64,000 nt of DNA from Takakia lepidozioides. Lineage: Eukaryota; Plantae; Bryophyta. The stretch spans positions 8,122,001 through 8,186,000 of the forward strand of contig CM060731.1 of assembly GCA_030704615.1 (NCBI GenBank), given 5' to 3'. The position numbers were made by a program, and so were the translations under genes. The notes beneath the pieces are model-generated. The model had not been told where the DNA came from. It saw only the letters and a program-made list of their open reading frames with translations, and did no database searches. Shown here in pieces: positions 1 to 64,000 of the stretch; position 1 is the stretch's first letter, and each line of letters begins with the position of its first letter.

Positions 1-574
1 CAGACATTGCGAAATGCTCTGGTGCGGGCAGAAGGGAAGACCCAGGCCCTGTCGGGGTTCAGCTGGCAAAAGAACAAGCTGCTGACAGCAACAACATGGA
101 AGCAGAGTGGATACAAGTTGATTTTGACAAACCTGAGTCCATCAGACAAGGCATTAGAAGGCCCAAACAAAGAACACTGTCTAAAATATGTAATAACATG
201 AGACACAGTCGTCACACACTAACCCAACATGGGTCTTGGCGAACTTTCAGCAAAGCTGAAACAATCACAGAAGCAAAAAAAGGGGCAGGACCTCAAGGGA
301 AGATGTATAGAGTATCTTTTGCATTGATCAATGAGTACGTGGAAGAAGGAGAAGCTTACCCATTGCCAAGCACGGAGTACATGATGCAACCAACAGCACA
401 AATATCATGTCAGTTCACTCATAATGAGCTGGAGGCACTGGATGAGTTGGACGAGATATACCATATAAGTGATCACACTCCAATAAGACTACAACAACAC
501 CCCACATCAACATGTTGACACGGGGAAGTGCAAAGAAGGCCAAAATAGGGGATGGGATGCCTATTCTTGCTTGT

Positions 575-1747
575 AGGGTATGCACAGCAGGGACGTGGGA
601 TGGAGGCTTTGGAGACCTATGAGCAAATGATGTGCGACGGGTGAAGCCCGACCACATCACGTTTGTGTGCGTTTGCAGTGCGTGTGCAAGCCTGGCAGCC
701 CTGGAAAAAGGCGAAGAGGTGCATGGCATCATTGTCAGAACTGGACTTGTACCAGATGTGATCCTGAACTCTGCCCTGGTGGACATGTATGCCAAATGTG
801 GGTGCATGGAGGATGCAAAGGGAGTGTTCGACAATATAGTTGAATGAGATGTGATGTTGTGGAATGCAATGATCGCAGGATATGCACAGCATGGTTGTCA
901 TAGGGAGGTCCTGCAACTATTTGAAGGAATGCAGAAGAACGGCTTGAAGCAGTATGTGTTCTCTATGCATGCAGCCACACTGGCCTTCTGAATGACGGTA
1001 GACGCTACTTCGATTCCCTGATTCAAGATCATGGTGTCACACAGTGTAGCACTTTGGCTGCATGGTGGACCTTCTTGGACGTGCGGGACAACTGGATGAG
1101 GCAGTGGACCTGATTAATAAAATGCCAATCAATCCAGATGTTGTGGTGTGGAAGGCCTTGTTTAGTGCCTGCAGAATCCATGACAATGTAGAGATGGCTC
1201 AATGTGCGGCAACATCTATCCTCAAGTGGAATGAACAAGATGCCACGACTTATGTTGCTATCAATCATCTATGATGCAGCTGGCAGGTGGGTTGATACTG
1301 TAAAGGTGAGAAGAATGATGAAGGTCAGAGGGGTTGAAAAGGAGCCAGGTCGCTGCTACATTGAGGTTTGCAACAGGGTGCACACCTTCGTTGTAGATGA
1401 CAAGTTGCATCCCAGAATTAAGGAAATCCATGTTGTGCTGAGAAGATTGTCTGGGAAGATGAAGGAGGCGGGGTATGTGCCTAACATGCACTTTGTATTG
1501 CATGATGTGGGGAGGATGAAAAGGATTTTTCTCTTTGCCACCACAGTGAGAAGCTGGCCATTGGTTTTGGGCTGATCAGCATGACCCCTAGGACGCCTCT
1601 CCGCCTCATCAAGAATCTTCGAGTGTGTGGTGACTGCCACACCTCCACCAAATTCATCTAAAGATTGTTGGCCGAGCAATTGTTGTACGGGACGCTAACC
1701 GCTTTCACCACTTTGAAGATGGGATTTGTTCTTGTGGTTACCGGTGA
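575..1747 (+). pseudogene. PLS-class PPR protein with E/E+/DYW domain (organellar RNA-editing factor), frameshifted
   Basis: Motifs [71 protein letters not shown] and [19 protein letters not shown]. They are spread over several frames with an in-frame TGA near 845. Confidence 0.9.
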
Positions 1748-2199
1748 AAGGATGTCTTCTTGGAAAGATGCGAGTGTCTTGCTTCATTCATTGATCTGTG
1801 ACTTAGCTACTCACACCATCCACCATTTCCCGAAGTAGTATTGACCATGATGTACTGTTGAGTGCATTTCCTGTGCCATAAATCCACAGGAAATGATAGT
1901 GGGGTCTACCCGGCATAAGTCAGCCCATAATTGCACTTGACTAAAGGGGTGATTTTTGACTGATTCCGGTGACAGTGGATGGAAATCAGAGTGTTGTCCT
2001 AATTCTGGGTTTGGGTGGTGGAGCTTCTCCAAAGCTTCAAGATGGAAGTGAATACAAATTTTAATGAGCTTGATGAGAGGGGCAGCCCTGTGCACAAGTT
2101 TGTTCAGCATCTTAAATTTGGATGTATGTTTGTTTCTCGTGGTGTGGCTTTGGATAGAGCCCTTGATGAACTTGCATGAATATTGTCAAAATTCAGAAT

Positions 2200-3490
2200 T
2201 AAAGGAGTCGAACAATGGATATTCAACCATACGAGTCCCTACTGCAACAGCTCCTACTGCAACGGTTCCTCTTCATTAGATTACGAAAGAACCAAAGATC
2301 AGCATGCCCGAGAAATTTGATGGGACGAGATCAAGATTTCGCGGTTTTGTTCAACAAGTACGACTTTTTCTACGACTACATCCACAACGCTACCCTGATT
2401 AAGGTATTCAAGTGGGATTCGTAGGCACCCTTCTATCAGGCACTGCCCTATCTTGGTTTGCACCACTATTAGAAAAAAATTCGCATTTACTATATAATTT
2501 TGAAGCATTCATGTCCGAGTTCACTGCAACGTTTGGAGAGAATGATAGAGAGAGAGTTGCAGAGACAAAGATGCGAAATCTTCGACAAGGAGCACGTCCT
2601 GCTTCCGTTTATGCTGCCGAATTTTGACAACTTGCGTGCGACCTCGACTGGAATGAGAAGAGCCTCATTAGTCAGTTTCGATGTGGGCTAAAAGATGATG
2701 TAAAAGATTTGTTGCTGACAATGCCAAACGTGAGTACACTGAGCGAATTCATCACCCAAGTCATTGCATGCGATAATCGTTTGTTCGAAAGACGTCAAGA
2801 GAAGCGATCTGGATGGTCGACGACGCATCATGCCGCTACTACTACGGCACCAAACACAAGGATCTATCAGACATCCGGTAATGATCCTATGCAGATCGAT
2901 GCTGTCCGATTCAAGCCATTGACACCACAAGAAAAACAAAGACGGCACTCGAATGAATTATGCCTTTATTGCGGAGAAGATGATCACATAGCATTAAACT
3001 GCCCCAACAAGAGAAGATTCAAAGCTCGGGGCATAACTCAAGTGTTCAATACGAGGACGTCGGAAAACGAAGATGTCCAGTCACAGTAGGGACTATGTGG
3101 CTGGACACCCCAAATTCCTCAAAAAAAAATGTCTTTTTTTACCTCCAGACCTTGTACTTTGTTTCATAGTTCCAGTAAAGATCAGGATGCAAAATCGAGA
3201 TATCTCCGTAGAAGCACTTTTGGACTTAGGCGCTTCAGCGTGTTTTATTGACAAAGACTTTGCGAATCAACACAATTTAACGCTCGTAAGAAAGAAATTC
3301 TCGGCCCTGTTGAAGTCATCGATGGACGACCGTTAACATCAGGAATATTGACCATGAAACTCAACCCCTTGAAGTAAAGCTTAAAAATCAAGCATCACAG
3401 ATTGTTTTCAATGTCATCCAGTCTCCAACAAATCCTGTGATCCTTGGACCTCCCTCGTTTGTATTTCATAATCCTGACATCGACTGGCAC
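2200..3490 (+). mobile_element. Ty3/gypsy chromovirus (Tcn1-like) gag + protease, decayed
   Basis: PEKFDGTRSRFRGF, LRQGARPASVYAAEF, zinc knuckle CLYCGEDDHIALNC and protease ALLDLGASACF. Ends at NPDIDWH. Confidence 0.9.
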
Positions 3491-3587
3491 CATTTTTTTC
3501 CCCATCTTGAAGTAAATTGCCAGGGTACTACTCCACGTTCTTTAAAAAAAATAAAAAAAAATAAAAAATATGGGATGCCATCCAGAC

Positions 3588-3741
3588 GGAGGTTATAATC
3601 TAAGTTCTCGGGTTCACTACAAGCTGATCCTATCTTCATTTCAATTTATGAGTATTCTAATATATTATTATTTTAAGTTTTCATAGTTTTATTATTTTCA
3701 CGAAAACTTGGGTTTGTTTGCATAACTGGATAACAAAATGC
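3588..3741 (+). repeat. ~155-bp dispersed repeat, inverted copy at 29155-29309
   Basis: Near-identical reverse complement at 29155-29309. This copy is bracketed by GGGATGCCATCCA (3572-3584, 3742-3754). Confidence 0.8.
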
Positions 3742-3880
3742 GGGATGCCATCCATACATAAAGTCCATTTACTCACAACTGTACTGGCTTAAAAATTATA
3801 TTTGTTGCCAACTGGGCCAGCAGGATATTAGAAACAAGAAAGCTCGAAAACCCAAAACCGGCGGATCTGAACCCAAAGTT

Positions 3881-4116
3881 GTTTTTTTTTTTTTTTTCCA
3901 AAGGGAAACCTGGGAGCGACAGCTCACAAATCAGGCCCCTTGATAGAGAGAGGAGAAAATAACCTCTCAGTAACCTCGCCGTAAGGCTTTCTGATGCGAC
4001 ACTGCGTAGGGAAGGGGAGAAGAGCGTACCACACCCGTCAAGTAGCAGGATTTGAACCCAGGGTCATCCGGATGGCACTCAGTGCACTTTACCAACTGAG
4101 CTATTGACTGTTGGTC
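3881..4116 (-). mobile_element. tRNA-derived SINE, family A
   Basis: Minus strand has box A TAGCTCAGTTGG, box B GGTTCAAATCC and a poly(A) tail. TSD CCAAAGTT at 3873-3880 and 4117-4124. Second copy at 59705. Confidence 0.88.
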
Positions 4117-4139
4117 CCAAAGTTAAAGTTAGACTGGAC

Positions 4140-4410
4140 CAGTGTTTTTATTTCTAGTGAAATTTTGCAACATTTTGACCTCAAAAAATAAAATGGAATT
4201 TTTTGTTGTAAATTCCCTGTTTTCTCATGGATGAAATCGCCAAACGTCTCCAAAAAAATACGAATTATGGATGAATTTGCCAAATATGGATGAAAGTACA
4301 GAGGAGGATGATTCTGTCCAAATTCAGTGGATGAACAGAAAATATGGCTATTTCTTGCAAAACTCAGTAGCCACTCCTGTTATTTTCCAAATTTCAGAAA
4401 AAAAACACTG
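4140..4410. mobile_element. hAT-type MITE
   Basis: TIRs CAGTGTTTTT...AAAAACACTG. 8-bp TSD GACTGGAC/AACTGGAC (one mismatch). Confidence 0.8.
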
Positions 4411-4536
4411 AACTGGACCGATATCAAGAAATTAAAATATCTGACTCATTCTTCTTTTTAGTCCTTACTTCCTTTCTTCTGTGTTTCTGGCTTGGAGTGG
4501 AACCTCAATCCTCTACCTTCATGCCCTTCTATAAGG

Positions 4537-4776
4537 TTTTTTTTTTTTTTTTTTGAAAAAGGAAACCTGGGAGCGACTGCTCACAATTCAGGCCCTTGAG
4601 GAGGGGGAAAATTTAACCCCCTTTCATATAAGCCATTAGGCACACAGGTGGGAAACATCACCAAAGACCAAACCGATCACGAACAATCCACACACCGCAC
4701 AGGGCATCGGGTTCGAACCCTGAACCACCAGGGCGACACACTGTGCACTTACCAGCTGAACTACCAGCCGATGTGC
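4537..4776 (-). mobile_element. tRNA-derived SINE, family B
   Basis: Box A TAGTTCAGCTGG, box B GGTTCGAACCC, poly(A). 3' tail is shared with family A. Confidence 0.85.
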
Positions 4777-5055
4777 TACTATTTTAATAAAAACTGGGGC
4801 TTTGCGTTGCTCCGCACTACTAGCGACGAATTTTGAGAACTAGGTTCAATTTTTCACCAAAAAAAAAGGCCGGGTCATCCCCACGGTGGTACATGCAGAG
4901 ATCCTGTGTTTTGTTTTTTTTTGGAAGAAAAATGGCGGATCTGCATTTCAAAATTCAATTTTCACAACCCGCATCAATCAATAACAATATACCCAAATAC
5001 CCTTACATTCACTGCATGAACTTTCAAGCATCCACCATGGGATTGGATCTTGGTG

Positions 5056-5653
5056 GGTTAAGGCAGAGAACATGACTAGACACAAACAAGAGATAAGACT
5101 AGAGGTACAAGACTAGACAAGAAGTCAAGGTCGGCGTGGCCGAATGCACGATGAGTAAATATGAATCAAGACGATCTTTATAACAATGAACAAGAGTACA
5201 AAATATTGGAACACGACTTGAATAGTGGAATGCTAGAAACTGGACTGGAGTACCAGATACTAGAAACTGGGCTAGAGTACTGGGAACTGGACGGGAGTAC
5301 TCGAAACTGGAAACAAGAGTAGCTTGAACCGGTGTTGGCGAGACTGAAGAGTGTCCAGTCTCACCTCCTATATATACTGGCTACTAAGAAGCTTCCCCTA
5401 AAGAAGGTTTCTTGCTGGAGAAGTTTCCAAGATTAAACAAAGGTTTCTTGATGGAGAAGTTTCCTCCAAATGAAGCTTCCTGAGCAGTTTCCCAAGTTAC
5501 TCTTGGTAATTTGATAAACTCCTGGTAACTTGGTAAGTAATGGTAAATCATGGTAGATCATGGTAAATCACGATAAGTCCATGGTAATGTCGGTTAACTT
5601 GGTAACTTCTGGTATTTACTCCTGGTAAGTTCCTCTGGGCTATGTCCGTGACA
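5056..5653 (-). mobile_element. LTR of the Tcn1-like family (inverted)
   Basis: Reverse complement aligns to the LTR at 12686-13421 (TGTCACGGACATAGCCCAGAGG...) but lacks its internal duplication. Confidence 0.9.
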
Positions 5654-8600
5654 CCTACCTCGAAGCAAAATAAACCTCAAATTCTATCAGGACCTGCAGG
5701 AACAAAGGCTCAAGTTATCAGCGGGTATTAACTGGTCTTCCAAAGGAGAAAAAATGACCAAATACTTCTTTGCGAAAACTAGACTTAGAAAGGCATCTCA
5801 AGCGATAGCGGAGCTCATTGATCCATCTTTTGGGGATTCCACCTCTGTACCAAAGCACATGTCATATCTAGCTGTTGATCACTTACAGTCTCTCTTTCAC
5901 AATGATGTGCCCTTGGATTCTATTCTTCACAATGACTGTCTCGCTCACACCCCAAAGCTCCTCTCTCATGCCGCTGCCGAAATCCTTGATGGTCCTCTCC
6001 CACAGTCTGAGCTGTCTAAGGCATTGTCCAGGCTTAAGGATGACAAATCCTCGGGTCTGGATGGTATCCCGGTTGAGTTTTATAAAACCCTCTGGTCCCA
6101 CATCTGTAGACGACTTTCTAGCTATGTCAAATCATATCTTTGACTCACACCTCATGCCAAGTTCCATGTCTCAAGGAGAGTGCACTCTCTTTTTAAAAAA
6201 AGGGGACATGACAAACATCTCTAACTATAGACCTATAACTTTGCTAAACGTGGCTTACAAAATTATTGCTAAAGGTCTAGCTCTTCGTCTTCAGCCATAC
6301 CTGCTAACCATCATCAGACCTAGTCAAACAGGATTGATCAAAGGCCGATACATCATGGATAATATCCTCCTTTGCCCAGAGCTACCTCACTATGCCGACG
6401 AACCAGCCAAGCTTTAAAGCCTTCTCCTCCTTGATTTCGAAAAAGCTTTTGATAGGGTTGAGTGGCCTTTCTTGCTAGGAACCCTCGCGAAGATAGGGTT
6501 GCCCCCTTCCTTTTGTCAGTGGGTTCGCATCCTCCTTCTTGGCTCCTCCAGCAGGTATTCATAAACAGTTCAGTTTCCAAACCTTCTCTCGGCAGATCTG
6601 TTCGTCAAGGCTGCCCCTTAGCACCCTTTTTGTTCATCATTGCAGCTGATACCCTTGGCTACATGTTGCAAGCTAACCATCACATAGTGGGGCTCAAAAT
6701 CAAAACACTCCAAATCTGGACAGTGGTGCACTAACTCTGGCATCCTTTTGTGATGCTTCTGGATTTAAAGTAAACTGGAAAAAGACTTGTGCCCTGCTGG
6801 TAGGTGATACTTATAGGTCCCTTTTGGGTCATGTTCCCGATTGGGGGGATGCCCTAGGCCTGCTTTGGCTGAAGCCAGGGCAAACAACTACATTGCTTGG
6901 TTACACCTTCGGTGTGGACCTATCTGACGAGCAGCGCTTTGCCCCTATCCTCTCCAAATGCAAAAGGCACCTGTTGTTTGGGGTTGGTTCTTTTCATTCC
7001 TCTCCATCACTGGACGTGCGTTAATTGCGAATCAGGTCATCTATGCTAGCATTTGGTTTTTTTCATCTTCATGGAGCACTCCCTGAGTCCGATCTGCGAA
7101 TATAGGGCTTTGATAAGGAGCTATATTTGGGGAGTTCATACAGTGGGGCAAAAGATGAGACCTCAAGTAGCATGGAAGCAAATTTGTCTTCCTAAAAAGA
7201 TGGGGGTCTTGGGATTTTGGATTCCGAGACCCAAATCACTGCACTGCTCGACAAGTGGCTCCCAAGGTTCCTTGGCCCGGAGGGGGGGTGGTGGAAATTT
7301 CTAGTGGTGGAAAACTTACAGATAGCCAGCCCTCTCAAAGTCTCATGCTGGCAGCCCTCGTGCCACTGGATCACGCAAGGTTTCAATCACAAAATGGTTG
7401 GATCCCCTCTCTGCATTTCTATCTGGAAGGCATGGTCCAAAATCAGACCCTTCTTGCGGAAATCAGAGCCTGAATCTTATGAAGAGACTCTAAGACAACA
7501 TCTATTTCCTTAATGGTAATGCTCCCTCTGCTACAGAAAGAAGCCAAGCCAAAAAATGGTCAGCCTGGGATGTAAGAGGAGTCAGCCAGTTGAAGGATCT
7601 GTGGAGCTCTTCCAGATTCTTGCAAATAGAATCTATTGCTCCAAGGATTGGAACATCAAGGGCAAAGGCGGGTCTCAACGATATTATCCAAAGCATCCCA
7701 GCACGATGGGTGACCTCCTTGCAAGCACGACAAGTTACTCCAATGATGAACTTTTGGACTCTGGGCATCATAAATAACCAACTAACTATCCTACTGGTGC
7801 TAGAAATCACTGCCACTCATTTCTCCAGGTTTTCCTTTCACATAAATCCTGACACTCTTGTCTTGATCCTGGCCTCCCAATCCCCATCCCTGTTTCCCCG
7901 CTTCACCCATACTCCTGTAAGAATCTGTAACTGGTCTTCCAAATTCAAGGAGTTCAATCCGCAGCCTCCCCTCACCATCCCTATTCTCTCTTGTTATCTT
8001 CGTCCACCTTTCTCTGGATTTCTGGCAGGCCTCTGTCCGAGCTTCATCTGGACCCTAAGGAATGGGATTGGGCCTTTGGCCGTTCTCCTTCCCCATTTCT
8101 TACATACATCACCAAGAAGGCCTACAAGGCGCTAAGCAACCCTACCCCAATTTATGAAAAGTGGAATGTTAAATGGAGTCATTTCAGCTTTGCCAATGAA
8201 AACTGGGGTTCTATTTGGGCGTTGATCTGGCTTAAAATCAAACGTGCTAAAATTTCTGCCTTCTTTTGGCAGATGGCTAATAGAGCCCTCAAAGTAGGGG
8301 AATGGTTACAATTCCATGGAGCCCTTCTATGCTCCTGTTGCTCCTCCGGAATCATTGAAACACATGAGCACTGCCTCCTTACGTGTACAACCCCGGCGAA
8401 AATATGGCCTTTGATCAAAGTATTCTACAGGCACTGGAGCCTCCTTGATCTTTCCCCAATTATCCTGCTCCTCAACTACAACCAGACCTCCAAAGGGAGA
8501 GCCATCAACTGCCCGGTCTTCGAGACCCTTAGAGCTTCGGCTTTGTGGCATCTATGGCGTGCGCGTTGTACTAGGTCTTTCAATGGTGAGACTTGCTCTA

Positions 8601-8851
8601 CTTCGGCCCTTCTCTCTTCAATTTACAGCGACTTACTAATCGAATCGAGAAAAGCATGGGCAAAATGTGTTGCAAATTGCGAAAAGAAACCTAGGCAAGC
8701 GCCCTCAATCCATGCCACCTTCAGATCAACGTGGGCCTCCCATGGCATCATTTGTCAAAGCGACGAGCAAGATCTCTGTATTTGGAACCCTCTCCCCCCT
8801 CAACGCTGGAGAAACCTTCGAGCTCTACTCCACGACCTCGCCAGAGTTTGA
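5654..8851 (+). mobile_element. L1-clade LINE ORF2 (RT + zf-RVT), decayed
   Basis: GEKMTKYFF, GLDGIPVEFYK, NYRPITLLNVAYKIIAK, LDFEKAFDRV, VRQGCPLAP and CSCCSSGIIETHEHCLLTC. Frameshifted; the YADD region is not visible. Confidence 0.92.
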
Positions 8852-8996
8852 GAGAGAATTCAATTGGAAACATCTCAAGCACCCCACCACGTCTTCCAGG
8901 CTCAATTTTAGGTAGTTTGCTATAGTCATGGATTAGCTTCTCGGTAATCGATGCTTACAAACAGACCTTCGGCTAAAAAGTATTGGCACTGGGGGC

Positions 8997-11900
8997 GTGG
9001 CTAGGATGGTTTTTCGATCTTACAACATTTTGGCAAGACAAAAATGCAAAAGTACCAAAGGTATTCGACCCCTGTTTCTTGGAGCTAGAGCCTTCATGAG
9101 AGCTATGAAGAAAGACGCGACATTTGCTCTTTATGCGACTCCGATCAAAACCACAACAGACCAAGGTACTTCGACATTACCCACTCAATATCAAGATTTC
9201 AAGGATGTTTTCGAGAAGAAAAATGCAAACATGTTGCTAGAACATCGACCTTATGATTGTGCAATTGAGTTGCAAGAATGAGCTCAACCATCATTCGACC
9301 CGATCTACAATTTATCTCAGACGGAGCTGGCTGCTTTACGCGTATACATTGATGAAAATTTGTCAAAGAATTTCATTCGACATTCGAAATCACCTGCGGG
9401 AGCACCTATTTTATTTGTGAAGAAGAAAGACGGATCGTTACGCATGTGTGTGGACTATCGTGGGCTCAACAAAGTCACTATAAAAAATCGTTACCCACTA
9501 CCGCTGATTTCCGGACTACTCGAACAACTTGGACGAACAACTTTTTTAATAAAGATCGACTTGAGAGGAGCTTAAAACCTTGTACGAATAAAAGAAGGAG
9601 ACGAATGGAAGACTGTTTTTCGCACAAGGTCGGACATTTCGAATACAGTGTTATGCCTTTTAGTCTTACAAATGCTCCAATAATTTTTCAACACATGATG
9701 AATGACATCTTTGAAGAATTTTTAGATGACTTTGTAATCATCTATTTAGACGACATTTTGATATTTTCACATAATGAAGAAGAACATGGTCGCCATGTAC
9801 GCCGTGTCCTTGATAAATTGAGGAAAAAATGACTACATGCCAAGTTGGAAAAATGTCTTTTCCACCAATCTGAAGTACATTATTTCCGACAAATGCATCT
9901 TTATGGATCAGAAGAAAATACAAACCATCATCGAGTGGATTAAATCGGTCCGAGATGTACAATGTTTTCTAGGATTTGCAAATTTCTCATCAAGGACTAC
10001 TTCAAAATTGCTGCACCATTGACACGACTCACAGGGAAGGAAAAATTTGTATGGGACGATAAGGCTGATCAAGCATTTGAAATGTTGAAGCAGGCATTTA
10101 TAACTGCTCCAATACTGGTACATGCAGACCCATCTAAACCATTCTTTCTTTAAGCAGATGCATCGGACTTTGCACTTGGCGCGGTATTCTCTCAATATGG
10201 TACAGATGACCGACTTCAACCTGTTGGTTTTCGTTCTCGCAAATTTTCCGCTGCGGAGATCAATTATGAAATCCATGACAAAGAACTTCTAGAGATTATC
10301 GATGCTTTGAGGAGTGGCGTTATCTATTGGATGGAGCTAAACATCAGGTTACAGTCTATACCGATCACAAAACCCTCGAGTATTTTATGAGTGCTCGTGT
10401 TTTGAATTGACGTCAAGCGAGCTGGAGTATGTCACTAGCAAGGTTTGATTTTGTTATTACATACCGTCCCGGACATCTTCAAGGAAAACCAGATGCTCTT
10501 TCTCGACGATCGTATCTTGCGCCAAAAGAAGGGGATGCAGCTTTTGACCAACAGAAATCCATCATCTTGAAACCAGCAAATCTCCAATTGAATATGTTAT
10601 CCATGTCCATCTATGACGATGTAGAGATCATAAAGGAGATTCAGGAAGCACTGAAGAGCGACCAATTTGCTACGACACTACGAAGTCAACTAAATCGACC
10701 TCGAGACAACCCACATGTTACAAACGACTTCGAATTCAAAGATGACTTACTTTATTTCAAAGGACTTCTCTATGTACCTCGAGAACCTACACGACTTCGA
10801 ATTCTTCAAACATGTCATGATCTTCCGGCTGTAGGACATTTTGGCTTCAACAAAACAATGGAATTGATATCCAGGGACTACTGGTGGCCGCAGATGTGGA
10901 AACTCGTGAAAGAATTTATAAAATCTTGCGACACGTGTGTTAGAACGAAGAGACCACAACATCGACCTTACAGCCTTCTTCAACCATTACCCATTCCCAA
11001 GGGTCCATGGTCGTCCGTGTCTATGGACTTTATTACGGATCTTCCAATTTCCAAAACCACCGATTCAATCTTTGTTATTGTAGATCATTTTACGAAGATA
11101 ACACATTTCATTCCACGTAATAAGACGGTTACCGGCGAGGAAACTGCAAGACTCTTCCTCAATAATATCTACCGCATTCATGGACTCCCAAATGACATCG
11201 TATTTGATCGAGGACCACAGTTCATATCAAATTTCTGGAGGGGATTATTTCACATATTGGATACTAAGATCAAGCTCTCTACAACTAATCATCCACAGAC
11301 TAATGGTCAACCGAACGTGTAAATCAAATTTTGGAGCAGTATCTTCGTTGTATGATAAATTATCACCAAGATAATTGGACGGACCTTCTGTCATTGGCTG
11401 AGTTTGCCTACAACAACACTATACATTTTTCGACCAAACAAACTCCATTTTTCTCCAATTATGGTCATCATCCTCGAGCAAACCCTTTCCACATGAAGAC
11501 CGTTGGCAGCCCTGCTGAAGAAAACCTTGCTACTCATCTCGCTACGATTCACAAGGAGCTTACATTTCACCTCGCTGAAGCTAAAAAAAAATACAAGGAG
11601 TATGCAGATCAACGTCGCCAACTCCAACCCCAGTTCAAGGTCGGAGATCGTGTGTGGCTTCTTCAACGAGACATACAAACCTCGCGACCATCAAGGAAGT
11701 TGGATTATCAACGCCTGGGACCATTCAAAATTATTCGACAAATAAATCCGGTCAGTTTTCGGCTTGAACTCCCACGAAGTATGCGCATCCATCCAGTCTT
11801 TCATGTTTCATTATTGGAGATGTATCATCCACCGAATATTCCAGGGAGAGTCTCCGTACCACCTCCACCGATCGAGGTCAATCAGGAAATTGAGTATGAA

Positions 11901-12080
11901 GTCGACGAAGTCATAGACTCTCGCATCAAGTATAAACGTTTTGAGTATTTCGTACATTGGAAAGGCTACGACATCAGCGAACAAACGTGGGAATCTTCAT
12001 CCAACCTCGCCAATGCATCTGACAAAGTCCAAGAGTTTCATCAATGATATCCAGCTAAGCCCCGAGCTATACGTCAATAA
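8997..12080 (+). mobile_element. Tcn1-like chromovirus pol (RT, RNase H, integrase, chromodomain), decayed
   Basis: [32 protein letters not shown], integrase HHCC (H..GHFG..C..C), SMDFITDLP, GPFKI, HPVFHVSLL and chromodomain EYEVDEVIDSR..YFVHWKGY..TWE. Confidence 0.95.
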
Positions 12081-12685
12081 GACGTCACAACGATGATGTC
12101 AGCCAAGTAAGCTTCAAGGTGAAGACTTCACATTCAATGTACCTGATACACGCTAAGGAGGGAGGAACACCACACATCAGTATATATAGCTAAGCACTTC
12201 CAGCACTCTTGCATCTTGTATTGGCAATATGGAGTCACAGGAACCAGATACATTGGAGTTGTCGCTTACCCAACTATCAGATCAGCCGTTCCGACTCTCA
12301 TGACCTTCAACATCATGCCGACGCTCTTGAGACGATGGGTCACCAATGCGACGCGTACTTCCTCGTCTGGACCCCGTACGACGACAAGTGGAGCCTACTC
12401 GAAGTCTGATAATTCTGTTGGAGGTTGAGGCCTCGGACCCAGAGGACAACGAAATCATGTTTGAAGGCAGCTTCGAAAATCAGAATGTTCAAATCACTGC
12501 GTGGTCCCAAGTTCAAGGTGTTGGACACTATCGATGGTTGTAGGGACTTATAAATCATTTGAGTCAAGAACGAAGAGCCGAATACTTGGCAAGTACCATT
12601 CGCCCGGATTTGGATTTTCTCCAACTCTAAACAAGTCCAAGATTTTACCGCTCCTCGAGGAACTCGGTGCTAGAGGAGGGGGTGA

Positions 12686-13421
12686 TGTCACAGATATAGC
12701 CCAGAGGAACTTACCAGGAGTAAATACCAGAAGTTACCAAGTTACCATGTTATCGGAAGTTACCACGATTTATCGTGATTTACCGTGATTTATCATGATC
12801 TACCATTACTTACCATGTTACCGAAAGTTTACCAAATTACCAAGAGTAACTTTGGAAACGGCTTAGGAAGCTTCCTTTGGAGGAAACTTCTCCATTAAAA
12901 TACCTCATTTGTTTAAGGAAGCTTCTCCCTCAAGAAACCATGTTACCGGGAGTTTACCAAATTACCAAGAGTAACTTTGGAAACGGCTTAGGAAGCTTCC
13001 TTTGGAGGAAACTTCTCCATCAAAATACCTCATTTGTTTAAGGAAGCTTCTCCCTCAAGAAACCTTTGTTTACTCTTGGAAACTTTTACATCAAGAAAAC
13101 TCCATAGGGGAAGCTTCTTAGGAGACTTCTTAGTAGCTAGTATATATAGGTGGCGAGACTGGACATTCTTCAGTCTCGCCAACACCAGTTCAAGCTACTT
13201 TTGTTTCCAGTTTCCAGTATCTGGTATTCCACTCCAGTTTCCAGCATTCCAGTATTCAAGTCGTGTTCCAATATCTTGTACTCTTGTTCATTGTTATAAA
13301 GATCGTCTTGATTCATATTTACTCATCATGCATTCGGCCACGCCGACCTTGACTTCTTGTCTAGTCTTGTACCTCTAGTCTAATCTCTTGTTTGTGTTTA
13401 GTCATGTTCTCGTCCTTGACA
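12686..13421 (+). mobile_element. 3' LTR of the Tcn1-like element
   Basis: PPT AGAGGAGGGGG just upstream and TGTCA...TGACA ends. Internal ~125-bp tandem duplication (~12813-13064). Confidence 0.92.
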
Positions 13422-13769
13422 TAAATAACTATTTCTAACTAATCACAAACAAAACCATGACAGATATTAAAGATTAGAACTCAAATTCTATTTTTTAATT
13501 TTTTAATAGAACAGGGGATAGAAGCCATGGTTAAAATTTTATTAGCAATTATTTGGGGAATTTGTTTTTAAAATCTTATGTTAAATGAGCAATACATATT
13601 CATAGTACATTTTGAAGGAATGTGTCTTGGAATAAAATCCACCATTAATATTGCTTCTCATTATAAAATAATAGCGTCTCCAATGCGCACACGTGTGCGA
13701 GTGGCGGGGCCGTGTATAGCAGAGAGGGCCATGAAGGGTAGGAGCGCCCCTACCCGGTGGATCCGCAGT

Positions 13770-13940
13770 GACTCAGTATGCTGCTCGGTCTGCTGGGCAA
13801 GCAGGTCTGTTACGGTAGGTCCCTGGGAGTGTCCCTATCCGGTGCCCCTATCTGCTGTGGCTCAGTATGCTGCTGGGTCTGCTGGTCAAGCAGGTCTGCT
13901 GGGCAAGCAGGTCTGCTGGTCAAGCAGGTCTGCTGCGGGA
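13770..13940 (+). repeat. Short tandem repeats of GCAGGTCTGCTGG(T/G)CAA
   Basis: Several imperfect 17-bp units are directly visible. Confidence 0.7.
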
Positions 13941-14489
13941 GGTCCCAATCAAGAGGGCCCGTGACCTACCTACAAGCTTCGATAATACACATGAAACATT
14001 AGTTATTTCCAAGGTTTGTACAAAGTAGTGGATAGTGTGGTGGTTAAGAGTAACATACAATGAACATGAGGTTTGGTGTTCAATTTTGTCAGGAGGTAAT
14101 GTGTGTTAATAATTATATATTTTGTATACTGGTTCTTTCTGAAAATTTTCCAAGTCCTTGTTTTTCTAGGGCAGCGGACCTTCCAACGGACTGTGAGACC
14201 CTCCAGCAAACTTTACATGACTAACAGTCCACTCTGCACGTAGGGTGGACCCTCTCCAGTGGACCCTCTCCAGCGGACTTTGCGGACCCTCCAACAGACT
14301 CTCCAGAATAGATCCAATGGACCCTCCAACAGACCCGGTTGATCGGTTGGGCTTATGAGCTAACCCCATGGGCCGTACTGGCACTATTATTAAAAAAAAT
14401 CATTGGTATTAAGATTTAGTTTTTTTTGGCCAGCCAAAAATAATTTAATCTCTACTTAATCTTTTAATTTATTTAATCAATTAATTAGG

Positions 14490-14685
14490 ACCCGGATCCG
14501 AACCCGTGAACCTGCTAATTTCCCAACAACTACCCCGACCCGGACCTGAATCCGTATTCAAAAACCCGGACCTAGACTTGAACCCGGATTTTCCAAATTT
14601 CAAAAACCTGGATCCGGACCCAGACTGGGTTCCAAAAGAACTGGACCCGGTGGGTTCCTTGAAAAGGCACTACCCGCACAACACT
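14490..14685. mobile_element. ACCCG-rich non-autonomous DNA transposon remnant (hAT-like)
   Basis: Dense GACCCG/CCGGA motifs ending in CACAACACTG, which is TIR-like. Confidence 0.4.
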
Positions 14686-15081
14686 GGTGTTTTCTTCAGT
14701 TCCGCTAAGGTTTGATTCCGCCTTAGACCCTGGTGGGTACCAACTTATGAGGTTGGGTAGTGGATGAGCATGCTCACGTGAGCACAAGCGAATATACCGC
14801 ATATTCCTAAGATGCCTTCCGAATATTCTTCAACGAAACGAAAATTGAGAAACTACAAAATTTGCAAAACTATTTTTAACTGCTCACATAGACCCTCACA
14901 ACAACACTTAAGAAACAAGTAACCCCTATACATGATAAACATGTTATCCTATAGGCGTGGGATTTCCTCACGCTATCCTCACCCGATACTAGGCCTTTTC
15001 CATGATAGACTTGAGAAAATGGCACTGAGACTCCAAGAGACCTTAAAGGTTGTCACGTCCCATGGATAATTTATCGAGACG

Positions 15082-15558
15082 AAACTCTCACTCCCAAAAC
15101 TACTACTTAATTTTAATTTCTCAATGCGAAATTAAAACTCTCACTCCCGAAACTCCTACTTCATTTATTTTCTCAGTGCGAAAATAAAAACTCTCACTCC
15201 CGAAACTCCTACTTAAGTTTATTTTCTCAGTGCGAAATTAAAACTCGCACACCCGAAATTCCTACTTAATTTTAATTTCTCAGTGCGAAATTAAAACTCT
15301 CACTCCCGAAACTACTATTTCATTTTATTTCCTCAGTGTGAAATTAAAAACTCTCACTCCCGAAATTACTACTTAATTTTAATTTCTCAGTGCGAAATTA
15401 AAAACTCTCACTCCCGAAACTACTACTTCATTTTATTTTCTCAGTGCGAAATTAAAACTCACTCCCGAAACTACTACTTCATTTTATTTTCTCAGTGCGA
15501 AATTAAAACTCACTCCCGAAACTACTACTTCATTTTAATTTCTCAATGCGAAATTGAA
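15082..15558 (+). repeat. ~53-bp minisatellite, about 9 units
   Basis: Unit AAACTCTCACTCCCGAAACTACTACTT(A/C)ATTTTATTTTCTCAGTGCGAAATTA repeated head to tail. Confidence 0.95.
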
Positions 15559-15849
15559 AGATAGATCAGATAGTTTATCGTTTTGGTGCAACTGCACCCT
15601 ATAAATGTTCTCTTCAGTTGAACAGAAGGAATTTTGGATGTTTCCACCATCTTCCGGGGACCAAATGATCCCATCGTCGTCAGGGATTGTGTTCACATCG
15701 AAGCTCAATTCATGGGTGTGGGAGAGCTTGATCAGTGTCGGAGAGTTGTCATGAAAGGTGCACATTCGAACAGCCTTGGAGAGGCTGAAATGAGCGATCC
15801 CTCAAGGTTATTTAAAAATGATAGGTTGAGTCGCTGGGGGCGCCATCAG

Positions 15850-16078
15850 TGACGCTTTTGCGACGCCAGGGCATCGCAAGAAAAAAAAATCCGTCGCATC
15901 GGGGGGTCCCTTTCCCCTTCATGCCGCCTTGCGACGGCTAAGCGTCGCAAAGACGTCGCAGCGGAGGATTGCGACACCAGGGCGTCGCAAAAGGCGCCGC
16001 GGGGTTGGCGTCGCAGGCTCAGCGCCGCGCGGGGCGTGGGGGCGGCTGGCGTCGCAACCCCCCTCATTTGCTGTAGTG
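15850..16078 (-). mobile_element. CACTA transposon end
   Basis: Ends ...CTGTAGTG (CACTACAG on minus). Many subterminal GTCGCA/TGCGAC repeats. Confidence 0.75.
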
Positions 16079-16084
16079 GCTGTT

Positions 16085-17495
16085 AGATGTTGTGCGGGTA
16101 AATAGATTTTTGCTTATCCGCCGATAAGGGTAAATAGGAATCAGAGGATTATTTATCCTCCGGGTAAGGGTAAATTATTTATATGTCCACTTATTTATCC
16201 TACGAAAAAAGGGTAAAGGGTAAAGACTATAATTATCTTAAATTAATTAGTTACATTTTTTGAGTTGAGCATAACAAACAAACAAAACTACATATCCTTC
16301 AATATATCCTTTATTTATCCGGGGGGTATAAAAAGGGTAAATCATTTATCCTTACCCGGTATCTATCCTTACCCGGTCAATATCTATTTTTTGGGTTTAG
16401 TATCTGTTTAGTATGAGCCTGGTTGTTAAATTGTATCATATGTTGTGATAATATGAGGGATGTCATGTGCGTGTTTCTTCACACCAAAGATAATAATCAA
16501 ACAAGCCAAATGACAATATACTTGCAAACCAGACCTCGACCTCTCACAAGCACACATTGGCCTCCACCTCTCGTAACTAACCCAATGTAGCTATCATAGT
16601 AAGACATGCTAAATTAAATATAACATCCTCCAGCTCCTTGTTCATCTTCATCTGAATTGTCATTAACACGTTTCATCAAGTAAAAATATTAGCTGCAACA
16701 CAAGGAGAATCCATGATGTACTATATGGAAAGGCACCCATTTTAGTCCCCCCAAATTGATTCAGGCAGTTGCAAACCCGGTAGATTATATGTTTGACATG
16801 GTGGTAGGTTTATACCCATAAGATCACTGATCAGTTAGTAGACAAATCATTGTTTTGAACTACAAAAGACTGTTCTTATTGGTTGGCAAGCTGTAATACT
16901 CAGCTCTTCCCATGATTTACTCATGCAGGCAAGCCAAATTGACAGACACAACCTTACAGACTCATCGCCACATCCTTATGGTCAATTATTAGAATGTGTA
17001 TAAGGATGCATTTCAACAAACTATGTATTTGTCCCTGACACATACGAGCCAAGTAAACTCTGACTAAAATTCAAGAAGTAATCTAAGATAAAAAGAAGCG
17101 ACACCTACATTTTCAATGAAAGTCAGCTAGGGTGGTCTTCAAGCATTTGTACAAGCATTTGTGGTGGAGATGATAGAAGAGAAGAGATGTCGCTTGCGCT
17201 TTCAAGACTCGACGAGGAGGAAGAAGTGCCAAGATACAGGATACCCTATATATATTTTTTAATCTTTTTTATTTACCCTCAACTCTTAAACATTTACCCG
17301 CGGATAAAGGGTATATGGAAATTAATTATCCTTCAAATGGGTAAGGGTAAAGGTATCTCAGATTACTTACCCGTCTGAAGGGTAAGGATAAGGGTGAATG
17401 AAATGGGCCAATCCGGGTAAATTATTCACCCTTATCTTGATTTATCCGCCGGATAAATCTGGGTAAATGATTTACCCTCACAAGTTACAACATTG
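16085..17495. mobile_element. Non-autonomous DNA transposon with GGGTAA/TTACCC subterminal repeats (hAT-like)
   Basis: Imperfect TIRs ATGTTGT..GGGTAAAT / ATTTACCC..ACAACAT. GGGTAA/GGATAA motifs cluster at both ends. Confidence 0.55.
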
Positions 17496-17988
17496 GTCCA
17501 GACCCTTTATATCCCCTACCCGCGGGTCGGGTCCAGGTTTTAATTTTAGGTGGGGCATGCGGGGTCCAACTTAGATGAGGTAGATTTTGCCATGTGTGTG
17601 GAGGGTACGAGCAATAGGCTCTGCTGCAGCAGCCAACCTCCATCACTCAAGGTAGGCCATATGGACAACCAAGCTGTACCCATGTGGTAATGGCCACATA
17701 TCACCTCAAGAAGTGCTTGTGGGTTCAATCCACAGATTCGTGTCACAAAGTTGTGCCCTTCCGTCAAGCGACAACGTAATTTAGGGCTCCTTCAGGGGGC
17801 GTGATGTATATTATTATTAGGACAGCTCCCCTGAGAGATCCATGCTATAGTGATCTACGAGCCTTGTGGCATATTACTTCTTAACATATTTAAGAATTGA
17901 TATGTCGTGCACCTAAGCATCGTGCCACAACATACATCGTTGTCCTACCACACTTCCTAGCATATAGTCCTAGAAAGCCACGCCACAA

Positions 17989-18423
17989 TGATACAGAAAT
18001 GGTGAAAAGAGGTGAACCCACTCTATCACGTTATATAAGTCAAGCCAATGGCACCTTTGCTAAATGACTCCACCATACAGACCTCGCCCACTCTCCATCT
18101 CAAGTACTAGAGCTATGGCGGCGAGAGAGGCCTCGGGAGGTTCGACTAGAAGAAGATGAGCCTGCCTACGTCTCATGTGGAGATAACCTCTCCACGTTCC
18201 AAGTGAGGTTCGCCACCTCACTTGGCACATGGAACCAAATGAAGTCCCAATGCCAACAAAATACAAATATAAATGTATAATGTCCTAATTAACTAGAAAT
18301 AACTATTTCTAGTTAATCACAAACAAAACCATGACAGTTGTCGTGCACCTAAGTGTCGTGCCACAACATACATCGCTGTCCTACCACACTTCCTAGCATA
18401 TAGTCCTAGAAAGCCACGCCACA
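17989..18423 (-). mobile_element. 3' LTR of the PHD-finger gypsy element
   Basis: On the minus strand, PPT AGGGGGG (~18428-18434) is followed by TGTGGCGTGG... ending ...TATCA. The first 85 bp recur at 17903-17987. Confidence 0.7.
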
Positions 18424-18680
18424 ATCGCCCCCCTAGCTGGTGATTAGGTCCCTCTAACACCGGATAGATTGCAAGTATCCACCCCAATAAGATCTTCGCT
18501 TGGTCTTCAATCGCACAAGTCCCAACACCTGAAGTCGATAGATCAAGAGGCCGGGTGCACACGTAGCCCTATCGTTAGTCACCTTCATGCAATCCATGAT
18601 CTTCAGTTGAGTATCCATGGCATTGAAGCCCTACTAGCTAGACCTTAGATCACTTGTCCGCCTCACCATTGTCATGCCTA

Positions 18681-20593
18681 CTACCTCTGTCCAAGGCATC
18701 GTGGACCCAACCATTCTCCGATAGGTACCTCCTCAAGTGGCAGTGTCAAGCATCCTGTGTGCCACCCCCTTGAGCATTTGTCACACACCAACATGGTTGC
18801 GGCGCCACCAGCATGCCCACATAACATGCAACGCAACCCTGCAGGTACCACTGCAAGGTTGGGATCGATCCTCCCATCCACATATGAAAGGTGACATGAC
18901 GCACAATTGCACATATGGTCCTTCCATACCATGCCATCTCGACCCTCCAGAATCAACACTCCTGAAGGCAACACCTCCCTGACCCTTAGAATCACACGTC
19001 CTGCTGTGACATCCAAGGTCGTAGGCGCTATCTATTGCAGATACACATAGTCTTGGCTAGGGTGGAAACACCAAACACTTGGCCGATATCCCCTAGTGGC
19101 GTACCTCAATGTGTCTCGGTGTTGGGCAATAGCAAGGTTCTCAAAAGCCATAGGCATGACTTTCTTGAATAACTTTGCCCGCTGGGCACATGTTTGTGTC
19201 CACACATCCGGATCATCAAGGTTAAGAATTATTAAAGCCTCCCTGCGAATGGATGCAGGTAAATCCGGCTCTCGGCCGAAGAGAAGAAAGTAAGGTGAGA
19301 AGGAGGCAAGTGAAGCTTGTTTGCTGAACCTATAGCCCATAGTTAGCCAAGGCAGTTGAAGGTCCCAATCTCCTAGGTGTCCCTTCTGCAAACCGTACTT
19401 GCGCAATCCTCTCTTGACTGTCTGAACAACTCTATCTGCCAAGCCATCAGTCTCGGGATGATCCCGAGAAGTAGTGCGGTGATCTATCAAGGCTTGCTCA
19501 CACAAAATCTGAAACTCCCCCAAGAACTCTCTCCCCTGGTCCGTGAGTGTTGGAGCACCAAAATGGCTAAGCACTCGATCTAAGAATGCATACCCAGCCC
19601 CCTCACTTGCCTTGTCAGGCAATGCCACTAGTCCAATCCATTTGGAGAAGTGTTCCACCATCACCAGCACATACTTGTTATGGTGAATCGTCAATGACTG
19701 CGAAGTCAAGACTCCAACGATAGCCCAAACCCATAATGGGTAAAAGATGCAATTGTGGAGTAGGTGCATTGAAAGAAGCCCGCACTCTATCACACACCAT
19801 GCACCTTGCCACTAACTGTTGCACATCCGTGTGCATGCCCTGCCACCAATACTGCCCTTGCAGCAAACTATGAGTGCGTCGCACCCCAAAATGTCCCAAC
19901 TCCTCATGGGCATGGCATACCAATCGCGCTCGTTGTGTTGGATGAGGCACAATCCTCCCATACCCGGAGTAGGTGAGTCCCCTCCCACTTGAACCTCTTG
20001 GCTCGTTGTAGGACCCGATCTCTCTCCTTAGCAGTCACACTAGCTGCCGTCTCTCCGGTACGAAGGTATGCCAACATTGCTGCATCTTCATGCACATCCT
20101 TAGCACCACCAAACTCCTCACTAGTCTTTGGATCGTCATGCACGCTATCTACATGACCAATCGCATGGGATTGACCAGCTTGAGCTCCCATTGCTAGAAT
20201 GCACAAAAAGGCCGATGCATGCCATCCTGGCACCATTTCCTCATCCGTCTCACCATGCCACCGAGCTCCAGTATCATCATGCTCGCTCGTGCATGGATTA
20301 CGACTCAATCCATCTGCATCCCGATTGACAATATCGGCTCGATGCACCACCTGAAAGTCGTACTCTTGAAGCATAAGTGCCCACCGTGCAAGCTTCCCTG
20401 TAAGCTTATCTGATTCCATCAACCACTTCAATGGTTGGTGATCCGTGACAAGGGTGAAGAGATTGCCATGAGGTAGCATCTGAAATGTGCCACTGCCCAT
20501 ACCACAGCTAGACACTCCCCTTCATAGGAACTATACTTCGCCTCGGCATTATTGTTCGAGCCGCTAGCATATGCCACTACGAATTCTCTTCCC
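18681..20593 (-). mobile_element. Ty3/gypsy pol 3' half: RNase H, integrase, PHD finger
   Basis: FTLVTDHQPLKWL, KLARWALMLQEYDF, NRDADGLSR, HEELGHFG..CMVC, WSLDFA, TDQGREF and PHD CMLC..MLVCDKCSRGWHTGC..EWLGPRC. Confidence 0.92.
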
Positions 20594-20596
20594 TCA

Positions 20597-20950
20597 CACT
20601 ACAATACAAGCTCGGTTTTTCGACTCTGTATTTGACTCATTTTTTAGTCGTTTGCGATATTTTTACTCCCAGCTTCCATAGTCGAACGTGGGTGACAAAG
20701 GTCAAGTCGTTTCAGTCAAGCAGTCGAATCCAGATATCGGGTTCTGACAGTGAAATGTGACAGTAAAACTAGGGGGTGACGTGTAGTAAAATGATTGTAC
20801 CACAGTATGACGTGGATGAGACGTGGCTATGATGTGGCTATGACATGGCTATGACGTGTAGTAAAATGGTTTAACTGTATTATGACATGGATGCATGATG
20901 TGTACTAAAATAGTTCTACTGCAGTATGACGTGGATGCATGACGTGTACC
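20597..20950 (+). mobile_element. CACTA transposon left end
   Basis: CACTACAA at 20597, followed by CGACT/AGTCG and then TGACGTGG repeats. It truncates the gypsy RNase H. Confidence 0.7.
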
Positions 20951-21439
20951 TAATATATATATACATAAATATAAAATATATATATGAATTGGGGAGGCTT
21001 TTTGTTTAATGTTTGGTTTTATTGTTTTTGTTTATTACTGTTATTTTGTTTTTATTTATTTATTTTCATTTTATATCTATATAAATATGAATTAGTGGGT
21101 TTTGTATTTAAATTTATTGATTCGCTGCACTGCATTGAAAATATATTACAAATACAGCAAAACATAGAATACAAATACATGGCAAGAACCAAAAGCATTT
21201 GGAACTGGTTTATATCAAGAGTGTTTTTAAAACAAGTTTTGGCCACATTCTACAGATGACCAACATGAGGGCCATGTTGCCATATCCATAGATCACTGCC
21301 CAAGTGAAGTCATTGAGGTAGGAAAATCTGATGTGCAGCTAGGTAAAGCACTATCGTGGACATGTCAAGAGAACAAAAGAAATCATTTCGAGAATGAATT
21401 CAGGAACTTGTAGTTCTTGAGAATGGTGGTGCCAGCTAC

Positions 21440-22430
21440 CATGTCACCCAAAGTGACATCCACTTGATCTAGGGTTGCCTTCACATACATATCCACCAAG
21501 GCAGTGTTTAGAGTGACATCTAGTGATACAATTTCAGTTTTGACGATGTCACCATGGACCTTTGTGCCCATTTTAGGGCTGCCAGGCTCACATTTGCCAT
21601 AGATGTACACCAAGGGAATGTTCATAATGACATCTGGTACAATTCCAGCTTTGATAATGTCACCATGAACCTCTTTGCCCCTTCCCAGGGCTGCTAGGCT
21701 TGCATACGCATATTAATAACACAAATGAATATGACCTGGTCTATCTTCATCCCTTCCCACATCATTTGCTCTTATGTTTCCAAAGCCTTAATCCTATACC
21801 CATGCTGCACATACCTTGCAATCATGGCACTCCAAAACACCACATCTCGTTCAGCCATATTGTCGAACTCTCCCTTCGCATCAGGCTTGCATCACCCACA
21901 TTTGGCATACATGTCTACCATGGCAGTGTTCAGAATGCCATCTGGTACAAATCCAGTTTTGATGATGTCACCATGGACCTCTTTCCCCTTTTCCAGAGTT
22001 CCCAGGCTTGCACACGCATTGCAAACACAAACAAACGTGATGTGGTTGGGCTTCACCCTTCGCGCAGCAGTTGCTCATAGGTCTCCAAAGCATTCCTGCC
22101 ACACCTATCCTTGGTAAGTCCTGCCAACATTATATTCCGTGACGTGATCAAAGATCGTTGAGGCACTCTGTGGAAAACTTGGTGAGCATCCATGACGCTC
22201 CCACACTTAACATACATGTTGGCAAGGGTGTTGAGTAGAAAAACATTTGGCACGAATCCACTTTGGATAATGTGAGTGTGCACCTGTTTCCAGCTTCTAG
22301 ACCTTTCATCTTGATGCACTTAAGCAAGAGACAGACATACGTATCTGAATCTGCTGAAATGCCTCGTTGGTTTAAAGTCTGTAGAGCCTCTATCAGTCTG
22401 CCTGCCTCACAAAGCATCTTCACATGCTTA
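21440..22430 (-). pseudogene. PLS-class PPR pseudogene (N-terminal part)
   Basis: LCEAGRLIEAL, TYVCLL, NTLANMYVKCGS, KPNHITFVC and NTALVDMY. Multiple frameshifts. Confidence 0.88.
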
Positions 22431-22486
22431 GCATCCTTGCCTTGTTGCTAGCACCTGACAATGACAGCCTAGATTTGTTCTAGGAA

Positions 22487-24270
22487 ACACCCAACTCAAC
22501 TTATCACATTAGTTCACTATGGTGAATTGCATCTACTAGTCTCTGTAATCCAACAGGCATTCACCTTTTTGCCTCGATTGTCCCACCATTGACTGGGGTC
22601 AGAAAAGTATTCATTCCACAGCTTCTCCTCGTCTCAGCTGTTACCTGATACTTCCTTGTTGTCACATTGGCAGTACCATGTCAAAGTCGCTCCAAATTAT
22701 CAAAGGCTCACTCAACCAGCTAACTTGCAGAATTCAACATGAAAATTTAGGGCCGATTCTGATAAGAGGGAAAAACAGGGTGAAATGTGTTGAAGAAGGT
22801 GCCTTCATTAGCAGTGCTTGAGTATATCATTGTGTCGATGCTGCTGCGGCTTCCAGTTGACCATTTTTCCATGCAGGTTTCTTGTAGCTATTGATCCATC
22901 TGGTACATTTCCAGCTTTGGTGATGCAACCATGCATCTCTTTGCCCTTTTCTAGGGCTGCCAGGCTTGCACATGCACTACACGCACACAAACATGATGTG
23001 GTCGAGCTTCACCCCTTCCCCCATCATTTGCTTTCAGGTCTCCAAAGCCCCATCCGACACCCCTGCTCTGCACACCCTGCAAGCATTGTGTTCTACGACA
23101 CCACATCTCATTCAGCCATAGCGTTGAACATTGCCTTGGCATCTTCGATGCACCCACATTTGGCCACCAGGGCAGGGGCAGTGTTCAGAATGACATCTGG
23201 TAATCTGACCGACATTCACCTTTTAGAATTGTTCCAGCAAACGCCTCACCCCTATTGACTTAGAGGCTGTAGTGTCCAAAGCCATGTCCATTTCCAGAAA
23301 ATTGTCTGATGAAAATGAAGTTAGGCAGAAAACTTCCCCGGACTTGTTTCCAGTCTGTGACATGGGGGAGGACATCATGGATGACCTCAAGGGTCTACCC
23401 ACTCTCGGCACCAGACTGAATTTAAACTCAGGGCAGGAATCCTACTTTTGAATAGCAAACAGAAGCAGAGAGGAAAGGGAGAGTGCAATTGCACCCAACT
23501 CAACGTATCACACTAGTTCCTATGGTCAGTTGCATCTACTACACTCTGTAATCTGACAGGCATTCACCTTTTTGCCTCGGTTGTCCCACCAGTTACTGGG
23601 GTCAGATAAGTTGTCTGTTACCTGTTTTTGGATACTTTCCTGTTGTCACATTGGCAGTATCATGTCAACACTCCAAACAAGATTCACTCAACCAGCTAAC
23701 TTGCAGAATTCAACATGGAAATTTAGGGCCGATTTTGATAAGAAGGAAAAACAGGGTGAAATGTGTTGGAGAAGGTGCCTTCATTAGCAGTGCCTGATTT
23801 TTATCCATTGTGCCGCTGCTGCTGCGGCTTCCAGTTGACCCTCTGTTTCTTGTAGCTATCCTTCCACAGGGAATCATAGGTAATCTGGAGCTTGAAATCC
23901 GGGCCTCTTGGATGAATCTGGACCCACAATCTATCCCTGCACTCCTTCAGCTATCCATGTGTGTGTATAAATCATTAATACATCCTTAGCCTTGCTGCAA
24001 CTAGCAGCTGACACTGACGCCCTAACCCACCTACAGTAACATATCAAAATCACTCCAAACCCACCATAGATCCACCAACGAGCTTCTCCTCATCTATGTT
24101 ATCTGTATCTGGATATTTTCTTGCTGCTACATCGGCAGTAACTTGTCAAAATCACTCCTAACCACCACAGATCCACCCAATGAGCTAACTTACAGAATTC
24201 AATATGCATCTCAGGGCCGAGTCTGATGAGAGGGTAAAACAGGCAGAAATAGGTTGAAGAAGAAGGTGCC
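22487..24270 (+). repeat. Local segmental duplication (~22487-22880, ~23491-23860, degenerate ~24085-24270)
   Basis: Shared block CACCCAACTCAAC...GGCATTCACCTTTTTGCCTC...AGAATTCAACAT...AAAACAGG. Confidence 0.85.
22880..23205 (-). pseudogene. PLS-class PPR fragment
   Basis: ACASLAALEKGKEMHGCI and KCGCIEDAKAMF, with deletions. Confidence 0.8.
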
Positions 24271-25425
24271 CTCACCACATTGTCAACCTTGACCTTGTGT
24301 CATGACCCATGGAGGATTTGACCGACCATCAACTCAAAAGAACGTCTTATGTGTGCTGTTTGTGTCTGTAGTAAGGTAATGTCAGATTTGTCCATGAGAA
24401 CCACCACGGAGCAGCTGAGCGAGCAGAGATTGAAACACGGCCTGCTAAGACCAAGCTGACTCTCCCAAGAACCTTGTAAACATCAGGAAGAATACCAAAT
24501 CATGGTACTAACAGGAGCCAAAAGCCCACATTTGCAGGATGGACAAATTTCTTCACATCCTACATTAAGAAAAAGCCACACCTTGCGATTGCGATTGTTC
24601 CACCATCGTGAAGGATCTGTAAAAAACTCATGTCAGCTCTGCTCCGTGCTGCAAATTCAGGGAACAAAAACAGTCAGAGAAGCAGGTCACATTTTATTTG
24701 GAGGCACAAATATTTGAAGTCGAAGGTCAATAACGTATGGAGGAGTTAACTAGATGTGGTTAAAGATTTCCAGAATGATTCCCAATGATTTCAAGACCAC
24801 ACTGTTCGTTCATAGTTCATACATAACGAAAACTCCATTCCAGGGTTAGCCAAGGTACAATAAGCTTGAAAGCCAAACACTGACTTCATGTGCATGTGAC
24901 TTTGCTAAGAAACATTTGGTAACACATGAAAAGTTTTCCAGCCACCAGTATAACCAAAGAGAATGACCCCATCAGTGTGACTCACCATAATTGACTACTC
25001 TGATATGTGAAATCTACACTTTCACAACATATTTTCGCAAGGGGAAATACGCCTCTTTCTTCTTTTGTTTCTCTGTTTTCAAAGAAGTCTACAACCATCT
25101 CAACCCATTCTTCGTTATGACGTGAAGTAAGATATATTACATGCTCAGCAGGGCCTTTGGAAAACAACTGCCATCACATGGAAAACTACTGCTGCAAAAC
25201 AATGAAGCATTAACTGAAAAGTGCTGGGCAAATCAAGGAAGAGAGATCCAGCCATGGATGAGTTACCAGGACTAAGAGCCCATTTCTCCCAAAGGGGTAC
25301 TACTTGCTCATGGCTGCTAATATAGTTACAATTCCAAGGACACAATACCTACATCTGCAGACTCAGAGATGGGGCATGCATCATTACAGGGGGCACGTGA
25401 AGTAAAAAACCCTAACTGGCCATAC

Positions 25426-25511
25426 ATTTTGGACAACTTATTTGGTGCACCACCCGTCACCTTCGCCACTCTCAGAAGAGCAAGCTCTGCCTTTAGCTCC
25501 TTCAACTGTGC
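25426..25511 (-). pseudogene. RPL35: Isolated exon fragment of 60S ribosomal protein L35
   Basis: [28 protein letters not shown] followed by a GTATGG donor. No other RPL35 exons seen. Confidence 0.85.
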
Positions 25512-25629
25512 CCACAACGATAGTCCCCCATGCATAGCATCAGGTGTCCGTTTCATTCCAAAAGACATCGTCACTACCAAAAGTTTTAGCCTGATCTGAT
25601 TGATGAGAGGGCAAAACTGGCTGAAAATA

Positions 25630-25980
25630 GGTCAAAGAAGAAGGTGCCCTCACCACATTGTCCTCGTCCTTGTGTCATGACCCATGGAGGATTTGACTGA
25701 CCATGAACCCAAACGGACCTCTTGTGTGTGCTGCTTGTGTCTGTAGTCCGGTAATGTCGGATTGGTCCATGAAAACCACCACGGTGCAGCTGAGCGAGCA
25801 GAGATTGAAACACGACTTGGTAAGACCAACCTGGCGAGGAGCGGATTGGTCCATGAGAACCACCACGGTGCAGCTGAGCAAACAGAGATTGAAACACGAC
25901 CTGCTAAGAAATCCGCTCCTCGACAACCACCACGGTGCAGCTGAGCGAGCAGAGATTGAAACACGACCTGCTAAGACCAA
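25630..25980 (+). repeat. Block duplicated from 24260-24455, with three copies of a ~50-bp unit
   Basis: CCACCACGGTGCAGCTGAGCGAGCAGAGATTGAAACACGAC occurs three times here, plus one copy near 24401. Confidence 0.85.
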
Positions 25981-26164
25981 CCCTGCACGAGGACATAGTG
26001 CGTGCAGTAGCGATAGGGCTTAGTGGGGCTTAGTGCATGAGGGGAAAAAAAAACTACGCGAGGAGTTTGAAACCGCGACGCCATGGCGGACAATGAAAGC
26101 CCTTACCAGTAAGCTACATACGCCCATTTGAAATTCCCCCCTAAAAGTATGTATATATACTTTT

Positions 26165-28685
26165 GTAAAGAACTTGCACTTTTCGGGGTGCAGTTTCAAC
26201 CCGTGCGCTCTCAAGTGCTCAAACATCACCTGAACGTGTTTCTCCTGCTCCTCAACCGTAGCACTAAAGACGATGATGTCATCAATGTAGCACCGGGCGA
26301 AGTCTAGCCCCGCGAGAATCCTATCCATGACCCTCTGAAACTCTGCAGGAACATTCTTCAACCCAAACGGTAAGAACCGCATTGGTACAAACAATCCTTC
26401 CCATGTTGGTCAATCCCCCAAAATGTCGTCTTTTGCTTGTCAGCCTCTTTGATTGGCAACTGGTGGTAACCGCATCGCAAGTCCAATGTGCTAAACACCT
26501 TTGCATGCCCAATGGCATCAAAGATCTCTCCTGGAGTTGGCATGACATATCTATCGGACTTAGTCTGACGGTTCACAGGACGATAGTCCCCACACATCCT
26601 TCTTTCTGTCCAATTGCCATAGATATCCTTCTTAGCTGGCATCACCGTTGCCGAGGCATACTCCTCGCCTGACAACTCCACCAATCCAGCTTCGAACAAC
26701 TCCATAGTCCGTGACTGGATCAATGACCTCTCCATGTCACTGTACTGGTAGGGCCTTCAAAAGATTGGCCTGTCACTTGCCAAATCAATACGAATCTCCT
26801 GACCTTTCAAACTCCCCAAATCCTTCAATCCGAAGGCAAAACAATTCCTATAAGCCCTTAGAAATCGTTGGATCCTCCGTCTCTCTCCTCCGGTGACTAT
26901 AGGTCCAACATCTGGTTCCCAATTGTCCTCAGTGACTGCAACCTTGGGTACACCAGGCTTGGAGGTAGGAGACGCATCCTTTGGTTGCTAGATAGCAACC
27001 TCTTGGGCCTTGTCCGTCCAATCTGACTGTGGCGTAGCCTCCACTTGCTCCGCCATAGCCACCTTGAGAACATCCTCCGCGCAAGAAACATCCTCAACCT
27101 CCTTAAAAACCTTGGCCACCTTGGCCTCCAACTGATCCTGAGTCCATGGCTCTCCCCACTCCTCATACTGCTGCTTGAGAGATCCAATGACTCTTTCTTT
27201 GCACATCTCATCCCACATCTGCCATGGTGTTTGCAACCCACGATCCTGTACTCGCCCCCACTCACTGCCTCAGCCGTCCCGGTTGGCAGGGATGATGCAC
27301 CATCCGATGGGAGTGCAGAAGTAGTATCCAATGCTTGCAATCTCCGTTGCTCAGCCATGCACAAGCCAATGACCCATGTCAAGCAATTTAGATCCATTGC
27401 TTGAACCAACACTTGGCGGCGTGATATCTCTGACAGAGCTGGCACATCTGTAGTGCCCGTGGTAAAACCCATTGTCCGCTCTCGCTCATCCGCATTGGGC
27501 TCCACCAATTGCTGTAGCACACTGTCCCAAATCAACCCAGGACCATTGTCTCGGAAAGCATGAGACGAGGGGAAACTCATGACTGTAGGCAAGGCCATAC
27601 GTGGCTACCCCACTCCAATAGCACCGCCGATCCAATCCAAGACTGCACCTGATGCACAACATGGAGTCATCCACAATCCCAACATGTCACATTGTTGTTG
27701 GCCTGAGAATGAAGGAAGTGACCTCTGCAATTGAGATCCTCTCTATCCTTCCCTGGGCTTCACCTGAGCCCCAGCCTCTTAATATATACATAGTTTGTAT
27801 GTGGGGGTATTAAATTAACCCCCTTTTGTTCACGCACGTTGGCTAGGAGCCCCACTTCGTTGTATCTCCTTACCAAACCCCACCATGACCACTCGTTCCT
27901 CCACCATATTGAGCTCTATCCGCTCTGCCAGCAAAAACACGTTTGCTAAGGTGAGTTGGGCCACTTGTAGGAGAGTTGCATCCCCATTCTCCTCGGCTCC
28001 TTGTCCAATATCTCATACCAGAATTGGACTGCTTGAGCTTTCGTAACCCCTTGGGTTACATTTATCAATCGCCTCATGCGTGTGTAAGCCTCCCTCAAAC
28101 TCTCAGTAGGCTTGCGCTGGAACGTAAGCTCCGCAATTTCTCCGTCCTTATCCCCTGGTAGTTTCTCCTCAACTCTTCGAAGAACTCCACAATTGGGTTA
28201 AAGGCAGGCATGGGTGCTGGTGCTGCAGCAGGAGCTTGAGTGGATTTTCTAGCTCCATTTTTACTTATCCCACTATTAGTGCTTGCAGTTGGGGATGTTG
28301 GTGTAGCTGCTGGTGTCGCCGCTGCCTTTGTGCCTCTAGTGATAGAGATATAGTCAGGTGACCAATATTGTCGTCACCCCTCAATCTCCACCTCATTTCC
28401 CCGCCTAAACTCATGGTAGTCATCCATATGCGGCCCCTCAAGGTGCTGAAACAGCCCCATCCACGTCATAAAAGGCATAAACAGTTGTGGATTGCGCATC
28501 TGCTACAAATCACACCAACTATCAAACTTCTGTATGAAATCATCAAGCTCGATGGTGCCCACAGCTCCAGAGTACCGACGTGGCCCCTTAGTAGCTCCAT
28601 ACATTTCCTCCATCGTATCCCACAACAATGGCACGGAAATGGCTTGTATCCTCGGCGATAATCCTCTTGACTCCGAGTCTGGTTA
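26165..28685 (-). mobile_element. Ty3/gypsy 5' half: gag, C5-methyltransferase-like remnant, reverse transcriptase
   Basis: RT: RRMCGDYRPVN, FSTLDLRCGYHQ, FLPFGLKN, YIDDIIVFS, KLHPEKCKF. Gag-like frame RYSGAVGTIELDDFIQKFDSW...FFEELRRNY (~27950-28670). Segment EPNADERERTMGF..RRQVLVQAMD. Confidence 0.85.
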
Positions 28686-28965
28686 GGGACCATTCAAAAT
28701 TATTCGACAAATAAATCCGGTCAGATTTCGGCTTGAACTCCCACGAAGAATGCGCTTCCAGTATCTGGTACTCCAGTCCAGTTTCCAGCATTCCAGTATT
28801 CAAGTCGTGTTCCAATATCTTGTACTCTTGATCATTGTTATAAAGATCGTCTTGATTCCTATTTACTCATCGTGTATTCAGCCACGCCGACCTTGACTTC
28901 TTGTCTAGTCTTGTACCTCTAGTCTGATCTCTTATTTGTGTCCAGTCATGTTCTCGTCCCTGACA
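28686..28965 (+). mobile_element. Deleted Tcn1-like derivative: integrase fragment fused to LTR 3' end
   Basis: 28686-28760 matches ~11717-11797. 28757-28965 matches the LTR end ...GTCCCTGACA. Confidence 0.9.
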
Positions 28966-29155
28966 GTAGGTATTGAAGGTCACCTCGTCACATCTGGTGG
29001 ATTCGAGCCTCTTTTGACAGACTGAAAGACATTTGGTAAGAGCCATAATCTTTCTCTTCCTAGAGGCTGCTATGTCTCTGCCCATTTTCTGACTGGCCAC
29101 TCTAGCAGCTTTAAGCTTAGACATGAATCTGTCTGTCGGGTTTTGATGGTCAAAG
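28966..29155 (-). mobile_element. L1 ORF2 fragment that continues into the LINE at 5654
   Basis: FMSKLKAARVASQKMGRDIAASRKRK..KRLESTRCDEVTFNTY joins through CCTAC to YLEAK..NLKFYQDLQ at 5654. Confidence 0.7.
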
Positions 29156-30448
29156 CATTTTGTTATCCAGTTATGCAAACAAGCCCAAGTTTTCGTGAAA
29201 AAAATAAAACTATGAAAACTTAAAATAATAATATATTAAAATACTCATAAATTGAAATGAAGATAGGGTCAACTTGTGGTGAACCCGAGAACTTAGATCA
29301 TAACCTCCGGTTCTAAATGGGTTCATAACCTGCCTCTTTGGGCCATTAGTTCTAAATAAAATCAAACACAAAACAAAATTTCAAGAGGACAAGTTCTCTA
29401 CCGATGGCGGTTATCTCAGTTCTTCATATCCGGCGGTTGCTAACATAAGCGGATATCATGGCATTTTTTGACCTAAAGCAGATTTACATATTTATATCTA
29501 AGTTGGGGGGGTTGGTATCCATGCTCACGTGAGCACAACCCACTATCATGGGGGTTGTATGTTTTTAAACCGCGGTCATAGGAATTACATGTATTGAGGG
29601 TTGTGGAAAAACTGATGATTCTAAACAGAAACTCGGAAAGCGTGTTTGAAACGCGCTATTATCATCTGGGAGCTGGTTAGGCAAATCCCAGATGACGCCC
29701 TTTCTTTTATGGGTTGTGAAAAAAAACCAAGAAAAACCTACATAAAGGCCATTTAGTAAAAAAAATAAAAGTTAAGCAGGAAAAATTTTAAACTCTCAAA
29801 CCATTTTCAATAGAGAAGGACAAGAAAAAATAAGCATAAATTGTAGTGTGTCTTGTCGGTTAGGGTAGTACCCCCACTATTTGCCTTCACGACCTTCGCA
29901 GGGTTATTTTTTCGCTACTTTTCTCTTCTTTTCTTCTCCTTTCTGCTTTTCTCCTTTTATAAATTAGATTACCGCTGTCCCTTTAATACAAAAATAAGCG
30001 GCTAGTCACGAAATGGCTCGAGCCTAATTACAAACTAAAAGGCTAGCACTGGCCGTCCTATTGTATTGAAATAAAAATTTATATTTGAAACATAAGATCG
30101 AAACGGTCAACACCAATAGTAATTCCTGTGCATAAAACTTAACAAATAAATTGGAGATTTAGAATTGTAATATTTTGTATTTTCCCCTTGATAGAAGATA
30201 ATAATAATACATTAAATGCAAGGAACAAATATGAAAAGATAAAGTTGAAGGTGATATTGGAATTGGAGGGATAAATTTGAAAAGAACTAAATGAAATGGA
30301 ATTCAATGTGATAAAACTGAATATAATGGAAGTCATTCTGATAAAACTGAGAGAAAGTGAATATATATATATATATATAAAATGTGAGGCCATGTAAATC
30401 AATTGAATAAAATATTCAATGTGTCTTGAATATAATAGAACTAAAAGG

Positions 30449-31460
30449 GATATATCTGAAGGGAACTTGTTTTGTTTTGTAGCGTCGTTGAGATCTCCCA
30501 AACCGCGCGGCCTCAGGGCGGGTGCTTGGTGTCGTTGGAAAGTCCTCGGGGAGGAGGGGTGCACCGGCTTGGTCTCATGATTTTTGGACCAGCGGTGTGG
30601 GAGATCTGGAATTTCAAGTGCTTTGGGTTGTTAAAAATTCAAGAAAAATAGCAAAGTGGGCTTTTCTGGAGCACTCATTGGCCCTTCATGTGGGAGATTT
30701 GGAATTTCAAATACTTTTGGTCGCTGGAAATTCGCAAAAAATAGCATATATCAATATATGAAGCCTCGACATGGGAGATTGCAAAATAGCAAAGTAGGCA
30801 ATGACATAGAGATCTCCCAAACTGTAGGTCTTTGGATACATTGGGGATTGCAGTGGACATTGGAGGTCACACTTGGGCCTCTACATGGGAGATGCACTTG
30901 ACATGAATAGAAGATTGCACTTGGGCTTAGATTTCAATTTTTCACACATGGGCCAACGGCATAGGCTACACTAGAGGTCACACTTGGGCCTCAACAAAAT
31001 AGACGCACTGGGAGACATAAGAAATTGCACTCGGTCTTGAATGACAGTGGACACTTGGGCATCTACATGGGAGATGCACTTGGATACATAAAAGATTGCA
31101 CACTTGGCTTAGATGGGCCTCGATATAGGAGACGCACATGGGAGATGTCATTGGATACATATGAGATTGCACTTGGGCTTAAATGACAGTGGACAGTTGG
31201 GCCTCTACACGGGAGATACACTTGGATACATAAATAAATGCACTTGGGCTTAGATGGGCCTCGACATAGGAGACGCACTAGGATACATAGGAAATTGCAC
31301 TTGGTCTTAGATTTCAAGTATTCACACATGGGCCAACGGCTCAAGCTACCGTAGAGGTCGACTTGGGCCTCGATATAGGAGACGCACTTAGATACATAGG
31401 AGATTGCACGTGGGCTTAGATGACCCTGGACACTTGGGCCAACGGCACAGGCTACCCTAG
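30449..31460 (+). mobile_element. Non-autonomous Helitron-like element
   Basis: 5' ATAT..GAAG plus a TTTG microsatellite, internal CACTTGGGC repeats, 3' ...GGCTACCCTAG|T. Related pieces at 32666-33431(-), 40128-40634(-), 45981-46519(-) and 46710-46833(+). Confidence 0.7.
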
Positions 31461-31930
31461 TAAATAATGAAAAAGTACCAAGTATCTTTGGGTTCACTAC
31501 TAGTGCAACGGTAGCACGTGAGGATGTGGTAGAAGAGGTCTCGGGTCAGATATATGTATAACATCCGGCAGTGGAAGGATTTTGTTTGGTTAAATTTTTC
31601 CGGGAGTGTTTTTGGATTTAATTATCATTGAATATCGTAGGCAGATACGGCATATATCTATACATTGTCATGAGGTGATGTGAGCAAATTTTAAGCATGT
31701 GTTACACTGTAATGAAAATGTGCCGGAGAAAAATTGTGAAACTATTAAGAACTATGCTCACGAGCGCACAAGCCATCCAATATTTTCTTTTTCTTTTCTT
31801 TTCTTTTTTCCAAAAGGTATGAGGTGGACCATCCAATATTATTAACACGAACAAGATACCCATCCGATTTTTTATTTTTTTTTAAAAACAATACTTAATT
31901 TCACCAATGAGACTATTCTTTTTTCATTTT

Positions 31931-32663
31931 CTGTATCTACAACCGAGGCTGAGTATATTGCCTCTACTTTAGCAGCAAAAAAAGTCATTTGGCTTAGGAG
32001 ATTAATGGCAGATTTGGGACATGCCAGCTACTATTATTATGTGTGATAATCAAAGTGCAATTGCGTTAACAGCAAATCCGCAATATCATTTGAAATCAAA
32101 ACGTATTGAAATACAGTTCCATTATATAAGAGAAAAACTACTTAGTGGATAATTAAAATTAGAATATCCTAGTACATGGGCCATTTCAACAGTCGAATAA
32201 TTTATTTTTATTTTGAGAATTCCATTTCGACATATTCTATTGTCATTTCAGTGCAATGTTATTTAATTTCACAAAATCAATTTCCGAAATTTTCCACAAT
32301 CTTCAAAATATTAAAATTTGTGTCGAAATTGCCCCTATACTACGGTGTTGTACTAGTGAGGAAATGGCTACAGATTTTCTTACGAAAAACGTATCTAGAG
32401 AAAAATATTTATAATGTATGCAGATATTAAGTGTAGCACTTCAGGGGGAGTGTTAAGATATGAAGTATTAGTACGTTAGTACTATCCTGAATACTAGGAA
32501 TACCATTAGTCATGACCATTAATAGCATAAATAGGAAGAGTTATATTGCATAGTATATGAAGACCTTTTTGTAACAGAAATATACAAACATTTATATCTA
32601 GATTTGTTTCAATGTCTTCTCTTATTGTCCTCTTGTCTTTAATGCTTTAGCATAAATTCAACA
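31931..32663 (+). mobile_element. Ty1/copia RNase H remnant with 3' LTR (32451-32663)
   Basis: STTEAEYIA, CDNQSAIAL, KSKRIEIQFHYIRE. PPT AGGGGGAG, then LTR TGTT...AACA. Confidence 0.9.
32167..32345. mobile_element. Mariner-type MITE inserted in copia RNase H
   Basis: Homologous to 32894-33092, with degenerate TIRs. Confidence 0.75.
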
Positions 32664-32893
32664 AATCCCCTATGCATCCAAGTGTGTGTCTCCTATGTAG
32701 TATGAGGAGGCCCATGTATAAAGAATCGAAATCGATATACTAAAATGAAGTTGGATGTTTGTTTAGTTATAAAGATTGTGTGGTACATGAATGAACTAAT
32801 GTTTAAAGAATATTGACTGCATGAACAAAATGAGCAACAATGTAATGTGATTCAGAGATTGGAATTTGGTGAAAGAGTTAGAAGTTTCTATTA

Positions 32894-33092
32894 CCGTAGT
32901 ACATAGGTCATTTCAACACTCATATGTCGAATATTTCTTTTATTTTGAGAATTCCATTTCGACATATAAAATATTCCCAAAGATGCTTTATTATCATTCA
33001 CAAAGTTATTTAATTTCACAAAATTAATTTCTAAATTTTTCAACAATCTTTGAAATATTAAAATTTGTGTCGAAATGGCCCTTGTACTACGG
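32894..33092. mobile_element. Tc1/mariner-type MITE
   Basis: ~26-bp TIRs CCGTAGTACA(T/A)(A/G)G(T/C)CATTTC(A/G)ACAC with TA TSD. The empty site CTATTAATACT is present in the paralogous block at ~40310. Confidence 0.9.
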
Positions 33093-34099
33093 TAATACTT
33101 CTGTATATACAATCATATATTGAAAAAACCAATTTTTTTCCATGAATATATTGAATAGTAATATATCGTAAGCATTGTCCCAGGAAAGCCCACATTGCTA
33201 TTTTTCACGAATTTTTCCATCGATCAAAAGTACTTGAAATTCGATATCTCCCACACCCACACTGCAGGTCCAAAAATGATCATGAGACCAAGCCGGTGCA
33301 CCCCTCCTCATCAAAGGCTTTTCAACGGTACCAAGCACCACGGCTAGGCGGCCCGCGGTCTGGGAGATCTTAGCGTTACAAAACCAAACTAAACTAAACT
33401 AACTAACTAACTACCTTGCTCCAATATTGATAACCCTATCGCACCTAGCAATGTTCTTGACAGTTGCTTGTCCACAAGAGAGAGAGAATGTGTGTGTGTG
33501 TGTGTGTGTGTGTGTGGTATTTTTGGTGTAACTCCGAGTTCCTAGTATCCATTCAACTAAAATTGTTCATTCAATGACAGCTTTGATCGAGCTTCACATT
33601 TCATTTGGACTCGGTCCCAGCTTTGTCTGAAATCAATTTAGTGTCTGTAATCTGTGGTTTCTTATACACTTGCTTTCACATGCACGCTGGTCTACTGTTC
33701 ACAGACCATTCAGTTCCAGGACCGAAAACAGTTGTGGAGAGGTGATCTAGCTTCACTAGGGTGGTTGCAGCGATCACTGATCATATTGAAGATGGTCGCC
33801 TAACCATACTCCTCACCAGCACTAGCAACCCTTCTTGTAGTCAAACATGGTATTTTCTCCTTCTACTTTTGTCAACTGATGTTTACAAAATTATCGAAGT
33901 TTTCTCTCTTTCTAAAACTAAAACTTTCTCCGTCTAAATTGGGGGCAAGGTCTATAGCCTCAAGGCAACTGCAAACAACGTGTTATGAGTACATTTCTCT
34001 TTCTCTCTCTCTCTCTCTCTTTCCAAGGATGATGATGGCCGCTATGAAAGATGGTAGGTATACCATATATGGAGGCTCTACGTACTACATGACTTTCTG

Positions 34100-35589
34100 G
34101 CAAGATCAACTTGCAAGGTCCATAGCAACATTGGGGTCAAACAGGGCTGGCCCCTCTCACCTACCCTTTTCGGGATCTACATTGACGCCTTGGAGGTTTA
34201 CATCCCAAAAAACCATGGAGTTGGGGTGCAACGCAATCAGATCTCCTCTACTCTGATGATGTTGCCAAATTTGGCACAATTTCCTGTCTTCCTACAACGT
34301 CATCTCCACATCCTGAAACAATTCTCCAAAGACTATGGGCTGCAAGTCAATCTTAGCAAAACCAAGATCATGGTTTTCAATGGCCAAGCCAACCGCAGAT
34401 TCATCTTCAACAATCATGAAATTCAGATAGTGAAATCATACCGGAATCTGGGTTTGGTTATCCATCCCCCCAAATTTGAGTTTGCAGCAACTACCCTAGA
34501 CAGGTAAGGCCGCCTCCATCCGCCTTTAAGCCAAATACAAACAGATACCTCTGCGCCATCCCCCAACCAAAAAGTGGCTATTTGACAGTGTTGTCACCCC
34601 GGCCACCACTTATGGTTGTGAATTTTGGGCAGATGGTGTCCTAGTTTCCTGGTGGGAAAAGAATCTGGAACCATTGCAGTCATCTTTTCTCCAAGCAATG
34701 CTTGGCACTAGAGGCACAACTTCATCTCACATCTTAGGTGCAGAGTTCGCATGTGTGCCACTTCAAACCTATGCCCTCTTTTGGCTTACAATCTTTCTTC
34801 ATAGGTTACAAGCCCTTTCATCCAAGGGGCTCGTGGCAAGAGCCCTCGCAACATCTATTAGGCTCAAAAGTGGAGACCTTTCAAGCACTCCTGGTACGCT
34901 CGAGTGGACAGTTTTTCTTAGTGCAATGGACTCTCTGTTGCTTCACTATTACCTGTAAATCCAGAAGGGGGTGAATCCAGAAGGGGTGGACATCACATCC
35001 AAACAGGATCGCAACAGACTCATTAGAAGGGAGCTTATGGAACTACTTGTCATGAGAACTTGGAAGCTACCTAATCTCAAGACAAAGCTCCATTTCTATC
35101 GAGAGACATTCTTGATTCTCCGAGATGATAGAATCTTGCGGCCCGATTACCTTTCGACACCTTTATCTCCTTCCCTCCTGAGGGCATTGGGGCGGTTCAG
35201 GGTGGGCTCCCACAACCTGCGGATAGAGACTGACAGATGGGAAAACTTGCAATGGGAGGACCGTCTATGTCCAGCTTGCACAGGGGGCAACCGGGAAATT
35301 GAAACTAAAGAACAATTCTTCTTCTATTGCCCTCTATACTACGAGAAGGGTGGGAGGATCCACTGTCTATTCCGTGTAACCCAATGTCTCACTGAAGTTT
35401 TCCACCACGAGTATCAGAAATGCTTGGCAGCTTACCTGCATGAGGCTTTCACCCTTAGACAATCACTCAAACAATAGTCTATTTTTTGGCTGTGATTTTG
35501 TTTCCTCTCTCATGTTTTCTTCCATTCTGTCCCATAAGCTCTATGAGCTTTCCGCAGACGTTATAAAGCTCCATTTCATTTCATTTCAT
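34100..35589 (+). mobile_element. RTE-like LINE, 5'-truncated
   Basis: GVKQGWPLSPTLF, LYSDD, GLQVNLSKTKIMVF, RFRVGSHNLRIETDRW..RLCPAC and a (CATTT)n tail. Confidence 0.85.
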
Positions 35590-35914
35590 GTACAGTTTAT
35601 GACTACAGACTCGGGCACTACGGAATTATTGAAGTTGGTGTCAAACAAATATGGGAATTGCTATCCACCGAAATTATAATAACCTTGATACATGCGTTGA
35701 AAGATCTAGCTTGCTGAAACAGATTTTCCATCTTTGGGTCGGTAAAGAAAACATGTAACTCTATTTATCGTTTAGGAAACATAAGCACGCAACACCTAGT
35801 CACTTCTGAATGAATTGAGGACCTGTAATGATACCCGCCCGAAAGGTGCTCATGAAGGAGCAAAATTGTTTGTGCATATTTATGAAAGGATAAGTTTCAT
35901 GTTGCAGGAACACT

Positions 35915-38900
35915 ATGAAAGCAATGCCCAGGAGAACTAAAGGTTGCATTAGTCACAGTAACAATGCAGAGTTGTCCTTTCCTGTCCTGTTTCTTATATA
36001 CAAAGGTTTTGAAACCAAAATCTAGCGATGATTGTCTCACGTGAGGCGGTATGCCCAGTGGACAAACAATGGGAGGCTATGAAGCCATGAATGTTTGAAG
36101 ATTTTTTGTCTTGTACATGTATATTAAGCGGTCACACTCATACATCTAAATACTCAATTGGACTCTTAAGAAAAAGACTTATTGCCGAGGCTGGATGGTG
36201 GTTATATATGTAATTCTCGTGCAGGCAGATGTTTTGATGTGGAAGGATCTGTCAGAGGCTCAATTGATTAAAATTTTGGAGCCTGAGAGTGTTGTAGCCG
36301 TCCGAAGGTGAAACCATGCATGGTCTATGGAGTTTTCCTTAAACTACATACCTTGAGGTGGACGTCAAGCACAGTAATTTTGTTGCTAAGTTGGGAGATC
36401 TCTCAGGGGAGGGATGTGTCCTCATAACAGAAGACTACATGGGGGCTTCTTAGTTATAATAACATAATCCGTGTATTGTGGAAGGCTTTTCTATAGATAT
36501 AAGTTCTAAGCAAATTCTTTGAATCCCCATTTATGAATTTTAAAACATGCCAAACTTGGTTTCCGAAGACGTTTTGTGCGGATTATCCTTTCTCTCACGA
36601 AGACTTATGGATTTTGCAATCATGTTGGAAGCAGGAATGTGCGGGATGCTTTCAATATCATAGATGACAATGATGATTATGGGGAGATATTGATCGACCT
36701 TTACTTCAACACTATTGCGTATCCTTGTCATGACCTCGATCAATGACGGTAGACAATATCATTTGAAGTTCCTAATGTTCCTAGATTTCATTTGATATTG
36801 TCATTGCCTCCTAAAAGTACCAGCTGGTGCAGACTTGGGTAGACTAATGTGCCCAATTTTACAGACCCAGCTTGTAGCGCCTCATAAGAGGATGATATGC
36901 ATTGTCTTAGGTAGAGGAGTATGCATAACGTAATGACACATACATGTGCTAAGCGCAAAACTTGACCGAGTTACTGGAGTAGATTCGCACAGGAGCGCTC
37001 GTTCACTCTAGAGAAGATGTCAGCCCTCATCTCTATTGCTAAAGTGATACATACACAGTCTACTGGTAATAAACAATTTCGTCCGTTTGAAGTTTGAAAT
37101 ACATGTCCTTTGTGTTTCATGAAGGGAGGCAGGAGAAGAAGAAAGGAAAGATTTTGAACCAACCAATGCTAGAAGTCTCTCAACCGTGAATATTGTCTTA
37201 TTCGTCAAGCTTGAGATGCAATGTGGATGACTTTGTCTCTTCAAGGACCATTCTAGACAGAAAGCTTTCTAGATCAGGTTGTCAAAAAGATCTCCAAGGT
37301 TAGACAATTTGCCATTGTGGGTTGGTGCAATACTACCAGAGGGGCGGATGCCGATGGAAAGAAGCTGGGAAAAAGCAAAGCAGATGCTGCTCACGCATAG
37401 TGTGCAACGGCCCCCTTTCTCAATCAGCGTCTTCTCCTTGTCAGACCTACAGGAAATCACTCAATATCTCCTTCACACGTGCGTCTTTCTCCAGTATAAT
37501 GGTATTTCTGTGGCTTTCTGAGGGTCATAATAATTACAAGATCTTGTGTCAGCGGTCCCCGTCTCTCTTGGTTTTCACGTATAGGACGTGAGAGCTCTTG
37601 GTTTTTAGGTTCTTTCCTTCACAGAAAACTCTGAGTGTGTTGGGTACATCATGGATGGATTGTTAACTACAGTTCAAAACCTTGAACACTCGTTGTTGCA
37701 CGCCGTTCGTTGATATATTCTTCCAACCACAGTTTTGCAATACACCCTGAAAGGAATACTTGGAATTGAATAAAAAATCAGTAAAAACGATGACTGACCT
37801 AGGGTTCATACACAACACGTCACCTCATAATTTGTTGAGGAGATAGTCCTCCTACAGTGTGACTGAGAATAAGCGTCAATGCTAACACGCATGTAGTACA
37901 TGCTACTTGGTGAGAATTTGACTCTCCCGACGATGTCATCTTGATCACGTCATCCCCACGTAGTGCAAAGTCATTTTTTTACTCTTTGATTGGCTACTTG
38001 TGAACCAACGATACCTGCTCAGCTGCTTGGTTCTATAGTTTCAAATGTGTTGTGCACCCAACTGGGCCTCGTCACTGATTGTAGGTGATGTATGACAAAA
38101 GAATGATCAAGTACTTGAAAGACGTTGTTATAACTTGATGTTCATTACTCTGGAACAAAATGACACCTGTGTGACAGGTACTTCAGACACTACAAGATAT
38201 ACCAATATACCTGTATGCCAACATTTATCTTGAACCTAGACACTTTGGAGACAACAAACTTTGTTGAATTTGCACATGTAGCTCCACCTCTGAGGGAAGC
38301 CACTGACCAAGAATCAAGGGACATCGAGCTAGCTACCATCCAGAAACAGAAAGAGGTGCATCACCCTATTGTCTTTTCCCTCAGACTATTAATCGATTAG
38401 GTAGAAAGTTGGATGTGTGACTAATCTTAGTCTCCGATGGATCGTATTAGGATTACTTAATCTAGCAGACTTGGCATTCCAAACAATGAATAGGACTTGC
38501 AAATGAATCTTCATTGAGTTCTAACCGATTCGCAAACATTCTCTAGACAATTATTTAAAAAGACGTCGCTGGCTTTGGCCGGATCACTAGACTCTTTCTC
38601 ACTTGAACTTAGACATCCCGCTTTATGACCATTTGGTTGTGGTGGGTATGCCAATCATAGGAGCTTAAAAAATACTAACAATTATCCAAACAACTGTCAC
38701 TGGCACATCTGTCTCTCAGTGCTCAATACTAAGATTTCGTACTGTTCTATTTTTCGTTATTCCCTTAAGCCATGCGACTTTTCTGGATTGAGTTTAGGAA
38801 GAGGAGACAAAAAGACTCGAAGATAGAAGACTTGTTGAAGAGGCTCGCAAGCAAGCTGAACTTGAAGCAGCTTATCTTGGTAAGCACTTTAAAAATGCTA

Positions 38901-39281
38901 ACCTGCAATGGCTTCAATTATTTTATTCACCTTCAAGTCATTGCCCACTCAAACATGTACCTTGCGAGTAGACCAAGGAGTTACTATTTCAACATTGCAA
39001 CAGAGATGCACCTCACTTACAAGCACAAACAAGCTTTTGGATACGAGTGTGACTTGTGTTAAAAAGTAAAATATGATCAGTTATTGAGAGGGATTGATTA
39101 ACTGGTCTGGCCATAAACAGCTGCAGCACCTGATGAGATCACACAGAGGGTTGAAGCAGCACTTGAACGACATATAGAGCAAATGCGTGTTGAACTTGAT
39201 GATCAGCTACAAGGAACTGAAGAGAAGGTCGCAGAAAAACTCACAACTTTGGGAGGCCGACGACCTAGTAAGCTGAAATGA
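35915..39281 (+). CDS. CFAP119: CFAP119/CCDC189-like flagellar central-pair (C1a) protein, multi-exon
   Basis: In-phase GT-AG exons at ~36225/36229-36307, 36635-36718, 36983-37065, 37340-37478, 38178-38355, 38798-38879 and 39121-39281 (TGA). Motifs HSVQRPPFSISVFS and TYFRHYKIYQY. Start is uncertain: ATG 35915 or ATG 33847. Confidence 0.78.
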
Positions 39282-41037
39282 TAGAAACATATAGATCACA
39301 TCTCATCGCTTCCAACAGATGGAGATGTGTAGTCTCACTTTCACTTGTGGAAGTCCACTCCTTGAGAGCAGGCAAATACATCCTTTAAGTAGCTTGAGAT
39401 CAAATAGAACACGACACGAAAGTGCGACAACAACGACAACAAACAACAACAACAAAAAAACTGACAAAAGCTTCATTTCTATGGTATTTATTCTCCAGAC
39501 CCTTGCAATTTAGATATTACAACACACCCTTGTTATTTCAACGTTTCAGTTTGACTATTTTGTTGACTATTGTCACTTTTTACTGTTCCAACCATTCCTT
39601 TGTCAAAAATAATATTAAAATATTCCACATAGTACACGATAGTGAAATATTTTCACTATGTTTGGGCCGTAATTATAGATGTAGTGAGAGACTTTGACTA
39701 CCTAAATCAATTGACTGACACAACCATTTAAACAATGACACGTGTAAATGCGATATATAAGTTATATAACACTATATATGTGGATAAATAAGCAATAAGA
39801 TATTTAACTATCATTTCACTAACCCAACACATTAACAGTAAAATAATCGTCTGTTGGTTAAGGTTAGTGAAACAAAACAACTATATTATCGACAGTAGTC
39901 AGTTTTTAGTGAAGTGACAGTGAAACTCATTTATGGCCATCAAATTTAACTTCTGCATATTGGATGAATGTATGAACGAATGAAAATGCAAACGCACTGT
40001 TGGCAACGGCCTCGATGTACACTCTGCATGTGAAGAACCATGGGTATTGTGGAAGGGAGGCATTGCAATGACTAGGTGGGGTATGATAGTGAGCCCTAAG
40101 TCTGTTCCCCTAAATTACGTCAATCAAGAGGCCCATGTGTGAAGAATTGAAATCGATATACTAAAATGAAGTTGGATGTTTGTTTAGTTATAAAAGAATG
40201 TCTGGTACATGAATGAACTAATGTTTGAAAAATATTGTAAACATGAACAAAATGAGCAACAACATAATGTGATTTAGAGATTGGAATTTGGTGAAAGAGT
40301 TAGAAGTTTCTATTAATACTTTTGTACATACAATTATATATTGAAAAAACCAAGTTTTTTTCCATGAATTTATTGAGTAGTAATATATCGTAATCATTGT
40401 CCCAGGAAAGCCTACATTGCTATTTTTCACGAATTTCCAATCAAAAGTACTTGAAATTCAATATCTCCCACACCCACATTGTAGGTCCAAAAATGATCAT
40501 GAGACCAAACCGGTGCACCCCTCGGCTTTTCAACGGTATCAAGCACTAGGGCTGGGCAGCCCGCCATTTGGGAGATCTCAGTGCTAAAAAATTAAACAAA
40601 ACTAACTAACTAACTACATTGCTCCAATATTGATAACCATAGCGACGACTTTATGCATTATGTAGTAACCTCCGGGTGGTGGTTAAGGAAAGTGCACCTG
40701 GCAATGTTCTTGACGGTTTCTTGTCCACAAGAGAGTGTGTGTGTGTGTGTGTGTGTGCATATGTGTGGTATTTCTGGTGTCTAACTCCGAGTTCCTAGTA
40801 TCCATTCAACTAAAATGTTCATTCAATGACAGCTTCAATCGAGCTTCACATTTCATTCGGATTCAGTCCCAGCTTTGTCTGAAATCAAATTAGTATCTGT
40901 AATCTCTGATTTCTTATACACTTGCTTTCAACATTTATAATAATTTGCACTTCCCAGTTCTATTCTGATGTTACGTTTGATAAAGGGTCTTGCAATTTCT
41001 CCGTGTCAGAAGAAATATAACTGAGACGTATGCAAAG

Positions 41038-44000
41038 ATGCGAACAATTATGCCTTTCATGCAGAGGAGTCGAGGCCATGCAGCCATAGTTCAGATTGCC
41101 TCTAATCAAGTTGTCATTTCCTCTTTTGATTCTTTTGTACGTGATGTTTTCCTTGATTTCACTTTTATCACTTCCCAGGAACGTTGTAACTGTGATAGCA
41201 ATCTATGTGATTTGTTATTTTGTGGATTTGAAAATGAGAGACTAATACAAAACCGTAATCAGACTACATTGGTTTAGCGACTGACCAAAGGCGACCTGAT
41301 CACGGTGGCATCTTACCAGCCTTAGTCTCCTCATCCCGTTAATGTCAGCCGGACTATCCCAAAATTGTGATGTTTGATTTCCGAGCGTTTTGAGACAACA
41401 GAAAGCCAAATTAATGTATATTTTAACCCATATGGTAACCATGGTTGAGGTTTGATGCTCCCCCACGCGCAAATCTAATGCTAAGAGATGCCCATGGAAG
41501 TGAAGCTGTATCTTAGTCATAAAATGCGCTGTAAAATCACGGGAATAGCTGGTGGTGGTTTCCGGTCTTCAAGAGGAATCACTCGTTGCCTCAAATACTT
41601 CATAAAACAAAAATTTCCGTGGTATGATCTCAATTTTAGCTGCAAATCAACACCATAGATCTGCAGCATAGACACGTTGGCTCACCTCCGCTCACCTAGT
41701 TATTATGGACCAATTTTGTGACTATCACACTGATTAGAATGTCGACTTAATATGAGAACTTGTAAACAGACTGGCGAAGGGAAAGTACCGAAGTGAAGTA
41801 CTACTGTATCGAAATACACTGGAAAATGTCAGACTACAGACAGATAAGCAAGAGGAAGATATCAGAGGTCATAAGTTAAGGGAGGCAAAGAGGGGAACAT
41901 GCTGACATGTACGAATTTGTTATCACATGAAGACAGTCACAAACATGCTTGGGGTTCGGTTTCTTGGCAGAATACAAAGGTGTTGTCTATAGTATCAGCC
42001 ATCAAAGGTGTGGACGTGTGGGCCACGCACTTTCTGATTTGGAGCCTCACAGATGCAGAAGTCTACGAGGTTGGCTCATCTAATGGTACCTCTTTTACTA
42101 ATTTCATCAAGTTTGTAATATATTTGTAGGAAGTAGTCACTTTAGTTTGTAAGAGGTGTTGCATACAACATTGAAACCTGAATGCGTATGTCTTTGTGGG
42201 ACACATTTTGACATTGGTTCCAAAATAAAACAAAGCATCAACTTGACAGAAATTTCAAGAAGAGATCGCATCTAGGACACGAAGCTCGTTGGGACCATTG
42301 TTCTATCCTTTAGTGCTGGTATGAGATTCAACTCACAGGATGTCAGACCACCATATTTTGCTGGCAGAAATCTGCCCTGCAAATTACCTCAACACCTTCA
42401 GCCTCGGCATACAAATGATCAAAATTATTGTGACAAAGACTGAGCTCTAGACTTGTGGATCATCCACTAGAACCCTGGTTCACTCAATCGGGTCCACATT
42501 TGCAGCTAATCACTACTATGGTTAATCGTAATTTACTGTTCTGATACTGGTTTTACAACAACTCTTGTTGTCCAGTTGCCACAAGGTATTGCCAGCACTT
42601 ATTGTGCTAAATGCATTAGTTTTCCTTACTGTGGTTAAGTTGTGCTAGTGACAGATTTAAGGGTAAGAAATTAGAGCCACTTCTGCATTGGGAAGCACCA
42701 CAAAAAATGTGGATGTGTGCAGCGTTGCTGAAGTTAATACAAGTCTTATGATATGCCAGAGTCGGATGATATGGTCTACTTTGTGCCGTTGGATGTCAAT
42801 TTCTTGATTCGATGTGATCACAGGGGTTCAACATGTGGCCAAATTTCCAATTGCAGAGGGTGCATTTCTGGCTATCCACAAGGACTCGATCTTCCAGACT
42901 GATGAGGCAGGAGTAAAGATGTTGTCATTAGAGGTACTTTTTTTTGCATTTATTCTTAGATGCACAGGGTTTCATTGAGCCTATGGTGAACAGATTAAAT
43001 TATTTTCTTTTTAGTTGTGAGTCAGGATTCCCCTCTGGATAGAATTCAAGATCCCCCTGTATGTGATATGAACTCTTCCTCTCACATCATTCAGGGCCCA
43101 TTAGAGCCACAATAAGCTCTTGTAATACTCCATTATACATGCTATTGTCCATGTGAAAGTGGGACATTCAATGAGGAACAGAGTGAACCAAGCTTTAGGA
43201 ATCCTAGTTTATAGACATATAAGTTGTGCCTCAATAACGCTTCCTTAACATCTCTACAACATGATGGCAGGGTAATCTTAAACAGATGCTGAAGGTGGAA
43301 GAACTGCAAGGCAAAGCTATTCATCTGGATGTTTGTGAGGACTTTCTTGCAATGGTATTCCTTCTAGTTTATCATGTTGACGCCAATCTTTCATTGTCTT
43401 TCATCTATGCACCCTATCTACTTTGTCGCACTGGCCATTGGGGCCCTTTGCAGACGTTATTAAGTTTCTTCCCTCAGTGGTTAGTGGAGCAACTTCAGCA
43501 CCAAAAATACATTTGGCTCTATTCATCACACCAACTGGATCTTGGTGTATGACTGTAGAATCTTATTTCACTGCAGGTAACAGAAAACGGCTATATTCGC
43601 ATGTGGAAAATTGATGGTCCAGATGCCAAAAGACATGGCTCACGGTCAGGCCGGAAAGTCAGCAAGCATATTCTAACCTTTTTGTCAAGGCTTGAAATAG
43701 CTCTTAGGAGAACTGGTTTAGAGAATATATGGTTTGGGATCATGGATAATGTACAACAAACTCAATTAGTTGAGAAACCATATGTTACTTTCACATGGAG
43801 TTTCAAGCATGGGCACATTTATGGCTTATGGAATAATGGAAAGCTATGAAAATATAATTATGATTAGCCTTTTCAGTTGTGAAGCAGACCACAGTTGTGG
43901 CTCTTATACTGGCCAGAGTGACATAATCTTTTGTGTATTGATCATTAACTTTTAAGTCCAATATGAGCAACTGTCATTTTAGCTCCATCTCATGGCAATT

Positions 44001-47000
44001 GCCATGTGGAAATCTGCTTGCCAGTAGCTGAAAGTATTTTCCGTGGCAAAGGTGAAGATATAGCTGTATATGGGTCTTTGGCCATAACGTCCAAGGCCAA
44101 TACATGTGGAAAGAAGATACTGCATGTAGAGGCTTCTTAGTTCATTTGCTTCCATGATGAAGATGGTGCTTTACCTTAGGCATGCTAGTAGACATCTAAG
44201 CATGTATGTCATCGTTGATATCTTACCTAAAATGAATCAGGTTCTAAGCCAGAACAAGAGCACAAATTTTATGTGGGTGAGCATTAATTGTGGCCGGTTT
44301 CCAGGTGTTTGCGACCCTAGGCAGATGCCGTCTCCCATTTGTTGCTTAACCGCTGCACAATCTACTGATATTTTATGAGAATCATGGAGAAAACATGACG
44401 TTCATGATATCTGGCTGGTTTGTGCAGGTGGTCACTGACAATGAGGCACCAGGAAGAATTGAGTCACTACGTTGCAGCTGCGATGGCAGCAAATTGAGCT
44501 TTCTGGTTAGGACCTCTGATAGTGATGGTCTGGATCCGCGTGTGTTTGTATATGACACACTACTGGACAAGTTTTTCATCTATGACTTCAGGTTTGAATA
44601 TCCTCCTATCCACTGCACGCCTTTTTTTTTTAGATTAATCAAAATTTCCATGAAGTGTGGTTTTTAGGTGCTTTATGAAAATCTAGAGGCAGTTTCCCCT
44701 CCCTCGGCGTAAGAGTTTATACCCCTAATTGGTAGATGGTGAGATCTTCTCCCCTTGGCACATTGCATATATATTATATGTTGATAATTTAATCTATCAC
44801 TCCACATCTCGTTGTATGTTCATAGGCCTGCAAACAGAAGACCTATCTCACATTGTTGGGATGGAGAGGAATCTATGATTCTTGCATGCGAAACAGTCCC
44901 AGTACGTCCACACTCTCACTCTGGGCTTCCTGTGTATGTAAGAGAAACAAAACTCCTTTGTTTGCTCTCTGAAATAGTTCTTGGTATGTTCGACTCCATG
45001 CCACTAGCCCTCATGGCCCTCTATGAATGTTATAAGGTTTCTTTCTCGCATTTTTGCTGGACAAAGTATCATTTCCTTTTTCTTTTGTCTCCCATACTAT
45101 GAGATTCAAGGTAGATAATACTCTCTTTAGAGACTCCAGTCCTTGGCAGAGGCCTTCAGCTTTGAGGACCTGAAGTGTCTTGCAGCCTACCTTCATGAGC
45201 CACTATTTGGCATCCTTTGATGTATAGCGAAGCACTTTCTTCATTTCTATTTTTCACATGGGCCCTAAGGGCCCATGTGGACATTATAAAGTTTATTTCA
45301 TTCTCACACAAAGGTCTTCCATTACAAGGATTAGAGATACCTGGGGGCATACGCTCCACCTTAAGCTCTATAAGCTTTACGCGGAGTTCTAAAGCACCAT
45401 TTCATTTCATTTCTTCTTTGAGCTTTCCGTGGACATTACACAAAATTATTTCATTTCATTTCTTTCATGAGGCTCTCAAAACTTTGAGAATCTTTCGGTA
45501 TTAAAGAGTAGCATTTTGGGCTTCATTTTGGGTCCCATTTTTTTCCTTATTTCTATCTATCTTTATTTTGTCCCACACGCTCTTTGAGCTTTCCATGGAC
45601 ATTATGAAGTTATTATTGCCTCTCATTTTAGATTAGATTAATAGTGTCTTGAATGCACGAGTGTGAGGCCTGTGGGCCCCACCACATCCAAATAAGGGAT
45701 CACACCCCCACCATGCCCAGGTCCACGCCCTAGGGTCCGCCACTACTTATGGGGGGAGACCAGAGAGGGTATGTTGCCTTACCCCAGACCTAGATTTTTT
45801 TTAGAGACTTTATGCGTTTTTTCAAATTCAAAAATTATTGATTTAGTTACATCTCAACATATCATACCATCATGCAAGAATTGAACCCAGGACCACCACA
45901 CTTACAACGTGATTGCACCTAACCACTGGGATACCTGCCACTTTTTCTCAGCCTTCAAACTTTTATTGCTTTATTCTATACTAGGGTAGCCTGTGCCGTT
46001 GGCCCAAGTGTCTAGTGTTATCAGCTAAGTCCAACTGCAATCCCCTATTTATCCAAGAGCGTCTCCTATGTCGAGGCCCAAGTGCAACCTCTAGGGACGT
46101 AGCCTGTGAAATCTAAGACCAAGTGCAATTTCCTATGTATCTAAGTGCATCTTTTGTACGTGTAAAGGCCCAAATGTCCACTGTCATCTAAGCCCAAGTG
46201 CAATCTCCTATGTATCCAAGTGTGTCTCCTATATATGTAGAGGCCCAAGTGCGACCTCCAATGTCTAATGTCATCGAAGTCCAACTGCGTCTCCTATGGA
46301 GGCTTCATATATAGATATATCTCATATCGAGGCTTCATATATTGATATATCCCATCGCCCACTTTGCTAATTTATTTCTTTTCATGAATTTCCCGTGACC
46401 AAAAACACTTCTCCCACATGAAGGGCCAATCATTGCTCTAGGAAAGCCCATTTTGCGACCAAACGTACTTGAATGCATCTTCCACACCGTAGGTCCAAAA
46501 ATCATCATACCAAGCCGGTAGATTAATATCGTCTTGAATGCATCACGGGGCCCACACATGGTGGGGCCTGCAAATAGGAGGGGGTCATCCCACCCGGCCC
46601 ATGGGTCTGGAGGGATGGTCTCCTCATACCCGACCGGCAGACCCGCGGGAGGGCCTCTCCTTAGGCCACCTATCCCAAGGTGCAGGCATACGCTATTCCA
46701 AGGTCGAAATCGATATATGAAGCGAGACGTTTGTTTGTTTGTTTGTTTGTTTGTAGCGTCGTTAAGATCTCCCAAACAGCGGGGCCCCAGCTCCGGTGTT
46801 TGGTACCATTGGAAAGCCCTAGATGAGGAGGGGTAAATGCGAGGCGTTATTATTTATGTGGCTCTGTGTCATGTTTTTTCTTGCTTCTTTAAGTCCCTGG
46901 ACCATGAGGGAAGCGGGGGAGGTGAGGAATAGGGCTATGCACTATTTTAAACTTTCTTTTGGTCCAGTAATGACTCCGAATGTTCTGTGGATGTAAAAAC

Positions 47001-50000
47001 TTTCTCTGGAAGGCAGTAGCCCTTGTGGTGAAGAAACACCATGAGTTACGCTTCCTTCGGGAGACGTCATAGTTTCTCTGCAGGCTGCCTTCTTCCCTGA
47101 TGAGATGTTCTGATTGAGCGCTTGTTCAAAAAAGCCACATCCAAGCCCATGGAATTGGGGCTTCAATTGTGGTCATGCCTCCCTTCCAATCTCCCAAAAC
47201 TCTTCCTACCTCCAGCACACTCATCTGTGCACACATTTTGTTCTTCCTCATGGTCTTTAACTTTTATATGTTTGAGTTGTCTTTATTGCATCAGTCACAA
47301 GTCAAGCTTTATGGTTTTTTTGTTTTTTTTTGGGTGGGGGATAGCCATCATTTAGGTATACAAGCATGATTGTGTACATGTATTCAACATAGATGCATCA
47401 AACTGGTGGGCTGTGGATTCTAATTCAGCACACAACTCTTTGTAATGAGGGGGGTTTCACATTGTTGTTTTACCAATCATACGAAAGATGGAACAGGTGG
47501 ACGAAAGTGACGAGCTTCCGGAGAAAATGGCAGCAGTTCAAGTCACGACATTCTTTGCAACAGCTGATAATGGGATTCTCCCTCATGATAAGGTCTCTCT
47601 AATGGATTTTGTGGTGAACATTCTGAATTCTTGGCTTAGGAACTTTAGTTATGGGATAAAGATGAAGAAGGAAATAAATGTTCAAATGAGCAAAGCTTTG
47701 TCCTCAACCAAAAAAATCTTATTCTTTTCACGATAACCACCAGTGTTGTGATTTCCAAAGTAAGCAAAGTAGCTCACTTTTGACCCCTTCATGCTATATA
47801 GTGATACTGAGGTTTCATGAAGGAAAACTGATTTGCAGGGGTTTGTGGGTGTAGTTCGTCAATTTCTTAGATGTGTGTTAAGGAACATGCCTCAACAACA
47901 GATTGATACATTCTTTGCATTGTCTGCGGAAGCATGGAGAATGTAGAAATTGTAGTACTATATTTGTTTCTAACAGGTTTACAGGTGGATAACAGTTGGA
48001 GCTTGATGATCCAAAGCTGAGGCTCCTCAATGTTTTTGTTCCATATCTTTATTTATACTCAAAGCCAAATACCCATGCACAAGAGGTTGCAGCTGTTGCG
48101 GTGGTCGGCTCCTTTGAGAAGAGAACGTTACGTGATTTTGTTGGCATGGTAAGAATCATCCTTAGGTCTTTGACTTATTACAAACAGGATCTGTGATGCA
48201 CAAATGTTCAAACAGTGCATTGTGAAGGTTTCACATGTTTATGGATCAAAACACATGAAATTTTGTAGGATCTTCAAACTGTAGCCTGCTTGATGTTTCC
48301 AAATTACCCCAACGCACTACCATCCAATTTGATTAAGGATGGAGCCTTCAACTTGCCATTGGTAGATCATGTATAAATCCTGGCTCCCTCGTCCAGGTAT
48401 TTCTCTTCACACATGATGACTTGTTCACCAAAACAAACATCTCTATTGAATAGGAGGAAGTGGACCCAAAAACAAAGGGGACATTGGTGAAGTTCAGCTA
48501 CAACCTCTTGCTGGGGAACATGATTGAAGCTTACAACGCAATGCAACGAATCAAGGACAGAGACATATGGGCTAATATAGCTGGCACTTGTGTGAAATCC
48601 AAGGATGTTGATATTGCTGTCTACTGCTTTGCCAATATGGACTGTGCTTCAGCAGCATCTTTTGTTACCACTGCTAATGAAGACCTGGTATGTGTTGTCT
48701 ACAACATGACTTTTATGACATGTGTTGCAGCTTGCCAGATGTCAAAATCCAAGACTATTGAATTCAATCAGGAAACAAAGAGCAATGGCATTTTGACCAT
48801 TTCTTGATTGTTGTAGGAGGAAGATGCAAGGGTAGCAGCCATAGCCATCCAACTAGGGCTCCTGGATGATGCAGAGAAGCTATATATTGATTGCCAGCGT
48901 TATGATCTTCTTAACCAGCTGTATCAGGTAATCACACTACTCTAGCGGATTCTGCACGGCAGTAACATATTGTTCCACCCACCTCTCTGTTTTATATTCA
49001 TTAACACGGCATTGCTTTTATTACTATCAACCTCCAAAGAAAAATGTGATGAACATGTGAAAAAACAACACACTTCACTTGTGAAGAAAGAGTGCAAGTC
49101 TTAGTATGCTCCCACATTTCTACATACGTGGTTGTTGAGCACTGGTTATGGTAGTTACTCAACTCAATAAAACTATGATCCAGTGGATGTGGGTTTTCAA
49201 GCTTTAGTTTTCACCTTTTGCTTATGCTTCAGCAATTGCACGACGTGGTTGTCAGTTTCTTTGGTTTTACCTTTTAATATGTATTTTAACATTCTTTAGT
49301 ATAACGTTCTATTTCACGTGCCATAATCGAACACTTTTTGGTGGTAAGTTGGTTGGCTATTGTCTAGCAGGCCTATGGTTCCTGTGAAATTTTGGAATGC
49401 AACTTTCAGCCAAGATGACAAAATATCATTTTGATTTGTTTTCAAAGCTTACATCATGGTATGTTAGTATCTCCTTCAGTCTTAATGTGTGCAGACATGT
49501 GGGGAGTGGGAGAAAGCAATTGAAGTAGCTTCAAAGTATGACCGAGTGCACCTAAAAAACACACACCATGCCTATGCCAAGCACTTGGAGGCTATTGGCA
49601 ATACCAAAGATGCCATCCACCACTACGAAGTTTCGGTCACCCACAGGTAATGACCTAGAAAATGATGAGTCTCAGGGGTCCTGGGTGGTGGACATGATTT
49701 TGTCTATTCTGGAACAATATTCCACATCCCTAGAAACCCTTTCTCCTTTGCCAATTCCCAGCAGCCGAAGTCCACATCCTTCATAACTTGCCAAGCTTGA
49801 AGGACAACCATTTAGCAAAATGTGTGCAACATTACGATCCTGAAATTTAATGTGTGCACATATCAAAAAGGTTATCTCTCTCGATAATGCCTCTCTTCCA
49901 AATGCACATGAAAATTTCTTTGCCATAGCCACACAAGTTTTGACATGGCTGGCCAAGCTTTTTCTTCCGTGTTTGGGTCGAGTCTGTCCGATAATATTCA

Positions 50001-53000
50001 CCACGTCTGTGCAACTGACATTGATAATGCCTTATTAGTGTAGCGGACACCACCAGCTGGATCTAATTCATGTGTTCACTACATGAAGCAATTGATGGGT
50101 TATGCAACTCCGGTTCTGAGTTGATAATTCCATGACTTGGTAACCTAGCTGCTCAATATGTTATTTTTATGTGCATAGTTGCATTTCATTGACATGAGTA
50201 ACATCTTTCCCGAACCCCCTACATGTGCATTAAATGCTGCAATGATGTCCAAAAATGGTGGTAATATAGCTGAAAATTATTTATCACTAATTTTTTAAAT
50301 AGAAAATAAAGGTACTAGCTGACAATGTGTAGTATGGTTGAGTTGACCACACATACCATTTCGCTTCATAATGGAATGTCTCAAAGATGGATGTGGGCAT
50401 GCAGGTATGAGGTTCCTCGAATGTTGTACTCAGTGCAGCAGGTAGAAGAGCTCCAAGACTACATCGACAATAGCTCTGATCCTGCCCTGCAGCGTTGGTG
50501 GGCCCATTTTTGTGAAGCGAATGACCTTCTGCCTGAGGCAATTGAGTACTACACTGCTGTATGTAATCCCTCTGGTGGAAACATTTCAGCCATTATCATT
50601 CTTCACCATAAATCTTTAGGCCCTCTTAAAATTTCTTTCTAGTCACTTTTTTTTCATTAATTATTTAGTCTTGCACCATCATATGCTTGGTCATCATGAG
50701 TGTATCACAATGTGGTGAGATCCACCATAGTGGCTGGGAAAGAGGGATGCTAAAGCGTGAGTTTGGAAGCGTCAGCTTGCGAGCCTAGCCAAGCTCACGT
50801 GAGCCTGACTATGAGGGCCTAATACCGCGGAAGACATGCCTATAACCGCGGATATAGGCCCCCACATATAGGAGGATGACACAAATTAAAATATAAAATA
50901 CAACCCAAACTCCAACATTGAAGGACGTAAATTTATGGGTGATGACGTCTGCAATTCAAGACGGCTCCAACCAAAACAAAAATAGAATAAATAAAATATC
51001 TCTTTATTTTTTATTTAACTTTTTCTTGGTGGGAAGGGAGGGGATGGATAGACCTCCAAAAATGTGGTCGTTGATGACCGCAATTTAGGATGACTCCCAA
51101 CCACCTTATATATATATATATATGTTCAATTATTTTTTCAAATTATTTTTGGGTGGGATAGCCCTCCAAAAATGCGGTCGTTGATGACCACAATTCAGAG
51201 CGGCTCCCACCTATAGTTCCCAGCACAAGCAGGGCATAGTCGGTCTTCACATTGTAGATTGTTGCACCTATTAGTCTCTATTAACAGACTGTGGGAGCCC
51301 ACCCTCAACCTCCTCAATGGCCTTAGAAGAGAGGGTGATAGAGCTGTAAACAGGTAATTAGGCCGCAAGATCCTATTGTCACGGAGAAACAAGAATGTCT
51401 CCCAATTGTAGAGTGGTTGTTTTCCATGTCCGTCTGATGTGCAGTTCTATAAGTTCTTTTCTTATGCATCTATTGGGACATCAGTTTGTTTCAACATTTT
51501 TAAATTATATTGGGGATTTGAAAAAATTGTCATTTTTTTTCCCACTTAGTGTACTAGAAGGTCAGAGAAAGATACTACTGTCACTGCAAAGACTGCTCAT
51601 CCTTACAGATGTCTTCACCTGCAATTATGAAAAATAAGTGCTTAGCAGCATCATACCCAAGGCATGCTTAGGATTCAACATGAACTATCAAGTTTGCTTC
51701 TTTTGCTTATCTCCAAAGTCGAGTGGGAAGCATTGTGAGACATCGATAGTACCGTACTCTTTTTCCCTTGGTTGGTTGCTCTATCAAGGTTTGTAATACG
51801 TTGATATCTTTGAGTCTCTCTAAGATGAAAAGTGTTATAAGTCATTTACGATTTTGGATTTATTGTTAGAAATGTTTGTCTGACCACTGATTCACATGTT
51901 CGATGTTATAATCATGCAGGCTGGAGACATTTCGTCTTTGGTGCGAGTGTATTGCTATCAAAATGAGTTCGACACTGCTGCAAGTATTGTGACTATTACT
52001 TTAGATGCTGCAGCAGCTTTCCATTTGGGGCGTCAGGTATCTTTCTATAATAACAAAAAAAAAAATTAGTTTTATTTATAAGAACTAAGTATTGTGTGAG
52101 CAAGTTCACTTTCTAACAGCGAGAAAGCTGTTGCAACTTACAGATGAGTATTCTAGCCTCTAGTATGAGGAAGTGGTTCTTTGGCTCATTTGTTACTACG
52201 ATAGTATGGCCGTGAGATTTTGAGACTGGGGCAGATTGAACATGGAGGCCGTCCATAGGGCCCTCATGTTGCGGTTTTAGGCAGATGTTGGCACCTCTGG
52301 ACTGCGTAACACTGCAGTCCACTGCCTCTTGTTCTACTTTGTCTCATGGGCCTCAATGTCCCTGTGGACGTTATAAAGTTTCATCTTTTTTCTTCTCACT
52401 CTTCAGGCTTCCAATGGCCATGATAAGCTTATTTATTATCGTTCTATCCAATAAGGCCTTATGTTGACATCATCAGTCATGTTTACCTTTTCCCCTCTTT
52501 CCCAGATAGCAACTGATCAAATTTAAATGTACAGTACGAGAAAATAGGTGACATTGCTCAGGCCATACATTTCTTCACAAAGGCAGGGAAATCGACATAT
52601 GCAGCTCAGCTTGCCATGAAGCATGGTGTCGATAATGAACTCCTCTCCTTGTCTCTTCAGGTAAGGTCAAGGGAGCTGCAACTATTTGGGAACGCCTCTG
52701 CATAAATTTTGGAATTCAAATGAGATTTCATGTTTTTTCTTAAAAGTTGCACTTCTACTTGAATCGTTGAATGAGTACTTTTTGGTCTCTACTGAACATC
52801 TTATCACTTCTACGGTGGTTCTGTTTGCAAATCCGGACCAGAGCACAAAGGAGATGATGTTATCATCTGCAAGGTACTTTGAGGGAAAGGGCATGCATGA
52901 AGAAGCAGTGCTACTATATCAAAAGGTAGAGGAAATGGTTCTATGAGTTGCATGCTGACATAGTACCTTCTCAATCAATTAGATCAAATAAAACACTCAA

Positions 53001-56000
53001 TTTTTTCTTGCAGTAGTTCTTTGTCCCATTTTGCCTTGGCGTCCACTAAGAGGTAATCAGATTTCGGTACTTTCTTTCATTTGGTACTTTTTTTTTAGCA
53101 GTAGTTGCTTTTGGGCTGCTTCTGGCTTCATTCTTTGTCTTTTATTCTTTCTTGTTTCTTGCTTTCCTTTTGTCCCATTAGCTATTTGAGCTTTCTGTGG
53201 ACGTTATAAAGCTCCATTTTATTCTTTCTTCTAAGGGCATTGGGAAAGTTTAGGGTGAGCTCCCACAATCTGCGGACAAAGACTGGTAGGTGGAACAACC
53301 TGCAACATGAGGACCACCTATGCCCCACTTGAGCTGGGAAATCAAAAGTCAAGACTTTCTTCTTTCACTGTCATTACTACTATGAGATCCGTGGGAGATT
53401 CAATTGTCTATCCCGTGATACCCTTGATCTCTCATGTGGGTATCCCATACCCAATCTCTCTTGGCAGCTTACTTGCATAAGGCATTGACTCTTAGAGAAT
53501 TCCTTGAACAATAGTTGCTTTTGGGCTGCTTGTGGATGGCACCTCTCTCTTTCTTGTTTCTTGCTTTCTCTTGTCCAATAAGCTCTTTGAGCTTTCCGCA
53601 CACCGCATTACAATACCATTTTATTTCTCTTCTTCCTCCTCTTGTATCCTGCTTTCTTTGGGGACAATAGGGAAATTGAAAGTGAAGAACATTTATTCTT
53701 TCATTGCCCTTTCTACTATGAGATCCGTGAGAGATTCTATTGTTTATTCCAAGATAGCCAATCTCTCACGTCAGAGGTCTTCCATTACAAGGATCAGAAA
53801 TGCTTAGTAACATATCTGCATGAGGAATCCCATGACTGGCTCAGGGAGGGTTAGATTGTAGTAGAGACTATACCCTCAAGGGCCACTTACATTTATAGAA
53901 TTGGTGACGTATATATTTTCTGCTTCTTGTGGACTTCTATCCTTGACATTCTGCAGGTGCTTTGATAACCGGGCCTCATGTGTGGTACCTTTGTCCCTAC
54001 ATGCAGTACTTTAAGCACTTTAGCCAGTATAGTCAACTTCTTCGTCTCATCTCTGGTCTTTTGCAGGGAGGGGATCTGGAGAAGGCTATTGATGTTTGCT
54101 TCCGCTCACAATTATTTGATGCTCTCAAAGCAATTGCTGAGGACCTTGACGAGGCAGCTGATCCTACCCTCATTGCAAGGTATATTCCTCTTGCAACACT
54201 CGGGAAGCAACTCCTGAGAATTTCTATGTTCTCTACCTCTTCTGGTTTTGCATCTTAGGATTTGCATGGTTTCTAGTCTGACAGGCTTTTTTGATAGCGA
54301 AGACTAAAATAATGGAAGAACTTAGGATCTACTACAGCTGTATCTTTAGGTAGAGCTTGTCAAGGGACGGGGGAGACAGACTGCCAGCCAAAAAAAAAAA
54401 AAAAACATGCAATCATGTAATGTAACAGGTGTGGAGATTTTCTTATGCTCCATAAGCAGATTGAGAAGGCGGTACAACTCTTCATTGTTGGAAAGCAGCA
54501 TCATCTTGCACTTGACCTCGTATGCCACCATCCTCTCTCCCCCTCCTTCCTGTCTTTCCAATGTCAAGATGCGCTGGAAAAGTTGTGAGCAGTCTATTGA
54601 TCCTTGCAATAATTCCTCAAGGTTTTAGAGGTCAATTCTTCTTCATGTGCTTGGTCAACATTTTGAGGGGAATGGATGAGTTTGAGAGCTATTGCAAATC
54701 AACATGTTGAAAACTCAGCTCTATGGTTTTTTGTCTGGCCTTACAACCATCTTCTCGCGACCTGCCATTATGGATGGTTCTCAAGACCTATATATACAGT
54801 ATGTGGGGTTTGTCCATATTGTTCATCAGGTGATATTTTGTAAAATAAATTAAACCCAACCAATCGTAGTCACAATGCGATAGCCAAAAAAGTTTTATCG
54901 GGCAGAGTTTCACTTCTGAAAGACATGCATCCACTGGCAGTGCATGAAGGAGGGGGTCACAATCACAGATAAAATGGCAGAAGCTATGGCTCCAAAAGCA
55001 GAAGAAAAGAAAACGAAAGAATTTACCCAACTACTCAGCTATCTGGCTGAGTGCTGCAATGCTCAAGGCTCCTACCACCTTGCTTGCAAGAAGTACACTC
55101 AAGCTGGGGATCGAGTCACAGCTATGAAGGTCTTTCTCCCTGGGTCATTTCCACTTGGGCCTCTCATGGACGGAATAATTCATTTGCCTCTTCCTCTTCC
55201 TCTTTCTCCAATTCATTTCGCTTCGCTGAGGTTTTTCTTTGGGAGGACCAATAGTACTTACTGACCTACCTGTGTGAGTCCTCTGTGTGAGGACTCCGAA
55301 TACCCTGTAAAGTACGTGTTTGTAGAGAGCTTTAAAAATTTGTGGAAAACGTTCAGATTTATTATATTCTTACCTTCATACTGCAGGCTTTGCTGAAGTC
55401 CGGTGATACAGAGAGGATCATTTTCTTTGCCAATGTATCTAGGTGAGAAAAATGAGCTCAACTTGAGCATGCCCTTGCCAGTCACACCTGTCCTTTCAAA
55501 GAGAGACAAAGAAGAAGTTAATATAAGAGGACGTCAAAATCCTTAAAATGTCCTAGGCATGATGAGGTTGGTCCCCCTCCTTGATGACAACCTCTTGATT
55601 CTCACTAACCTGCGGAACATGAGTGTCAATTAAAGGCTTCTCTCACATTGGCATTGCGGCGTGGCATTTTCCCTTGGCTGAAGACATCCACTCCCATACT
55701 TCATAGACTCCAAACTCTCCTTCACAAACTATTCTTCAGGCAAAGTTTGCAAGGAGATGAATGTCATATTGTGACCCTCGTCACCAATTTGAAGACACAT
55801 TTATAGCCAGCCAAGGCTGAAGTTTCCCTTTAATGTTGTCCCTGACCTGTACCAAAGTGCTTTCCTCCCTTTGCAAGACAATATAGCTATTCGCGTATAG
55901 TGGTTGGCCCTGTTTGCCTGTGGTCGTTTCTCTAGATATGACACAACTATTGAAGCTGCATTTCCCCTCAATTTACATTTGAAAGTGAAGAGATATGTGT

Positions 56001-58970
56001 TGGTGAACGAGACTCAAGACAACATTTTGTTTCTCATTGCACATGTGCTGTTGTGCGTAGGCAAAAACAAATATATGTTATGGCAGCAAACTACCTTCAA
56101 AGTCTCGATTGGCATGGTGATGCCAACATCATGAAAATGATTGTTCAGGTTGCCTTGACACCCCCCCCCCCCTCCATTTTGTTCCCATGGTGGATCTTTT
56201 TCTACTTTTATCCATAGCAAAATTCACCTCCTTTCTTTTGGTCCTTCCTACTTCAAGAGGTGTCTCATGTCCTGCAGATGTATACAAAGGCATGGGAGAT
56301 GGATTTGTTGGCATCATTTTATGAAGCATGCGCTCAGATTGAAATTGACGAATTCCGGGACTATGAAAAGGTCTCATGATTTTTTCTTACATTCTCTGTC
56401 TATGTCAAAGGTTAGTGGGTGTCGAGAATTTGTCCTATCTATACAACCCATGAATTAGAGACATAAAACCTGTTTTTTCCTTTGTCATGCATACTATGAG
56501 ATCTAGGATACTACTGTCTCTCTGGAGACTTCCAGGTTTTTGCAGAGGCTTTCCACTTTGAGGATCAAAGATGTCTAACAGCTTGCCTGAGTGAGTCACT
56601 CGTCTTTGGGCTACTTTGGCATCTTTTTTATGTGGGTTTTTCTTGTTGCTCTACTTTGTTCCGGGGGTGGACGTTATAAATAAATAAATAAATAAATAAA
56701 TATATTCTGATTCCTTCTCTAGGTGCTGATGGATGCCCTACTACAACATCAGAAAAGCATATTAGGATAAGTCACCAAAATTCAACGACAGTTGAGCCTC
56801 CCATCTTGGTGTTTGACATATATTGGTAGCAGGTAGAAGGTGCCTGATGCAGGCTTGTTGAATGATGGATCACCATTAGGCATTGGGCGCAATGAAGGAA
56901 GCACTCAAGTACTTGTTGAAGTCGAGTGGGGTAGACAAGGATGATAAACTCCAGTCCTTGCAACGCCGTATTGCTGAGGTTGAACATTTTCTTCAGGTTT
57001 GGGTCTGCACATCATCCGTTTTGGTGAACTTTCTGTTGTGCAGTCAATTGCCCATTTTTCAGAGATCAACCATATGATCTTCTATAGTTTTTTTTATAGC
57101 ATACATTAACGTTTACGTTGGTAATCATCTGCCAATGTTTTGGACAAAATGCTGGGATTGTAAATGTAGAGTTAACTCAGGTTGTGTTGGATTCGGACTG
57201 AATCTCAGATAAGGAGAATGGCTAAAAGTGATCCAACAGGGATGGTGCGTGCTTGCAATGAGCTCCTTTTACAACTTTCCCGTGGGAACAACAACATAGA
57301 GGTATGTCTTTTAAGGGTGCAATAATGAGTTGTTTAAGTCTAGGCAAGAGCCCCTAGAATGAGCGATCTTACACGTGTGGGGATTAGAAATTTTGGTTGG
57401 TGATGCACTGCATTACGGATGGCTTTCAAGGAGATCTTATATTTGCTCTGAAGGTTGAATTGTTAATTGTTTCTTCCCTTCTTCCATCTTTTCAAATGCT
57501 CCTTATAGGTTTCCCTTCTGATTTTCCAGAGCCACAAGTGACATAGGTAGAGCTAGCAGTTATTTTAGTTCATTTCTCCAACTCAGTTCTAAACTTGTCA
57601 CAGATCTGGTGTTCTGTGTGGGTACTTGGGCATCGATATTGATGGATGAAAAGTTTGGGCAATGCTAGCAATATATCCAGACTGTTCCCGGTTGTCTATA
57701 TGGCATGGTCGCTGAGTCATGCAGGCAACTCTACGTATTGGGGATCTCTATGCACTGCTTATTGAATTCTACTTCAGCCATGGAAGCATGGAGCAGGTTC
57801 ATCTCTATGCTTCTCGTTCACCTGTATCCCTTCATCCAAGTAGAACCATCTTCATCATACGAGATAAATAGAAAGAGACTTAATAATGTCGATAAAGGGC
57901 CACAAGGGCCCAATCTGGAGAAATCAAACATTATCTTCTAATGTTTTAGATTCATTTCATGCTCTTTAGGTATACCATTGTCGTTGGAGAGAAAAAGACA
58001 TGGTATACCAACTGTGGCATTGTTGTGGCATCATTGGGAATGTGGGCAAAGATGTAGCACAGTGGGGTAGCACATGTTTTTGAGGGTCATAGGGCATTGT
58101 ATTAGTATTGTTGTTCTTATTGTACTTTAGGTGTGAGCCAAGAAACAATAGTTGCCATGACCAAAGAATAGGTAAATTTGTTCCAAACAAGGGAATCTTC
58201 ATATGGCTGGGACTGCTTAATCCTTGGAACCGTCATTTGTTGAAAGATGAAGACAACTGTTGATATATCTCTACTTAAAGATGATCCGACTTATTCCTCT
58301 GTAAAGCCAGTTTTAGTCCTAACTGAGCATTTTTGCTCTTAATGTCTTGATCTTATGGGATCATGGGCCAGGCATATCAAATGATAGAGAAGATGCGGGC
58401 TCGGAAAATCTTGCTAGGACCCTTCATCGATCAAAACATTGTGGAGGCTATTTATCAGGTTTTTCCCTTTATACTGCTTGATAAGAAACTGGGTATTAAG
58501 TTAGAGCGCCGCTTGGTCAGCTTTCATCCATCCCCCATCGTGAAAATCTCAAATCTTGTGAAGAATATGAAAAATCATTTTAGTTGTCATACAATGGCAA
58601 ACTAGGATTTTGCATTAATCTGCATATGGATTGGCAATGGGGGGACAACAAATGGGTGGAATCAAACAACAGTCCATTGTGCAGCTGTAAATATGGCTAA
58701 TGCATGTTGCCCAGCTAAGCCAAAGAGTCCACGCAGTACCATTAGGTTTGCAATTTCCACATATTAGCAGTATAAACACAAGCATTAGGTAGATCCTTCC
58801 TCCTTATTGTTAGCCTACTCACAGTCTATAGTTTCTGTTCCATACACCTGGTTGCATATTTCAAGATCCTTTTGCACTTACTAACTGTGTGGGATTGTGA
58901 ATAGGCAATTGGTATGGAAGCTACAGAAGATCTTAGTGAAGCCATCAGTGAGGAAATTTTCCTGGTTTAG
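41038..58970 (+). CDS. IFT140: Intraflagellar transport protein 140 (IFT-A), about 27 exons
   Basis: Approximate exons include 41038-41136, 41971-42085, 42824-42933, 43271-43354, 44428-44591, 48454-48687, 48817-48927, 49495-49646, 54941-55129, 56278-56370 and 58905-58970 (TAG). Motifs [53 protein letters not shown] and [18 protein letters not shown]. 5' start is uncertain. Confidence 0.93.
45110..45620 (+). mobile_element. Cluster of short RTE 3'-end fragments in an IFT140 intron
   Basis: Repeated GAGCTTTCC(G/A)TGGAC(A/G)TTATAAAG plus ATTTC tail matching 35530-35589. Confidence 0.7.
45981..46833. mobile_element. Helitron-like pieces in an IFT140 intron
   Basis: CTAGGGTAGCCTGTGCCGTTGGCCCAAGTG is the reverse complement of the 31460 end. 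46710-46833 matches the 5' end with (TTTG)n. Confidence 0.7.
51196..51450 (-). mobile_element. RTE LINE fragment
   Basis: [33 protein letters not shown], homologous to 35100-35300. Confidence 0.8.
52985..53830 (+). mobile_element. Stacked RTE 3' fragments
   Basis: [31 protein letters not shown] and repeated 3'UTR motifs. Confidence 0.75.
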
Positions 58971-59704
58971 CCTCACAAGGTATTGGTCTACATCTATAAA
59001 CATCGCATGCACTTAACAGAGCACGCGACATCATAATTTACCCTGGTTGGTAAGTTGGGTCTAGTCGGTTCACTCTTTCCCTCCTTAAGGCCCTGAATTG
59101 TGGGTTGTCGCTCCCATGTTCCTTTTTGAAAAAGAAAAAGAAAAAAGAAAAAAGAAGTTATGGTTGGCTTCGTTGAGGTTTGTAGTGACGTCATACTCTT
59201 TTAGGAATAGTTAGCTTCCAGTTTTGCTCTTTGACATACTAAATACTAGTAATGGAAATGTGAGGAAGGCTGCCTGCAGAAAATGCAGTGTTTCTTGTCA
59301 TGGCTGACTTTTGAGGCCGCCTATGGTCTTGATATATAATGTTGCTTCTCACGTCTAGAACTATGGCACTAGTATTAAGTCATTCAAAGTGCTTGGTCCA
59401 TGCTCAATTTATTCGTTGTCAAATCTATCCTTTCGTTTGGTGCATTTAAGGCCTCTTGCAATTAGCTCTCTCTAAGAAGACACACTTGGGTCTCATTTCC
59501 CCTATTGGGAACCAACATGTACATATCCAAGGTGGGCATCTCTCTCTCTCAAATACACCCATACAATATCTTTTCTACACCCTCAATGATAAAAACAGCG
59601 GGGCGAGGGTGTATAACTACCCAACTAAAATTATACAACTGATTAAGGTCCAAGCTGGACATAGGCTCTTTTGTTTATTCTCACAGTGCTCAAGTAAAGA
59701 AATA

Positions 59705-59947
59705 GACCAACAGTCAGTAGCTCTGTTGGTAAGTGCACTGAGTGCCACCCAAATGACTCTGGGGTCAAATCCTGGGGTCAAATCCTGCTACTTGACGGGT
59801 GTGGTATGCTCTTCTCCCCCTTCCCTAGGCGGTGTCCCATCAGAAAGCCTTACGGCGAGGTTACTGTGAAAGAGGTTATTTTCTCCTCTCACTATCAAGG
59901 GGCCTGATTTGTGAGCTGTCGCTCCCTTTAAAAAAAAGAAAGAAAAG
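59705..59947 (+). mobile_element. tRNA-derived SINE, family A, second copy
   Basis: Matches the reverse complement of 3881-4116. Box B region is duplicated (GGGGTCAAATCCT x2). A-rich tail. Confidence 0.88.
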
Positions 59948-61184
59948 AATTTAGTGGAATATCATTGTAGCACTTAGGTGTTGTGATACTCACAATATCA
60001 GATGCACATTACAACTGCGAGATATGTATCCAAATATCATTAAAGCAGTCTATTAAACTGGATGCAAATCCTGTCTAAATGGGAATAACTGATCGGCTTT
60101 GATCTCATTTTCTGCCCATAGTGTTTTTGTTTGTGTTTGTTTAGGGTAAAACACCCTATGACCGTTATAGTTCCTATGACCGATCACCTCATAACTGCTT
60201 GGGTCAGGCGGCATGAGCCACCATTGCTGGGCCCAAGACTGCTCATTTGTGCCACTTGGCAAACAGTTGTTTGATAGAACCCCCAAAAAATGTGATTGGT
60301 CATTAGGCTCAAGGTTCACACAAGCGTTCGGATTGGTTCAACTTTGAAACCCCTAAACTTTGTGTGGACTTCATGAAATCACTTACTTTCAAGTGTGTTG
60401 GGATGCCCCGGATGTGGGGCATTTTATCAATTTTATCCGGGGTAAAAACGATAAAAATTCACCGTTAGATCTTCCGCCATCGTTAGATGAATGGTCATAG
60501 GCTTGTCTATCCTAAGTCATCATAGAAATATCAATGTAGTTGATATTGATACTTGTATGACAATACACAGCTCCTCTTTGTCAAGTGGAATCTATTTTCA
60601 TCCATAATAAACTTAAAAATTTCATAAGTTATTCAATAACAGAGATGTTTCCCAGAAGAGGTCTTACCTAGAGAAGACGACTCGATTTTAACTAACTCCG
60701 GACTTTGGCTTAAATCCGGATACGTATCCAATACGGACAGTCTTATACGACGTCCTTTAAGTGCACGGAGCGTAGGGTTATCAGTCAGATATATGGTTTT
60801 TAAAATGCAATCGAGAAAGTCGGACCAGGTGGTGATAAGGAAGAAATTGAATGACAATCTATCCTAGTAAATTTCAACCTGGTGCCCGTACACGTGATAA
60901 TCCACGACTTCGCAAGACTTAATTACAGACGTCGTTTACATTTAAATTCATACCACTGATTGACCTCAGTGTCTTCTAATACCGTGAGCAAGCTTCCTTC
61001 TCAGAATGCACTGCCCTGCTCCCTCAACCCCAATCATTTTGGACCATCTCTGTGAAAACGAAAACTATTTTACACAATTCATCGGCACAACCTCATGAGC
61101 AACTCACGCAAAGATTCTCGCACAAGAGTAGCTGGCCAAAAGCAAAGAAACTGTTCAGTAAAACATACGATTGATGGAGAACAC

Positions 61185-61508
<324 letters not shown>

Positions 61509-62307
61509 CTATAGCACTAATCACAGGGCAATGGTGAAAAGCGGCAAGGCACAGCACATGCTTCCACCAAAGTGCTAATCGAAACAGAAGACACGCCCCA
61601 CCAGTCAGCCACACAGAATGCAAACATTCACAGAATGAAGAACCCTCGCACTTTGCAGCATGATATAAAGCACACGAGAACCTTGACTCCCCGGAATGAG
61701 AGACGAAGAGGAACCACCACACGTGTGGGACGTTACAACATCTCACGGACCCGATGCAACGATGACTATGAGACTCAAAACACCGACGGTGAAGATGGGT
61801 CTGCAACAGATCTGATTTTGCAATGGGTGACAATCCTTTGAACTACACATACACCACACATTTATCATTCGAAAAATTCTTATCCATTGGGCAAATCCCT
61901 AAGATTCATTCCACGAACAAGTGTATCATTGAAACTAAGACTGGAGACGCTAACACATGCCCCACTTCTCAACCAAGTGTATGCAGATATCGTGATTTAC
62001 TCACGATTCAGATACATAGTGAAATTGGTTATAGACAAATGTTCTATACAATTGGTTCCACACCGCAGTAATGTCTACTACTGCCGCGAACCCAGCTTCC
62101 TTTGCAGACTGGACTGCAAACCCTAATCACTCTGCCCCATCATTACCCAAACTTACATGACAAAATTCGTCGGGAGAACTACTAGCCACTCATGAACGAT
62201 CTACAAAGATACTCCTATCGCTATGGTGGCCAAGAGCAGAGAAAATGTCTTCACATTGGTGGTGTTGAGTAACACCATGTGAGTGATGAAGAAAGAGGAA
62301 TAAAACC

Positions 62308-62649
<342 letters not shown>

Positions 62650-63043
62650 TCAGTAGGGAGCACACCAACACCCGAGCAATCCAAATCCACCGCGACGACT
62701 GAAGACAAACACTGATACAGCCACAAACAACACCTAAGATCCAGAGCAGCACAGCCGAAAGGAAGCAGCTTGGAGACGATTCGACAGCAGCAAGAAAGAC
62801 TTCTACGAGTGTGTGACACTCTCAACAACTTATACGCACAGACAAGCAAACACTCACCGCACTTGTTTTGAACGAGAGAGCGCGTGGCCCGTCGGATCTA
62901 CTCACGACGGTTCAGATGATACAGAATCTTTACCACCAGATTCAAAAACTGACGGCCTCGATGTGACAGAGTGGGAGAGGAAAGGGTGCCTGGAAGCCGT
63001 TGGATTCTCATCGACGGCTCTTGGATGATGTCATTTCAAAATC

Positions 63044-63054
63044 TCACGCGGATC
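63044..63054. promoter_or_regulatory. Plant histone promoter type II element (TCACGCGGATC, contains octamer CGCGGATC)
   Basis: Exact match ~425 bp upstream of the H4 ATG. Nonamer-like ATCCAACGG nearby on both strands (~62997, ~63080). Confidence 0.8.
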
Positions 63055-64000
63055 GAAGTTTGTCCGTCCGATAGTAAGAATCCAACGGTATGCGTATTAC
63101 TAACTCCTCCTACTTAGTTTGGGCGGGATTAGTCTAACTAAACTGTGGGAACTTTTGATGCTCCGGTTTTTGAATCAAAGAAAAGCTCGGGCGACATTCA
63201 GAAGCATCTTCCGAATTCATTGAGTCCTCTAGTGTAGATTCTATCCTCTCTGCAAGACAGATTTACTGACTATATTCCCCTTGTTTAAGGCATACCCCGT
63301 AGAGGAAGGGGAATAACCCCCTAGCGCCAGAAGCTTACCTTAGGCCCCGGCCGCATCTGCCGGTTAGGTAACCGACGGCTAACCGGTCAGTTACGTGGCT
63401 GGCCTGATAGCTAATTAATCCCCGGCCGCACCTGCCGGTTAAGTTAACTGGTGCAACGTAGTTAACAAACCGTGCTGCTGCCCGAATTCCTTTCCTGCCC
63501 GCACGATGGCATCGCCCTTTCCTCTCTCCTCGTGCGCACGAGCTATGGCGTTGTACAATCTGGAAGAATCCTTTGTCTCTGTTATATGTGACTTTCATTC
63601 TTGCAGGCACTGGGACGTCAAGAAGCAAGAGCCCCGCATATGACGGTCTGGAGCGCAGCCAAGTGACTCTGGGAGTGCAAAGAAATTACAGAGAGGCTGC
63701 TTTGGCCTGCCGTTTCTCCTTGTGTTCTATGAACAATGCGGGTATATGCCATGGCTGCTCAGTTGCACTTGGGAGTTTTCACTTCACCAGAGTTGAGACC
63801 TGCGCGAGCAAAGGAGTCGCTTTGGATTGAAATTTCCCATTCTACTGGGATCTCGGAGGTCTCCGTCTCTGAGCTTCAAACTTCCTCTCGTGAGTTGTGA
63901 TGAGGTGTCAGCTGAATTTAATTTAACGTAAGCCTTTTTCTTTTGCTGCATTGGTTATGGGGAAATTGCGTTGGAGGTGTGCTCTGCCGTCACTGGACTC

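Follow-up and report, generated by a model that had tools for sequence, protein, structure and literature searches.

The 64,000-nucleotide stretch of Takakia lepidozioides DNA analysed here (the window) contains a dead copy of a Ty3/Gypsy retrotransposon, and the peptide encoded at 27350-27604 of its minus strand is almost certainly the motif IX-X tail of a DNMT3-type C5 methyltransferase that belonged to this element. The copy represents a family whose complete members encode Gag, protease, and a DNMT3-type domain in one frame, with enzyme-loaded particles and self-methylated new DNA as the likely outcome. Elements of this kind are known from an alga. What appears to be new is the land-plant range, the Gag-linked position of the domain with a likely leaky stop, and integrase-type ends made of split repeats.

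Why a retrotransposon would carry the kind of enzyme with which hosts silence it has been a question since 2018, and it is still open because little genetics is available in the algae known to carry such elements. In Marchantia polymorpha, Gag-PR-DNMT frames free of stops bring the question into a model land plant, where the mechanism can be tested. If the full scenario set out below is correct, land plants would possess a source of de novo methylation that is mobile and independent of the host, as well as a retroelement that integrates from the two-LTR circle.

Identity of the peptide and layout of the family

Features of the window copy are listed in Table 1. The preliminary description of this DNA proposed a Gypsy element with a C5 methyltransferase-like domain between gag and RT, and both flanking regions are indeed present on the same strand. 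The translation of the minus-strand frame at 26897-27604 runs from PRMALPTVMSFPSSHAF by way of EPNADERERTMGFTTGTT to VLVQAMDLNCLTWVI, and it opens with the peptide quoted in that description. The peptide has 58-81% identity to 49 of 76 candidate proteins at E<=1e-3 (best 8e-38, 81% identity). Named matches are proteins of Marchantia polymorpha, Sphagnum, and Calypogeia, including ones with catalytic motifs, and PF00145 is present in 16 of the 49. A search of 1.84 billion representatives with the peptide returned 490 cluster representatives at E<=1e-3, so the similarity is well in excess of chance. Comparison of the peptide itself with PF00145 by HMMER, which had been suggested as a check, was negative: alone it matched 0 Pfam families at E<=1 and no methyltransferase in the PDB, and a weak TARBP2 match (E 0.6) was dismissed as chance. 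The peptide is assigned through its relatives, which carry PF00145 and align to DNMT3A, and not through a Pfam or PDB match of its own. In one relative, the ERERAMG...LGQAMD stretch, weak by itself, pairs with the C-terminal segment of human DNMT3A; the G of LGQAM is V in the window copy.

Table 1. Features of the retrotransposon copy in the window, with the basis for each.
Feature	Position	Strand	Basis
Gag remnant; frameshifts near 28122 and 27985, stops; ends inside zinc knuckle	27659..28613	-	tblastn to Marchantia P0007 residues 1-298
14-codon methyltransferase piece (after motif VI), between two deletions	27614..27658	-	P0007 residues about 1033-1046; other frame, 27657-27616
DNMT3-type methyltransferase C-terminal tail (end of target-recognition region, motifs IX, X)	27350..27613	-	Homology, alignment, tree
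TAG CAA CCA stop ending the Gag-PR-DNMT frame, in frame with RT	26982..26990	-	Sequence; conserved in 44/47 loci
Reverse transcriptase (RT), N-terminal part; stop and frameshift	26167..26936	-	Pfam RVT_1; 67-77% identity to Marchantia P0043
5.6-kb foreign insertion replacing about 125 codons of RT/RNase H; carries PPR fragments	20597..26166	.	CACTA-like end at 20597
RNase H C-terminal part and linker	19964..20595	-	Pfam RT_RNaseH
Integrase, zinc-binding and core domains, frameshifted	19032..20034	-	Pfam Integrase_H2C2, rve; D-D-E triad is D-D-D here
PHD finger at integrase end	18684..18860	-	Pfam PHD 8e-9; best solved matches KDM5B, KDM5A PHD fingers
Polypurine-tract-like AGGGGGG immediately before repeat B1	18428..18434	-	Same place in L064, L062, L019
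Repeat B1, ends ...CACGACA, then 2-nt spacer	18339..18425	-	96.6% identity to B2 over 87 nt
Repeat A2, starts TGTCATG	17990..18336	-	Self-comparison, mapping
Repeat B2, element right end (...CACGACA), then TATC	17903..17989	-	Self-comparison, mapping
Isolated first 40 nt of repeat A, the same TATC before it as after B2, cut off by chromovirus LTR	13423..13462	-	95% identity to A2 start

Complete domains of relatives contain motifs I (FxG), IV (PC), VI (ENV), VIII (RxR), IX, and X in unrearranged order. In Marchantia, ORFs including Mp_4g09160 (P0007) encode Gag-PR-DNMT and contain LFGG, GWPC, ENV, and RxR, and the complete domain lies between protease and RT both in these ORFs and in metagenome loci, which bears out the suggestion that the family encodes its own C5 methyltransferase. 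A profile of 14 relatives matched DNMT3A best (2e-23), followed by a plant-type entry (1e-12), DRM2 (7e-10), and M.HhaI (4e-8). A further profile comparison was discarded as circular, since close relatives were part of its alignment. Foldseek with a predicted model of the domain of relative P0005 (pLDDT 86) gave DNMT3A/B/C in every row listed (best E 1.5e-19). By profile and predicted fold, the domain is nearer DNMT3 than DRM, DNMT2, or bacterial enzymes. The tail had been described as DNMT3/DRM-type; the DNMT3 half of that assignment stands, and DRM identity was rejected, as motif I precedes IV-X in all full domains and DRM entries match only part of the profile. Human DNMT3A is the best profile and fold match and has the same motif order, but the family domain has only about 22% identity to it, lacks PWWP and ADD, and is embedded in a Gag-PR frame. 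A feature search of the Atlas gave, as a lead, a C5 methylase cluster that is mostly Streptophyta. ORFs of the family inflate counts of host methyltransferases.

Metagenome loci (80) were fetched with P0005 as the best 80 of 160, and they are biased to close relatives. At aligned sites, LFGG is retained in 53/61, the PC pair in 63/72, and ENV in 55/62; RxR is intact in just 22/72, and only three of 41 full-length domains are free of stops, so most metagenome copies are decayed. Where neighbours are present, the order is gag-PR-DNMT-RT-RH-INT-PHD, and matches span gag to PHD in 10 of the 80 loci. A second layout, RT-RH-DNMT-INT-PHD, is found in 69 proteins (one of them labelled Cymbomonas, the single organism obtained for 20 representatives) compared to 52 with the first layout, and 142 are unassigned. 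The two layouts are sister groups on the RT tree (support 0.955 and 0.929, joined 0.995), which fits one capture of the domain and a later move; for the direction of that move, basal tree support is low. The window methyltransferase fragment falls in a clade with Marchantia, Sphagnum, and Calypogeia proteins (support 0.993), and the window RT fragment groups with the same bryophyte elements (0.986). Trees were built with FastTree. The domain tree was restricted to proteins covering 240 or more profile positions (120 in all), to which P0002, P0270, and P0271 were added by hand, with shorter matches excluded; pieces below the length cut were excluded from the RT tree, and the window RT piece was added in a further tree.

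The family has the Ty3/Gypsy order gag-PR-RT-RH-INT with a DDE integrase (D in 27/27 loci, D in 22/29, E in 21/26); in the window copy, the protease is deleted and the E is replaced. Chromovirus identity was rejected, since a PHD finger and not a chromodomain is located at the integrase end. The family consists of Ty3/Gypsy retrotransposons of non-flowering land plants with close relatives in liverworts and peat moss, and by sequence comparison it is not peculiar to the T. lepidozioides genome.

Over long distances, constraint on the domain is about equal to that on RT. In comparisons of the window with the loci, pS and pN are 0.76 and 0.21 for the methyltransferase tail and 0.79 and 0.20 for RT. 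Median dN/dS in distant locus pairs is 0.27 for the N half of the domain, 0.22 for the C half, and 0.20 for RNase H. In closer pairs, dN/dS of the N half is 0.62 and 0.55 compared to 0.45 and 0.35 for RT; constraint on this half falls below that on RT or integrase. The domain does show purifying selection, but in close pairs of decayed copies it is weaker than the Ka/Ks<0.2 of the paper describing KnitGypsy-Dnmt3.

KnitGypsy-Dnmt3 was reported in one charophyte alga, Klebsormidium nitens (de Mendoza et al., 2018; PMC5890265). As described there, it shares with the land-plant family its Gypsy domains, an unrearranged DNMT3-type domain in the coding region, purifying selection, and DIRS-like terminal repeats (Fig. 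4c legend). The paper assigns its domain to the Pol ORF. In the land-plant branch, the domain shares its frame with RT but closes Gag-PR at a conserved stop, and in some distant relatives the frame stays open into RT. No Klebsormidium-labelled protein was among the relatives found, and the comparison with KnitGypsy-Dnmt3 is one with its published description. The text of PMC5890265 mentions no PHD finger, target duplications, primer site, or integration route; the words "split" and "target site" do not occur in it, and Marchantia is absent from the text and from the supplements examined. Citing this work, the available text of a preprint names "Gypsy-DNMT3" of streptophytes (bioRxiv 10.64898/2026.05.21.726589), and that of a 2025 paper likewise says "streptophytes" (PMC12344493). 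The same preprint describes EpiLTRs of Cymbomonas and Euglena, LTR elements that likewise encode both a cytosine methyltransferase and a reader of chromatin; they combine a DNMT4-related enzyme with an adenine methyltransferase and a chromodomain, whereas the land-plant family has a DNMT3-type enzyme and a PHD finger. The text of a Chlamydomonas v6 preprint mentions a PHD-bearing Gypsy, but neither it nor the texts of PMC6453930, PMC11982613, and PMC6317226 contain such an element, and the survey text of PMC6317226 has no occurrence of PHD or methyltransferase. Within the literature covered, no land-plant report, conserved stop, or integration model was found; figures and preprint supplements outside this scope may show land-plant copies.

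Ends of the element and integration

Target duplications of 4 bp and TG...CA ends are marks of an integrase. Self-comparison of 26 long loci revealed split repeats, with the form A...B-nn-A-B in eight loci (and the window) and a single B in 11 loci; two full identical LTRs are not what lies at the ends, which are split as A...B-nn-A-B or A...B. Catalogues based on LTRs would likely miss such elements, because the family is without paired LTRs. Termini start with TGTCATG and end with ...GACA or ...AACA (TG...CA). At five of six independent sites with both ends, 4-bp target duplications are present (L016, L042, L060, L062/L064, and L078), and L019 is unclear. The window copy has only its right end in place, and the isolated start of repeat A (Table 1) is possibly its displaced left end, going by the sequence. 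The inner B-nn-A joint, in the window as elsewhere, consists of CA, two bases, and TG, and a purine tract is located before B1.

In six of 17 left ends, the sequence that directly follows A1 can pair over 10-12 nt with a site in A, compared to three of 1020 control windows; the six left ends are one family and not independent. In four of the six, the partner is about 30 nt behind the TATAAA position. This resembles in part the self-priming of Tf1/Sushi-Tcn1, in which the primer site pairs with the 5' region of the element itself (Neumann et al., 2019; PMC6317226). As described there, Tcn1 has ordinary LTRs and a chromodomain, unlike the land-plant family.

Taken together, split repeats, TG...CA termini, 4-bp duplications, and a DDE integrase suggest integration from a circle. 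On the simplest reading, which we consider probable, the reverse-transcribed LTR would be B-nn-A, and the integrated form would be a two-LTR circle opened at the inner palindrome. The route is likewise probable in its steps: reverse transcription would yield a normal LTR, B-nn-A, with the purine tract before B and the self-complementary primer site after A; the DNA would circularize, and the DDE integrase would open the CA-nn-TG palindrome to give A...B-nn-A-B and a 4-bp duplication. Two-LTR circles are usually regarded as dead ends, and split ends with integrase-type target duplications would make them the insertion substrate. IS3 elements, including IS911, are bacterial DNA transposons that integrate through a circle junction, and by analogy they may offer a parallel, in that a DDE enzyme acts on two ends that abut across a short spacer. 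One-LTR circles, B1-B2 recombination, or assembly collapse may account for the single-B forms. Loci L042 and L059 have the same right flank in two different forms, which indicates that the repeats are also shaped by recombination or by collapse during assembly.

The layout equals the split repeats of DIRS-type elements, and single-B forms would fit a double cut of linear DNA. A DIRS/Ngaro-like tyrosine recombinase, or repair after linear cDNA is cut at the two internal sites, is nevertheless an unlikely source of the split repeats. The 4-bp duplications and TG...CA ends are those of an integrase, and a double cut by itself cannot yield the second A-B. No recombinase family occurs among the Pfam matches of 32 related proteins, and no recombinase-sized ORF was found in leaders or antisense: the 12 leaders have no frame over 133 codons, and gaps in them are mostly frame-breaking. 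Membership in DIRS/Ngaro was likewise rejected, as a DDE integrase is present and no tyrosine recombinase was found among these proteins and leaders.

Conserved stop and role of the enzyme

Of 47 loci, 44 have a TAR-CAA-CYY stop (TAG or TAA) at a distance of 66-87 nt from the start of the downstream RT match, and in 34 of the 47 the DNMT frame is also that of RT. Stored proteins of the land-plant branch end 120-190 residues past motif IX, and the distant relatives P0157, P0211, and P0265 have no stop between DNMT and RT. A search for catalytic motifs in frame with pol had been suggested as a check; they are in the same frame as RT, but the land-plant branch closes its Gag frame at the conserved stop. 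CARYYA is a readthrough context of plant viruses (PMC4132726). The window stop, TAG CAA CCA (stop 26990-26988), matches this context and has no ATG behind it. In 43 of the 44 loci, the stop is followed by CAA-CYC-ATG, with the ATG two codons after the stop and the context CAA-CCC, not CARYYA; re-initiation is therefore possible there. The conserved stop is likely read through. Since the domain closes the Gag frame at the stop, the methyltransferase would be made at Gag level.

Products of the Gag-PR frame are packaged in the particle in general retroelement biology, and a Gag-level position predicts that the enzyme works in the particle, on cDNA. It is quite likely that UAG-CAA would cause mostly termination and some readthrough, giving methyltransferase at Gag level and RT and integrase at lower levels. 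We lean only slightly toward the next step, in which the protease would free the enzyme in the particle and the enzyme would methylate fresh double-stranded cDNA, so that the new copy arrives pre-marked. The PHD finger may steer the integrase to a histone state. Methylation of new copies had been raised as a possible purpose, and we infer that the family's own enzyme is likely to carry it out.

Activity data for such elements were found from one source, SymbioDIRS-Dnmt3 of Symbiodinium, two copies of which methylated CG de novo in yeast according to the text of PMC5890265. SymbioDIRS-Dnmt3 is likewise a retroelement-borne DNMT3 but belongs to the DIRS class with a tyrosine recombinase, and the single Symbiodinium-labelled match to the land-plant family (P0270) is very distant (E 7e-7). 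The same text reports no methylation of yeast DNA by the KnitGypsy-Dnmt3 domain when expressed in isolation, a result called inconclusive there; human DNMT3B also failed.

The negative yeast result for the algal domain is one reason to consider that the domain is kept for binding, coating or shielding cDNA or RNA in the particle, or acting as a decoy for host methylation, without methylating cDNA. Gag-level amounts would suit a structural role, and some distant relatives have no matches to the motif patterns used. We nevertheless hold a role in binding alone to be improbable, given that most land-plant copies retain the catalytic PC and ENV, that the predicted fold matches DNMT3A across the whole domain, and that human DNMT3B failed in the same yeast test.

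Still less probable is that the enzyme acts in the nucleus on chromosomal copies, for self-restraint or to silence rivals, instead of on the cDNA inside particles. Slowed transposition is a possibility named by de Mendoza et al. in the text of PMC5890265, and a PHD finger points to chromatin; the finger, however, is on the integrase and not on the methyltransferase, and the domain belongs to a Gag-PR frame whose products are packaged. Methylation in the particle remains our preferred reading. The full scenario is that of an old green-plant Gypsy lineage, abundant in bryophytes and missed by LTR finders, which packs a de novo DNMT3, made at capsid level by way of a leaky stop, into its particles, methylates its own cDNA ahead of insertion, and uses an ordinary DDE integrase to insert a circle opened at an internal palindrome; as a whole it is tentative and rather doubtful.

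Deletions and decay in the window copy

Residues 1-298 of Marchantia ORF P0007 (Gag-PR-DNMT, 1278 aa) map to 28613-27692, and the match then jumps to residue 1113 at 27613. This jump and the 14-codon piece indicate two deletions, the first of about 720 codons (the rest of gag, protease, and motifs I, IV, and VI) and the second of about 66 (motif VIII). Loss of the protease and N-terminal catalytic motifs had been proposed and is confirmed, as the P0007 mapping skips them and loose ends mark the junctions, but it took two deletions and not one. The window copy retains only methyltransferase motifs IX-X and the short piece after motif VI. The extent of 27359..27610 first given for the domain needs correction in that methyltransferase homology begins at 27613, a stop codon is located at 27607-27605, and the 14-codon piece lies in another frame at 27657-27616. 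The copy is dead, twice deleted, and interrupted by many stops and frameshifts; it is no more than a fossil.

In the best-matching runs, loose contig ends occur at 27658 (both sides) and 27614. On inspection by eye, they correspond in relatives to the remainder of the zinc knuckle, the segment that follows motif VI, and the beginning of motif VIII. Because the loose ends continue past the breaks, other copies in the organism hold more of the domain; they extend only 30 letters, and motifs I, IV, and VI of the host's own copies are beyond that reach. A bridge across a junction was counted at 31 letters or more per side, and a single contig spanning the second junction free of mismatches, with 29 letters on one side, was not counted. 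Summed contig depths, which are not a copy number, suggest many copies of the family.

That the tail is a host-gene fragment caught by one copy or a chance look-alike, as its length of just 88 codons and the lack of a Pfam or PDB match of the peptide alone might suggest, has a negligible probability and is refuted by the colinear relatives: the tail has the same position across liverworts and peat moss, its divergence equals that of gag, RT, and integrase (67% median), and sister copies run on across both breaks.

CpG depletion in the copy (o/e about 0.5) was rejected as a sign of self-methylation because it is common to the window LINE (0.42) and uninformative. Elsewhere in the window, IFT140/172 exons and PPR genes that bear E and E+ motifs point to a land plant whose sperm are flagellated, and so not to a flowering plant; a search with an IFT140 exon gave no match. 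A separate chromovirus in the window has only about 31% identity to the element in RT/RH.

Other methyltransferase-bearing elements

Methyltransferase domains are also placed between RNase H and integrase in a large and diverse group of elements (related proteins P0124, P0134, P0146, P0162, P0174, P0198, and others); one protein of this group carries a Cymbomonas label. DNMT3-Gypsy elements likely extend to chlorophyte algae. Among the metagenome loci (best 80 of 160) fetched with P0005, a relative with a full methyltransferase domain, L065, L067, L073, L074, L066, L076, and L077 make up another subfamily, which is more distantly related and stands at 44-49% to P0005. These loci were drawn from the same metagenome sets as the others, and in some of them the gap between methyltransferase and RT is longer.

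The PHD finger of the element in the window (18684-18860) is closest to those of KDM5A/B. KDM5A/B PHD fingers read unmodified H3K4, and the same mark is read by the ADD domain of DNMT3A.

Candidate left end and inserted sequences

An isolated start of repeat A, one of the split end repeats of the element family, shares its TATC 4-bp flank with the right end of the element, where this flank lies at 17899-17902. It continues into LTR sequence of a chromovirus, and a piece with the same LTR and integrase lies before gag (see table). This start of repeat A may be the displaced left end of the DNMT3-Gypsy copy. The insertion within RT/RNase H contains internal repeats and several PPR-gene fragments (about 21400-23250) that resemble window positions 568-899, and it is possibly a gene-capturing DNA transposon.

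Features of the window
Feature	Position	Strand	Remarks
Tcn1-like chromovirus	about 2600-13421	+	RT, integrase, SH3, chromodomain, LTR 12686-13421
Isolated start of repeat A	13423-13462	same as element	4.4 kb past right end of element
Tandem array	15082-15594		about nine to ten units of 51-54 nt
Insertion in RT/RNase H of DNMT3-Gypsy copy	20597-26166		CACTA-like end at 20597
Chromovirus LTR and integrase piece	28686-28965		before gag of element; same LTR as that adjoining 13423-13462
IFT140/IFT172-type gene exons	48454-55261	+	introns long, repeat-filled
Histone H4 gene	62311-62649	-	within 61184-62649

Chromovirus and host genes

A LINE-like element and an inverted solo LTR (5057-5653) interrupt the Tcn1-like chromovirus. 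CpG observed/expected in its pol is 1.03 (no depletion), compared to about 0.5 in neighbouring elements. The IFT140/IFT172-type gene marks the host as having flagellated sperm. A 300-nt duplicate (93% identical) is located 1.1 kb from the histone H4 gene.
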